Part shown: positions 1 to 37,945 of the stretch, piece after piece | Position numbering within the stretch: the stretch's first letter is position 1 | How the letters are laid out: each line of letters starts with the position of its first letter | Source: a virus | Taxonomy: Monodnaviria; Loebvirae; Hofneiviricota; Faserviricetes; Tubulavirales; Inoviridae | Direction: 5' to 3' (one strand) | Virus record (IMG/VR): IMGVR_UViG_2923312938_000004 | Length of the DNA: 37,945 nucleotides | Translations under genes and position numbers: made by a program | Notes under the pieces: model-generated | What the model saw: only the letters and a program-made list of their open reading frames with translations | What the model was told of the DNA's origin: nothing | The model's database searches: none

Positions 1-360
1 CTACTTCATTAAACCCAGTGTCAGTTTTCCGAGAATGAAAGCCTTCACCCGGAAGGCAAAATACAGCGACCATGCGCCGGTAATAATATTCAGGCAGACC
101 GGAAGGTTATCCGGAAACAGGCTGGACACGCTGATCCAGACCGGATGCGTGAATACCGGAGAGGTCAGCATCAGGGAAGAAAACTTTTCATTCACGAAGG
201 AAATAAAAACGCTGTAAAACCCATACCAGACCCCGACCGTGGTCAGTGCAATCACGGACTTGAGGAGAAAAAAACGCAGGAGGCACCGGAAAATAAACGG
301 CACCAGAAATATCATCATATCCTTAAAAAAGACGGTCAGTCCCATAAAAACAGCTGGCAT
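1..360 (-). CDS. gVI-like minor virion/membrane protein (119 aa, very hydrophobic)
   Basis: Complete ORF (stop at 1-3, ATG at 358-360) directly downstream of the gIII-like gene with 2-nt spacing. Multi-TM hydrophobic composition and position between gIII and gI as in Ff phages. SD-like GGTAGG upstream. Confidence 0.6.
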   Translation of the reverse strand: MPAVFMGLTVFFKDMMIFLVPFIFRCLLRFFLLKSVIALTTVGVWYGFYSVFISFVNEKFSSLMLTSPVFTHPVWISVSSLFPDNLPVCLNIITGAWSLYFAFRVKAFILGKLTLGLMK

Positions 361-362
361 AT

Positions 363-1691
363 TTACCTACCGGATAATGATTTATCAACCAGGATGACTA
401 ATGACACTGCGGTGATGACATAAATAAAAAAGCGAATAACCTCCCGCAGATAACCGTCATAAATACGACAGACACCTTCCGTGGAGAGATTAAAGGGCAT
501 TTCCTCACCCCCGAAAGGCCGGAATGAAAAACTTAAATCCAGTGGCACACAGACATCCCTGTTATTGCCGAAGAAGCCCTGAGGAATAATGCCGGAAAAA
601 TTAAGCACAGGCACATAATCTTCAATCAGGGGAATAAGTTCCTGAATCCGGTCCTGTACGCCCTGCTCCACTGAACTTATACCGTTCTCAATAATCCCCT
701 GCATAGTGCTGTTAAACTGCGCCTGAGACGAAGAGTAGTTTTTATCCGGCTCTGTCAGTGCGCCAAATTTTTCATCAATGCTGTGTAAATATTTCACCTG
801 CCTTTCTGTCATATAATCCATGGTAACAAGGGTTTTATTCTGAAGTTCAATGTAGCTGCTATGAAAACTGTCAATTTTGTCTCCGATGGCAGGCAGTCCG
901 GCATTCAGCAGATAATATATTTTTCTTCCCCACTCATCAGAAAGACCGTCATCCCCGTTTCCGGTGTTATTATCATTGCCGTCACTCCCGGTATTTCCAC
1001 CACCGGAATTATTACCGCCATCGCTGCCGGAATTATTATCTTCACTACCGTTGTTATCTTCCTCATTACCGTTGTCAGGAACAATTTTCCCGTCCTCAAT
1101 TTTATAACCCTCCCTTAAATAACAGGTGCTGTTATAAAGGTTCTGCCAGCCGGAACCGTTGGGAGTGCAGGAGTAATATTTTGCGTGAGCGCGCAACTCA
1201 GATAAAGGCATAGTTTCCCGCGGGGGATAATATCCTGAAAATGAACCACAGATTAACAGCGGATTATTATCACACTCCTGCCTCCTCAGTGTATCCGCAA
1301 GTTCAAGCAAATAGACAGCAGAAACCTGACCGGATACAGCGTTATCATTATCATCACCGGAACTGTTGTCCCCGTTGCCGCCGGAACTGTTATCCCCGTC
1401 ACCGCCATCACCATCCGAAGGCTCATAAGCTGCCACAGGGATCCAGTTAGTAGCGGCGACATCACCTGTTTCACTGCCAACAATCACACCTGTCGCCATA
1501 TAAATACAGCCATCCACAACAGCATACCATGTATTATCACTGCGAAACGCCCCGGAAAGTGACCCCTGCAGCGCCGGACGGGAAATACAGGCCTCATCAG
1601 ACTCCGTTAAATTAAAAGGCGCAAATGTTCTTGTGAATGACTCAGCAGATGAAAAGAACGGAAGAAATAAAAGCAGAAATAACAGCCGCAT
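363..1691 (-). CDS. gIII-like adsorption (minor coat) protein, 442 aa
   Basis: N-terminal signal peptide MRLLFLLLFLPFFSSA, Cys-containing domains, two Gly/Asn/Asp-rich low-complexity linkers, and a C-terminal membrane anchor (VIRFFIYVITAVSLVILV). Sits immediately after the major coat gene. GAGG SD upstream. Confidence 0.7.
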   Translation of the reverse strand: MRLLFLLLFLPFFSSAESFTRTFAPFNLTESDEACISRPALQGSLSGAFRSDNTWYAVVDGCIYMATGVIVGSETGDVAATNWIPVAAYEPSDGDGGDGDNSSGGNGDNSSGDDNDNAVSGQVSAVYLLELADTLRRQECDNNPLLICGSFSGYYPPRETMPLSELRAHAKYYSCTPNGSGWQNLYNSTCYLREGYKIEDGKIVPDNGNEEDNNGSEDNNSGSDGGNNSGGGNTGSDGNDNNTGNGDDGLSDEWGRKIYYLLNAGLPAIGDKIDSFHSSYIELQNKTLVTMDYMTERQVKYLHSIDEKFGALTEPDKNYSSSQAQFNSTMQGIIENGISSVEQGVQDRIQELIPLIEDYVPVLNFSGIIPQGFFGNNRDVCVPLDLSFSFRPFGGEEMPFNLSTEGVCRIYDGYLREVIRFFIYVITAVSLVILVDKSLSGR

Positions 1692-1704
1692 AATGACCTC
1701 TGAT

Positions 1705-1725
1705 AAAAAAGGGGCGCACGGCCCC
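1705..1725 (-). terminator. Intrinsic terminator between major coat gene and gIII-like gene
   Basis: Minus-strand GC hairpin (aggggccgtgcgcccct) followed by a U-run, located 20 nt after the gVIII stop and 14 nt before the gIII start. Ff phages have a terminator at the equivalent place. Confidence 0.6.
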
Positions 1726-1746
1726 TGTATTATTAATTAAACAGCA

Positions 1747-2022
1747 TCAGGAAGATGCCATTCTGAAGAGGGATTTAACTACGCGGAAACCAATCATTAA
1801 AGAAACGCCAAAGCCCAGTAAAAGAAATGCTGCGGTACCCACCACGCCCAGCGTTGACAAAATGGAGTTCACCACCGGGTCAATCATATCCTGGTTGATA
1901 ACTGCCTGTCCGGGGGTATAACTCACCCCTTCAGCCAGAACAGGACCGGACGCCAGCATCAGGGAAGATGCAATGACCAGAGGTTTTTTTACGAACGTAA
2001 CTGCTTTTTCACGAACAGACAT
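1747..2022 (-). CDS. Major coat protein (gVIII-like), 91-aa precursor
   Basis: ATG at 2022 preceded by AGGAG. Signal peptide ending ...GPVLA, acidic mature N-terminus, a single hydrophobic helix (LGVVGTAAFLLLGFGVSLMIGF) and a basic C-terminus (RVVKSLFR). This is the classic inovirus major capsid architecture. Confidence 0.8.
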   Translation of the reverse strand: MSVREKAVTFVKKPLVIASSLMLASGPVLAEGVSYTPGQAVINQDMIDPVVNSILSTLGVVGTAAFLLLGFGVSLMIGFRVVKSLFRMASS

Positions 2023-2042
2023 AATATATAACTCCTGTATTA

Positions 2043-2201
2043 TTACAAAAAAGATGAAAAAAGTGTTTTCGTCAGGGAAAACACATACCCGAAGCCAAAA
2101 CCGGCAAGCCAGCTGATGGCCCATATACCAAAAAGCGCAACAAGCGGAGGATAAGAACCCACGCCGGATATTGTCACAAGAAAATTTGTCTCAGAAAGCA
2201 T
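2043..2201 (-). CDS. Small hydrophobic virion protein (52 aa), gIX/gVII-like by position
   Basis: Hand-translated MLSETNFLVTISGVGSYPPLVALFGIWAISWLAGFGFGYVFSLTKTLFSSFL. Tightly packed between the 33-aa ORF and the major coat gene, as the small minor coat genes are in Ff phages. Confidence 0.5.
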   Translation of the reverse strand: MLSETNFLVTISGVGSYPPLVALFGIWAISWLAGFGFGYVFSLTKTLFSSFL

Positions 2202-2203
2202 GA

Positions 2204-2305
2204 TTAACGCCTTCCCGTAATGACTCCGCCAATAAAAGCCAGTGAAAATATCAGCACTGGCACAGCACCAAAGAGAATAAGAACGAAAAATTCAGTCGTG
2301 AGCAT
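2204..2305 (-). CDS. Small hydrophobic virion protein (33 aa), gVII/gIX-like
   Basis: Hand-translated MLTTEFFVLILFGAVPVLIFSLAFIGGVITGRR. Size, single TM and position after the ssDNA-binding gene match the Ff minor coat proteins. Confidence 0.5.
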   Translation of the reverse strand: MLTTEFFVLILFGAVPVLIFSLAFIGGVITGRR

Positions 2306-2315
2306 ATTTCAAAAA

Positions 2316-4191
<1,876 letters not shown>

Positions 4192-4473
4192 ATGAAAAAA
4201 GAAACAAAGCGCGGAGACACAACCGTAAGGATTAACGAAAACAGAAAACTGGAGCTAAAACGAAGAGTGCTGGAAATCGGTAATAAAACAGGTGAGCTAC
4301 TAAAACCATCAGAGATAGTAAACCACTTAATAGACAACTACTTAGATGATGCGGTGAAAGATCTAATAAGCAAAGAAGAACTTAAGAAAAAAAGGCAATG
4401 TGATCCCTTTTCCTGCATTCAGCAGACTACCCGCGAAGGATCGAAAGGATACGGTTTAACTGGAAACCCTTGA
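4192..4473 (+). CDS. Ribbon-helix-helix (RHH) DNA-binding regulator; 93 aa in this copy, 70 aa in copies B-E
   Basis: N-terminus TTVRINENRKLELKRRVLEIGNKTGELLKPSEIVNHLIDNYL fits a beta-strand/helix/helix RHH pattern. Divergent from Rep, like rstR versus rstA in CTXphi. Copy A has an A7 run at 4387-4393 where the other four copies have A8, so the 70-aa form ending KKKKAM is the consensus. Confidence 0.6.
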   Translation: MKKETKRGDTTVRINENRKLELKRRVLEIGNKTGELLKPSEIVNHLIDNYLDDAVKDLISKEELKKKRQCDPFSCIQQTTREGSKGYGLTGNP

Positions 4474-4489
4474 GTTTCCGTTGACTCTA

Positions 4490-4516
4490 CCCCCGTGTTA
4501 CAAGACGGGGGTTTTT
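4490..4516 (+). terminator. Intrinsic terminator downstream of the RHH regulator gene
   Basis: Stem cccccgt / acggggg with an 8-nt loop, followed by ttttt. Confidence 0.6.
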
Positions 4517-4705
4517 CTCCCGGCCTGTAACACATCGCTCTCTGATGTTAATGCAGGCGCTCCGCTCCTCGCAGGTTGTCGTTGTCGGCGTCCTCCTCCC
4601 GTCGTCCTTCTTCGCCTCCAACCTGCTGCGGTGCGGTACGACTGGATTAAGGGCGATTCAACTTCGTTACATGGACATTTAAAAAACAAAAGCATGAGGG
4701 GAAGA

Positions 4706-4879
4706 ATGAACAACTGGAGTGAGATCATATTAGACCTGCTGATGAAGCACATAATAGGTGGCGCTGCGATTGGCGTGGCTATCCTGTTGTTTGCCGGAGT
4801 GATTTTTCCTGTTGCGCTGAAGATAAGGAAGCTCACTGGCAGGAAAAAACAGCGAATAAAACAGAAACTCATCAGTTAA
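4706..4879 (+). CDS. Small membrane protein (57 aa) with polybasic C-terminal tail
   Basis: Strong SD GAGGGGAAG before the ATG at 4706. MNNWSEIILDLLMKHIIGGAAIGVAILLFAGVIFPVALKIRKLTGRKKQRIKQKLIS has one TM helix plus a Lys/Arg-rich tail. Intact in all five copies, whereas the upstream part of the long ORF is frame-broken in copy B. Confidence 0.55.
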   Translation: MNNWSEIILDLLMKHIIGGAAIGVAILLFAGVIFPVALKIRKLTGRKKQRIKQKLIS

Positions 4880-4883
4880 GGCC

Positions 4884-4977
4884 AGTGCGCACAATGACGT
4901 TATGTGTAAAAAGGCCGCTGCGGTGGAGAGTATCGCAGCGGCCTTTTCAACATAACGTGTAACACATTATGCGCACT
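4884..4977. other. Putative attP: inverted pair of dif-like XerC/XerD-arm sequences flanking a hairpin
   Basis: Plus strand 4884-4910 AGTGCGCACAA-TGACG-TTATGTGTAAA. Minus strand of 4945-4977 reads AGTGCGCATAA-TGTGTTACACG-TTATGTTGAAA. Compare E. coli dif GGTGCGCATAA-TGTATA-TTATGTTAAAT (recalled from memory). The two sites form a ~100-bp imperfect palindrome. Confidence 0.6.
4907..4947 (+). terminator. Bidirectional intrinsic terminator hairpin at the centre of the attP palindrome
   Basis: aaaaaa-GGCCGCTGCG-gtggagagtat-CGCAGCGGCC-tttt, 28 nt after the stop of the small membrane-protein gene. Confidence 0.6.
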
Positions 4978-5087
4978 GGCGTTGTGGTAGCTGAATTAAG
5001 GTGTCCGTGTGGGTACACAAACCCGGGAGTAAAAAAAGAAAACGCCTTATAACCTGGGAAAGTTATAAAGCGTCCCGGAAAATCCAG
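4976..5087. repeat. Intergenic direct repeat, copy 1 (~110 bp)
   Basis: ctggcgttgtggtagctgaattaaggtgtccgtgtgggtacac...gaaaacgccttataacctgggaaagttataaagcg...ggaaaatccag. About 88 percent identical by eye to 5286-5392. Confidence 0.7.
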
Positions 5088-5285
5088 AAATGGATACAAT
5101 GAAATATCCGTCTCAGTCAACGTAATTTACGTCTCAATCAACGTGATATACGGCCTTAACTGACATTATGTGTCTACTACCTACTCACCCTCACATAGAT
5201 GAGCAGCAAGACTATAACAAGTAAACATTACGGCGGATAACACCTGCAGACCTCTTGTTGAAAATTCCGGCTCAAAAGACGGCCT

Positions 5286-5392
5286 CTGGCGTTGTGATGG
5301 CTGAATTGAGATGTTCGTGTGGGTACACCGGGAAGTAAAAAAGAAAACGCCCTATAACCTGGGAAAGTTATAAGGCGCACTGGAAAATCCAG
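5286..5392. repeat. Intergenic direct repeat, copy 2 (~107 bp)
   Basis: ctggcgttgtgatggctgaattgagatgttcgtgtgggtacac...gaaaacgccctataacctgggaaagttataaggcg...ggaaaatccag. Partner of 4976-5087; part of a larger diverged ~300-bp duplication. Confidence 0.7.
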
Positions 5393-5775
5393 GTAATTAT
5401 GGGATGTACGCGTCTAAACCAACGTTATGTCCGCCTCAGTATGTGCCAGTCCACTGCCACATAACAGAGTGCGCAAATTGTAACGAGTAAAACATTATCG
5501 CCGATAACACATCAGGACCTCTGTTTGAAAATTCCGGCTCAAAAAGACGGCCTGTCAGTCATCAATTCCATCGAACGGCTTCATCAATGACTGTCCGACT
5601 CCCGTCTTGCGCCGCTCGTCTCGCTGGCTGCCCGCTAAAAGGCGGTCTGGCAGGCGGCGCGTTGCGCTGTTTCCTGCTGCTCTGTCATCTCTCCCCGGTT
5701 TCGGCGGGCTGACATCTGCGTCACATGAAACTTCATCATGCCGCCTTACATGTCCTGACGGACATCATCACACAC

Positions 5776-6996
5776 TCAGACCCGCCGGGCCTGAAGAACG
5801 ACGATGATATCGGTTTTCGCACGTTCATCAGAGTCTGAACCAAACACATCCGGCAGAAATGAAAGCCCTGTCCGCGCCTTTGATGTCTTGTTCTCCGCCA
5901 GTCCGCCCAGCACAATGATATCACCGTCATTCAGACTCACCGACGTGGACACCTCGCGCTTTATCAGCGTTGGCGTGTTATTCACCCCCGTATCCGTTTT
6001 TGCAAAGTTACTCAGCTGCTGAACGATATCCAGACCTATCACATCCTGCGTCACGGTGGGTTTTACCCGAAAAATAGCCCCGCTGCTGCGGTATTCCACG
6101 GACTGCACCGGAACCTTATCCTGCCATGACACTGATGACAGAACCGGCACATCAGACCCCACGCTGAAAACCGCCTCCTTACCGGAGATAACGCGCAGAC
6201 GTGGCGAACTGACCACCTGAAAACGGCTGTCGGTCCTGAATAACTCATACATTGCATCAACAGACCCCGTGCTGAGGCGAATAAAGTTATCCAGCCCCGA
6301 TGCGCTGCTCATGGTGATACTGAAACGACCGGATAAAAGCTCTGCGGCCAGCGCCAGACCTGAACCGTTACGCTCACTGGTCTGGACCTCAAACACATAC
6401 CCGGCAACCGAAACCTCCTGTGCCCTGACGTCAATCTGCGGCAGAAGCTGCCGGACAAGCTCAACTTCCCGGGCCGTTCCCCGGAACACAAACACATCCC
6501 CGGATGCACTGATGAACCGGGTACCACTGCTGACCGCCTGCCATGTCTGCTCACCGTTTGCCCCCTGAACCGGCTGTTGTGCGGCCGGAAGCTGACCCAG
6601 ACCGGAAAGCGCCTGATGCAGATACTCCACTGTCCGGTAACGGGGCGTGTAAACAAGGGATTTCAGCGGCTCCTCTGGTGCGGCAGGTGTATGACTGTAA
6701 ATATAATCAACGCCCTTTTTACGGCTTATCCTGATATTCATATTACCGAGATAACGGGTAATAAATTCCCGTTCATCGATATCCGGTGAAATATGCAGCG
6801 TGACGGCCCGCGGGTCATTGACCAGTTCAGGGGCCAGCATGAACGGTGTTTTCAGGACTTCCGTCCAGAGCAGCGTCACCGCATCAGGCAGGCTCATGCG
6901 GTTAATATCCAGTTCCGTCCCGGCTGAAAACGACGGCAGCGGGAATAACAGCGCCATTGCAGGCAGCACCGGGAGAAGTAATTTTCTGATATTCAT
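5776..6996 (-). CDS. Secretin (gIV-like outer-membrane export channel), 406 aa
   Basis: Signal peptide MNIRKLLLPVLPAMALLFPLPSFSA. C-terminus IIVLGGLAENKTSKARTGLSFLPDVFGSDSDERAKTDIIVVLQARRV resembles the conserved secretin/pIV C-terminal block. Last gene of the operon, after gI, as in Ff phages. Confidence 0.75.
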   Translation of the reverse strand: MNIRKLLLPVLPAMALLFPLPSFSAGTELDINRMSLPDAVTLLWTEVLKTPFMLAPELVNDPRAVTLHISPDIDEREFITRYLGNMNIRISRKKGVDYIYSHTPAAPEEPLKSLVYTPRYRTVEYLHQALSGLGQLPAAQQPVQGANGEQTWQAVSSGTRFISASGDVFVFRGTAREVELVRQLLPQIDVRAQEVSVAGYVFEVQTSERNGSGLALAAELLSGRFSITMSSASGLDNFIRLSTGSVDAMYELFRTDSRFQVVSSPRLRVISGKEAVFSVGSDVPVLSSVSWQDKVPVQSVEYRSSGAIFRVKPTVTQDVIGLDIVQQLSNFAKTDTGVNNTPTLIKREVSTSVSLNDGDIIVLGGLAENKTSKARTGLSFLPDVFGSDSDERAKTDIIVVLQARRV

Positions 6997-7005
6997 ATTC
7001 TGTCC

Positions 7006-8262
7006 CTATGGTGTGGTGAGAGAAACGGACATCCCCCCGGCACCGCTGCCGGACGAACGCGACGGGGAAGGTTCACTGCCTGACCCGCTGTGAAACGTGA
7101 TGTGTTCGCCATCCAGTTCCAGTACAGTAAGCAGCCCTTCATACGGCAGTTCACTGCGCACAAGCCGCGTGACGTTGCTGTTACTGCGCAGAATAAAAAC
7201 CCCCTGCCCGTTACCGTCACGCATATGACCGGAAAGCCGCCAGACACGGGAAAGCGGCAGTTCTGCCGGAGATGCGACCTGTGGTACAGGCGGCGCTTTT
7301 TCAGTGGTGATTACCTGTGGTGGTGCCTGCATGACCGTTGCAGCCGGCTCATCAGGTGTGCCGGAGAAAAAATCCAGCACAAGACGTCCCCAGAACCAGA
7401 AAAACAGGCCACCCACCACAACGGACAACAGTTTTTTACGGCGCGCCTGTTGCTGCTCCTTTCGTTCCTCTGCCGTGAAGGTCTGCAAATCCCCTTTCTC
7501 CTGCCGCTCACGCAGCCGCCGGAACTGCCGGAGGGTTCTGCCGGGCAACAGGGAATACATGGCGCGCATATCACAGACCCGCTGATGCTCACCCGTTCCG
7601 AGCAGTTCCATTCCGTCATCAAATACCATGTTTGTCGGATGGATACCGTAAAAGGACGGCGCATAAAAAACGCGGGATTCATTGGGACGGGAATTCGCCC
7701 GGGGAACACCGATATAAATTTTTGCCGAAATCAGGTGCGGCAGAAGCCCTTTCCGGCTGCCCGTATCGCCAAACTTATCCGGCATGCAGAGTTCCAGAAT
7801 ATCGGACACGACCGGGACACGAATACGATCAAGACGACGGCAGCGGACAATCAGCTCACCCGTGGATTTAAATATTTTGCTGTCAACGGCGGATTCATCC
7901 TGCACCTGAATATAAACATCCCAGCCCAGTTTCCCGGACTGTACAAACCATTTGTAATATTCCAGGTATTCCCGGCCGGAAGATGTGCCGTTAAGCCATG
8001 TTCCGACCTCATCCAGAAATAACGCACCAAACCGCTCCTTCTCATTTTCATCACAACCACGCCCCAGCGCCCAGAAATCTTCAGGACGAGGACGGGCCGG
8101 AAGCACGGTCAACGGATGCGATGAAGCCGGGTCCATTTTTTCAGTATCAAGCGGGTAATTTGCCGCAATTCTGTGTCCGCGACGGTAAAACTGTTTTGCC
8201 ACCATGGAGCAGAACAGCCCCTTCCCGTTGCGCATTTTTCCTGTCACCCAGTAAACAGCCAT
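7006..8262 (-). CDS. gI/Zot-like assembly NTPase (inner-membrane morphogenesis protein), 418 aa
   Basis: N-terminal P-loop-like motif VTGKMRNGKG (compare fd pI GKLGAGKT), a central TM segment (LLSVVVGGLFFWFWGRLVL) and a Pro-rich periplasmic tail. Sits between gVI and gIV. C-terminal length is uncertain: a C6 run at 7025-7030 gives 418 aa, a C5 run (copy C) gives 422 aa. Confidence 0.7.
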   Translation of the reverse strand: MAVYWVTGKMRNGKGLFCSMVAKQFYRRGHRIAANYPLDTEKMDPASSHPLTVLPARPRPEDFWALGRGCDENEKERFGALFLDEVGTWLNGTSSGREYLEYYKWFVQSGKLGWDVYIQVQDESAVDSKIFKSTGELIVRCRRLDRIRVPVVSDILELCMPDKFGDTGSRKGLLPHLISAKIYIGVPRANSRPNESRVFYAPSFYGIHPTNMVFDDGMELLGTGEHQRVCDMRAMYSLLPGRTLRQFRRLRERQEKGDLQTFTAEERKEQQQARRKKLLSVVVGGLFFWFWGRLVLDFFSGTPDEPAATVMQAPPQVITTEKAPPVPQVASPAELPLSRVWRLSGHMRDGNGQGVFILRSNSNVTRLVRSELPYEGLLTVLELDGEHITFHSGSGSEPSPSRSSGSGAGGMSVSLTTP

Positions 8263-8269
8263 AACACCC

Positions 8270-8629
8270 CTACTTCATTAAACCCAGTGTCAGTTTTCCG
8301 AGAATGAAAGCCTTCACCCGGAAGGCAAAATACAGCGACCATGCGCCGGTAATAATATTCAGGCAGACCGGAAGGTTATCCGGAAACAGGCTGGACACGC
8401 TGATCCAGACCGGATGCGTGAATACCGGAGAGGTCAGCATCAGGGAAGAAAACTTTTCATTCACGAAGGAAATAAAAACGCTGTAAAACCCATACCAGAC
8501 CCCGACCGTGGTCAGTGCAATCACGGACTTGAGGAGAAAAAAACGCAGGAGGCACCGGAAAATAAACGGCACCAGAAATATCATCATATCCTTAAAAAAG
8601 ACGGTCAGTCCCATAAAAACAGCTGGCAT
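8270..8629 (-). CDS. gVI-like minor virion/membrane protein (copy B)
   Basis: Identical 119-aa translation to copy A. Confidence 0.6.
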   Translation of the reverse strand: MPAVFMGLTVFFKDMMIFLVPFIFRCLLRFFLLKSVIALTTVGVWYGFYSVFISFVNEKFSSLMLTSPVFTHPVWISVSSLFPDNLPVCLNIITGAWSLYFAFRVKAFILGKLTLGLMK

Positions 8630-8631
8630 AT

Positions 8632-9960
8632 TTACCTACCGGATAATGATTTATCAACCAGGATGACTAATGACACTGCGGTGATGACATAAATAAAAAA
8701 GCGAATAACCTCCCGCAGATAACCGTCATAAATACGACAGACACCTTCCGTGGAGAGATTAAAGGGCATTTCCTCACCCCCGAAAGGCCGGAATGAAAAA
8801 CTTAAATCCAGTGGCACACAGACATCCCTGTTATTGCCGAAGAAGCCCTGAGGAATAATGCCGGAAAAATTAAGCACAGGCACATAATCTTCAATCAGGG
8901 GAATAAGTTCCTGAATCCGGTCCTGTACGCCCTGCTCCACTGAACTTATACCGTTCTCAATAATCCCCTGCATAGTGCTGTTAAACTGCGCCTGAGACGA
9001 AGAGTAGTTTTTATCCGGCTCTGTCAGTGCGCCAAATTTTTCATCAATGCTGTGTAAATATTTCACCTGCCTTTCTGTCATATAATCCATGGTAACAAGG
9101 GTTTTATTCTGAAGTTCAATGTAGCTGCTATGAAAACTGTCAATTTTGTCTCCGATGGCAGGCAGTCCGGCATTCAGCAGATAATATATTTTTCTTCCCC
9201 ACTCATCAGAAAGACCGTCATCCCCGTTTCCGGTGTTATTATCATTGCCGTCACTCCCGGTATTTCCACCACCGGAATTATTACCGCCATCGCTGCCGGA
9301 ATTATTATCTTCACTACCGTTGTTATCTTCCTCATTACCGTTGTCAGGAACAATTTTCCCGTCCTCAATTTTATAACCCTCCCTTAAATAACAGGTGCTG
9401 TTATAAAGGTTCTGCCAGCCGGAACCGTTGGGAGTGCAGGAGTAATATTTTGCGTGAGCGCGCAACTCAGATAAAGGCATAGTTTCCCGCGGGAGATAAT
9501 ATCCTGAAAATGAACCACAGATTAACAGCGGATTATTATCACACTCCTGCCTCCTCAGTGTATCCGCAAGTTCAAGCAAATAGACAGCAGAAACCTGACC
9601 GGATACAGCGTTATCATTATCATCACCGGAACTGTTGTCCCCGTTGCCGCCGGAACTGTTATCCCCGTCACCGCCATCACCATCCGAAGGCTCATAAGCT
9701 GCCACAGGGATCCAGTTAGTAGCGGCGACATCACCTGTTTCACTGCCAACAATCACACCTGTCGCCATATAAATACAGCCATCCACAACAGCATACCATG
9801 TATTATCACTGCGAAACGCCCCGGAAAGTGACCCCTGCAGCGCCGGACGGGAAATACAGGCCTCATCAGACTCCGTTAAATTAAAAGGCGCAAATGTTCT
9901 TGTGAATGACTCAGCAGATGAAAAGAACGGAAGAAATAAAAGCAGAAATAACAGCCGCAT
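8632..9960 (-). CDS. gIII-like adsorption protein (copy B), 442 aa
   Basis: Same as copy A except one residue (GYYLPRE versus GYYPPRE) caused by a G-to-A difference at 9486. Confidence 0.7.
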   Translation of the reverse strand: MRLLFLLLFLPFFSSAESFTRTFAPFNLTESDEACISRPALQGSLSGAFRSDNTWYAVVDGCIYMATGVIVGSETGDVAATNWIPVAAYEPSDGDGGDGDNSSGGNGDNSSGDDNDNAVSGQVSAVYLLELADTLRRQECDNNPLLICGSFSGYYLPRETMPLSELRAHAKYYSCTPNGSGWQNLYNSTCYLREGYKIEDGKIVPDNGNEEDNNGSEDNNSGSDGGNNSGGGNTGSDGNDNNTGNGDDGLSDEWGRKIYYLLNAGLPAIGDKIDSFHSSYIELQNKTLVTMDYMTERQVKYLHSIDEKFGALTEPDKNYSSSQAQFNSTMQGIIENGISSVEQGVQDRIQELIPLIEDYVPVLNFSGIIPQGFFGNNRDVCVPLDLSFSFRPFGGEEMPFNLSTEGVCRIYDGYLREVIRFFIYVITAVSLVILVDKSLSGR

Positions 9961-10015
9961 AATGACCTCTGATAAAAAAGGGGCGCACGGCCCCTGTATT
10001 ATTAATTAAACAGCA

Positions 10016-10291
10016 TCAGGAAGATGCCATTCTGAAGAGGGATTTAACTACGCGGAAACCAATCATTAAAGAAACGCCAAAGCCCAGTAAAAGAAATGCT
10101 GCGGTACCCACCACGCCCAGCGTTGACAAAATGGAGTTCACCACCGGGTCAATCATATCCTGGTTGATAACTGCCTGTCCGGGGGTATAACTCACCCCTT
10201 CAGCCAGAACAGGACCGGACGCCAGCATCAGGGAAGATGCAATGACCAGAGGTTTTTTTACGAACGTAACTGCTTTTTCACGAACAGACAT
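10016..10291 (-). CDS. Major coat protein (copy B)
   Basis: Identical to copy A at offset 8269. Confidence 0.8.
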   Translation of the reverse strand: MSVREKAVTFVKKPLVIASSLMLASGPVLAEGVSYTPGQAVINQDMIDPVVNSILSTLGVVGTAAFLLLGFGVSLMIGFRVVKSLFRMASS

Positions 10292-10311
10292 AATATATAA
10301 CTCCTGTATTA

Positions 10312-10470
10312 TTACAAAAAAGATGAAAAAAGTGTTTTCGTCAGGGAAAACACATACCCGAAGCCAAAACCGGCAAGCCAGCTGATGGCCCATATACCAA
10401 AAAGCGCAACAAGCGGAGGATAAGAACCCACGCCGGATATTGTCACAAGAAAATTTGTCTCAGAAAGCAT
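10312..10470 (-). CDS. Small hydrophobic virion protein, 52 aa (copy B)
   Basis: Coordinates from copy A plus 8269; flanking ORFs map at the same offset. Confidence 0.45.
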   Translation of the reverse strand: MLSETNFLVTISGVGSYPPLVALFGIWAISWLAGFGFGYVFSLTKTLFSSFL

Positions 10471-10472
10471 GA

Positions 10473-10574
10473 TTAACGCCTTCCCGTAATGACTCCGCCA
10501 ATAAAAGCCAGTGAAAATATCAGCACTGGCACAGCACCAAAGAGAATAAGAACGAAAAATTCAGTCGTGAGCAT
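10473..10574 (-). CDS. Small hydrophobic virion protein, 33 aa (copy B)
   Basis: ATG (cat on plus) verified at 10572-10574. Confidence 0.45.
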   Translation of the reverse strand: MLTTEFFVLILFGAVPVLIFSLAFIGGVITGRR

Positions 10575-10584
10575 ATTTCAAAAA

Positions 10585-12341
<1,757 letters not shown>

Positions 12342-12459
12342 TTACCGCATGCGCGCATCATAATCACATTTAACACGTGTTGTAAATACGCATGCGCTAT
12401 GCGGGTGTAAAAAAATGGAATAATCACCTTCTATTGAAAGGACATAGAGGTAAATTTTG

Positions 12460-12672
12460 ATGAAAAAAGAAACAAAGCGCGGAGACACAACCGTAAGGAT
12501 TAACGAAAACAGAAAACTGGAGCTAAAACGAAGAGTGCTGGAAATCGGTAATAAAACAGGTGAGCTACTAAAACCATCAGAGATAGTAAACCACTTAATA
12601 GACAACTACTTAGATGATGCGGTGAAAGATCTAATAAGCAAAGAAGAACTTAAGAAAAAAAAGGCAATGTGA
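12460..12672 (+). CDS. RHH DNA-binding regulator, 70 aa (copy B, consensus form)
   Basis: A8 run gives stop after ...KKKKAM. Confidence 0.6.
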   Translation: MKKETKRGDTTVRINENRKLELKRRVLEIGNKTGELLKPSEIVNHLIDNYLDDAVKDLISKEELKKKKAM

Positions 12673-12973
12673 TCCCTTTTCCTGCATTCAGCAGACTACC
12701 CGCGAAGGATCGAAAGGATACGGTTTAACTGGAAACCCTTGAGTTTCCGTTGACTCTACCCCCGTGTTACAAGACGGGGGTTTTTCTCCCGGCCTGTAAC
12801 ACATCGCTCTCTGATGTTAATGCAGGCGCTCCGCTCCTCGCAGGTTGTCGTTGTCGGCGTCCTCCTCCCGTCGTCCTTCTTCGCCTCCAACCTGCTGCGG
12901 TGCGGTACGACTGGATTAAGGGCGATTCAACTTCGTTACATGGACATTTAAAAACAAAAGCATGAGGGGAAGA

Positions 12974-13147
12974 ATGAACAACTGGAGTGAGATCATATTA
13001 GACCTGCTGATGAAGCACATAATAGGTGGCGCTGCGATTGGCGTGGCTATCCTGTTGTTTGCCGGAGTGATTTTTCCTGTTGCGCTGAAGATAAGGAAGC
13101 TCACTGGCAGGAAAAAACAGCGAATAAAACAGAAACTCATCAGTTAA
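12974..13147 (+). CDS. Small membrane protein with polybasic tail (copy B)
   Basis: ATG at 12974 after GAGGGGAAG; identical 57 aa. Confidence 0.55.
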   Translation: MNNWSEIILDLLMKHIIGGAAIGVAILLFAGVIFPVALKIRKLTGRKKQRIKQKLIS

Positions 13148-13151
13148 GGCC

Positions 13152-13245
13152 AGTGCGCACAATGACGTTATGTGTAAAAAGGCCGCTGCGGTGGAGAGTA
13201 TCGCAGCGGCCTTTTCAACATAACGTGTAACACATTATGCGCACT
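13152..13245. other. Putative attP dif-like inverted pair (copy B)
   Basis: Same sequence as 4884-4977. Confidence 0.6.
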
Positions 13246-14042
13246 GGCGTTGTGGTAGCTGAATTAAGGTGTCCGTGTGGGTACACAAACCCGGGAGTAA
13301 AAAAAGAAAACGCCTTATAACCTGGGAAAGTTATAAAGCGTCCCGGAAAATCCAGAAATGGATACAATGAAATATCCGTCTCAGTCAACGTAATTTACGT
13401 CTCAATCAACGTGATATACGGCCTTAACTGACATTATGTGTCTACTACCTACTCACCCTCACATAGATGAGCAGCAAGACTATAACAAGTAAACATTACG
13501 GCGGATAACACCTGCAGACCTCTTGTTGAAAATTCCGGCTCAAAAGACGGCCTCTGGCGTTGTGATGGCTGAATTGAGATGTTCGTGTGGGTACACCGGG
13601 AAGTAAAAAGAAAACGCCCTATAACCTGGGAAAGTTATAAGGCGCACTGGAAAATCCAGGTAATTATGGGATGTACGCGTCTAAACCAACGTTATGTCCG
13701 CCTCAGTATGTGCCAGTCCACTGCCACATAACAGAGTGCGCAAATTGTAACGAGTAAAACATTATCGCCGATAACACATCAGGACCTCTGTTTGAAAATT
13801 CCGGCTCAAAAAGACGGCCTGTCAGTCATCAATTCCATCGAACGGCTTCATCAATGACTGTCCGACTCCCGTCTTGCGCCGCTCGTCTCGCTGGCTGCCC
13901 GCTAAAAGGCGGTCTGGCAGGCGGCGCGTTGCGCTGTTTCCTGCTGCTCTGTCATCTCTCCCCGGTTTCGGCGGGCTGACATCTGCGTCACATGAAACTT
14001 CATCATGCCGCCTTACATGTCCTGACGGACATCATCACACAC

Positions 14043-15263
14043 TCAGACCCGCCGGGCCTGAAGAACGACGATGATATCGGTTTTCGCACGTTCATCAGAG
14101 TCTGAACCAAACACATCCGGCAGAAATGAAAGCCCTGTCCGCGCCTTTGATGTCTTGTTCTCCGCCAGTCCGCCCAGCACAATGATATCACCGTCATTCA
14201 GACTCACCGACGTGGACACCTCGCGCTTTATCAGCGTTGGCGTGTTATTCACCCCCGTATCCGTTTTTGCAAAGTTACTCAGCTGCTGAACGATATCCAG
14301 ACCTATCACATCCTGCGTCACGGTGGGTTTTACCCGAAAAATAGCCCCGCTGCTGCGGTATTCCACGGACTGCACCGGAACCTTATCCTGCCATGACACT
14401 GATGACAGAACCGGCACATCAGACCCCACGCTGAAAACCGCCTCCTTACCGGAGATAACGCGCAGACGTGGCGAACTGACCACCTGAAAACGGCTGTCGG
14501 TCCTGAATAACTCATACATTGCATCAACAGACCCCGTGCTGAGGCGAATAAAGTTATCCAGCCCCGATGCGCTGCTCATGGTGATACTGAAACGACCGGA
14601 TAAAAGCTCTGCGGCCAGCGCCAGACCTGAACCGTTACGCTCACTGGTCTGGACCTCAAACACATACCCGGCAACCGAAACCTCCTGTGCCCTGACGTCA
14701 ATCTGCGGCAGAAGCTGCCGGACAAGCTCAACTTCCCGGGCCGTTCCCCGGAACACAAACACATCCCCGGATGCACTGATGAACCGGGTACCACTGCTGA
14801 CCGCCTGCCATGTCTGCTCACCGTTTGCCCCCTGAACCGGCTGTTGTGCGGCCGGAAGCTGACCCAGACCGGAAAGCGCCTGATGCAGATACTCCACTGT
14901 CCGGTAACGGGGCGTGTAAACAAGGGATTTCAGCGGCTCCTCTGGTGCGGCAGGTGTATGACTGTAAATATAATCAACGCCCTTTTTACGGCTTATCCTG
15001 ATATTCATATTACCGAGATAACGGGTAATAAATTCCCGTTCATCGATATCCGGTGAAATATGCAGCGTGACGGCCCGCGGGTCATTGACCAGTTCAGGGG
15101 CCAGCATGAACGGTGTTTTCAGGACTTCCGTCCAGAGCAGCGTCACCGCATCAGGCAGGCTCATGCGGTTAATATCCAGTTCCGTCCCGGCTGAAAACGA
15201 CGGCAGCGGGAATAACAGCGCCATTGCAGGCAGCACCGGGAGAAGTAATTTTCTGATATTCAT
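14043..15263 (-). CDS. Secretin gIV-like (copy B)
   Basis: Identical 406-aa translation. Confidence 0.75.
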   Translation of the reverse strand: MNIRKLLLPVLPAMALLFPLPSFSAGTELDINRMSLPDAVTLLWTEVLKTPFMLAPELVNDPRAVTLHISPDIDEREFITRYLGNMNIRISRKKGVDYIYSHTPAAPEEPLKSLVYTPRYRTVEYLHQALSGLGQLPAAQQPVQGANGEQTWQAVSSGTRFISASGDVFVFRGTAREVELVRQLLPQIDVRAQEVSVAGYVFEVQTSERNGSGLALAAELLSGRFSITMSSASGLDNFIRLSTGSVDAMYELFRTDSRFQVVSSPRLRVISGKEAVFSVGSDVPVLSSVSWQDKVPVQSVEYRSSGAIFRVKPTVTQDVIGLDIVQQLSNFAKTDTGVNNTPTLIKREVSTSVSLNDGDIIVLGGLAENKTSKARTGLSFLPDVFGSDSDERAKTDIIVVLQARRV

Positions 15264-16527
15264 ATTCTGTCCCTATGGTGTGGTGAGAGAAACGGACATC
15301 CCCCGGCACCGCTGCCGGACGAACGCGACGGGGAAGGTTCACTGCCTGACCCGCTGTGAAACGTGATGTGTTCGCCATCCAGTTCCAGTACAGTAAGCAG
15401 CCCTTCATACGGCAGTTCACTGCGCACAAGCCGCGTGACGTTGCTGTTACTGCGCAGAATAAAAACCCCCTGCCCGTTACCGTCACGCATATGACCGGAA
15501 AGCCGCCAGACACGGGAAAGCGGCAGTTCTGCCGGAGATGCGACCTGTGGTACAGGCGGCGCTTTTTCAGTGGTGATTACCTGTGGTGGTGCCTGCATGA
15601 CCGTTGCAGCCGGCTCATCAGGTGTGCCGGAGAAAAAATCCAGCACAAGACGTCCCCAGAACCAGAAAACAGGCCACCCACCACAACGGACAACAGTTTT
15701 TTACGGCGCGCCTGTTGCTGCTCCTTTCGTTCCTCTGCCGTGAAGGTCTGCAAATCCCCTTTCTCCTGCCGCTCACGCAGCCGCCGGAACTGCCGGAGGG
15801 TTCTGCCGGGCAACAGGGAATACATGGCGCGCATATCACAGACCCGCTGATGCTCACCCGTTCCGAGCAGTTCCATTCCGTCATCAAATACCATGTTTGT
15901 CGGATGGATACCGTAAAAGGACGGCGCATAAAAAACGCGGGATTCATTGGGACGGGAATTCGCCCGGGGAACACCGATATAAATTTTTGCCGAAATCAGG
16001 TGCGGCAGAAGCCCTTTCCGGCTGCCCGTATCGCCAAACTTATCCGGCATGCAGAGTTCCAGAATATCGGACACGACCGGGACACGAATACGATCAAGAC
16101 GACGGCAGCGGACAATCAGCTCACCCGTGGATTTAAATATTTTGCTGTCAACGGCGGATTCATCCTGCACCTGAATATAAACATCCCAGCCCAGTTTCCC
16201 GGACTGTACAAACCATTTGTAATATTCCAGGTATTCCCGGCCGGAAGATGTGCCGTTAAGCCATGTTCCGACCTCATCCAGAAATAACGCACCAAACCGC
16301 TCCTTCTCATTTTCATCACAACCACGCCCCAGCGCCCAGAAATCTTCAGGACGAGGACGGGCCGGAAGCACGGTCAACGGATGCGATGAAGCCGGGTCCA
16401 TTTTTTCAGTATCAAGCGGGTAATTTGCCGCAATTCTGTGTCCGCGACGGTAAAACTGTTTTGCCACCATGGAGCAGAACAGCCCCTTCCCGTTGCGCAT
16501 TTTTCCTGTCACCCAGTAAACAGCCAT
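15260..16527 (-). pseudogene. gI/Zot-like assembly NTPase, frame-broken in this copy
   Basis: Split into a 316-aa N-terminal ORF (15577-16527) and a 128-aa C-terminal ORF (15260-15646). The A-run at about 15661-15664 is one A shorter than copy A (cagaaaacaggcc versus cagaaaaacaggcc). Probably a homopolymer sequencing error. Confidence 0.6.
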
Positions 16528-16534
16528 AACACCC

Positions 16535-16893
16535 CTACTTCATTAAACCCAGTGTCAGTTTTCCGAGAATGAAAGCCTTCACCCGGAAGGCAAAATACAG
16601 CGACCATGCGCCGGTAATAATATTCAGGCAGACCGGAAGGTTATCCGGAAACAGGCTGGACACGCTGATCCAGACCGGATGCGTGAATACCGGAGAGGTC
16701 AGCATCAGGGAAGAAAACTTTTCATTCACGAAGGAAATAAAAACGCTGTAAAACCCATACCAGACCCCGACCGTGGTCAGTGCAATCACGGACTTGAGGA
16801 GAAAAAACGCAGGAGGCACCGGAAAATAAACGGCACCAGAAATATCATCATATCCTTAAAAAAGACGGTCAGTCCCATAAAAACAGCTGGCAT
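16535..16893 (-). pseudogene. gVI-like protein, frame-broken N-terminal region (copy C)
   Basis: 94-aa ORF only (16535-16819). The A-run at about 16802 is one shorter than in the other copies. Confidence 0.5.
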
Positions 16894-16895
16894 AT

Positions 16896-18221
16896 TTACC
16901 TACCGGATAATGATTTATCAACCAGGATGACTAATGACACTGCGGTGATGACATAAATAAAAAAGCGAATAACCTCCCGCAGATAACCGTCATAAATACG
17001 ACAGACACCTTCCGTGGAGAGATTAAAGGGCATTTCCTCACCCCCGAAAGGCCGGAATGAAAAACTTAAATCCAGTGGCACACAGACATCCCTGTTATTG
17101 CCGAAGAAGCCCTGAGGAATAATGCCGGAAAAATTAAGCACAGGCACATAATCTTCAATCAGGGGAATAAGTTCCTGAATCCGGTCCTGTACGCCCTGCT
17201 CCACTGAACTTATACCGTTCTCAATAATCCCCTGCATAGTGCTGTTAAACTGCGCCTGAGACGAAGAGTAGTTTTTATCCGGCTCTGTCAGTGCGCCAAA
17301 TTTTTCATCAATGCTGTGTAAATATTTCACCTGCCTTTCTGTCATATAATCCATGTAACAAGGGTTTTATTCTGAAGTTCAATGTAGCTGCTATGAAAAC
17401 TGTCAATTTTGTCTCCGATGCAGGCAGTCCGGCATTCAGCAGATAATATATTTTCTTCCCCACTCATCAGAAAGACCGTCATCCCCGTTTCCGGTGTTAT
17501 TATCATTGCCGTCACTCCCGGTATTTCCACCACCGGAATTATTACCGCCATCGCTGCCGGAATTATTATCTTCACTACCGTTGTTATCTTCCTCATTACC
17601 GTTGTCAGGAACAATTTTCCCGTCCTCAATTTTATAACCCTCCCTTAAATAACAGGTGCTGTTATAAAGGTTCTGCCAGCCGGAACCGTTGGGAGTGCAG
17701 GAGTAATATTTTGCGTGAGCGCGCAACTCAGATAAAGGCATAGTTTCCCGCGGGAGATAATATCCTGAAAATGAACCACAGATTAACAGCGGATTATTAT
17801 CACACTCCTGCCTCCTCAGTGTATCCGCAAGTTCAAGCAAATAGACAGCAGAAACCTGACCGGATACAGCGTTATCATTATCATCACCGGAACTGTTGTC
17901 CCCGTTGCCGCCGGAACTGTTATCCCCGTCACCGCCATCACCATCCGAAGGCTCATAAGCTGCCACAGGGATCCAGTTAGTAGCGGCGACATCACCTGTT
18001 TCACTGCCAACAATCACACCTGTCGCCATATAAATACAGCCATCCACAACAGCATACCATGTATTATCACTGCGAAACGCCCCGGAAAGTGACCCCTGCA
18101 GCGCCGGACGGGAAATACAGGCCTCATCAGACTCCGTTAAATTAAAAGGCGCAAATGTTCTTGTGAATGACTCAGCAGATGAAAAGAACGGAAGAAATAA
18201 AAGCAGAAATAACAGCCGCAT
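16896..18221 (-). pseudogene. gIII-like adsorption protein, multiple frameshifts (copy C)
   Basis: Broken into 152-, 95- and 261-aa ORFs by 1-nt deletions near 17355 (ccatgtaac versus ccatggtaac), 17420 and 17455. Confidence 0.6.
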
Positions 18222-18276
18222 AATGACCTCTGATAAAAAAGGGGCGCACGGCCCCTGTATTATTAATTAAACAGCA

Positions 18277-18551
18277 TCAGGAAGATGCCATTCTGAAGAG
18301 GGATTTAACTACGCGGAAACCAATCATTAAAGAAACGCCAAAGCCCAGTAAAAGAAATGCTGCGGTACCCACCACGCCCAGCGTTGACAAAATGGAGTTC
18401 ACCACCGGGTCAATCATATCCTGGTTGATAACTGCCTGTCCGGGGGTATAACTCACCCCTTCAGCCAGAACAGGACCGGACGCCAGCATCAGGGAAGATG
18501 CAATGACCAGAGGTTTTTTACGAACGTAACTGCTTTTTCACGAACAGACAT
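18277..18551 (-). pseudogene. Major coat protein, frameshifted near the signal-peptide region (copy C)
   Basis: T6 run at 18505-18510 versus T7 in the other copies; only the C-terminal 70 aa remain in frame. Confidence 0.55.
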
Positions 18552-18571
18552 AATATATAACTCCTGTATTA

Positions 18572-18730
18572 TTACAAAAAAGATGAAAAAAGTGTTTTCG
18601 TCAGGGAAAACACATACCCGAAGCCAAAACCGGCAAGCCAGCTGATGGCCCATATACCAAAAAGCGCAACAAGCGGAGGATAAGAACCCACGCCGGATAT
18701 TGTCACAAGAAAATTTGTCTCAGAAAGCAT
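18572..18730 (-). CDS. Small hydrophobic virion protein, 52 aa (copy C)
   Basis: Stop (tta on plus) verified at 18572-18574. Confidence 0.45.
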   Translation of the reverse strand: MLSETNFLVTISGVGSYPPLVALFGIWAISWLAGFGFGYVFSLTKTLFSSFL

Positions 18731-18732
18731 GA

Positions 18733-18834
18733 TTAACGCCTTCCCGTAATGACTCCGCCAATAAAAGCCAGTGAAAATATCAGCACTGGCACAGCACCAA
18801 AGAGAATAAGAACGAAAAATTCAGTCGTGAGCAT
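18733..18834 (-). CDS. Small hydrophobic virion protein, 33 aa (copy C)
   Basis: ATG verified at 18832-18834. Confidence 0.45.
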   Translation of the reverse strand: MLTTEFFVLILFGAVPVLIFSLAFIGGVITGRR

Positions 18835-18844
18835 ATTTCAAAAA

Positions 18845-20601
<1,757 letters not shown>

Positions 20602-20720
20602 TTACCGCATGCGCGCATCATAATCACATTTAACACGTGTTGTAAATACGCATGCGCTATGCGGGTGTAAAAAAAATGGAATAATCACCTTCTATTGAAA
20701 GGACATAGAGGTAAATTTTG

Positions 20721-20933
20721 ATGAAAAAAGAAACAAAGCGCGGAGACACAACCGTAAGGATTAACGAAAACAGAAAACTGGAGCTAAAACGAAGAGTGCT
20801 GGAAATCGGTAATAAAACAGGTGAGCTACTAAAACCATCAGAGATAGTAAACCACTTAATAGACAACTACTTAGATGATGCGGTGAAAGATCTAATAAGC
20901 AAAGAAGAACTTAAGAAAAAAAAGGCAATGTGA
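20721..20933 (+). CDS. RHH DNA-binding regulator, 70 aa (copy C)
   Basis: Identical to the copy B form. Confidence 0.6.
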   Translation: MKKETKRGDTTVRINENRKLELKRRVLEIGNKTGELLKPSEIVNHLIDNYLDDAVKDLISKEELKKKKAM

Positions 20934-21235
20934 TCCCTTTTCCTGCATTCAGCAGACTACCCGCGAAGGATCGAAAGGATACGGTTTAACTGGAAACCCT
21001 TGAGTTTCCGTTGACTCTACCCCCGTGTTACAAGACGGGGGTTTTTCTCCCGGCCTGTAACACATCGCTCTCTGATGTTAATGCAGGCGCTCCGCTCCTC
21101 GCAGGTTGTCGTTGTCGGCGTCCTCCTCCCGTCGTCCTTCTTCGCCTCCAACCTGCTGCGGTGCGGTACGACTGGATTAAGGGCGATTCAACTTCGTTAC
21201 ATGGACATTTAAAAAACAAAAGCATGAGGGGAAGA

Positions 21236-21409
21236 ATGAACAACTGGAGTGAGATCATATTAGACCTGCTGATGAAGCACATAATAGGTGGCGCTGCGAT
21301 TGGCGTGGCTATCCTGTTGTTTGCCGGAGTGATTTTTCCTGTTGCGCTGAAGATAAGGAAGCTCACTGGCAGGAAAAAACAGCGAATAAAACAGAAACTC
21401 ATCAGTTAA
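21236..21409 (+). CDS. Small membrane protein with polybasic tail (copy C)
   Basis: ATG verified at 21236. Confidence 0.55.
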   Translation: MNNWSEIILDLLMKHIIGGAAIGVAILLFAGVIFPVALKIRKLTGRKKQRIKQKLIS

Positions 21410-21413
21410 GGCC

Positions 21414-21507
21414 AGTGCGCACAATGACGTTATGTGTAAAAAGGCCGCTGCGGTGGAGAGTATCGCAGCGGCCTTTTCAACATAACGTGTAACACATTAT
21501 GCGCACT
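21414..21507. other. Putative attP dif-like inverted pair (copy C)
   Basis: Same sequence as 4884-4977. Confidence 0.6.
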
Positions 21508-22305
21508 GGCGTTGTGGTAGCTGAATTAAGGTGTCCGTGTGGGTACACAAACCCGGGAGTAAAAAAAGAAAACGCCTTATAACCTGGGAAAGTTATAAAG
21601 CGTCCCGGAAAATCCAGAAATGGATACAATGAAATATCCGTCTCAGTCAACGTAATTTACGTCTCAATCAACGTGATATACGGCCTTAACTGACATTATG
21701 TGTCTACTACCTACTCACCCTCACATAGATGAGCAGCAAGACTATAACAAGTAAACATTACGGCGGATAACACCTGCAGACCTCTTGTTGAAAATTCCGG
21801 CTCAAAAGACGGCCTCTGGCGTTGTGATGGCTGAATTGAGATGTTCGTGTGGGTACACCGGGAAGTAAAAAAGAAAACGCCCTATAACCTGGGAAAGTTA
21901 TAAGGCGCACTGGAAAATCCAGGTAATTATGGGATGTACGCGTCTAAACCAACGTTATGTCCGCCTCAGTATGTGCCAGTCCACTGCCACATAACAGAGT
22001 GCGCAAATTGTAACGAGTAAAACATTATCGCCGATAACACATCAGGACCTCTGTTTGAAAATTCCGGCTCAAAAAGACGGCCTGTCAGTCATCAATTCCA
22101 TCGAACGGCTTCATCAATGACTGTCCGACTCCCGTCTTGCGCCGCTCGTCTCGCTGGCTGCCCGCTAAAAGGCGGTCTGGCAGGCGGCGCGTTGCGCTGT
22201 TTCCTGCTGCTCTGTCATCTCTCCCCGGTTTCGGCGGGCTGACATCTGCGTCACATGAAACTTCATCATGCCGCCTTACATGTCCTGACGGACATCATCA
22301 CACAC

Positions 22306-23526
22306 TCAGACCCGCCGGGCCTGAAGAACGACGATGATATCGGTTTTCGCACGTTCATCAGAGTCTGAACCAAACACATCCGGCAGAAATGAAAGCCCTG
22401 TCCGCGCCTTTGATGTCTTGTTCTCCGCCAGTCCGCCCAGCACAATGATATCACCGTCATTCAGACTCACCGACGTGGACACCTCGCGCTTTATCAGCGT
22501 TGGCGTGTTATTCACCCCCGTATCCGTTTTTGCAAAGTTACTCAGCTGCTGAACGATATCCAGACCTATCACATCCTGCGTCACGGTGGGTTTTACCCGA
22601 AAAATAGCCCCGCTGCTGCGGTATTCCACGGACTGCACCGGAACCTTATCCTGCCATGACACTGATGACAGAACCGGCACATCAGACCCCACGCTGAAAA
22701 CCGCCTCCTTACCGGAGATAACGCGCAGACGTGGCGAACTGACCACCTGAAAACGGCTGTCGGTCCTGAATAACTCATACATTGCATCAACAGACCCCGT
22801 GCTGAGGCGAATAAAGTTATCCAGCCCCGATGCGCTGCTCATGGTGATACTGAAACGACCGGATAAAAGCTCTGCGGCCAGCGCCAGACCTGAACCGTTA
22901 CGCTCACTGGTCTGGACCTCAAACACATACCCGGCAACCGAAACCTCCTGTGCCCTGACGTCAATCTGCGGCAGAAGCTGCCGGACAAGCTCAACTTCCC
23001 GGGCCGTTCCCCGGAACACAAACACATCCCCGGATGCACTGATGAACCGGGTACCACTGCTGACCGCCTGCCATGTCTGCTCACCGTTTGCCCCCTGAAC
23101 CGGCTGTTGTGCGGCCGGAAGCTGACCCAGACCGGAAAGCGCCTGATGCAGATACTCCACTGTCCGGTAACGGGGCGTGTAAACAAGGGATTTCAGCGGC
23201 TCCTCTGGTGCGGCAGGTGTATGACTGTAAATATAATCAACGCCCTTTTTACGGCTTATCCTGATATTCATATTACCGAGATAACGGGTAATAAATTCCC
23301 GTTCATCGATATCCGGTGAAATATGCAGCGTGACGGCCCGCGGGTCATTGACCAGTTCAGGGGCCAGCATGAACGGTGTTTTCAGGACTTCCGTCCAGAG
23401 CAGCGTCACCGCATCAGGCAGGCTCATGCGGTTAATATCCAGTTCCGTCCCGGCTGAAAACGACGGCAGCGGGAATAACAGCGCCATTGCAGGCAGCACC
23501 GGGAGAAGTAATTTTCTGATATTCAT
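22306..23526 (-). CDS. Secretin gIV-like (copy C)
   Basis: Identical 406-aa translation; its ATG overlaps the gI stop in this copy. Confidence 0.75.
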   Translation of the reverse strand: MNIRKLLLPVLPAMALLFPLPSFSAGTELDINRMSLPDAVTLLWTEVLKTPFMLAPELVNDPRAVTLHISPDIDEREFITRYLGNMNIRISRKKGVDYIYSHTPAAPEEPLKSLVYTPRYRTVEYLHQALSGLGQLPAAQQPVQGANGEQTWQAVSSGTRFISASGDVFVFRGTAREVELVRQLLPQIDVRAQEVSVAGYVFEVQTSERNGSGLALAAELLSGRFSITMSSASGLDNFIRLSTGSVDAMYELFRTDSRFQVVSSPRLRVISGKEAVFSVGSDVPVLSSVSWQDKVPVQSVEYRSSGAIFRVKPTVTQDVIGLDIVQQLSNFAKTDTGVNNTPTLIKREVSTSVSLNDGDIIVLGGLAENKTSKARTGLSFLPDVFGSDSDERAKTDIIVVLQARRV

Positions 23527-24791
23527 ATTCTGTCCCTATGGTGTGGTGAGAGAAACGGACATCCCCCGGCACCGCTGCCGGACGAACGCGACGGGGAAGG
23601 TTCACTGCCTGACCCGCTGTGAAACGTGATGTGTTCGCCATCCAGTTCCAGTACAGTAAGCAGCCCTTCATACGGCAGTTCACTGCGCACAAGCCGCGTG
23701 ACGTTGCTGTTACTGCGCAGAATAAAAACCCCCTGCCCGTTACCGTCACGCATATGACCGGAAAGCCGCCAGACACGGGAAAGCGGCAGTTCTGCCGGAG
23801 ATGCGACCTGTGGTACAGGCGGCGCTTTTTCAGTGGTGATTACCTGTGGTGGTGCCTGCATGACCGTTGCAGCCGGCTCATCAGGTGTGCCGGAGAAAAA
23901 ATCCAGCACAAGACGTCCCCAGAACCAGAAAAACAGGCCACCCACCACAACGGACAACAGTTTTTTACGGCGCGCCTGTTGCTGCTCCTTTCGTTCCTCT
24001 GCCGTGAAGGTCTGCAAATCCCCTTTCTCCTGCCGCTCACGCAGCCGCCGGAACTGCCGGAGGGTTCTGCCGGGCAACAGGGAATACATGGCGCGCATAT
24101 CACAGACCCGCTGATGCTCACCCGTTCCGAGCAGTTCCATTCCGTCATCAAATACCATGTTTGTCGGATGGATACCGTAAAAGGACGGCGCATAAAAAAC
24201 GCGGGATTCATTGGGACGGGAATTCGCCCGGGGAACACCGATATAAATTTTTGCCGAAATCAGGTGCGGCAGAAGCCCTTTCCGGCTGCCCGTATCGCCA
24301 AACTTATCCGGCATGCAGAGTTCCAGAATATCGGACACGACCGGGACACGAATACGATCAAGACGACGGCAGCGGACAATCAGCTCACCCGTGGATTTAA
24401 ATATTTTGCTGTCAACGGCGGATTCATCCTGCACCTGAATATAAACATCCCAGCCCAGTTTCCCGGACTGTACAAACCATTTGTAATATTCCAGGTATTC
24501 CCGGCCGGAAGATGTGCCGTTAAGCCATGTTCCGACCTCATCCAGAAATAACGCACCAAACCGCTCCTTCTCATTTTCATCACAACCACGCCCCAGCGCC
24601 CAGAAATCTTCAGGACGAGGACGGGCCGGAAGCACGGTCAACGGATGCGATGAAGCCGGGTCCATTTTTTCAGTATCAAGCGGGTAATTTGCCGCAATTC
24701 TGTGTCCGCGACGGTAAAACTGTTTTGCCACCATGGAGCAGAACAGCCCCTTCCCGTTGCGCATTTTTCCTGTCACCCAGTAAACAGCCAT
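23523..24791 (-). CDS. gI/Zot-like assembly NTPase, 422-aa form (copy C)
   Basis: A C5 run gives the C-terminus ...GCPFLSPHHRDRI, with the stop overlapping the gIV ATG. Confidence 0.7.
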   Translation of the reverse strand: MAVYWVTGKMRNGKGLFCSMVAKQFYRRGHRIAANYPLDTEKMDPASSHPLTVLPARPRPEDFWALGRGCDENEKERFGALFLDEVGTWLNGTSSGREYLEYYKWFVQSGKLGWDVYIQVQDESAVDSKIFKSTGELIVRCRRLDRIRVPVVSDILELCMPDKFGDTGSRKGLLPHLISAKIYIGVPRANSRPNESRVFYAPSFYGIHPTNMVFDDGMELLGTGEHQRVCDMRAMYSLLPGRTLRQFRRLRERQEKGDLQTFTAEERKEQQQARRKKLLSVVVGGLFFWFWGRLVLDFFSGTPDEPAATVMQAPPQVITTEKAPPVPQVASPAELPLSRVWRLSGHMRDGNGQGVFILRSNSNVTRLVRSELPYEGLLTVLELDGEHITFHSGSGSEPSPSRSSGSGAGGCPFLSPHHRDRI

Positions 24792-24798
24792 AACACCC

Positions 24799-25158
24799 CT
24801 ACTTCATTAAACCCAGTGTCAGTTTTCCGAGAATGAAAGCCTTCACCCGGAAGGCAAAATACAGCGACCATGCGCCGGTAATAATATTCAGGCAGACCGG
24901 AAGGTTATCCGGAAACAGGCTGGACACGCTGATCCAGACCGGATGCGTGAATACCGGAGAGGTCAGCATCAGGGAAGAAAACTTTTCATTCACGAAGGAA
25001 ATAAAAACGCTGTAAAACCCATACCAGACCCCGACCGTGGTCAGTGCAATCACGGACTTGAGGAGAAAAAAACGCAGGAGGCACCGGAAAATAAACGGCA
25101 CCAGAAATATCATCATATCCTTAAAAAAGACGGTCAGTCCCATAAAAACAGCTGGCAT
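24799..25158 (-). CDS. gVI-like minor virion/membrane protein (copy D)
   Basis: Identical 119-aa translation. Confidence 0.6.
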   Translation of the reverse strand: MPAVFMGLTVFFKDMMIFLVPFIFRCLLRFFLLKSVIALTTVGVWYGFYSVFISFVNEKFSSLMLTSPVFTHPVWISVSSLFPDNLPVCLNIITGAWSLYFAFRVKAFILGKLTLGLMK

Positions 25159-25160
25159 AT

Positions 25161-26487
25161 TTACCTACCGGATAATGATTTATCAACCAGGATGACTAAT
25201 GACACTGCGGTGATGACATAAATAAAAAAGCGAATAACCTCCCGCAGATAACCGTCATAAATACGACAGACACCTTCCGTGGAGAGATTAAAGGGCATTT
25301 CCTCACCCCCGAAAGGCCGGAATGAAAAACTTAAATCCAGTGGCACACAGACATCCCTGTTATTGCCGAAGAAGCCCTGAGGAATAATGCCGGAAAAATT
25401 AAGCACAGGCACATAATCTTCAATCAGGGGAATAAGTTCCTGAATCCGGTCCTGTACGCCCTGCTCCACTGAACTTATACCGTTCTCAATAATCCCCTGC
25501 ATAGTGCTGTTAAACTGCGCCTGAGACGAAGAGTAGTTTTTATCCGGCTCTGTCAGTGCGCCAAATTTTTCATCAATGCTGTGTAAATATTTCACCTGCC
25601 TTTCTGTCATATAATCCATGGTAACAAGGGTTTTATTCTGAAGTTCAATGTAGCTGCTATGAAAACTGTCAATTTTGTCTCCGATGGCAGGCAGTCCGGC
25701 ATTCAGCAGATAATATATTTTCTTCCCCACTCATCAGAAAGACCGTCATCCCCGTTTCCGGTGTTATTATCATTGCCGTCACTCCCGGTATTTCCACCAC
25801 CGGAATTATTACCGCCATCGCTGCCGGAATTATTATCTTCACTACCGTTGTTATCTTCCTCATTACCGTTGTCAGGAACAATTTTCCCGTCCTCAATTTT
25901 ATAACCCTCCCTTAAATAACAGGTGCTGTTATAAAGGTTCTGCCAGCCGGAACCGTTGGGAGTGCAGGAGTAATATTTTGCGTGAGCGCGCAACTCAGAT
26001 AAAGGCATAGTTTCCCGCGGGGATAATATCCTGAAAATGAACCACAGATTAACAGCGGATTATTATCACACTCCTGCCTCCTCAGTGTATCCGCAAGTTC
26101 AAGCAAATAGACAGCAGAAACCTGACCGGATACAGCGTTATCATTATCATCACCGGAACTGTTGTCCCCGTTGCCGCCGGAACTGTTATCCCCGTCACCG
26201 CCATCACCATCCGAAGGCTCATAAGCTGCCACAGGGATCCAGTTAGTAGCGGCGACATCACCTGTTTCACTGCCAACAATCACACCTGTCGCCATATAAA
26301 TACAGCCATCCACAACAGCATACCATGTATTATCACTGCGAAACGCCCCGGAAAGTGACCCCTGCAGCGCCGGACGGGAAATACAGGCCTCATCAGACTC
26401 CGTTAAATTAAAAGGCGCAAATGTTCTTGTGAATGACTCAGCAGATGAAAAGAACGGAAGAAATAAAAGCAGAAATAACAGCCGCAT
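25161..26487 (-). pseudogene. gIII-like adsorption protein, frameshifted (copy D)
   Basis: Broken into 189-, 101- and 191-aa ORFs by 1-nt deletions (T-run near 25717; G-run near 26019, cgcggggataa versus cgcgggggataa). Confidence 0.6.
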
Positions 26488-26542
26488 AATGACCTCTGAT
26501 AAAAAAGGGGCGCACGGCCCCTGTATTATTAATTAAACAGCA

Positions 26543-26818
26543 TCAGGAAGATGCCATTCTGAAGAGGGATTTAACTACGCGGAAACCAATCATTAAAGAA
26601 ACGCCAAAGCCCAGTAAAAGAAATGCTGCGGTACCCACCACGCCCAGCGTTGACAAAATGGAGTTCACCACCGGGTCAATCATATCCTGGTTGATAACTG
26701 CCTGTCCGGGGGTATAACTCACCCCTTCAGCCAGAACAGGACCGGACGCCAGCATCAGGGAAGATGCAATGACCAGAGGTTTTTTTACGAACGTAACTGC
26801 TTTTTCACGAACAGACAT
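26543..26818 (-). CDS. Major coat protein (copy D)
   Basis: Identical to copy A. Confidence 0.8.
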   Translation of the reverse strand: MSVREKAVTFVKKPLVIASSLMLASGPVLAEGVSYTPGQAVINQDMIDPVVNSILSTLGVVGTAAFLLLGFGVSLMIGFRVVKSLFRMASS

Positions 26819-26838
26819 AATATATAACTCCTGTATTA

Positions 26839-26997
26839 TTACAAAAAAGATGAAAAAAGTGTTTTCGTCAGGGAAAACACATACCCGAAGCCAAAACCGG
26901 CAAGCCAGCTGATGGCCCATATACCAAAAAGCGCAACAAGCGGAGGATAAGAACCCACGCCGGATATTGTCACAAGAAAATTTGTCTCAGAAAGCAT
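26839..26997 (-). CDS. Small hydrophobic virion protein, 52 aa (copy D)
   Basis: Copy A coordinates plus 24796. Confidence 0.45.
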   Translation of the reverse strand: MLSETNFLVTISGVGSYPPLVALFGIWAISWLAGFGFGYVFSLTKTLFSSFL

Positions 26998-26999
26998 GA

Positions 27000-27101
27000 T
27001 TAACGCCTTCCCGTAATGACTCCGCCAATAAAAGCCAGTGAAAATATCAGCACTGGCACAGCACCAAAGAGAATAAGAACGAAAAATTCAGTCGTGAGCA
27101 T
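27000..27101 (-). CDS. Small hydrophobic virion protein, 33 aa (copy D)
   Basis: ATG verified at 27099-27101. Confidence 0.45.
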   Translation of the reverse strand: MLTTEFFVLILFGAVPVLIFSLAFIGGVITGRR

Positions 27102-27111
27102 ATTTCAAAAA

Positions 27112-28868
<1,757 letters not shown>

Positions 28869-28987
28869 TTACCGCATGCGCGCATCATAATCACATTTAA
28901 CACGTGTTGTAAATACGCATGCGCTATGCGGGTGTAAAAAAAATGGAATAATCACCTTCTATTGAAAGGACATAGAGGTAAATTTTG

Positions 28988-29200
28988 ATGAAAAAAGAAA
29001 CAAAGCGCGGAGACACAACCGTAAGGATTAACGAAAACAGAAAACTGGAGCTAAAACGAAGAGTGCTGGAAATCGGTAATAAAACAGGTGAGCTACTAAA
29101 ACCATCAGAGATAGTAAACCACTTAATAGACAACTACTTAGATGATGCGGTGAAAGATCTAATAAGCAAAGAAGAACTTAAGAAAAAAAAGGCAATGTGA
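28988..29200 (+). CDS. RHH DNA-binding regulator, 70 aa (copy D)
   Basis: Identical to the copy B form. Confidence 0.6.
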   Translation: MKKETKRGDTTVRINENRKLELKRRVLEIGNKTGELLKPSEIVNHLIDNYLDDAVKDLISKEELKKKKAM

Positions 29201-29501
29201 TCCCTTTTCCTGCATTCAGCAGACTACCCGCGAAGGATCGAAAGGATACGGTTTAACTGGAAACCCTTGAGTTTCCGTTGACTCTACCCCCGTGTTACAA
29301 GACGGGGTTTTTCTCCCGGCCTGTAACACATCGCTCTCTGATGTTAATGCAGGCGCTCCGCTCCTCGCAGGTTGTCGTTGTCGGCGTCCTCCTCCCGTCG
29401 TCCTTCTTCGCCTCCAACCTGCTGCGGTGCGGTACGACTGGATTAAGGGCGATTCAACTTCGTTACATGGACATTTAAAAAACAAAAGCATGAGGGGAAG
29501 A

Positions 29502-29675
29502 ATGAACAACTGGAGTGAGATCATATTAGACCTGCTGATGAAGCACATAATAGGTGGCGCTGCGATTGGCGTGGCTATCCTGTTGTTTGCCGGAGTGATT
29601 TTTCCTGTTGCGCTGAAGATAAGGAAGCTCACTGGCAGGAAAAAACAGCGAATAAAACAGAAACTCATCAGTTAA
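29502..29675 (+). CDS. Small membrane protein with polybasic tail (copy D)
   Basis: ATG verified at 29502. Confidence 0.55.
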   Translation: MNNWSEIILDLLMKHIIGGAAIGVAILLFAGVIFPVALKIRKLTGRKKQRIKQKLIS

Positions 29676-29679
29676 GGCC

Positions 29680-29773
29680 AGTGCGCACAATGACGTTATG
29701 TGTAAAAAGGCCGCTGCGGTGGAGAGTATCGCAGCGGCCTTTTCAACATAACGTGTAACACATTATGCGCACT
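29680..29773. other. Putative attP dif-like inverted pair (copy D)
   Basis: Same sequence as 4884-4977. Confidence 0.6.
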
Positions 29774-30571
29774 GGCGTTGTGGTAGCTGAATTAAGGTGT
29801 CCGTGTGGGTACACAAACCCGGGAGTAAAAAAAGAAAACGCCTTATAACCTGGGAAAGTTATAAAGCGTCCCGGAAAATCCAGAAATGGATACAATGAAA
29901 TATCCGTCTCAGTCAACGTAATTTACGTCTCAATCAACGTGATATACGGCCTTAACTGACATTATGTGTCTACTACCTACTCACCCTCACATAGATGAGC
30001 AGCAAGACTATAACAAGTAAACATTACGGCGGATAACACCTGCAGACCTCTTGTTGAAAATTCCGGCTCAAAAGACGGCCTCTGGCGTTGTGATGGCTGA
30101 ATTGAGATGTTCGTGTGGGTACACCGGGAAGTAAAAAAGAAAACGCCCTATAACCTGGGAAAGTTATAAGGCGCACTGGAAAATCCAGGTAATTATGGGA
30201 TGTACGCGTCTAAACCAACGTTATGTCCGCCTCAGTATGTGCCAGTCCACTGCCACATAACAGAGTGCGCAAATTGTAACGAGTAAAACATTATCGCCGA
30301 TAACACATCAGGACCTCTGTTTGAAAATTCCGGCTCAAAAAGACGGCCTGTCAGTCATCAATTCCATCGAACGGCTTCATCAATGACTGTCCGACTCCCG
30401 TCTTGCGCCGCTCGTCTCGCTGGCTGCCCGCTAAAAGGCGGTCTGGCAGGCGGCGCGTTGCGCTGTTTCCTGCTGCTCTGTCATCTCTCCCCGGTTTCGG
30501 CGGGCTGACATCTGCGTCACATGAAACTTCATCATGCCGCCTTACATGTCCTGACGGACATCATCACACAC

Positions 30572-31792
30572 TCAGACCCGCCGGGCCTGAAGAACGACGA
30601 TGATATCGGTTTTCGCACGTTCATCAGAGTCTGAACCAAACACATCCGGCAGAAATGAAAGCCCTGTCCGCGCCTTTGATGTCTTGTTCTCCGCCAGTCC
30701 GCCCAGCACAATGATATCACCGTCATTCAGACTCACCGACGTGGACACCTCGCGCTTTATCAGCGTTGGCGTGTTATTCACCCCCGTATCCGTTTTTGCA
30801 AAGTTACTCAGCTGCTGAACGATATCCAGACCTATCACATCCTGCGTCACGGTGGGTTTTACCCGAAAAATAGCCCCGCTGCTGCGGTATTCCACGGACT
30901 GCACCGGAACCTTATCCTGCCATGACACTGATGACAGAACCGGCACATCAGACCCCACGCTGAAAACCGCCTCCTTACCGGAGATAACGCGCAGACGTGG
31001 CGAACTGACCACCTGAAAACGGCTGTCGGTCCTGAATAACTCATACATTGCATCAACAGACCCCGTGCTGAGGCGAATAAAGTTATCCAGCCCCGATGCG
31101 CTGCTCATGGTGATACTGAAACGACCGGATAAAAGCTCTGCGGCCAGCGCCAGACCTGAACCGTTACGCTCACTGGTCTGGACCTCAAACACATACCCGG
31201 CAACCGAAACCTCCTGTGCCCTGACGTCAATCTGCGGCAGAAGCTGCCGGACAAGCTCAACTTCCCGGGCCGTTCCCCGGAACACAAACACATCCCCGGA
31301 TGCACTGATGAACCGGGTACCACTGCTGACCGCCTGCCATGTCTGCTCACCGTTTGCCCCCTGAACCGGCTGTTGTGCGGCCGGAAGCTGACCCAGACCG
31401 GAAAGCGCCTGATGCAGATACTCCACTGTCCGGTAACGGGGCGTGTAAACAAGGGATTTCAGCGGCTCCTCTGGTGCGGCAGGTGTATGACTGTAAATAT
31501 AATCAACGCCCTTTTTACGGCTTATCCTGATATTCATATTACCGAGATAACGGGTAATAAATTCCCGTTCATCGATATCCGGTGAAATATGCAGCGTGAC
31601 GGCCCGCGGGTCATTGACCAGTTCAGGGGCCAGCATGAACGGTGTTTTCAGGACTTCCGTCCAGAGCAGCGTCACCGCATCAGGCAGGCTCATGCGGTTA
31701 ATATCCAGTTCCGTCCCGGCTGAAAACGACGGCAGCGGGAATAACAGCGCCATTGCAGGCAGCACCGGGAGAAGTAATTTTCTGATATTCAT
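30572..31792 (-). CDS. Secretin gIV-like (copy D)
   Basis: Identical 406-aa translation. Confidence 0.75.
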   Translation of the reverse strand: MNIRKLLLPVLPAMALLFPLPSFSAGTELDINRMSLPDAVTLLWTEVLKTPFMLAPELVNDPRAVTLHISPDIDEREFITRYLGNMNIRISRKKGVDYIYSHTPAAPEEPLKSLVYTPRYRTVEYLHQALSGLGQLPAAQQPVQGANGEQTWQAVSSGTRFISASGDVFVFRGTAREVELVRQLLPQIDVRAQEVSVAGYVFEVQTSERNGSGLALAAELLSGRFSITMSSASGLDNFIRLSTGSVDAMYELFRTDSRFQVVSSPRLRVISGKEAVFSVGSDVPVLSSVSWQDKVPVQSVEYRSSGAIFRVKPTVTQDVIGLDIVQQLSNFAKTDTGVNNTPTLIKREVSTSVSLNDGDIIVLGGLAENKTSKARTGLSFLPDVFGSDSDERAKTDIIVVLQARRV

Positions 31793-31801
31793 ATTCTGTC
31801 C

Positions 31802-33058
31802 CTATGGTGTGGTGAGAGAAACGGACATCCCCCCGGCACCGCTGCCGGACGAACGCGACGGGGAAGGTTCACTGCCTGACCCGCTGTGAAACGTGATGTG
31901 TTCGCCATCCAGTTCCAGTACAGTAAGCAGCCCTTCATACGGCAGTTCACTGCGCACAAGCCGCGTGACGTTGCTGTTACTGCGCAGAATAAAAACCCCC
32001 TGCCCGTTACCGTCACGCATATGACCGGAAAGCCGCCAGACACGGGAAAGCGGCAGTTCTGCCGGAGATGCGACCTGTGGTACAGGCGGCGCTTTTTCAG
32101 TGGTGATTACCTGTGGTGGTGCCTGCATGACCGTTGCAGCCGGCTCATCAGGTGTGCCGGAGAAAAAATCCAGCACAAGACGTCCCCAGAACCAGAAAAA
32201 CAGGCCACCCACCACAACGGACAACAGTTTTTTACGGCGCGCCTGTTGCTGCTCCTTTCGTTCCTCTGCCGTGAAGGTCTGCAAATCCCCTTTCTCCTGC
32301 CGCTCACGCAGCCGCCGGAACTGCCGGAGGGTTCTGCCGGGCAACAGGGAATACATGGCGCGCATATCACAGACCCGCTGATGCTCACCCGTTCCGAGCA
32401 GTTCCATTCCGTCATCAAATACCATGTTTGTCGGATGGATACCGTAAAAGGACGGCGCATAAAAAACGCGGGATTCATTGGGACGGGAATTCGCCCGGGG
32501 AACACCGATATAAATTTTTGCCGAAATCAGGTGCGGCAGAAGCCCTTTCCGGCTGCCCGTATCGCCAAACTTATCCGGCATGCAGAGTTCCAGAATATCG
32601 GACACGACCGGGACACGAATACGATCAAGACGACGGCAGCGGACAATCAGCTCACCCGTGGATTTAAATATTTTGCTGTCAACGGCGGATTCATCCTGCA
32701 CCTGAATATAAACATCCCAGCCCAGTTTCCCGGACTGTACAAACCATTTGTAATATTCCAGGTATTCCCGGCCGGAAGATGTGCCGTTAAGCCATGTTCC
32801 GACCTCATCCAGAAATAACGCACCAAACCGCTCCTTCTCATTTTCATCACAACCACGCCCCAGCGCCCAGAAATCTTCAGGACGAGGACGGGCCGGAAGC
32901 ACGGTCAACGGATGCGATGAAGCCGGGTCCATTTTTTCAGTATCAAGCGGGTAATTTGCCGCAATTCTGTGTCCGCGACGGTAAAACTGTTTTGCCACCA
33001 TGGAGCAGAACAGCCCCTTCCCGTTGCGCATTTTTCCTGTCACCCAGTAAACAGCCAT
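31802..33058 (-). CDS. gI/Zot-like assembly NTPase, 418-aa form (copy D)
   Basis: Identical to copy A (C6 run). Confidence 0.7.
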   Translation of the reverse strand: MAVYWVTGKMRNGKGLFCSMVAKQFYRRGHRIAANYPLDTEKMDPASSHPLTVLPARPRPEDFWALGRGCDENEKERFGALFLDEVGTWLNGTSSGREYLEYYKWFVQSGKLGWDVYIQVQDESAVDSKIFKSTGELIVRCRRLDRIRVPVVSDILELCMPDKFGDTGSRKGLLPHLISAKIYIGVPRANSRPNESRVFYAPSFYGIHPTNMVFDDGMELLGTGEHQRVCDMRAMYSLLPGRTLRQFRRLRERQEKGDLQTFTAEERKEQQQARRKKLLSVVVGGLFFWFWGRLVLDFFSGTPDEPAATVMQAPPQVITTEKAPPVPQVASPAELPLSRVWRLSGHMRDGNGQGVFILRSNSNVTRLVRSELPYEGLLTVLELDGEHITFHSGSGSEPSPSRSSGSGAGGMSVSLTTP

Positions 33059-33065
33059 AACACCC

Positions 33066-33425
33066 CTACTTCATTAAACCCAGTGTCAGTTTTCCGAGAA
33101 TGAAAGCCTTCACCCGGAAGGCAAAATACAGCGACCATGCGCCGGTAATAATATTCAGGCAGACCGGAAGGTTATCCGGAAACAGGCTGGACACGCTGAT
33201 CCAGACCGGATGCGTGAATACCGGAGAGGTCAGCATCAGGGAAGAAAACTTTTCATTCACGAAGGAAATAAAAACGCTGTAAAACCCATACCAGACCCCG
33301 ACCGTGGTCAGTGCAATCACGGACTTGAGGAGAAAAAAACGCAGGAGGCACCGGAAAATAAACGGCACCAGAAATATCATCATATCCTTAAAAAAGACGG
33401 TCAGTCCCATAAAAACAGCTGGCAT
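33066..33425 (-). CDS. gVI-like minor virion/membrane protein (copy E)
   Basis: Identical 119-aa translation. Confidence 0.6.
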   Translation of the reverse strand: MPAVFMGLTVFFKDMMIFLVPFIFRCLLRFFLLKSVIALTTVGVWYGFYSVFISFVNEKFSSLMLTSPVFTHPVWISVSSLFPDNLPVCLNIITGAWSLYFAFRVKAFILGKLTLGLMK

Positions 33426-33427
33426 AT

Positions 33428-34756
33428 TTACCTACCGGATAATGATTTATCAACCAGGATGACTAATGACACTGCGGTGATGACATAAATAAAAAAGCGA
33501 ATAACCTCCCGCAGATAACCGTCATAAATACGACAGACACCTTCCGTGGAGAGATTAAAGGGCATTTCCTCACCCCCGAAAGGCCGGAATGAAAAACTTA
33601 AATCCAGTGGCACACAGACATCCCTGTTATTGCCGAAGAAGCCCTGAGGAATAATGCCGGAAAAATTAAGCACAGGCACATAATCTTCAATCAGGGGAAT
33701 AAGTTCCTGAATCCGGTCCTGTACGCCCTGCTCCACTGAACTTATACCGTTCTCAATAATCCCCTGCATAGTGCTGTTAAACTGCGCCTGAGACGAAGAG
33801 TAGTTTTTATCCGGCTCTGTCAGTGCGCCAAATTTTTCATCAATGCTGTGTAAATATTTCACCTGCCTTTCTGTCATATAATCCATGGTAACAAGGGTTT
33901 TATTCTGAAGTTCAATGTAGCTGCTATGAAAACTGTCAATTTTGTCTCCGATGGCAGGCAGTCCGGCATTCAGCAGATAATATATTTTTCTTCCCCACTC
34001 ATCAGAAAGACCGTCATCCCCGTTTCCGGTGTTATTATCATTGCCGTCACTCCCGGTATTTCCACCACCGGAATTATTACCGCCATCGCTGCCGGAATTA
34101 TTATCTTCACTACCGTTGTTATCTTCCTCATTACCGTTGTCAGGAACAATTTTCCCGTCCTCAATTTTATAACCCTCCCTTAAATAACAGGTGCTGTTAT
34201 AAAGGTTCTGCCAGCCGGAACCGTTGGGAGTGCAGGAGTAATATTTTGCGTGAGCGCGCAACTCAGATAAAGGCATAGTTTCCCGCGGGGGATAATATCC
34301 TGAAAATGAACCACAGATTAACAGCGGATTATTATCACACTCCTGCCTCCTCAGTGTATCCGCAAGTTCAAGCAAATAGACAGCAGAAACCTGACCGGAT
34401 ACAGCGTTATCATTATCATCACCGGAACTGTTGTCCCCGTTGCCGCCGGAACTGTTATCCCCGTCACCGCCATCACCATCCGAAGGCTCATAAGCTGCCA
34501 CAGGGATCCAGTTAGTAGCGGCGACATCACCTGTTTCACTGCCAACAATCACACCTGTCGCCATATAAATACAGCCATCCACAACAGCATACCATGTATT
34601 ATCACTGCGAAACGCCCCGGAAAGTGACCCCTGCAGCGCCGGACGGGAAATACAGGCCTCATCAGACTCCGTTAAATTAAAAGGCGCAAATGTTCTTGTG
34701 AATGACTCAGCAGATGAAAAGAACGGAAGAAATAAAAGCAGAAATAACAGCCGCAT
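33428..34756 (-). CDS. gIII-like adsorption protein (copy E), 442 aa
   Basis: Identical to copy A. Confidence 0.7.
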   Translation of the reverse strand: MRLLFLLLFLPFFSSAESFTRTFAPFNLTESDEACISRPALQGSLSGAFRSDNTWYAVVDGCIYMATGVIVGSETGDVAATNWIPVAAYEPSDGDGGDGDNSSGGNGDNSSGDDNDNAVSGQVSAVYLLELADTLRRQECDNNPLLICGSFSGYYPPRETMPLSELRAHAKYYSCTPNGSGWQNLYNSTCYLREGYKIEDGKIVPDNGNEEDNNGSEDNNSGSDGGNNSGGGNTGSDGNDNNTGNGDDGLSDEWGRKIYYLLNAGLPAIGDKIDSFHSSYIELQNKTLVTMDYMTERQVKYLHSIDEKFGALTEPDKNYSSSQAQFNSTMQGIIENGISSVEQGVQDRIQELIPLIEDYVPVLNFSGIIPQGFFGNNRDVCVPLDLSFSFRPFGGEEMPFNLSTEGVCRIYDGYLREVIRFFIYVITAVSLVILVDKSLSGR

Positions 34757-34811
34757 AATGACCTCTGATAAAAAAGGGGCGCACGGCCCCTGTATTATTA
34801 ATTAAACAGCA

Positions 34812-35087
34812 TCAGGAAGATGCCATTCTGAAGAGGGATTTAACTACGCGGAAACCAATCATTAAAGAAACGCCAAAGCCCAGTAAAAGAAATGCTGCGG
34901 TACCCACCACGCCCAGCGTTGACAAAATGGAGTTCACCACCGGGTCAATCATATCCTGGTTGATAACTGCCTGTCCGGGGGTATAACTCACCCCTTCAGC
35001 CAGAACAGGACCGGACGCCAGCATCAGGGAAGATGCAATGACCAGAGGTTTTTTTACGAACGTAACTGCTTTTTCACGAACAGACAT
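34812..35087 (-). CDS. Major coat protein (copy E)
   Basis: Identical to copy A. Confidence 0.8.
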   Translation of the reverse strand: MSVREKAVTFVKKPLVIASSLMLASGPVLAEGVSYTPGQAVINQDMIDPVVNSILSTLGVVGTAAFLLLGFGVSLMIGFRVVKSLFRMASS

Positions 35088-35107
35088 AATATATAACTCC
35101 TGTATTA

Positions 35108-35266
35108 TTACAAAAAAGATGAAAAAAGTGTTTTCGTCAGGGAAAACACATACCCGAAGCCAAAACCGGCAAGCCAGCTGATGGCCCATATACCAAAAAG
35201 CGCAACAAGCGGAGGATAAGAACCCACGCCGGATATTGTCACAAGAAAATTTGTCTCAGAAAGCAT
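35108..35266 (-). CDS. Small hydrophobic virion protein, 52 aa (copy E)
   Basis: Copy A coordinates plus 33065. Confidence 0.45.
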   Translation of the reverse strand: MLSETNFLVTISGVGSYPPLVALFGIWAISWLAGFGFGYVFSLTKTLFSSFL

Positions 35267-35268
35267 GA

Positions 35269-35370
35269 TTAACGCCTTCCCGTAATGACTCCGCCAATAA
35301 AAGCCAGTGAAAATATCAGCACTGGCACAGCACCAAAGAGAATAAGAACGAAAAATTCAGTCGTGAGCAT
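35269..35370 (-). CDS. Small hydrophobic virion protein, 33 aa (copy E)
   Basis: ATG verified at 35368-35370. Confidence 0.45.
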   Translation of the reverse strand: MLTTEFFVLILFGAVPVLIFSLAFIGGVITGRR

Positions 35371-35380
35371 ATTTCAAAAA

Positions 35381-37137
<1,757 letters not shown>

Positions 37138-37256
37138 TTACCGCATGCGCGCATCATAATCACATTTAACACGTGTTGTAAATACGCATGCGCTATGCGG
37201 GTGTAAAAAAAATGGAATAATCACCTTCTATTGAAAGGACATAGAGGTAAATTTTG

Positions 37257-37469
37257 ATGAAAAAAGAAACAAAGCGCGGAGACACAACCGTAAGGATTAA
37301 CGAAAACAGAAAACTGGAGCTAAAACGAAGAGTGCTGGAAATCGGTAATAAAACAGGTGAGCTACTAAAACCATCAGAGATAGTAAACCACTTAATAGAC
37401 AACTACTTAGATGATGCGGTGAAAGATCTAATAAGCAAAGAAGAACTTAAGAAAAAAAAGGCAATGTGA
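37257..37469 (+). CDS. RHH DNA-binding regulator, 70 aa (copy E)
   Basis: Identical to the copy B form. Confidence 0.6.
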   Translation: MKKETKRGDTTVRINENRKLELKRRVLEIGNKTGELLKPSEIVNHLIDNYLDDAVKDLISKEELKKKKAM

Positions 37470-37771
37470 TCCCTTTTCCTGCATTCAGCAGACTACCCGC
37501 GAAGGATCGAAAGGATACGGTTTAACTGGAAACCCTTGAGTTTCCGTTGACTCTACCCCCGTGTTACAAGACGGGGGTTTTTCTCCCGGCCTGTAACACA
37601 TCGCTCTCTGATGTTAATGCAGGCGCTCCGCTCCTCGCAGGTTGTCGTTGTCGGCGTCCTCCTCCCGTCGTCCTTCTTCGCCTCCAACCTGCTGCGGTGC
37701 GGTACGACTGGATTAAGGGCGATTCAACTTCGTTACATGGACATTTAAAAAACAAAAGCATGAGGGGAAGA

Positions 37772-37945
37772 ATGAACAACTGGAGTGAGATCATATTAGA
37801 CCTGCTGATGAAGCACATAATAGGTGGCGCTGCGATTGGCGTGGCTATCCTGTTGTTTGCCGGAGTGATTTTTCCTGTTGCGCTGAAGATAAGGAAGCTC
37901 ACTGGCAGGAAAAAACAGCGAATAAAACAGAAACTCATCAGTTAA
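37772..37945 (+). CDS. Small membrane protein with polybasic tail (copy E)
   Basis: ATG verified at 37772; the stop is the last codon of the window. Confidence 0.55.
   Translation: MNNWSEIILDLLMKHIIGGAAIGVAILLFAGVIFPVALKIRKLTGRKKQRIKQKLIS

Follow-up and report, generated by a model that had tools for sequence, protein, structure and literature searches.

Judged by the sequence of its N1 domain, the best relative of the attachment protein described here is g3p of phage If1 (Infulavirus If1, NP_047356; N1-TolA complex, PDB 2x9a), which has the same order of signal peptide, N1, linker, N2, linker and C-terminal domain, with linkers of the same Asn/Asp/Gly/Ser type ('GSGNGGDDNSSGGGSNGDSGNNS'). 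The N2 domain of If1 is about 170 aa long and binds I pili, and the phage is non-integrating, whereas the phage described here is a dif-integrated prophage whose N2 comprises about 90 aa with four cysteines. In pIII of the Ff phages (M13/fd/f1; PDB 1g3p, 2g3p and 8b3o), three modules are likewise joined by two flexible linkers and a C-terminal Cys...Cys motif is followed by a hydrophobic anchor, as in our protein, and the gene order VIII-III-VI-I-IV is also common to both. The Ff linkers are made of (E)GGGS repeats, and the second disulfide of Ff N1 is missing in the present protein. UPphi, IKe and I2-2 resemble our element in being enterobacterial inovirus prophages that occur as tandem repeats at dif (PMC7307601). 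The g3p is their most variable protein, with the variation concentrated in the repeat-encoded linker, but they belong to an IKe-like lineage with 'GGGES' repeats and carry the receptor and TolA domains in reversed order (PMC7307601). The UPphi phages were considered as a possible identity of our element and rejected, being 7.56 kb in size, IKe-like and furnished with GGGES linkers (PMC7307601). Tandem arrays at dif are known behaviour of XerCD-dependent inoviruses (PMC7307601). CTXphi, YpfPhi and CUS-1 share with our element a dif-located prophage, a dif-like attP with conserved XerC-side arm and homogeneous or mixed tandem arrays, but their proteins are unrelated or only distantly related to those found here.

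We analysed a stretch of 37,945 bases (hereafter, the window), which self-comparison resolved into 4.6 units of about 8,270 bp (8.27 kb) joined head to tail, as assembled, with copy-to-copy identity of 99.9% across the window. Our reading as a whole, which we hold with considerable confidence, is that the gene under study is gene III of a dif-array prophage, that it encodes a g3p with tether-type linkers characteristic of its lineage, and that the Pro156Leu difference between its copies is a consensus error of the assembly. The copies and the features of copy A are as follows.

1-8269: unit copy A
8270-16534: unit copy B
16535-24798: unit copy C
24799-33065: unit copy D
33066-37945: unit copy E
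1..360, minus strand: gene VI-like minor coat protein, 119 aa, directly downstream of gene III (phrog_27651, weak match to phrog_1944)
363..1691, minus strand: gene III homologue of copy A, g3p/pIII, 442 aa
1747..2022, minus strand: major coat protein, gene VIII-like, 91-aa precursor, directly upstream of gene III
between the coat and Rep_trans genes in gene order, minus strand: small ssDNA-binding-like gene
2661-3887, minus strand: Rep_trans replication initiator
5776-6996, minus strand: secretin/pIV homologue
7006-8262, minus strand: Zot/pI homologue

Each unit thus holds a complete inovirus gene set, all on the minus strand, in the order Rep_trans, ssDNA-binding-like, coat-like, gIII, gVI-like, Zot (pI) and secretin (pIV). 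With the major coat gene on one side of gIII and the morphogenesis genes gVI/gI/gIV on the other, the arrangement is the canonical one of inoviruses. No toxin cargo was recognised in the prophage, and a scan of one unit against Rfam returned no match.

The element is an inovirus prophage, arranged in tandem at dif in the chromosome of an E. coli of ETEC type. Prophages 100% identical to it are present in the ETEC genomes E24377A, 503440, 504211, 503829 and TW10573, and other E. coli genomes carry prophages 95-99% identical to the unit. Matches to the unit were found in 82 of 5,426 complete E. coli genomes, with coverage of at least 80% in 11. The neighbours of the element in the matching genomes are the ydeQRS fimbrial cluster on one side and hipBA on the other. 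In E24377A, CP025881 and CP127035 it is flanked by dif (one mismatch to the 28-bp consensus) and by a dif-like site with 7-8 mismatches in which the XerC-side arm is conserved; an attP-like site identical to the dif-like flank is present in every copy of the window (4950-4977 in copy A). Arrays of at least two copies occur in three of the matching assemblies, and strain 504211 carries two copies of this phage and, after them, two of a relative whose replication module is different. As an alternative to a chromosomal array, a concatemer from rolling-circle replication or from assembly was considered and rejected, since the products specific to individual copies are encoded on a 4.9-Mb contig and sister genomes carry chromosomal arrays. 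Among 50,697 deposited phage records, megablast of the unit gave no match, the sole tblastn match of the g3p among deposited phages was N1 of If1, and the closest pI was 30-32% identical. Literature searches returned no description of this specific prophage. The ETEC-associated inovirus lineage to which it belongs is without an isolated representative.

The 442-aa product is a g3p-family attachment protein of a known kind. Residues 3-72 matched Pfam PF05357 (Phage_Coat_A, g3p N1) with an E value of 2.4e-10 and 40.5 bits against a cut-off of 20.8. Among PDB sequences, the protein matched N1 of fd g3p (2g3p, E 2.5e-7), and the family profile matched N1 of If1 (2x9a, E 9.5e-9). Comparison by hhalign gave probabilities of 97.9% for If1 g3p and 94.9% for M13 g3p, N1 alone being aligned in both cases; with If1, N1 showed about 39% identity over 87 columns, signal peptide included. 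The protein also matched phrog_8482, 'attachment protein' (E 1.8e-16); a search of NCBIfam returned no family for it. An identical protein of strain TW10573 is named 'phage attachment protein, G3P family' in RefSeq, and the protein of E24377A appears in UniRef as 'Attachment protein G3P N-terminal domain-containing protein'. The gene of copy A is identical at the nucleotide level to the WP_001716536.1 genes in polished ETEC genomes. The Pfam and PDB matches, the hhalign results, the gene order and the RefSeq name therefore all bear out the initial annotation, which had called the product a gIII-like adsorption protein. Its domains are laid out as follows.

1641..1691, minus strand: putative signal peptide, residues 1-17 (MRLLFLLLFLPFFSSAE), from the If1 alignment and sequence inspection
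1416..1640, minus strand: N1 domain, about residues 18-92, homologous to the TolA-binding N1 of fd/If1 g3p
1341..1412, minus strand: linker 1, residues 94-117
1074..1340, minus strand: N2 domain, residues 118-206 (about 90 aa), with cysteines 140, 148, 175 and 190
945..1073, minus strand: linker 2, residues 207-249
366..944, minus strand: C-terminal domain, residues 250-442, predicted mostly helical

The hydrophobic N-terminus, MRLLFLLLFLPFFSSA, aligned with the signal peptide of If1 g3p in hhalign. Cys35 and Cys62 of N1 are invariant among the homologues. In the C-terminal domain, a hydrophobic anchor (residues 421-435, FFIYVITAVSLVILV, nt 387-431) and a short polar tail come after Cys381 and Cys408; both cysteines and the residues of the anchor show little or no variation across 19 homologues. 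By analogy with g3p of Ff and If1, the signal peptide would export the protein, the C-terminal hydrophobic segment would anchor it in the inner membrane, and the C-terminal domain would cap the terminating end of the virion together with the neighbouring pVI-like protein. The four-cysteine N2, the presumed primary-receptor-binding domain, would bind the receptor, presumably a pilus, and N1 would then engage TolA, while the two acidic, disordered segments would serve as tethers between the modules. We infer TolA binding from the homology of N1 only, and the receptor role of N2 and the tether role of the linkers from homology and architecture.

The initial annotation had reported GGGGG in copies A and E against GGGAG in copies B and C, a change of Pro to Leu which it took as possibly real variation in receptor binding. 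The two forms do exist, but the positions given for them (1216, 9486, 17746 and 34276) were wrong: the variable base lies at 1225 in A (G), 9494 in B (A), 17755 in C (A) and 34290 in E (G). It falls in a G5 homopolymer at 1222..1226 that contains the Pro156 codon (coding strand CCC CC); the coding context is TAT CCC CCG, and CCC (Pro156) becomes CTC (Leu156). In copy D, which had gone unmentioned, this G run is one nucleotide shorter (GGGG, 26019-26022), and the deletion shifts the frame of g3p. Besides copy A, gene III is represented in the window as follows.

8632..9960, minus strand: copy B, full length, Leu156, equal to WP_126133616.1
16896..18221, minus strand: copy C, Leu156 and three 1-nt deletions, first stop at codon 262, product WP_250186164.1 (261 aa)
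25161..26487, minus strand: copy D, the G-run deletion and one more, first stop at codon 192, product WP_250186167.1 (191 aa)
33428..34756, minus strand: copy E, full length, Pro156, identical to copy A

Most probably, the Leu156 of copies B and C is a consensus error made in the G5 run by a long-read assembly that had been incompletely polished, and arose in the same way as the 1-nt deletions found throughout the array. The five copies show three states, G, A and a deletion, in this one homopolymer column. The change is the single substitution among the 13 variable alignment columns, as the initial annotation had correctly noted in calling it the only clear non-indel difference, and the other 12 columns are all 1-nt deletions. 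Eleven of the 13, column 1225 counted, lie in homopolymers of at least 5 nt, runs that account for 3.8% of the unit (binomial p about 2e-14). At every one of the 13 columns, three independent assemblies of the prophage, CP025881, CP127035 and CP025865, agree with one another and with the remaining copies of the window, so that each deviation belongs to this window alone. In copy A, the one difference from these reference assemblies is a missing A in an A8 run.

Searches for the Leu allele pointed the same way. Pro was present in all five g3p copies examined in E24377A (NC_009801), CP025881 and CP127035. A 100-mer carrying the Leu allele matched 37 places in 17 of the 5,426 complete E. coli genomes, none of them at 100%. 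In an exact look-up among about 15 billion proteins, 32 contigs carried the Pro protein, whereas the Leu protein came from one contig of 4,911,268 bp, which also encodes fragments of 261 aa and 191 aa, the exact frameshifted products of copies C and D; the window therefore derives from that assembly. Thus, neither the 5,426 genomes nor the roughly 15 billion proteins yielded a Leu allele independent of one assembly. WP_126133616.1 and the RefSeq fragments of 191 aa and 261 aa are probably artefacts.

Alternatively, Pro156Leu could be a genuine mutation that arose in one copy and spread to its neighbour by tandem duplication or re-integration, giving the array two N2 variants with possibly different receptor binding. 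Its standing as the sole substitution where every other deviation is a deletion fits such an origin, and so does its occurrence in the adjacent copies B and C, as expected of a mutation copied by tandem duplication; heterogeneous dif arrays are moreover known (PMC7307601). The residue belongs to N2, the presumed receptor-binding domain, and the stretch around it varies: position 156 is P, E, K, D, N, I or L in the family, next to an invariant Pro157, and in view of this natural variability Leu would probably be tolerated. Neighbouring copies have deletions in common as well (at 920 in C and D, at 7034 in B and C), so a state shared by B and C is nothing peculiar to the substitution. Further, the site is a G5 run in which copy D has lost the same base, copy C carries Leu and is nevertheless frameshifted in the same gene, and the allele is recorded from a single contig and missing from all other genomes searched. 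Sixteen other copy-specific 1-nt deletions would, if real, inactivate genes for g3p, pI, the pVI-like protein and the coat. We therefore consider a genuine mutation improbable. The view of the initial annotation that the difference may be real receptor-binding variation finds no support, given a three-state homopolymer site, other differences that are all 1-nt deletions and a Leu allele recorded from one contig.

The deletions themselves could also be real, the array then consisting of decaying, partly defective copies in which Leu156 is one neutral lesion of many. Copies of filamentous prophages in dif arrays with premature stops in gene III have indeed been reported (PMC7307601, section 4.1). 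Decay predicts mostly substitutions in all sequence contexts, whereas 12 of the 13 columns observed are single-base deletions and 11 are concentrated in the small homopolymer fraction of the unit. Taken at face value, the differences would disable g3p in copies C and D and pI in copies B and C, and copy C would lose its coat and gVI-like genes as well; an array damaged to this extent is unlikely beside its uniform sister arrays, since three other assemblies carry this phage in arrays whose copies and encoded proteins are identical. We give this account very little credence. With consensus error as the preferred explanation, the apparent amino-acid difference between the tandem prophage copies is best read as homopolymer noise of long-read assembly.

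Modelled at full length by AF2, the protein gave a poor result (mean pLDDT 42), too poor over the C-terminal domain (pLDDT 30-40) for comparison of its fold. A model of N2, for whose alignment about 6 distinct representatives were available among 1.84 billion proteins, had no structural match among PDB entries, Ff N2 included, and was not recognisable as an F-pilus-binding N2 of the Ff fold. In contrast to N1, neither N2 nor the C-terminal domain had detectable sequence similarity to If1 g3p, and hhalign with a shallow profile (Neff 1.6) found no sequence-level match of the C-terminal domain to pIII of M13 or If1. In the alignment of homologues, N1, N2 and the N-terminal part of the C-domain occur as distinct alleles in differing combinations, which indicates that modules have been exchanged at or near the linkers. 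We tentatively raise the possibility, though we think it the less probable outcome, that N2 (118-206) represents a receptor-binding fold of enterobacterial inoviruses not classified before, a cassette swapped at the linker boundaries whose target would be some surface structure distinct from F, I and N pili, perhaps a pilus associated with ETEC. If this were so, the variable residues around 156 would contribute to the specificity surface, and a genuine Pro/Leu change there, even if rare, could matter. An N2 with no recognisable structural relative may also be of interest for engineering the host range of filamentous phages.

The two linker sequences given in the initial annotation are both exact, at residues 94-117 and 207-249. 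Linker 1 consists of 33% G, 29% D, 21% N and 17% S with a net charge of -7, and linker 2 of 30% N, 30% G, 16% D, 12% S and 7% E with a net charge of -10; at least 87% of each is G/S/N/D/E. Both are predicted to be disordered, with AF2 pLDDT of 25-33. The linkers of M13 contain 60-67% Gly together with Glu and Ser and have no Asn or Asp, as against 30-33% Gly here, and the compositional contrast with Ff to which the initial annotation had drawn attention is therefore genuine. It does not make the linkers distinctive, because comparable ones occur in If1 g3p, with 'ADGSGNGGDDNSSGGGSNGDSGNNS' after N1 and 'GSNGSGGSGGSGGSGNDGGGTGNNGNGTG' before the C-terminal domain, and in other g3p-like proteins of inoviruses, whose linkers are rich in N/D/G/S/T (PMC12477597). 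Distant g3p-like proteins, drawn from 1.84 billion representatives, show every mixture of G/S/T/N/D/E, including nearly pure Asn/Gly tracts. A study of a library of inovirus receptor-binding proteins treats G, E, N, T, D, S and P as generic linker residues (PMC12477597). The linker composition is thus a habit of the lineage, common to phage If1, and not a new feature.

We also weighed the idea that the linkers have a novel function of their own, such as binding metal or contacting the receptor, and are not passive tethers. The strong acidity of both would suit such a role, as would the conservation of their composition from the E. coli to the Edwardsiella homologues. The same type of linker in If1 g3p, the treatment of these residues as generic in surveys (PMC12477597), the disorder predicted by the model and the freedom of lengths and sequences to vary among close homologues all argue against it, and we find it highly unlikely.

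The DNA encoding the linkers had been described as repetitive and slippage-prone. The first description is partly right and the repetitiveness mild: linker 1 has one 24-nt tandem duplication (1357-1404); linker 2 has no tandem array, and carries an exact 12-nt direct repeat, CCGGAATTATTA, at 1003-1014 and 1027-1038, 24 nt apart. As to slippage, the five copies of the window do not differ in linker length, so that nothing inside the window speaks for it; in-frame length variants are found among natural homologues. Those from E. coli have in-frame indels of 1, 4 or 6 residues in linker 1 and of 8 residues in linker 2, and the 8-aa deletion in linker 2 equals the 24-nt spacing of the 12-nt direct repeat. 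In-frame indels that match the repeat spacing make slippage or recombination between short repeats plausible on an evolutionary time scale, and linker lengths would then drift through in-frame deletions and duplications at short direct repeats. Repeat-linked variation of linkers has been reported for g3p of IKe and UPphi (PMC7307601). The linker DNA is further overlaid by nested open reading frames on both strands, as had been noted, at 861..1118, 964..1107 and 1241..1450 on the plus strand and at 905..1099 and 1286..1483 on the minus strand, a mechanical consequence of its biased composition.

The window (1-37945) is filled by 4.6 copies of one 8.27-kb inovirus prophage arranged in tandem, with units starting as follows.

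Window 1: start of copy A
Window 8270: start of copy B
Window 16535: start of copy C
Window 24799: start of copy D
Window 33066: start of copy E

Comparison of the copies revealed copy-specific deviations at a density of 0.45 per kb, 17 in all, of which 15 were 1-nt deletions. In copies B, C and D, several essential genes were disrupted by these deviations. One was also present in copy A: at 4386, a run of A8 was shortened to A7, which lengthened a 70-aa ORF (WP_000712390.1 in other assemblies carrying the prophage) to 94 aa. This change is counted as an error, like those of the other copies. The g3p attachment protein gene of ETEC E24377A (locus L001, 7669-8997), a Sanger-era genome sequence, differed from that of the window by a single substitution (nt 994, G to A, Gly332Arg) lying outside any homopolymer. 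This change looks genuine, and illustrates real variation in the g3p gene.

Alignment of the homologues of g3p (window 363-1691) showed that N1, N2 and the initial portion of the C-terminal domain each exist in distinct allelic forms, for example ELQNKTLVTMDYMTERQVKYLHS versus the shorter TQSGITSDYLAA, which are reassorted among the E. coli homologues. Homologue P0015 possessed the N1 of the window g3p with a different N2, and P0014 the reverse combination. Such reassortment in the aligned sequences suggests that g3p modules have been exchanged at the linkers.

The N2 module was delimited as follows.

Window 1074-1340: four-cysteine N2 domain, residues 118-206

Its AlphaFold model was fairly confident (pLDDT 87), and no significant structural neighbour of the model was found in PDB or BFVD. 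Only about 6 distinct relatives of N2 were present among 1.84 billion protein representatives.

Strain 504211 (locus L004, NZ_CP025865.1, 8600-41200) harboured a mixed array at dif, in which two copies of the window phage are followed by two of a relative. The structural and assembly genes of the relative were 96-98% identical to those of the window phage, its replication module (phage/plasmid replication protein and SSB) was distinct, and its g3p allele (WP_126133736.1) differed from that of the window phage. Within the window prophage, G+C content was 54-60% over the pI and pIV genes (5600-8000), whereas it was 37-47% over the replication/regulatory module (2000-4400), suggesting that the two halves of the genome are of mosaic origin.

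Dif-like attP sites were located at the following positions.

Window 4950-4977, minus strand: dif-like attP site, AGTGCGCATAATGTGTTACACGTTATGT, also present at the corresponding position of the other copies
L001 3987-4014 and 12257-12284: dif-like attP sites of E24377A

AGTGCGCATAATGTGTTACACGTTATGT showed 8 mismatches with E. coli dif, with conservation of the XerC-side arm. In complete genomes, the prophage was located at chromosomal dif, with the ydeQRS fimbrial genes on one side and hipBA on the other; this location implies that its integration is XerCD-dependent. The large non-coding region adjoining attP (4976-5544) comprised a sequence of about 300 nt that is imperfectly duplicated in direct orientation, the segments being 84-88% identical and 267-310 nt apart, and each copy harbouring a near-palindromic hairpin, CGCCTTATAACCTGGGAAAGTTATAAGGCG. 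It might serve in replication origin function, packaging or integration.

Follow-up and report, generated by a model that had tools for sequence, protein, structure and literature searches.

A small membrane protein family encoded next to the Xer-type attP of filamentous prophages in Escherichia coli and Citrobacter

Two very small membrane peptides are encoded by the Pseudomonas phage Pf4. PfsE (PA0721) comprises 30 aa, is predicted to reside in the inner membrane, binds PilC and prevents superinfection, and it is not needed for building the Pf4 virion (PMC8764522). PftP4 (PA0726.1) is a membrane-anchored peptide of 33 aa that had previously been unannotated; its gene shares a transcript with zot, whose end it overlaps, and the peptide was shown experimentally to be toxic and is dispensable for phage production (PMC11769263). 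Other filamentous phages carry genes in a slot bounded by the regulatory genes and the Xer site, namely YPO2280a and YPO2281 in YpfPhi/CUS-1, h3-h5 in UPphi and ctxAB in CTXphi, and these genes are lineage-specific and have no known homologues (PMC4266046, PMC7307601).

Pathogenic E. coli commonly harbour dif-integrated filamentous prophages, whose accessory genes have hardly been characterised. Lysogenic-conversion and exclusion genes are commonly located beside att sites. Type I toxins, e.g. Hok, TisB, Fst and TxpA/BsrG, are smaller than 60 aa, consist of a single hydrophobic helix, often with a charged tail, and are often prophage-borne; the ribosome-binding sites of their mRNAs are occluded. 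The major coat protein of Pf3 is leaderless and is inserted by YidC in an N-out/C-in orientation, with a short acidic N-tail, one transmembrane (TM) helix and a basic C-terminus. More generally, the inovirus coat and tip proteins that contact DNA combine an acidic N-terminus, a TM segment and a basic C-terminus.

Here, we analyzed a small gene beside the attP site of such a prophage. The window, i.e. the whole stretch of 37,945 bases, contains about 4.6 head-to-tail copies of a filamentous prophage unit of about 8.27 kb. The tandem copies differ nearly exclusively by 1-nt homopolymer indels, which is a long-read error signature. DNA of 99.9-100% identity to the ORF region and the Zot-secretin genes is present at dif, beside hipBA, in E. 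coli strains including ETEC and others (e.g. 503440, E24377A and TW10573), often in tandem; a matching deposited phage genome was not found. The gene content of the units and the features around the small gene are as follows.

Each unit, minus strand: Rep_trans (RstA-like) initiator, ssb-like gene and small hydrophobic ORFs
Each unit, minus strand: g8-, g3- and g6-like genes, Zot and secretin
Each unit, plus strand: RstR-like regulator, then the 57-aa ORF
4192..4473, plus strand: RstR-like regulator gene, on the same strand as the small gene
4489..4512, plus strand: terminator-like hairpin after the RstR-like gene, parting it from the small gene
4554..4640, plus strand: conserved CU-rich block upstream of the small gene
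4696..4705, plus strand: Shine-Dalgarno (SD) region GAGGGGAAGA, anti-SD duplex of -8.5 kcal/mol
4706..4879, plus strand: small-protein gene, ATG at 4706, TAA at 4877-4879, stop included; 57 aa
12974..13147, plus strand: identical gene copy in tandem unit 2
21236..21409, plus strand: identical gene copy in tandem unit 3
29502..29675, plus strand: identical gene copy in tandem unit 4
37772..37945, plus strand: identical gene copy in tandem unit 5, its stop codon forming the end of the window

The five exact copies of the ORF follow from the number of tandem units in the window. As the preliminary description had stated, the ORF lies on the strand opposite to the structural operon, i.e. on the plus strand, with the Rep, ssb, coat, Zot and secretin genes all on the minus strand. 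The DNA of the RstR-like regulator is about 70% identical to Vibrio rstR. In RefSeq genomes this regulator is annotated with 70 aa, ending at window position 4404, while its frame in the window continues to 4473, apparently because of a 1-nt shortfall in an A-run. A longer frame of 132 aa that starts with a TTG at 4481 and would include the small gene was rejected, because it is broken by indels in relatives.

The product of the 57-aa ORF has the sequence MNNWSEIILDLLMKHIIGGAAIGVAILLFAGVIFPVALKIRKLTGRKKQRIKQKLIS and is listed in RefSeq as the hypothetical protein WP_001409659.1. It contains one hydrophobic segment (residues 16-38, Kyte-Doolittle mean 2.6), which is preceded by a slightly acidic N-terminus of 15 residues; the net charges of the flanks are -1 at the N-terminal and +9 at the C-terminal side. 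Further features are the juxtamembrane motif IILDLLMKHII, the glycine pair G19-x3-G23, P35 and the basic tail. The AlphaFold2 model is one continuous helix with a pLDDT of 76. The acidic N-terminus, the TM segment and the basic C-terminal tail together yield an N-out/C-in topology by the positive-inside rule. The gene product is thus a bitopic (single-pass) membrane peptide with a predicted N-out/C-in orientation.

The first 12 kb of the window contain 116 ORFs of at least 30 aa, and the length of the 57-aa ORF alone is not beyond chance. Database searches with the single sequence retrieved only E. coli relatives of at least 88% identity or just the cluster to which the sequence itself belongs. 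No matches beyond its own family were obtained among 5.8 billion clusters or 1.84 billion representatives, and neither the GenBank phages nor a set with one genome per GTDB species contained a match. No family was assigned by Pfam, PHROGs, PADLOC or NCBIfam, where only the hydrophobic stretch produced sub-threshold matches. The ORF had been described as lying outside the canonical Ff gene set, and this assignment stands for a genuine gene that belongs to no family in these four collections. The search for remote homologues, which had been proposed together with it, thus retrieved no characterised homologue, but profile and DNA searches revealed homologues of 42-51 aa within its own family. These further subfamilies come from gut metagenomes, from IncF plasmids and from a tandem prophage carried by a Citrobacter youngae plasmid.

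Within the 57-aa type, 9 replacements, all conservative, and 7 synonymous changes were found; dN/dS within types was 0.35-0.6. Because this value cannot part the sense frame from the antisense frame, a comparison between types was needed. Prophages of the O166:H15 type turned out to be informative: they contain, at the same position, a homologue in the form of an unannotated ORF of 46 aa, MHDMILDLLMKYLIAGSLFGMFLFSVITIVLPIVLRAHNKINRSND. Their RstR/RstA module is nearly identical to that of the window (flanking rstR 100%), and their attP is about 95% identical, whereas the stretch with the ORF, between rstR and attP, is merely 47% identical in DNA. Nevertheless, BLASTP of the 57-aa protein against a 46-aa homologue (the cM8a variant) gave an E value of 1e-9. 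The identity between types was highest at the second codon position (0.65-0.70), lower at the first (0.45) and random at the third (0.23-0.30). Synonymous sites were saturated, with a pS of about 0.8 and a pN of about 0.45, and almost all synonymous positions differed in the seven codons for ILDLLMK. The BLOSUM62 score between types was 60-73 for the sense frame and 20-33 for the open antisense frame, i.e. two to three times higher for the sense frame. The antisense ORFs at 4498-4872 and 4730-4894 were rejected, as conservation between types is absent from them. The examined copies show an open ORF in five subfamilies; two copies are disrupted, one in a record with otherwise fragment-annotated phage genes and one in a variant with a C-terminal frameshift. 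We therefore consider it highly probable that 4706-4879 is a real, selected protein-coding gene.

Taken together, the homologues form a previously undescribed family of small proteins of 42-57 aa. Apart from one satellite-like element and some plasmid remnants, it occurs only in filamentous prophages of E. coli and Citrobacter that integrate by Xer at dif. The members share the motif (I/V)(L/M)DLL(M/I)K(H/Y), a GxxxG-type helix with the G-x3-G spacing, a proline near the inner end of the TM segment and a position abutting attP. The alignment positions D10, L11, L12, K14, G19, G23 and P35 are invariant or nearly so; single variants break two of them, P0012 at D10 and P0013 at G19.

All of these conserved residues are located at the outer-leaflet end and in the TM helix, outside the tail. 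The C-terminal flank has a net charge of +2 or +3 in the 46-aa types, +1 in the 50-aa type and 0 in the Citrobacter type. The last eight residues of the 57-aa peptide are a lineage-specific extension, since its codon R50 (CGA) aligns with the TGA stop codon of the 46-aa type. The polybasic tail, which the preliminary description had put forward as a hallmark, is thus a lineage-specific trait, with +9 in the window and 0 to +3 in the homologues. Because it is not conserved, it is probably a topology anchor and not the active part. The pattern of conservation suggests a specific contact with another membrane protein, either between helices or at the outer leaflet, rather than DNA binding or generic membrane damage.

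The region downstream of the gene is occupied by attP and contains the following features.

4884..4910, plus strand: attP arm 1, consisting of the XerC-like AGTGCGCACAA, the spacer TGACG and the XerD-like TTATGTGTAAA
4909..4947, both strands: stem-loop between the attP arms, with a perfect GC-rich stem of 14 bp and T-runs on each side
4945..4977, minus strand: attP arm 2, consisting of AGTGCGCATAA, an 11-nt spacer and TTATGTTGAAA, read on the minus strand
4881..4980, minus strand: the whole folded attP, a forked hairpin in the packaged strand

The ORF had been reported to end 4 nt before a dif-like attP, and indeed GGCC alone separates the stop codon from the XerC-like arm. The latter, at 4884-4894, agrees with the XerC arm of E. 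coli dif at 9 of 11 positions. The prophages adjoin hipA, and the junction with the host in E24377A lies at about 4976, inside arm 2; with its two inverted dif-like sites, this attP is of the CTXphi type. Folding of the packaged minus strand as DNA yielded -43.7 kcal/mol (z = -11.0), and we infer that integration proceeds from the single-stranded attP. The hairpin is common to CUS-1 of UTI89 and about 900 other genomes. When folded as RNA, the stem-loop between the arms has a stem of 17 bp. It fell outside the loop and T-run criteria of the terminator scanner. In attP sites of the hairpin type, as in the window, this stem-loop occupies the place expected for a terminator, and it is likely to terminate transcription of the small gene and to act as a backstop for the structural operon on the opposite strand.

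The distribution of the gene was analyzed in 5426 complete E. coli genomes. The gene and the Zot-secretin module occur in the same 21 genomes, so that it is present in 21 of 21 genomes with the structural module of the window. Three unrelated replication/immunity modules precede the gene in these genomes:

Replication module 1: RstA/RstR-like
Replication module 2: gII-like, with SSB and a 162-aa HTH protein
Replication module 3: gpA-like endonuclease

In all 21 cases the gene is co-oriented with the regulator and is the last gene ahead of attP. The distance from the stop codon to the dif-like XerC arm is 4-12 nt in each of the five subfamilies, and one subfamily retains the abutting position despite a different attP sequence. 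In intact elements, the small gene is the last gene on the repressor strand, and 4-12 nt lie between its end and the XerC-type arm. The same slot holds homologues in a second structural lineage, the phages with the 46-aa type, and in a metagenomic inovirus of 8.3 kb. In strain cM8a, a tandem element of 3,663 bp carries a homologue together with Rep, SSB and regulators; as it lacks morphogenesis genes, it is satellite-like. It shares with a full phage only the CU-rich block, the ORF and the attP module. The ORF is also intact in plasmid remnants amid IS debris.

The gene is missing from two groups of relatives. In 13 genomes, the second structural module is located between ybiB and hcxB, beside a gene for an IS110-family transposase. 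Two of these 13 genomes were inspected, and both lack the plus-strand genes as well as the small gene and the dif-type attP; for the remaining eleven, absence was deduced from search counts. CUS-1 (UTI89) shares the attP of the window, but genes of 140 and 369 aa fill the slot in place of the small gene; that the same attP is used there without the gene is an observation that counts against a role in exclusion. From this pattern of presence and absence it follows that the gene is an accessory gene that is tightly linked to the lysogeny-side/attP module. Its absence from the IS110-type relatives argues that it is dispensable for virion building. Its classification as an accessory gene in the preliminary description is borne out by both groups, as the IS110-integrating relatives share the structural module of the 46-aa-type phages, and it is also true that the slot next to attP holds variable cargo in related phages. 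However, the gene itself is not loose cargo, given its fixation in 21 of 21 genomes, behind three replication modules and with attP synteny in five subfamilies. The co-variation of the gene with the structural module could be due to plain physical linkage across attP. An origin as part of the ancestral RstR module was rejected, because Vibrio VAI1 has an RstR homologue without such an ORF, and membership of the prophage in the UPphi group was rejected because that group is IKe/I2-2-like.

The expression signals are the weak point of the case for the small gene. Its SD motif had been called the strongest in the unit, which is correct by a marginal lead: the anti-SD duplex of -8.5 kcal/mol compares with -7.4 kcal/mol or weaker elsewhere, when 14 candidate starts of the 12 genes of the unit were scored. 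AAGGGGAAGA is retained upstream of the gene in other 57-aa subtypes, whereas the 46-aa types have no SD at all and an open, A-rich leader. In a long leader, positions 4606-4618 of the CU-rich block (CCTTCTTCGCCTC) are predicted to pair with the SD motif and the AUG, and the predicted probability that the SD is unpaired is about 0.01 in long transcripts of three 57-aa subtypes. Like the ORF and attP, the block is conserved even where the replication module differs, but it is not obligatory, since it is missing from the Citrobacter relative. A sigma-70-like promoter matching at least 9 of 12 positions was not found directly upstream of the gene in three subtypes. The lack of a detected promoter, the predicted SD occlusion in the 57-aa subtypes and the missing SD in the 46-aa types are also observations that run against a role in exclusion.

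Which function does the peptide have? The reading that we tentatively favour is that it is an inner-membrane peptide that blocks superinfection by filamentous phages. The small gene would be an accessory gene of the lysogeny side. Its product would probably insert without a signal peptide, like the Pf3 coat protein and by a YidC-type route, and would act within the inner membrane via the (I/V)(L/M)DLL(M/I)K(H/Y) motif and the GxxxG-type helix, by which it may bind a host or phage envelope machine. The likeliest effect would be that entry of further filamentous phages is stopped, as is known for PfsE of Pf4. In this subtype, the long polybasic tail would serve as a topological anchor rather than as an effector. 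Four points led us to favour this function: the location on the repressor strand and at attP, the conservation of the kind expected for contact with a partner, a neighbour with a TolA domain, and the precedent of PfsE. The neighbour is found in gpA-type relatives, where a gene for a TolA C-terminal domain with a signal peptide (PF06519, E 2.4e-13) directly precedes the small gene on the same strand. This protein would be a plausible periplasmic decoy for g3p, and as a pointer to exclusion the neighbour is circumstantial. The satellite-like element keeps the gene and has no entry proteins of its own, and for this element exclusion is thus no obvious explanation.

The main rival, which we regard as unlikely, is that the peptide damages the membrane, like the type I toxins or PftP4. 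Such a toxin would be translationally silent and would kill or arrest cells once de-repressed, and it would provide Xer-integrated arrays and satellites with an addiction or abortive function. With less than 60 aa, a TM segment at residues 16-38 and a single helix in the AlphaFold2 model, size and architecture are fitting, and a toxic membrane peptide of 33 aa is known in Pf4 (PMC11769263). The predicted sequestration of SD and AUG by the CU-rich tract in three 57-aa subtypes resembles inert type I toxin transcripts, but the Citrobacter relative lacks the tract, and in the 46-aa types there is no SD that could be sequestered. Intact ORFs in the satellite-like element and in plasmid remnants among IS debris would suit a toxin, and so would the fact that the gene goes with integration of the dif type and not with the structural genes; on the other hand, up to 10 gene copies are tolerated per genome. 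The NCBIfam Fst model gave a weak match (13.8 bits versus a cutoff of 26, E 0.039), which is confined to the hydrophobic stretch, and PADLOC gave no match. As for an antisense RNA, no promoter-like site was found on the minus strand between 4473 and 5000, in a scan that weak promoters could escape, and an Rfam search yielded no family at E <=1 beyond chance hairpin matches, so that neither an antisense promoter nor a known sRNA was detected. Furthermore, the conserved polar motif (D10, K14) and the GxxxG suggest a defined partner. The likeness to small membrane toxins and exclusion peptides that had been noted at the outset thus holds for the architecture, but neither for homology nor for a detectable antisense partner.

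A role in the phage's own life cycle that is coupled to attP is less probable still. In one version, the membrane-anchored peptide would place its basic tail on the single-stranded DNA of the folded attP/packaging hairpin and would aid the initiation of assembly or XerC-mediated integration; in another, it would shield the array from FtsK/XerD-driven excision. The acidic N-terminus, TM segment and basic C-terminus are indeed a layout like that of the DNA-contacting coat and tip proteins of inoviruses, but the basic tail is variable, with a net charge of 0 in the Citrobacter type. The gene abuts the XerC arm in five subfamilies, including the one with a different attP sequence, it occurs only in elements with a dif-type attP, and the CU-rich block, the ORF and attP are all that the satellite-like element shares with a full phage. 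However, CUS-1-type phages manage the same attP without the gene, its strand is opposite to that of the morphogenesis genes, the IS110-type relatives have the module B structural set without it, and the unit already contains g7/g9-like small ORFs. A narrower proposal, that the peptide is a membrane factor dedicated to the Xer-type attP and promotes or stabilises XerC integration of the folded single-stranded attP or protects arrays from FtsK/XerD excision, is slightly less probable again; it would explain why the stop codon abuts the XerC arm in all subfamilies and why the gene is lost with IS110-type integration.

It is very improbable that the ORF is non-functional, i.e. a by-product of conservation at the DNA level (attP flank, packaging signal or minus-strand origin) or of coding in an antisense frame. 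Within the 57-aa type, the ORF is conserved no better than the flanking non-coding block, and the fraction of synonymous substitutions is 7 of 16 in the sense frame and in the open antisense frame alike; moreover, no promoter was found, and PGAP leaves the 46-aa homologues uncalled. Against this stand the persistence of the motif, the TM character and the ORF boundaries between types in spite of randomised third positions, the higher sense-frame score and the open ORF in five subfamilies. A cis-acting single-stranded DNA structure under the ORF was rejected, because the fold of the packaged strand is unremarkable there (z = +0.87). A coat-protein paralogue was rejected as well, in view of the opposite strand, the wrong position and the absence from IS110-type relatives with the full module B set, and no coat PHROG or Pfam family matched the 57-aa product.

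In summary, the small gene defines a new small-protein family with an unusually strict Xer-site synteny, and the findings so far fit the expectations for prophage accessory genes. One annotated hypothetical protein and several unannotated ORFs are now joined in one family with a motif, a fixed address and a pattern of presence and absence, and the polybasic tail, which is the most conspicuous feature of the 57-aa protein, was shown to lie outside the conserved part. Should the peptide block superinfection or change an envelope machine, enterobacteria would have their own equivalent of Pf4 PfsE, with consequences for the spread of phages and for pilus or Tol function in ETEC; E24377A is one of the ETEC strains with the prophage of the window. 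Should the peptide be tied to Xer recombination, it would represent a novel kind of accessory factor for Xer-integrating mobile elements.

How does the 57-aa peptide compare with the known systems? Type I toxins are likewise small, with a single hydrophobic helix and often a charged tail, and the ribosome-binding site of their mRNAs is occluded, as is predicted for three 57-aa subtypes. They differ from it in that an antisense RNA gene was not detected, the Fst score is below the cutoff, a polar juxtamembrane motif is conserved, and the occlusion of the ribosome-binding site is not conserved across the subfamilies. The Pf3 coat protein resembles it in length, layout and lack of a signal peptide, and is a good model for its membrane insertion. 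In contrast to a coat gene, the 57-aa gene is on the wrong strand and at the wrong position, the unit has a separate g8-like gene, and relatives with the full module B structural set lack the gene. The slot genes of YpfPhi/CUS-1, UPphi and CTXphi are larger, unrelated and variable between close relatives, whereas the 57-aa gene is tiny and belongs to a family that is conserved across several mosaic phage lineages.

PftP4, like the 57-aa peptide, is a small, membrane-anchored inovirus peptide that is dispensable for phage production; the 57-aa gene differs from it in position and strand. PfsE is also a tiny inner-membrane peptide encoded by an inovirus and unneeded for virions, as would apply to the 57-aa peptide. 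Sequence similarity to PfsE and its YxWGW motif (PMC8764522) are absent from the 57-aa peptide, and pfsE is located amid the capsid genes of the structural strand, while the 57-aa gene lies on the repressor strand beside attP. Judged by this comparison, the 57-aa peptide would work like PfsE and PftP4, and it is probably a member of neither family.

The window (1-37945) holds about 4.6 tandem copies of a single unit of about 8.27 kb. Twelve positions vary between the copies, and because nearly all of these differences are one-nucleotide indels in homopolymer length, they point to long-read sequencing error and not to real variation. The RstR-like ORF has a length of 94 aa in the window, whereas it has 70-71 aa in RefSeq genomes, where it ends in ..KKKKAM*. 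Within 4387-4404, and at the equivalent site in each copy, an A-run has one A fewer, which is probably a systematic homopolymer error. The regulator, located at window 4189-4473 and at L032:5221-5415, is common to different genera. At the DNA level, the identity to rstR of the V. cholerae phages CTXphi/pre-CTX and of the V. anguillarum VAI phages is about 70%, and the proteins are clearly homologous.

The attP and the region adjoining it contain the following features:

Window 4881-4980: attP, two inverted dif-like sites flanking a perfect 14-bp stem
Window 4976-5545: direct repeats of about 305 bp, families D1-D4
Window 5378-5347 and 5076-5039, minus strand: terminator-like hairpins inside the D1-D4 repeat region
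Window ~5161, 5364-5383 and 5468-5498: additional dif-like fragments in the repeat region

For attP (4881-4980), a forked hairpin was predicted on the packaged strand (-43.7 kcal/mol, z = -11), and the attP of CTXphi likewise forms a forked hairpin on its packaged strand. The repeats and dif-like fragments at 4976-5545 may represent the packaging signal or relics of earlier integrations. Sequence similar to attP was found at 484 places on plasmids and in 928 of the 5426 E. coli genomes, among them that of UTI89 with the inovirus CUS-1.

Upstream of the small single-TM gene, a CU-rich block (window 4554-4640) is kept in most lineages. Antisense to it lies an arginine-rich ORF of 26 aa, MKKIRGGGRRNASRTRPQGRGRERLP, which is identical in L013 and in E. 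coli cM8a (L016). In two relatives (L006 and L007), both of which have a gpA-like replication endonuclease, the small gene is directly preceded by another gene. Its product combines a Sec signal peptide with a TolA C-terminal domain (PF06519, E 2.4e-13) and is a candidate periplasmic decoy for the phage g3p, i.e. for superinfection exclusion.

L013:9461-9541 and L016:8863-8943, minus strand: the shared 26-aa ORF antisense to the CU-rich block
L006:8483-8848 and L007:8483-8848: gene of the 121-aa protein, just 5' of the small gene

Phage genes were also found on plasmids. Two differing remnants of the small gene (L004:9010-9183 and L015:6038-6190) are surrounded by IS debris, each at a distance of a few kb from type IV pilus genes in a cluster (L004:1-1981; L015:1-4539). 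This proximity is of interest because the target of PfsE, the superinfection-exclusion peptide of Pf4, is a pilus platform protein (PMC8764522), but it may be a coincidence. In 12 of the 21 phage-carrying strains, part of the phage secretin gene is also present on plasmids of about 100 kb, with a length of up to 648 bp and an identity of 97-99.7%:

L031:7001-7648, with matches H181-H192: secretin gene fragment, a pseudogene amid IS elements

The 363-kb IncHI1B/FIB plasmid pCY-CTXM-15 of Citrobacter youngae (OV141394.1; L035) carries a related inovirus as a tandem pair, presumably inserted at a plasmid Xer site. Its small-gene homologue encodes 51 aa and ends 5 nt upstream of attP.

The elements of E. 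coli Z0117EC0005 (L033) and E200139 (L034) share their structural module with the O166:H15-type phage, lack the repressor-strand genes and a dif-type attP, and are inserted between ybiB and hcxB, adjoining an IS110-family transposase gene. In effect, the same virion genes have here been combined with an alternative module for integration. In the dif region of the E. coli cM8a chromosome (L016), a unit of 3,663 bp is repeated in tandem at least four times. It encodes a Rep of the II/X family, an SSB, an 87-aa ORF, a 201-aa multi-HTH protein, a 61-aa RstR-like protein and a small-gene product of 46 aa, and it contains attP. This unit contains no morphogenesis genes and so resembles a satellite among filamentous elements, of the kind of RS1 or TLC.

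Follow-up and report, generated by a model that had tools for sequence, protein, structure and literature searches.

A predicted single-strand attachment module of the CTX type in a tandem filamentous prophage array at dif of enterotoxigenic Escherichia coli

The DNA analysed here, referred to as the window, is a stretch of 37,945 nucleotides from the IMG/VR inovirus record IMGVR_UViG_2923312938_000004 and consists of about 4.6 head-to-tail copies of an 8.27-kb phage unit at 99.9% identity. It is 100% identical to positions 1546659-1584603 of NZ_CP025892.1 from Escherichia coli 503025, an Indian stool isolate, and the close matches are mostly enterotoxigenic E. coli (ETEC) strains, in keeping with an initial annotation of the window, made from the sequence alone, which had proposed an enterobacterial host with an E. 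coli-like dif. In this strain the window lies at the dif locus, inside an array of five prophage copies that is flanked by the ydeQRST/fim-like cluster and by hipBA. As the window is the inside of this chromosomal array and not a free phage genome, a 94-nt module recurs in it four times, and these four occurrences are phage-phage junctions with the sequence of the phage attachment site (attP). The only differences between the unit copies are indels of one base, for the most part in homopolymer runs, and these look like long-read noise; a query across the phage-phage junction was recovered at full length and 100% identity in seven independent complete genomes. Additionally, E. coli E24377A carries a single prophage copy with clean dif junctions, and pJNE25-005_3 is a free circular replicon of 9.6 kb from a related phage, with a circle junction equal to the internal junctions of the window.

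The genes of the unit are those of a filamentous phage (Table 1). Among its ten open reading frames, a scan with Pfam and PHROGs found the families Rep_trans, Phage_Coat_A, Zot and Secretin and otherwise only families of unknown function, and no integrase was found. The replication initiator (Rep) is 33% identical to RstA of CTXphi over 92% of its length. Since the Zot-like ATPase, the secretin, the pIII-like coat protein and Rep all lie on the minus strand of the window, this strand is taken as the coding, or (+), strand of the phage, and the short hypothetical frame next to the module is on the strand opposite to the structural genes. With the whole unit as query, megablast gave no match among deposited phage genomes, so the ETEC phage is not a named one; a protein search of deposited phages gave only distant RstA matches, with none closer to Rep, and Rfam had no match within one unit. 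No description of the phage was found in the literature searched.

Table 1. Positions of phage genes and of the parts of the attachment module in the window.
Feature	Position	Strand	Basis or remarks
pIII-like coat protein	363-1691	-	Pfam/PHROGs scan
Rolling-circle replication initiator, RstA-like (Rep_trans)	2661-3887	-	Pfam PF02486, 1.5e-21; present in each unit, e.g. 10930-12156
57-aa ORF, hypothetical (WP_001409659.1)	4706-4879	+	Stops 5 nt short of site 1
Site 1 (role of CTXphi attP2)	4884-4910	+	AGTGCGCACAA 4884-4894 / TGACG 4895-4899 / TTATGTGTAAA 4900-4910
G+C stem-loop at hairpin tip	4913-4943		GGCCGCTGCG 4913-4922, 11-nt loop 4923-4933, CGCAGCGGCC 4934-4943
Site 2 (role of CTXphi attP1)	4945-4977	-	AGTGCGCATAA 4977-4967 / TGTGTTACACG 4966-4956 / TTATGTTGAAA 4955-4945
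Six-base bulge TGTTAC of long spacer	4958-4963	-	Predicted fold; hypervariable in relatives
dif-identical crossover segment GTGCGCATAATGT	4964-4976	-	Junctions in E24377A and 503025
Secretin	5776-6996	-	Pfam/PHROGs scan
Zot/pI-like assembly ATPase	7006-8262	-	Pfam/PHROGs scan
Module copy 2	13152-13245		Site 1 13152-13178, stem from 13181, site 2 13213-13245
Module copy 3	21414-21507		Site 1 21414-21440, site 2 21475-21507
Module copy 4	29680-29773		Site 1 29680-29706, site 2 29741-29773

The module consists of two dif-like sites, 34 nt apart and inverted around a 10-bp G+C stem. Both sites were read exactly where the initial annotation had placed them and with the spacers it had given, 5 nt in site 1 and 11 nt in site 2. 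Against the E. coli dif reference, GGTGCGCATAA TGTATA TTATGTTAAAT, which is intact in UTI89 and CFSAN061768 (L003:1506, L005:3352), site 2 matches in 10/11 positions of the XerC arm and 9/11 of the XerD arm, and site 1 in 9/11 and 8/11, so that the resemblance to dif noted before is borne out by alignment. The dif-like pattern was found four times in the window, where 0.09 occurrences were expected, with the four matches being copies of one 8.27-kb unit. Site 1 was unaltered in every prophage examined. The stem had been read as that of a terminator hairpin, and a G+C helix followed by T runs (TTTT/TTTTT, on both strands) is indeed present; on the other hand, a terminator scan that called other terminator-like hairpins nearby left it uncalled, its 11-nt loop exceeding the limit of the scan. 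A terminator role is possible, and the stem probably nucleates the folding of the hairpin.

Folded as single-stranded DNA, the 101-nt region 4881-4981 had energies of -43.7 kcal/mol for the minus strand of the window and -43.1 kcal/mol for the plus strand, against about -15 kcal/mol for shuffled controls (z about -11 to -12), and none of 200 shuffles was as stable. The predicted structure is the forked hairpin expected from the first reading of the sequence, in which the arms pair with each other and six nucleotides of the long spacer (TGTTAC) bulge out. The pairing of the arms is imperfect: in the window variant, the folded XerD arm has two adjacent mismatches (T.C and G.A), and in the module type represented by the phage CUS-1, 12 of 23 variants have a G.A mismatch at position 4 of the XerC arm.

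The ends of the prophages show where the phage and host sequences are joined. At its left end, the array in 503025 has the sequence AGTGCGCATAA-TGTATA-TTATGTTAAAT, i.e. a XerC arm of the site-2 type followed by the centre and XerD arm of dif, the four internal junctions have the attP sequence, and the right end, on the hipA side, reads GGTGCGCATAA-TGTGTTACACG-TTATGTTGAAA with the host flank adjoining. The single copy in E24377A has the same sequence at both of its ends. These junctions place the integration at chromosomal dif and on the XerC side of site 2, as would follow from the proposal made in the initial annotation, and confine the crossover to GTGCGCATAATGT (window 4976-4964), a segment that spans the XerC cleavage position, which would lie between 4967 and 4966, and excludes the XerD side. 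Beyond TGT, site 2 has no identity with the dif centre, and judged from the sequence of the left junction, a working dif is restored on that side of the prophage. Two other crossover positions were considered and rejected: site 1 is used by no junction, and an exchange on the XerD side is discarded for the ETEC element, in which the dif centre and XerD arm remain joined at the left junction.

Within 503025, the host-type G at position 1 of the XerC arm is found only at the hipA-side junction, with the A-type at all other junctions and in the regenerated dif. A general rule of A for phage and G for host was nevertheless rejected, as this position is polymorphic among prophage-free E. coli, with A in E. 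coli C, and by itself it is thus a weak marker of phage origin. More discriminating are other genera, where the host-side XerC arm of the homologous module is host-specific, reading GGTGCACATAA in Y. pestis, GGTGCGCCTAA in Photorhabdus, TGTTCGTATAA in Izhakiella, GGTTCGCATAA in Pectobacterium and GGAGCGCATAA in Kosakonia; the internal tandem junction of Y. pestis is phage-type. The host-specific arms narrow the crossover to about TAA|TGT.

The same junctions bear on how the array grew. Instead of by repeated Xer-mediated insertion, the five copies could stem from incoming circles through homologous recombination, from multimers that integrated or from local amplification, with the internal attP copies as by-products. 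The near identity of the copies, which differ only by the indels described above, would fit such an origin, and for Ypfphi a superinfecting phage has been reported between resident copies, possibly through homologous recombination (PMC4266046). The pattern of the array ends is, however, exactly that predicted by serial insertion into a regenerated dif, and we regard growth by these other routes as unlikely, though still a serious candidate; it would in any case concern array growth only and is compatible with the attP mechanism for the first insertion.

The junction sequences fit a single-stranded and a duplex substrate alike, and we therefore turned to comparison of related modules, using 24 unique versions from 34 IMG/VR contigs. 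A distant search with the module matched 936 of 5426 complete E. coli genomes, decayed copies counted. The module is also conserved in Yersinia, Photorhabdus, Kluyvera and others, where it was without exception located at junctions of host and phage. Some decayed copies adjoin non-phage cargo, namely a SIR2-family gene at dif and an STM4504-family gene on large plasmids. The conserved stretch runs from the outer end of one XerC arm precisely to that of the other, with unrelated flanks beyond. Inside the module, the short spacer is nearly always TGACG and the long spacer is TGT followed by 5-6 freely varying bases and CG, the unconserved alignment columns 15-19 being the middle of the site-2 spacer; this is the pattern predicted by a bulge with paired flanks. 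The stem is 99.6% paired across 23 variants, with a varying loop.

Pairing between the two sites is further indicated by changes that occur on both sides. When diverged modules with other stems were collected by a looser scan, giving 20 combinations of spacers, the last two bases of the short and the long spacer agreed in 19 of the 20, across eight dinucleotide classes, a level of agreement that 10,000 permutations never reached. Rosenbergiella and Izhakiella, both in the close family, have a compensatory change from CG to CA in both spacers. In the alignment of 23 variants, 96.5% of the cells were paired, as opposed to at most 50% in slid controls, three pairs were altered on both sides, and the covariation score exceeded that of all 500 shuffles, covariation within the close family being thin since 23 of the 32 pairs never vary.

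Orientation adds to this. The top strand of site 2 is on the same strand as the large phage open reading frames in all 34 close contigs and in 21 of 22 stem families, and this strand also gave the more stable fold in 33/34 and 19/22 cases, respectively, with 76 versus 43 G.T wobbles, in a comparison made with RNA parameters; in one stem family, L050/L086/L090, the more stable fold was that of the opposite strand. As RNA parameters overstate G.T pairs, the key cases were redone with DNA parameters, which gave -37.7 versus -36.5 and -27.5 versus -25.1 kcal/mol for the (+) strand and the other strand, a small advantage of 1-2 kcal/mol. Taken at the level of sequence, the comparison supports a single-strand hairpin model for the module and speaks for sites 1 and 2 being paired on the (+) strand of the phage.

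Duplex integration of the VGJphi type would be the main competitor of this model. In that case only site 2 of the double-stranded replicative form would recombine with dif, with replication after the XerC exchange, and site 1 and the stem would be a terminator or a leftover repeat. A double-stranded reaction would have the same outcome at the junctions, which involve only site 2, and both the T runs after the G+C-rich stem and the near-equal folding of the two strands with DNA parameters suit this explanation. Yet dif and the VGJphi attP have spacers of 6-7 bp, from which the 11 bp of site 2 depart widely, and the equivalent 12-bp site of CTXphi is reported to be unsuitable as duplex (PMC4246890). 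Further, all variants, at least 24, have kept site 1 with a near-invariant spacer, the ends of which change in step with those of site 2, and there is free drift in the middle of the site-2 spacer, neither of which would be expected if site 1 had no pairing role. The module also keeps one orientation with respect to the coding strand over unrelated backbones. We consider duplex integration improbable. An assembly artefact producing the tandem repeat, with the inverted sites as an incidental palindrome or terminator lacking any role in recombination, can be dismissed almost entirely, since the noise-like differences between copies and the other terminator-like hairpins nearby in a simple scan are outweighed by the junction matches in seven genomes, the clean single copy of E24377A, the conservation of the module at host-phage junctions of other genera and a fold at z about -12.

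Among known systems, the closest in organisation is CTXphi, in which the attP1 spacer has 12 nt and that of attP2 5-7 nt, integration is an irreversible XerC-only exchange (PMC4246890, PMC3089051, PMC4266046) and compatibility depends on homology with the dif centre in the XerC-proximal bases (PMC4246890, PMC3089051). Likewise, the ETEC module has two inverted dif-like sites with a long (11 nt) and a short (5 nt) spacer, and it shares with the dif centre no more than the XerC-proximal TGT. The two spacers end alike in both phages, with CG/CG here and CA/CA in CTXphi, the spacers of which end in ...GCCA and ...GGCA with the same last two bases (PMC3089051), and their long sites have similar XerD arms, TTATGTTGAGG in CTXphi and TTATGTTGAAA here. 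The two phages also share the lack of an integrase, the regeneration of a working dif on one side, tandem arrays, an RstA-type Rep (the 33% identity given above) and the position of attP between the end of the assembly genes and divergently oriented frames. They differ in size, with about 90 nt between the sites and a hairpin of 150 nt in CTXphi but about 34 and 94 nt in the ETEC phage, which moreover has an E. coli host, encodes its own secretin, has no toxin genes adjoining attP and is known here from sequence.

The nearest relatives of the module itself are found on other backbones. The prophage at dif of UTI89, which we take to be CUS-1, carries a homologous module with 84% identity to the ETEC copy over the hairpin, and the copy in Y. 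pestis NCTC5923 (Ypfphi) belongs to this type as well. The stem GGCCGCTGCG, the spacer TGACG, the arms of site 2 and the 11-nt TGT-N6-CG spacer are common to the ETEC phage, CUS-1phi (E. coli O18:K1:H7) and Ypfphi (Yersinia pestis), whereas in the latter two the arms of site 1 are GGTTCGCACAA / TTATGCTAAAG, the bulge is ACGACT as compared with GTTACA here, and the loop differs. The likeness stops at attP, the backbone of CUS-1phi and Ypfphi not being common to the ETEC phage: the UTI89 prophage has a Rep of the II/X family where the ETEC phage has an RstA-like one, a shorter Zot and other gene sizes. Both phages insert at dif and form tandem arrays (PMC4266046) and have been classed as CTX-type (PMC4246890), and their attP is described as having the features for direct single-strand integration in a passage citing Val et al. 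2005 (PMC3089051).

UPphi of Enterobacterales, described as dif-integrated tandem inovirus prophages of E. coli with a partial dif repeat of about 15 bases (PMC7307601), provides a further backbone. The paper does not contain the words attP, hairpin or inverted (PMC7307601), and the tandem junction of the UPphi prophage in ECONIH2 bears a complete module of the CUS-1 type on an IKe/I2-2-like backbone with a II/X-family Rep, different from that of the ETEC phage. The hairpin module occurs on at least three unrelated inovirus backbones in Enterobacterales: RstA-type (this phage), CUS-1/Ypfphi and IKe-like UPphi. Other integrase-less phages that use the host Xer recombinases to integrate at dif are less similar. 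VGJphi integrates reversibly through one duplex attP site, the spacer of which has 7 bp (PMC4246890), in contrast to the two sites with spacers of 5 and 11 here, and the attP of TLCphi has no proper XerD arm and undergoes XerD exchange first (PMC4246890), unlike site 2 of the ETEC phage with its 9/11 match in the XerD arm and a crossover on the XerC side.

The attachment-site interpretation of the module as CTX-type is supported by the combination found in the ETEC phage, namely no integrase, inverted sites, a predicted fold, location at dif, a XerC-side crossover, arrays and an RstA-type Rep. We consider it likely that the module is the attP of an integrase-less filamentous phage that employs host XerC and XerD for insertion at dif by the mechanism of CTXphi. 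On the circular (+) strand, corresponding to the window minus strand, site 2 would pair with the complement of site 1 around the G+C stem, giving a folded attP with one XerC and one XerD arm, in which the top strand, with 11 nt between the arms (six of them bulged), is that of site 2 and the bottom strand, with 5 nt, is provided by the complement of site 1. XerC would cleave the top strand after AGTGCGCATAA and swap it with the top strand of dif, and the exchange would be stabilised by the first bases of the spacers, TGT pairing with the bottom strand of dif and TG with the site-1 strand. The CTXphi-style attP of the initial annotation is in agreement with the junctions, the fold and the comparison, except that it had named the plus strand, while the minus, coding strand is expected to fold; and both of its sites would have a part in attP, site 1 by pairing as the complementary strand, but the exchange partner of dif is site 2 only.

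The reaction would halt at the XerD side because there is no homology there, and replication would turn the junction into a prophage. On one side a working dif would be regained, made up of the phage XerC arm with the dif centre and XerD arm, and on the other side sites 1 and 2 would be left as double-stranded DNA. As duplex spacers of 5 and 11 bp are poor Xer substrates, integration would effectively be one-way. Serial insertion into the regenerated dif would then build the five-copy array, and rolling-circle replication across tandem copies by the RstA-like Rep would yield new phage DNA. By analogy with CTXphi, we infer that integration depends on Xer, with catalysis by XerC only on a single-stranded substrate.

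In rare E. coli, a dif with an altered centre (GACATA or TGCATA) is found beside such elements, strain 16F5M1D1 having a module of the GAC type, and since exchange by XerC only cannot yield altered dif centres, this hints that some family members may rewrite dif. TLCphi rewrites dif in V. cholerae. A wider reading, which we put forward tentatively and which is somewhat doubtful as a whole, would be that the hairpin of about 94 nt is a self-contained single-strand attP cassette that is exchanged horizontally, that the ETEC element represents an undescribed CTXphi-like (RstA-type) lineage of E. coli with five copies at dif, and that some members rewrite dif. If true, the rewriting of dif would change which elements integrate next.

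The mechanism itself is already known, and the ETEC phage joins the CTX-type phages. What the present analysis adds is an extension of the single-strand strategy of CTXphi, backed by direct evidence from junctions, to a filamentous phage of ETEC that is of the RstA type and had not been characterised. It also provides a sharper sequence-level case for hairpin pairing in enterobacterial phages than the brief statements in the literature searched, built on co-varying spacer ends, a freely drifting bulge, a constant strand orientation and host-specific XerC arms at the junctions in six genera. Further, it defines a 94-nt element that is directly testable with XerC and XerD of E. coli.

The chromosomal dif site varies in sequence among several E. 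coli strains, in some of them directly beside an integrated element. In E. coli O8:H8 16F5M1D1 (NZ_AP019856.1; L002:3989-4479), the dif position reads AGTGCGCATAA-GACATA-TTATGTTAAAT, with a changed centre in place of TGTATA, and is adjoined by a 463-bp mini-element terminating in a hairpin attP of a second family. This attP has the short spacer GAGCG and the long spacer GACATATGCCG. It is built on another stem, which forms G.T wobbles on the phage (+) strand. An exchange by XerC only should not change the centre of dif, and a full-length match at 100% came from one genome only. Another centre, TGCATA, is found in E. coli M19 (L098:1521-1548), M6, M9, M11, M15, SA31-1 and FREC5, where a CUS-1-like prophage follows it directly. 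Additionally, the XerC arm of dif has A, not G, at position 1 in the prophage-free strains E. coli C (L097:1521-1548), ATCC 8739 and BLR(DE3), which could reflect either natural polymorphism or a scar from an earlier phage passage.

Within the window, a direct repeat of approximately 112-125 bp with 84-87% identity (4976-5087 and 5286-5392) recurs at the same offsets in every unit, its first copy beginning directly after the XerC arm of site 2, and each copy includes a terminator-like hairpin (see table). This repeat could serve as an origin or in packaging; alternatively, it could be a phage 'left end' that was duplicated, resembling the 16F5M1D1 mini-element. The unit copies also differ by single-base changes in length at 7033, 9189, 12408, 12949 and further positions, mostly in homopolymer runs, and such differences split the Zot gene and the gene of the pIII-like protein in some copies of the RefSeq record. 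These differences are likely sequencing error rather than biology.

Copies of the hairpin were also found outside the chromosome. The 9613-bp circular pJNE25-005_3 (L112), although annotated as a plasmid, is a related filamentous phage in circular form. It has the same attP and circle junction as the window phage, is interrupted by ISEc31 and shows many apparent frameshifts. A window-type hairpin lies amid IS debris on a 136-kb plasmid of E. coli Sx181-0-1 (L113:10270-10380), where site 2 reads AGTACACATAA-TGTGTTACACA-CTATGTTGAAC; this sequence could have arisen by hybridisation with the Xer site of a plasmid, or just by decay. Truncated hairpins on the CFSAN061768 chromosome (L005:3352-6069) and on plasmid p1 of strain 268.2 (L004:4057-5069), with about 485 places on plasmids returned by the hairpin search, keep site 1 and the stem along with half of the XerD arm of site 2, share the break point TTTTCAA(C/T)ATA|TGGACATTT, and sit 3' of cargo genes that are not of phage type. 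One cargo gene belongs to the SIR2 family and lies between dif and hipA; the other is an STM4504/CBY_0614-family pseudogene adjoining an IS200C remnant on large plasmids. These hairpins look like decayed Xer-dependent islands that were copied onto plasmids.

Beyond these loci, a complete CUS-1-type module lies at the tandem junction of the IKe-like phage UPphi in the ECONIH2 prophage array (L114:9001-9092); the words attP, hairpin and inverted do not occur in the published description of UPphi (PMC7307601). The same module type is present in contigs binned as 'Candidatus Nanosynbacter' (L101) and 'Ruminococcaceae' (L111), and since it is followed in both by the hipA-side flank of E. coli (CAACATAAACCAAGGGAGA), these are probably mis-binned E. 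coli DNA. Finally, 12 small inovirus-like IMG/VR contigs carry diverged modules with long spacers of 10-12 nt, short spacers of 6 nt and 41-92 nt between both sites, often including two stem-loops.

Hairpin features in the direct repeat of the window and on IMG/VR contigs
Feature	Location	Strand	Context
Terminator-like hairpin, repeat copy 1	5076-5039	minus	3' of secretin gene
Terminator-like hairpin, repeat copy 2	5378-5347	minus	3' of secretin gene
Diverged hairpin attP modules	L042, L049, L053, L056, L059, L065, L067, L075, L076, L080, L091, L093		IMG/VR contigs

Based on these diverged modules, CTX-type attP sites seem to be common outside Vibrio and Enterobacterales.

Follow-up and report, generated by a model that had tools for sequence, protein, structure and literature searches.

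The window analysed here, a stretch of 37,945 nucleotides, carries about 4.6 head-to-tail copies of an 8.27-kb Escherichia coli inovirus prophage integrated at dif. Between a 57-aa ORF (4706-4879) and the secretin gene gIV (5776-6996, minus strand) lies a gap of 896 bp in which the ORF list holds no frame of at least 60 aa, in agreement with an initial annotation that had described about 900 bp without a convincing ORF. The setting it had given, a large non-coding inovirus region that follows gIV and abuts attP, is also borne out. At the left of the gap is a CTX-type attP (4878-4983, with no strand assigned), where two inverted dif-like sites give a forked hairpin whose DNA fold, interrupted by a 6-nt bulge, reaches -43.7 kcal/mol (z = -11.9), and which shares the first 8 nt of the repeated region at 4976-5553. 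At the other end, directly after the gIV stop on the minus strand and outside 4976-5553, is a GC-rich segment with hairpins (5554-5775), hereafter the 'post' region. In E24377A, which carries a single prophage, the junctions map to attP 4878-4983 and the left end restores a 27/28 dif site, with the units described below adjoining the XerC arm of the rebuilt dif. Besides E24377A, where the units occupy NC_009801.1 1701181-1701758, further isolates of human, bovine and porcine origin carry this prophage family.

When the region was compared at the DNA level with 50,697 phage records, nothing matched; the whole phage matched only rstR-like genes of CTXphi-type vibriophages and, over short stretches, hypothetical-protein genes of other Vibrio phages. 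The gIV protein, searched against one genome per species, found a single weak relative, which made a cross-genus comparison impossible. Literature and phage-database searches did not bring up this E. coli family of dif-integrating filamentous prophages, least of all its non-coding DNA, and a full-text literature search with the terminator and motif sequences retrieved no paper.

Architecture of the tandem units

The region 4976-5553 consists of two tandem, diverged copies of one unit (4976-5285 and 5286-5553) with an identity of 73-83%. All direct repeats reported in the initial annotation are present, far beyond chance, and are better described as one tandem duplication, with matching pairs at 4976-5018 and 5286-5328 (88%), 5023-5087 and 5328-5392 (88%), and 5223-5277 and 5490-5544 (84%). 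In a gapped alignment, unit 1 (310 nt) and unit 2 (268 nt) run collinear from end to end at a mean column identity of 83%, with a 34-nt block exclusive to unit 1. The four copies of the region in the window differ by only one 1-nt indel.

Each unit divides into a cassette core and a tail, both on the minus strand. The core of cassette 1 (u1 type, 258 nt, 5028-5285) extends from an A-block through the terminator T-run, and that of cassette 2 (u2 type, 221 nt) occupies 5333-5553; both are full-length matches to the unit HMM, and all 56 copies found span the whole model (positions 1-221). The cassette is a gene-less element of about 220-260 bp between the secretin gene and the dif-type integration site of E. 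coli filamentous prophages; more generally, cassettes lie between the morphogenesis genes and attP. Tail 1 (4976-5027), the post-terminator segment before attP, is repeated at 5286-5332, and its final GCCAG (5 nt) serves as the base of the attP stem; a relative without units (in L006) has the same tail before attP. Tail 2 (5286-5332) is a copy of tail 1 and is followed by cassette 1, not attP. Small ORFs or peptides within the units were considered and rejected, since a 1-nt indel between unit types shifts every candidate frame.

The minus strand carries two hairpins followed by T-runs, one per cassette. In cassette 1 (5031-5074) the hairpin spans 5042-5074 (5076-5039 in the terminator scan) and is followed by a T-run at 5031-5042; in cassette 2 (5337-5378) the hairpin spans 5347-5378 and the T-run 5337-5347, and this site is the first terminator-like one downstream of gIV in the scan. 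Both combine a stem-loop with a U-run, and the stem is kept in relatives, so that from sequence they qualify as predicted intrinsic (Rho-independent) terminators. Among 31 variants 98.7% of stem positions pair; the changes are wobbles, with G:C or A:U becoming G:U, and one compensatory pair altered on both sides, and the T-run stays essentially unchanged. The wobbles are specific to the minus strand, as the plus strand would carry A:C mismatches, and the joint pairing of the terminator and SL2 falls from 97.9% to 39-61% when the 3' partners are slid by 1-3 columns.

A second conserved stem-loop, SL1 (5435-5469, minus strand), would form the 5' end of the RNA predicted for cassette 2. Its fold is strand specific (z = -3.7 to -3.9 on the minus strand versus -1.1 to -1.6 on the plus strand), and its positions are 93.9% paired, with one G:C to A:U swap through G:U intermediates and all one-sided changes leading to G:U. 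The covariation events in the terminator and SL1 are few and, as the sequences are related, not independent. Whole-unit folds show the same strand preference (z = -2.8 and -2.3 on the minus strand versus -0.5 and -1.8 on the plus strand); prominent structure is confined to the terminator hairpins and to SL1 in unit 2, and the middle of unit 1 has a z near 0. A hairpin predicted for the A-block in the window sequence was discarded as not conserved in relatives. The predicted RNAs would be about 130 nt (unit 2) and 175 nt (unit 1) long, with a terminator about 60 nt before attP, and would fold into a 5' stem-loop, an A/U-rich linker with the motif ACGUUGAYUGAGACG, a small hairpin and the terminator (z = -2.3 to -3.3). 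Searching the units against Rfam 15 gave nothing at gathering thresholds and, under relaxed settings, one chance-level match (GlmZ, 16 bits versus a gathering threshold of 60, E = 0.38). In a duplex scan covering 11 phage start regions, the predicted RNAs found no convincing target, and z never fell below -1.7.

The tandem motifs that the initial annotation had placed at 5117-5153 exist but lie slightly further left, as two copies of CGTCTCARTCAACGT with a 21-bp period at 5109-5123 and 5130-5144 (no strand assigned; the minus strand reads ACGTTGAYTGAGACG). With a degenerate third copy at 5411-5425, the window contains 12 matches (3 in each of the four region copies) versus 0.13 expected from shuffles. 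Cassettes of relatives carry 0-2 copies, and no Rep family is linked to the motif.

Promoter-like blocks and similarity to attP

Upstream of each predicted RNA is a promoter-like element on the minus strand. That of cassette 1 (5211-5240) reads TTATCC, 18 nt, (TGT)TATAGT with a PWM score of 8.8, a value of at least which is reached by 10 site and spacer combinations on both phage strands; that of cassette 2 (5477-5507) reads TTATCG, 19 nt, TACAAT and scores 6.1-7.1. A scan for consensus promoters found none, and by eye no motif for sigma-E, sigma-28, sigma-54, LexA, DnaA, IHF, ArgR, ArcA, PhoP or OmpR fitted in both sequence and spacing. Conservation varies along the unit: the promoter-like block has 46% invariant columns versus 25% elsewhere (p = 0.02), and the middle has only 5% (p = 0.0002). 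Within the -10-like hexamer of the 31 variants, the T at -12 is at least 90% conserved and the A at -11 and T at -7 are invariant, while the middle three positions vary.

Both elements overlap pieces of attP. In cassette 1 the overlap is with a relic of an attP-arm core (5214-5230), and in cassette 2 with the attP-arm relic TAATGTTTTACTCGTTAC (5480-5497), whose match to attP 4951-4969 is equalled in 0-1 of 1,000 dinucleotide shuffles and not once among 60 control pieces. The best-conserved block of the unit thus copies the attP crossover core, namely the 11-nt central region together with the adjoining XerC-arm end and XerD-arm start, and for this reason the cassettes look attP-derived. Similar pieces within the units include TAATGTTTTACTCGTTA, compared with attP 4951-4969, ACACATAATGTCA, compared with ACACATAACGTCA, as well as TTTTCAACA and the 12-nt TCAGTTAAGGCC. 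For the conserved 'spacer' of the promoter-like block, descent from attP is an equally good explanation. As for a functional second attP, the units contain one arm-core relic and scattered arm fragments, the outer arm positions for XerC/XerD binding were not found to be conserved, and an attP-like forked hairpin appears in neither of the predicted minimum-energy folds. A long attP-like hairpin joining the relic arm to the motif region was checked by hand and rejected, as its pairing fails.

Distribution among relatives and competing readings

Relatives carry 0, 1, 2 or 3 cassettes. These accompany three unrelated initiators: Rep_trans, gpII-like proteins (three subtypes, 47-57% identical) and a P2-gpA-like endonuclease. 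One phage with a gpII-like initiator (PF05155/PF05144) in place of Rep_trans (PF02486) has unit 1 at 100% identity, another with a gpII-type Rep (L006) has unit 2 at 100% identity, and the phage with the P2-gpA-like endonuclease has three units. The Rep-specific module that is swapped between relatives corresponds to 2294-4553, with the units outside it. The units are also dispensable: L006 3778-11888 is an intact phage in tandem copies that has no unit and integrates at the same site, although its gIV protein (WP_001026226.1) is identical and its Zot 99% identical.

All phage-borne cassettes have one orientation relative to the phage genes, an arrangement that would also suit elements acting in cis on single-stranded DNA. 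Large plasmids carry solitary copies that are about 75% identical and still full length, set among IS remnants, lpxR and phage fragments. Since diverged copies lie on such plasmids, we considered a link to the Frpo/ssi-type single-strand promoters of conjugative plasmids and rejected it, as the plasmid copies are outside the leading regions. Membership of an ISNCY element was also discarded, as one solitary copy begins 6 bp past the IS homology and the arrangement differs in another plasmid.

The units at 4976-5553 are most likely small transcription units with a terminator, and not a replication origin or packaging signal. As a tentative but leading reading, to which we assign slightly less than an even chance, each unit would be an accessory promoter-to-terminator cassette for a non-coding RNA, and would also close the phage operon ahead of attP/dif. 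On the coding strand of the phage (minus in the window), a weak sigma-70-type promoter, its -10 hexamer placed on the former XerD-arm start of an attP arm, would precede an untranslated structured RNA and a strong intrinsic terminator. Such cassettes would be moron-like modules made from old attP sequence and stacked to 0-3 copies by recombination between co-resident tandem prophages, and the two copies here would represent distinct alleles, not a local duplication with later divergence. They would keep transcription of the long Rep-to-gIV operon from running across attP/dif into the neighbouring prophage or host DNA, and would most likely also release a small non-coding RNA; promoter activity, build-up of the RNA and its action in trans are what this reading infers. 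A degenerate attP-proximal module and an sRNA locus, both offered as fallbacks in the initial annotation, suit the region better than its main proposal, considering the copied attP core and the anatomy of a short transcription unit.

Alternatively, the units may be decaying attP relics, duplicated among tandem prophages, in which only the terminator of the gIV operon works and there is neither a separate RNA nor any other function. This is unlikely but retains a sizeable chance, being consistent with the several unit blocks that copy attP pieces, the two intact attP hairpins found in tandem at the same place in one relative, the unremarkable promoter score and the dispensability of the units. 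Decay, however, sits poorly with the full length of every copy, even solitary ones at 65-76% identity, with a promoter-like block that is significantly better conserved than the rest and has the pattern of a -10 element inside it, and with SL1, where pairing has been kept through wobbles and one compensatory change.

It is improbable that the units are redundant minus-strand (complementary-strand) origins, in which packaged-strand hairpins would draw in RNA polymerase or primase of the host to prime second-strand synthesis. Their position after gIV resembles that in the Ff intergenic region, their structure is specific to the packaged-sense strand, their orientation to the phage genes is fixed in all phage copies, and independence from Rep would be expected because such origins depend on the host. 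The intact relative with the same secretin, however, has no unit; beyond the terminator and SL1 the units are unstructured; the essentially invariant T-run is a feature of transcription that a DNA hairpin does not need; and solitary plasmid copies persist outside any phage. The minus-strand origin that the initial annotation had placed in the units gains no positive support. From its conservation, the 'post' region appears to be a better candidate than the units for a minus-strand origin or a packaging signal: it is 88-100% identical in all relatives examined, including the one without units, a non-dif inovirus has it at 84% identity immediately behind an unrelated gIV, and the first hairpin past the stop codon keeps its pairing through one compensatory change. 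A RefSeq ORF of 41 aa within it (5587-5712) has a start and a C-terminal part that are not conserved in a relative.

Binding of XerC/XerD or accessory proteins to the units, which would tune integration, tandem-array stability or excision in the manner of cer or psi, is quite improbable. The best-conserved block does copy the attP core, the units abut the rebuilt dif on its XerC side, and the motif repeats are in helical phase. Yet the outer arm positions are not conserved, the attP-like hairpin has no partner arm, a search for similarity to cer/psi-type plasmids found none, a relative integrates at the same site without units, and the conserved terminator would be left unexplained. A plus-strand origin with Rep-bound iterons and/or a packaging signal, the main proposal of the initial annotation, is favoured by the large non-coding region after gIV with its hairpins and direct repeats 21 bp apart, but is contradicted and highly improbable: identical units accompany Rep_trans and gpII-like initiators, and three units a P2-gpA-like endonuclease, without co-varying with initiator family, the Rep-linked swapped module 2294-4553 excludes them, and they cannot be the signal for that assembly machinery because a phage with the same secretin and near-identical Zot lacks them.

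Comparison with known systems and biological meaning

In the Ff phages (f1/M13), the intergenic region after gene IV contains the packaging hairpin, the minus origin and the plus origin. Here too, gene IV is followed directly by non-coding DNA that is predicted to form hairpins on the packaged strand, but the units differ in that they are not linked to the initiator, are not universal among phages with shared assembly genes and end in terminator-type T-runs. The analogy fits the neighbouring 5554-5775 better.

CTXphi of Vibrio cholerae shares with this phage a forked-hairpin attP of two inverted dif-like sites, a Rep_trans initiator and tandem prophages at dif, and the gene for an RstR-like repressor is about 70% identical in DNA over 172 nt. 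In CTXphi the ctxAB genes lie between the morphogenesis genes and attP, a slot that holds accessory genes in other inoviruses as well, and the cassettes occupy its equivalent here. The UPphi paper likewise describes accessory genes between the morphogenesis genes and attP. Unlike CTXphi, this phage has its own secretin gene, and the slot holds non-coding cassettes instead of toxin genes. The plus origin of CTXphi is a 167-bp inverted-repeat region around the RstA cleavage site (PMC4439123); by analogy, the Rep-specific module 2294-4553, and not the units, would be the expected place for the plus origin here.

As short, mobile, promoter-to-terminator non-coding units whose copy number and sequence differ between strains, the cassettes also resemble the prophage small RNA morons of pathogenic E. 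coli and Salmonella (for example Pas sRNAs and IsrK). Those RNAs are carried by lambdoid or Gifsy-type prophages and were detected experimentally, whereas the cassette is borne by an inovirus, is predicted and has no Rfam family.

A further resemblance is to ColE1 cer, where a small untranslated RNA gene (Rcd, transcribed from Pcer) sits inside XerCD-site sequence, much as the -10-like hexamer here sits in a relic of the attP core. The differences are that this is a phage element and not a plasmid, that it has no sequence similarity to cer-type plasmids and that the relic lacks the outer arm positions, so we take the resemblance as a lead rather than as membership. There is a low probability of a phage counterpart of Rcd/Pcer, in which the cassettes would be regulatory RNA genes that arose from a Xer site, and XerC/XerD or the state of the adjacent attP/dif would still influence the relic-core promoter. 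If so, RNA output would report prophage copy number or the tandem or replicative state, the RNA would alter host physiology in enterotoxigenic and other E. coli, and the cassettes would be the first conversion-type small RNA family on a filamentous phage, located in the slot that holds the cholera toxin genes in CTXphi.

The analysis separates three elements at this locus: the attP hairpin (4878-4983), a universal post-gIV element (5554-5775) and a dispensable, stackable cassette (4976-5553). Whether or not the cassettes yield an RNA, this should help phage engineers and annotators to avoid misplacing the origin. If they do not, the region would be an ordinary pair of operon terminators on attP debris; if they do, an inovirus would be seen to carry a lysogenic-conversion RNA, and a Xer site to have evolved into a gene.

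Tandem units between gIV and attP

The window (1-37945) consists of about 4.6 head-to-tail copies of one element with a period of 8,260-8,270 bp. The copies are identical apart from a few 1-nt indels and single-base substitutions; the region under study is identical in three copies and carries one indel in the fourth. The tandem array may be genuine, like those seen at dif in several complete genomes, or may in part reflect long-read indel noise. The repeated element is an E. coli filamentous prophage, encoding on the minus strand a Rep_trans initiator (PF02486; 2661-3887), a g3-like gene among the coat genes (363-1691), the secretin gIV (5776-6996) and Zot/gI (7006-8262), and on the plus strand an RstR-like gene (4189-4473; a 172-nt stretch is ~70% identical to CTXphi rstR DNA) and a 57-aa ORF (4706-4879). 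A 721-nt query covering attP, both repeat units described below and the start of the post-gIV region matched 71 of 5,426 complete E. coli genomes, with 100% identity in strain E24377A and several human and bovine isolates. In the matching genomes the prophage adjoins hipBA, often as tandem arrays.

Two inverted dif-like sites form attP (4878-4983), whose predicted structure is a forked hairpin containing a 6-nt bulge (-43.7 kcal/mol, z = -11.9), the same attP type as that of CTXphi. The single prophage of E24377A retains the whole attP hairpin at its right end, beside hipA, while at its left end dif is rebuilt (27/28 match) and abuts the sequence that opens the region under study. These junctions establish the window minus strand as the phage sense strand and place the region between gIV and attP. 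CTXphi carries ctxAB in the slot between morphogenesis genes and attP. Accessory genes of integrating inoviruses occupy this slot (UPphi paper).

A repeat search recovered all of the repeats reported in the initial annotation, and the 896-bp gap contains no ORF of at least 60 aa. Gapped alignment revealed the repeats to be parts of one tandem duplication, comprising unit 1 (4976-5285) and unit 2 (5286-5553), with a mean column identity of 83% and a 34-nt block present in unit 1 only. The short motif CGTCTCARTCAACGT occurs at 5109-5123 and 5130-5144, with a degenerate copy at 5411-5425; it has 12 matches in the window versus 0.13 expected, and was not found elsewhere in the phage outside 4976-5553. 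The feature is real and now has defined boundaries.

An HMM of the unit core, spanning AGGCCGTCTTTTTGAGCC to the end of a T-run, identified 56 copies, of which 34 differ from one another, across E. coli chromosomes, plasmids, metagenome contigs and a single IMG/VR genome. Matches started within the first four model positions in all copies but one, which was cut at a contig end, and all reached position 214 or beyond, so every copy is essentially full length. Identity among unit lineages ranged from 65 to 90%. Each core is followed by a 45-52-nt tail; because a relative without units has this tail ahead of attP, the tail belongs with attP.

Units and replication modules

The phage family is mosaic: one morphogenesis block, the 57-aa ORF and attP are joined to one of three unrelated replication modules. 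These are Rep_trans plus an RstR-like gene; a gpII-like initiator (PF05155/PF05144; three subtypes 47-57% identical) plus an HTH repressor; and a replication endonuclease of 660 aa, with an annotation like that of P2 gpA, plus a TolA-C-terminal-domain protein. Adjacent prophages in one array are often of different replication types. Comparison of window 2294-4553 with loci L005, L006, L007, L008 and L082 defined this interval as the segment swapped along with the initiator, and the units lie outside it. Unit 1 is 100% identical in one gpII-type phage (L008) and unit 2 in another (L006), and an endonuclease-type phage (L082) carries three units. No unit at all is present in one relative whose gIV protein is identical and whose genes are intact; this phage occurs in two or more full copies in tandem, with one more truncated by the edge of the locus. 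Its 531-bp gap contains the region directly after gIV, a further attP hairpin that is also intact, the tail and attP.

The initial annotation had suggested that the region, with its iteron-like repeats, is where plus- and minus-strand origins and a packaging signal would lie. A Rep-specific origin must follow its Rep, whereas the same units occur with different Reps; a packaging signal must be present in a relative with the same assembly proteins, and the units are missing from one. The plus-origin/iteron and packaging interpretation of the units is therefore rejected. By analogy with CTXphi, whose plus origin is 167 bp (PMC4439123), the putative plus origin should instead be sought within the Rep-linked module, perhaps near 4474-4553. 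Within this module, a GC-rich plus-strand hairpin with a T-run just past the RstR-like gene (4489-4512) is probably the rstR terminator; it falls close to the expected position of a CTXphi-like plus origin.

Judged on sequence conservation, a better candidate than the units for the packaging signal and/or minus origin is the 222 bp directly 3' of the gIV stop codon (5554-5775), which is GC-rich with conserved hairpins. This post-gIV region is 88-100% identical in all relatives examined, including the unit-less one, and a version with 84% identity directly follows the unrelated gIV of another E. coli inovirus (L101 9001-9197), inserted near ybiB beside an IS110-family transposase gene. Its first hairpin keeps its pairing in the ybiB phage through one compensatory change (U:A to C:G). 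A 41-aa ORF annotated there (5587-5712) showed no conservation as a protein.

Unit anatomy and attP ancestry

A terminator scan found that both units close with a hairpin and T-run on the sense strand. Across 31 variants the terminator stem is 98.7% paired, with variation almost entirely from G:C or A:U to G:U plus one compensatory pair; sliding the partners reduced pairing, for this stem and a small hairpin just upstream (CTGG/CCRG) combined, from 97.9% to 39-61%. Read from the opposite strand, such wobbles would become A:C mismatches, so selection acts on the sense-strand structure, and the essentially invariant T-run in the variants examined points to transcription termination over a DNA hairpin. 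Unit 2 also has a 5' stem-loop (SL1; 5435-5469), structured on the minus strand only, which is 93.9% paired in relatives and includes one G:C to A:U swap via G:U. Conservation is lowest in the unit middle (5% invariant columns, p = 0.0002), which bears large indels and 0-2 copies of the CGTCTCARTCAACGT motif.

Best conserved is a promoter-like block (alignment columns 44-80; 46% invariant versus 25% elsewhere, p = 0.02). It includes a -10-like hexamer (TATAGT, TACAAT or TATGAT) with -11 A and -7 T invariant, -12 T nearly invariant and three variable middle positions; TTATCN sits 18-19 nt upstream. Promoter PWM scores are moderate (8.8 and 6-7), with ten site/spacer combinations at least equal elsewhere in the phage. 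RNAs predicted from these starts would span ~130 nt (unit 2) and ~175 nt (unit 1), folding into a stem-loop, A/U-rich linker, hairpin and terminator (z = -2.3 to -3.3). Indels break candidate small ORFs, leaving none intact across unit types; an Rfam search of the units gave no family match, and a literature search found no paper on these sequences.

The conserved block TAATGTTTTACTCGTTA(C/T) resembles the crossover core of the same-strand attP arm, TAATGTGTTACACGTTATG (4951-4969; XerC-arm end, 11-nt central region and XerD-arm start), with 17/19 identity, a score equalled by 0-1 of 1,000 dinucleotide shuffles and by 0 of 60 control pieces of phage. Unit 1 contains further attP-like pieces, namely ACACATAATGTCA (compare attP ACACATAACGTCA), TTTTCAACA and the 12-mer TCAGTTAAGGCC, an inverted copy of which flanks attP. 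On this resemblance, the units look like descendants of old attP regions; an attP-like forked hairpin was not seen in their predicted folds. Because u1- and u2-type units combine differently in different phages, the window pair would more likely reflect two alleles, stacked when co-resident tandem prophages recombined, than a diverged local duplication.

The 12-mer forms a perfect inverted repeat, TCAGTTAAGGCC / GGCCTTAACTGA (4872-4883 and 5152-5163), joining the sequence around the 57-aa ORF stop codon, on the attP edge, to the unit-1-specific insertion; ~0.09 such pairs are expected by chance in the 1.7-kb region. In the unit-less relative with the identical secretin (L006 3778-4308; NZ_AP045072.1), two intact attP hairpins, 75% alike, stand in tandem and the cassette (unit core) is absent. 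Two integration sites on one phage are unusual, and this may be a precursor state of the cassettes, an earlier stage of unit evolution.

Solitary full-length cassettes occur on ~100-160-kb E. coli plasmids (L010 6003-6211, L011 and L012 3839-4050), and E. albertii plasmids were also matched. These are ~75% identical to phage cassettes, have other phage scraps nearby and lie between an ISNCY transposase remnant and lpxR; here the short motif yields a promoter-like site better than any other (TTGATT, 18 nt, TATATT). Plasmid NZ_CP078136.1 (L003 5594-7385) carries a gene-less mini-element composed of half an attP, one cassette, part of the post-gIV region, zot scraps, the equivalent of window 4579-4647, the 57-aa ORF and an entire attP, and another, partial copy adjoins it; metagenome contigs L047 and L066 share this arrangement. 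Either a miniphage or satellite has integrated into the plasmid, or the element is a deletion remnant.

A proposed transcription cassette beside attP

We propose that each unit is an accessory gene-less transcription cassette with a weak promoter, a short structured RNA and a strong terminator, the promoter -10 having possibly arisen where the XerD arm began in a relic attP arm. The terminator is well supported; we infer the promoter and any action in trans. The main rival, a terminator on attP debris, draws strength from the fact that descent from attP alone could also explain the conserved promoter-like block. A Xer-related DNA-binding sequence is possible, given the relic core and the position of the units on the XerC side of dif, but outer arm positions are unconserved. 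A minus-strand origin is disfavoured by the unit-less relative, the scarcity of structure apart from the terminator and SL1, and the T-run.

For the speculative part of the cassette reading, the closest functional analogy is ColE1, in which the promoter of the small RNA Rcd lies within the cer Xer site (PMC4393325); cer and the units share no sequence similarity, making this an analogy only. The cassettes would halt the Rep-to-gIV operon ~60 nt ahead of attP/dif and probably also yield a small RNA. They are a previously undescribed family of a known kind, the prophage non-coding cassette with a terminator.

Follow-up and report, generated by a model that had tools for sequence, protein, structure and literature searches.

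The locus raises a simple question: when the copies of a tandem prophage array differ by single nucleotides and several genes appear broken as a result, is it the phage that has changed or only its sequence record? The window, meaning the whole stretch of 37,945 bp that was analysed (IMG/VR record IMGVR_UViG_2923312938_000004), consists of 4.59 head-to-tail copies of one 8,270-bp inovirus prophage unit, with a repeat period of 8,264–8,269 nt between the copies. A sequence-only reading had proposed that nearly all the differences between copies are 1-nt changes in homopolymer length that break reading frames, that this pattern is typical of uncorrected long-read error and that the apparent pseudogenes are probably artefacts; slipped-strand variation in a real prophage array was kept as the alternative. 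Our analysis leads us to hold, with strong confidence, that the copy-to-copy differences are residual consensus errors of a long-read-derived sequence and not biology. The apparent pseudogenes are almost certainly artefacts.

The copies lie end to end as copy A (1–8269), copy B (8270–16534), copy C (16535–24798), copy D (24799–33065) and a partial copy E of 4880 nt (33066–37945, or unit positions 1–4880). They were aligned by MAFFT over 8,270 columns, and the majority consensus of the copies was taken as the reference. Measured against it, copy A deviates once (A7 at 4387–4393), copy B six times, copy C seven times, copy D three times and copy E not at all. Host DNA is absent at both ends of the window. 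The first base falls in the stop codon of a g6-like gene (unit 1), and the last is unit 4880, the final base of the last phage gene preceding the host junction. Unit 4880 is also where a chromosomal provirus called in IMG/VR (L009) ends. This suggests that the window is a provirus cut back to the limits of its genes, stopping 97 bp short of the junction on the hipA side. The copy number is about five in the window, a figure taken from the assembled sequence alone, and one to three in finished genomes.

The unit carries inovirus morphogenesis and structural genes together with a rolling-circle Rep. On the minus strand of copy A, and intact there, are the genes for the pI/Zot assembly protein (7006–8262, 418 aa, Pfam Zot), the pIV secretin (5776–6996, 406 aa, Pfam Secretin) and a g3p-like attachment protein (363–1691, 442 aa, Pfam Phage_Coat_A). 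The same strand encodes an RstA-like Rep (2661–3857, Pfam Rep_trans). The secretin gene is identical in copies A–D and the Rep gene in all five copies. The Pfam scores for Zot, Secretin, Phage_Coat_A and Rep_trans all exceed their cut-offs, and PHROGs and tblastn are concordant. Several small ORFs of the unit match only PHROG families that have no function attached. Pfam and PHROGs also return no functional name for three ORFs that figure below, namely the g6-like ORF, a coat-like ORF and a supposed RHH regulator. The coat-like ORF (91 aa, 1747–2022, minus strand, intact in copy A) lies upstream of g3p and combines a signal peptide with one hydrophobic helix and a basic tail, features by which it is the putative major coat protein. 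The supposed regulator is a 70-aa ORF on the plus strand, intact in copy E at 37257–37469; RHH regulator is a putative label, to which neither Pfam nor PHROGs lends support.

The unit matches a prophage in Escherichia coli chromosomes. Prophage copies in strains 503829, 504211 and 503440 match the majority consensus at 100.000% identity and with 0 gaps across its full 8,270 bp. The consensus is also 100% identical to an IMG/VR provirus, and it differs by one substitution each from the copies in TW10573 and in the finished reference genome of E24377A. The template is an intact, already sequenced dif-integrating inovirus of enterotoxigenic E. coli (ETEC) of the E24377A type. No DNA match was returned by megablast of the unit against a phage collection, and a plasmid collection gave only partial matches of at most 13%; on these results we rejected the unit as a known plasmid or a deposited phage genome.

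In those E. coli genomes, the prophage is flanked by a fimbrial gene cluster on one side and by hipA/hipB on the other. In 503829, E24377A and 504211, its left junction is E. coli dif with one mismatch, and the prophage ends in finished chromosomes overlap by the 13-bp sequence ACATTATGCGCAC. These three strains thus combine a dif-like attP with insertion at the chromosomal dif. In the window, the same 13-bp dif-like core, ACATTATGCGCAC, is located at 4964–4976 of copy A (unit 4965–4977) and recurs in copies B–D, while copy E, stopping at unit 4880, does not reach it. A search of the window for the canonical 28-bp E. coli dif, allowing up to three mismatches, gave no hit, and the phage itself bears only a partial dif-like site. 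We infer that the window array, which carries no host flank, is integrated at dif as well. Host-flanked arrays of two copies are present in 503440, TW10573 and 504211, and one of three copies in 503829.

A tandem arrangement of this sort is of a known kind. Tandem integration at dif is the norm for phages like CTXphi, YpfPhi and UPphi, and CTXphi of Vibrio cholerae, YpfPhi of Yersinia pestis and UPphi901 of E. coli share with the unit the head-to-tail copies and the dif-like attP (PMC7307601, PMC4266046). The unit resembles the dif-integrating inoviruses in having Zot/pI, a pIV secretin and a g3p-like protein and, in finished E. coli genomes, in its insertion beside hipA at dif. Its Rep is 33% identical to CTXphi RstA over 95% of its length, and its pI is only 32% identical to that of M13. 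Unlike CTXphi, which is not known to encode a secretin of its own, the unit has one.

Against this background, the differences among the copies can be described site by site. There are 13 variable columns and, when each deviating copy is counted, 17 deviating events. Sixteen of these are one-nucleotide deletions, none is an insertion, and the remaining one is a G>A change common to copies B and C. In the pI gene, a run at codon 411 of 418 has six C residues in the consensus and the reference, as it does in copies A (7033–7038) and D (31829–31834). It is reduced to C5 in copy B (15300–15304), which rewrites the last 8 residues of pI and adds 4 more. The same deletion in copy C (23563–23567) is also found in the low-quality end of a public record, CP025865.1. 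A second deletion in pI of copy B makes A4 (15666–15669) of the A5 present in copy A (7400–7404) and shifts the frame from residue 288. The g3p-like gene is hit most often in copy C, by three deletions. Two of them leave G for GG (17355 and 17420) and lie outside homopolymers, and the third leaves T4 for T5 (17451–17454). Copy D has the T4 for T5 deletion as well (25718–25721), and also G4 for G5 (26019–26022), again with a frameshift in the g3p-like gene. That same G5 run is where B and C carry their shared substitution, reading GGGAG at 9491–9495 (G>A at 9494) and at 17752–17756 (G>A at 17755); in copy B the result is Pro156Leu in the g3p-like protein. This change, common to two adjacent copies, cannot be put down to a miscounted run length and may be a genuine variant.

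The remaining coding deletions fall in the ORFs lacking a functional name. In copy C, A6 for A7 (16802–16807) shifts the frame of the g6-like ORF from residue 27, and T6 (18514–18519) for the T7 of copy A (1984–1990) shifts that of the coat-like ORF at residue 13 of 91. In copy A, A7 (4387–4393) replaces the A8 seen at 12655–12662 of copy B; it falls at residue 68 of 70 in the plus-strand ORF, changes the tail and turns the 70-aa product into one of 93 aa. Four of the 13 sites (unit 4140, 4508, 4682 and 5338) are intergenic and break no ORF. They comprise three shortened runs in copy B, namely A7 for A8 upstream of the 70-aa ORF (12409–12415) and A5 for A6 at both 12950–12954 and 13605–13609, and one in copy D, G4 for G5 at 29304–29307. 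Taken by copy, C has the g6-like, g3p and coat-like frameshifts and the altered pI tail, B the g3p missense and two pI deletions, D the two g3p deletions, and A nothing more than the altered tail of the 70-aa ORF.

The sequence-only reading described most of these changes correctly but misplaced several. Its C6 versus C5 contrast is real, although positions 7025–7030, where it put the first run, read ACGGAC and the run begins 8 nt to the right; the second run had been placed at 15296. The pI A-run had been given as about 7413 versus 15661 and the shorter coat T-run as 18505, each some nucleotides away from the runs listed above, while the A8 said to start at 12656 begins one base earlier. Of the names it used, major coat fits the sequence features of the 91-aa ORF, whereas RHH regulator is a label that the profile searches leave unsupported. 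Its several g3p deletions in copies C and D are all present, three in C and two in D. Its statement that the changes break ORFs holds for the nine sites that lie in ORFs but not for the four intergenic ones.

The statistical character of the differences is that of a homopolymer length error. Of the 13 sites, 11 belong to homopolymers of 5–8 nt, the exceptions being the two GG dinucleotides, both in copy C; if events are counted, 15 of 17 are in runs of at least 5, the substitution included since it falls within a G5. This much of the earlier description, that practically all the differences are 1-nt changes of run length, is borne out. Runs of at least 5 nt make up 3.8% of the unit, and the binomial probability of finding 11 of 13 sites there is 1.8e-14. 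The percentage of run instances that deviate is 0, 0.04, 0 and 0 for lengths 1 to 4, and then 4.3, 5.4, 10.5 and 20 for lengths 5 to 8. The direction is exclusively toward loss in all 16 indels (P = 3e-5). Long-read homopolymer error is expected to give 1-nt indels located in runs, at a rate depending on run length, in one direction and with few substitutions, and this is what the window contains. The overall deviation rate is 4.5e-4 per base, or about Q33.

The events are also unevenly placed. Eleven of the 17 are within 12408–18519, a tract of 6.1 kb that spans the boundary of copies B and C, and in 5000 simulations weighted by run length none reached 11 events in such a tract. We presume that it is a stretch of low-quality consensus. 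If the array had exactly five copies (about 41.3 kb), the tract would lie at 15.7–21.8 kb, in the central part of the array, where unique anchors are most distant; we give this position as no more than suggestive. Coding sequence receives 13 of the 17 events (76%), close to the share of about 81% that is coding. At three sites, two or three copies are affected, as shared descent might explain. Recurrence at the same site is not above chance (P = 0.07), and on that basis we rejected it as a mark of either systematic error or shared descent.

Finished genomes provide the comparison with accurately determined sequence. In the finished arrays of two or three copies, there are 0 indel differences between copies, and each copy encodes the same RefSeq proteins. 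At 11 of the 13 sites, the run length is constant in all relatives fetched, down to about 95% identity. The natural divergence among these relatives is mostly by substitution, as in one provirus whose pIV and pI genes show 33 mismatches and 0 gaps. The G5 at unit 1222, altered in copies B, C and D, is invariant across all relatives. The GGGAG variant of copies B and C had no match in exact-pattern scans of viral, genome and metagenome collections, and exact-protein look-ups of two truncated products specific to the window gave none either. The 422-aa pI that results from C5 is on only 2 contigs, both of strain 504211. The deviant alleles are thus on 2–6 contigs where recovered at all, versus at least 1000 for the consensus allele, and it is the consensus that restores the genes.

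The A7 run in copy A requires separate comment, since seven related loci carry A7, which might be taken for a natural polymorphism at the level of the lineage. Related loci that encode the 93-aa product have A7, or have it in two of three array copies. However, these loci were retrieved by virtue of encoding that product, so their A7 frequency is an effect of ascertainment. A protein cluster census counts at least 1000 contigs with the 70-aa (A8) product and 4 with the 93-aa (A7) product, and a contig look-up finds the latter in 6 places, including three short Logan contigs. Ascertainment and census together led us to reject the lineage-level polymorphism. The NCBI contigs bearing the 93-aa product are 0.5–5 Mb long, which suggests that they are long-read assemblies, and one A7 record (L014) is error-ridden, with fragmented genes. 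The most plausible reading of A7 is an error that recurs at the unit's longest run, and it is possible that a real slippage event occurred at this site.

A positive control for the proposed error comes from strain 504211. The 422-aa C5 pI of copy C is found elsewhere in the final 15 kb of CP025865.1, a PacBio record of this strain, and those 15 kb repeat the host-plus-prophage locus from the start of the same circular record. The simplest account of the repeat is that an overlap in the assembly was left untrimmed and that its end had poor support. Aligned over 13.4 kb, the two versions have 0 mismatches and are separated by 13 one-base indels. Twelve of the indels are in the prophage part, all in runs of 2–6 nt, and one is the identical C6-to-C5 change (unit 7034) of window copies B and C. 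Because the overlap contains this change, the C5 "allele" can be seen to arise independently as an assembly error on the same phage sequence. The overlap is like the window in involving the same prophage and in having one-nucleotide indels in short runs; it has no substitutions over its length. It is unlike the window in that 3 of the 12 prophage indels are insertions and the runs are of 2–6 nt, whereas every indel of the window is a deletion and most are in runs of 5–8 nt.

Errors of this class have been described before. Those that remain in long-read assemblies are chiefly homopolymer indels, which lead to frameshifts and a surplus of pseudogenes (PMC8011154), and false deletions are in the majority (PMC12007338). 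They are especially hard to remove from repeats, where they outlast short-read polishing, alignment being unreliable there (PMC8812927). The window shares homopolymer 1-nt indels, deletion bias, inflation of pseudogenes and persistence in repeats with the errors treated by Homopolish, Kastor and Polypolish (PMC8011154, PMC12007338 and PMC8812927). Such errors can be corrected by means of close homologues, a role played here by the other copies and the finished genomes, which give a perfect match. Unlike strictly systematic long-read errors, those in the window differ among copies of identical context. Because the copies are not hit alike, as they would be by strongly systematic errors, we take the errors to be stochastic and of the kind that low depth produces.

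The course of events that we propose begins with a template of identical 8,270-bp copies of the dif-integrating ETEC inovirus, arranged as a tandem array or a concatemer. Only reads longer than 8.3 kb could lay out such an array, and long-read basecalling and consensus would under-call homopolymer length. Reads that are not uniquely placeable inside a perfect repeat would leave a low effective depth for each copy and would cause short-read polishing to fail. Stochastic 1-nt deletions would then be left standing in one copy or another and be densest in a single stretch; since reads lacking unique sequence could not be assigned to the inner copies, errors there would be expected both to survive and to concentrate. 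The deletions would shift reading frames, and gene callers would report pseudogenes. With high probability, the true sequence of every copy would be the majority consensus with all its genes intact. What the analysis shows directly is the error signature, the perfect match of the consensus and the lack of that signature in accurate genomes; we infer a long-read platform, a low depth and failed polishing.

The alternative raised at the outset is that all the differences are slipped-strand mutations, built up among the redundant units of a genuine chromosomal array whose host may have been deficient in mismatch repair, with several copies being true pseudogene relics. Real slippage likewise scales with run length, its rates rising with the length of the run (PMC8510543). 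Tandem arrays of this prophage do exist at dif in finished genomes, where redundancy would relax selection, and the near-proportionate share of events in coding sequence gives no sign of purifying selection, though errors predict the same. The spectrum is nevertheless wrong for replication error. In mutation-accumulation data on mismatch-repair-defective E. coli, of realistic backgrounds the one most prone to slippage, base substitutions number about 6.0 per gene and small indels 0.85, or about 7:1 (PMC8510543, Table 3), whereas the ratio of indels to substitutions in the window is at least 8:1 as opposed to about 1:7. The probability of 16 deletions, no insertions and at most 2 substitutions under mutator spectra is about 1e-13 (PMC8510543). 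The clustering of events in a contiguous 6-kb tract across two copies, the lack of between-copy indels in finished arrays, the near absence of the variant alleles among thousands of public contigs and the presence of the identical C5 in a demonstrably duplicated, low-quality assembly end all argue the same way. Comparison with contingency loci is no more favorable. Phase-variable homopolymeric tracts share with the window the 1-nt changes of run length that switch frames, but slippage there would be expected to bring both gains and losses at long tracts in promoters or 5' coding regions, with the alternative lengths recurring in accurately sequenced natural isolates. The window has losses only, in tracts of 2–8 nt scattered through genes and spacers, and the variants are not found in natural populations; A7 and C5 are in few records, mostly probable long-read assemblies. 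We regard slippage throughout the array as extremely improbable, and the sequence-only reading's first choice, uncorrected long-read error, is the one upheld by the run-length dependence, the one-way deletions, the scarcity of substitutions, the clustering, the absence of the alleles from relatives and the PacBio control.

More restricted forms of heterogeneity are harder to set aside than wholesale slippage, but they too meet contrary evidence. Most differences might be errors while a minority is real, the candidates being the g3p substitution of copies B and C (G>A, Pro156Leu) and the shortening of A8 to A7 in the regulator-like tail, so that the array would be slightly heterogeneous. The substitution is not a change of homopolymer length and is common to neighbouring copies. 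A7 tails are on six other public contigs, the three short Logan contigs among them, and the A8 tracts, as the longest in the unit, are the likeliest sites of real slippage. Yet the invariance of G5 at unit 1222 in relatives, together with the copy D deletion in the same run, points to a run that is troublesome for consensus and not to a polymorphic one. The A7 product stands at 4–6 contigs to at least 1000 for A8, from a retrieval ascertained on that product, and its NCBI contigs of 0.5–5 Mb look like long-read assemblies, one of them error-ridden. We consider a real minority of this kind improbable. A version with functional consequences, which we rate as very improbable, would make slippage hot spots of the A8 tracts at unit 4140 (in the spacer upstream of the regulator) and 4387 (in its last codons), with the G>A marking a true sub-lineage of copies. 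Slippage would then toggle, in single copies, either expression of the regulator or its C-terminal tail (70 versus 93 aa), and the array would be a heterogeneous, partly phase-variable set of prophages instead of identical copies. A different kind of doubt concerns the array itself. It might be an artefact, a concatemer of the circular 8.27-kb replicative form left by an uncircularised assembly or by rolling-circle amplification, in which the differences are read errors from repeated passes of one molecule. The lack of host DNA at either end, a length of 37.9 kb that is within the range of a single long read, an accuracy of about Q33 that fits lightly corrected sequence and copy junctions of the attP type, as a circular form would give, all agree with this. 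The junctions do not discriminate, however, since genuine chromosomal arrays have the same internal junctions as the window, and the end at unit 4880 shared with the chromosomal IMG/VR provirus fits a gene-trimmed chromosomal provirus. We think the concatemer unlikely, though well worth bearing in mind, and it would alter only the status of the array; the differences would still be errors.

Residual long-read consensus error, as the preferred reading, changes what should be made of the annotation. The apparent pseudogenes in the pI, g3p, coat-like, g6-like and regulator-like ORFs of copies A–D do not indicate prophage decay, defective satellites or phase variation. The check that the sequence-only reading had recommended, a majority consensus with ORFs called anew, returns the 12 intact genes and the exact match to 503829, 504211 and 503440 given above, and its suspicion that the pseudogenes are artefacts is supported to that extent. 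The element is best annotated from the majority consensus, as an intact 8,270-bp inovirus like that of ETEC E24377A, one substitution apart. The value of the finding is mainly in quality control. The tandem copies act as an internal check, in that voting among copies and comparison with finished genomes recover a perfect sequence without recourse to reads. The same class of error sits in at least one public "complete" record, in the untrimmed ends of CP025865.1.

Two A8 tracts, the longest homopolymers in the unit, bracket the small regulator-like gene; in window coordinates they lie at 4140-4147 (unit 4140) and 4387-4393 (unit 4387). One lies in the spacer that separates the divergent gene sets, and the other lies in the last three codons of the regulator-like gene itself. 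Both tracts deviate in the window, and in a few other records that are probably derived from long reads. A related inovirus forms a three-copy array on another large contig (GCA_024768295.1 JAMJNN010000008.1, 1-20282), and there the tract in the tail of the regulator is A8 in one copy out of three and A7 in the remaining two. This mixture is probably the same artefact in a different assembly. Within the window, the g3p gene of copy C has three 1-nt deletions inside 100 nt (17355-17454), two of which fall in GG pairs preceded by AT rather than in homopolymers. The three total -3; therefore, the downstream frame is restored, and the garbling is limited to about 33 codons.

The chromosome record of E. 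coli 504211 (CP025865.1), public and labelled 'complete', carries the prophage together with hipA', hipB and the host genes of the lsrK side at each of its two ends. When the version at 4934798-4950457 is compared to the version at 1-41853, there are 0 mismatches and 13 indels, and the prophage copy number is unequal between the two. The duplicated ends are an assembly overlap that was left untrimmed and unpolished. The frameshifted pI of this record carries a RefSeq annotation, WP_250186166.1.

The dif locus of strain 504211 (650-33250 in the same record) holds two distinct inoviruses in tandem: the 8.27-kb type is present twice, and an 8.0-kb type at least twice. The two types have their morphogenesis and structural modules in common at 96-98% identity. 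The replication module of the 8.0-kb type differs, consisting of a phage/plasmid replication protein and an ssDNA-binding protein. The pair is an instance of modular exchange among co-resident dif phages. In a related array in E. coli E94 (L010), an ISEc31 insertion is found beside pIV at the identical place in both tandem copies (1779-2992 and 11310-12523), and therefore the unit was duplicated after the IS inserted. That order of events supports the view that arrays are genuinely amplified in vivo.

The phage attP is at window 4948-4976 (unit 4949-4977) and recurs in copies B-D. Its likeness to dif is only partial. The XerC-arm side (TTATGCGCAC) and the neighbouring ACA are identical to dif. 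Between them and a XerD-arm-like AACATAA lies a spacer longer than the 6-bp dif core (AACATAACGTGTAACACATTATGCGCAC). After integration, the left junction is a dif regenerated with 1 mismatch, and the hipA side keeps the phage-type site. The right end of the window is probably 97 bp from this hipA-side host junction.

Position 1 of the window (unit 1) coincides exactly with the end of the g6-like ORF, at its stop codon, and position 37945 (unit 4880) is exactly the final base of the 57-aa ORF. Unit 4880 is also where an IMG/VR provirus of this phage on a chromosome (L009) ends. Since both window ends are gene ends and the right one matches that record, the window looks like a provirus call trimmed at gene boundaries.
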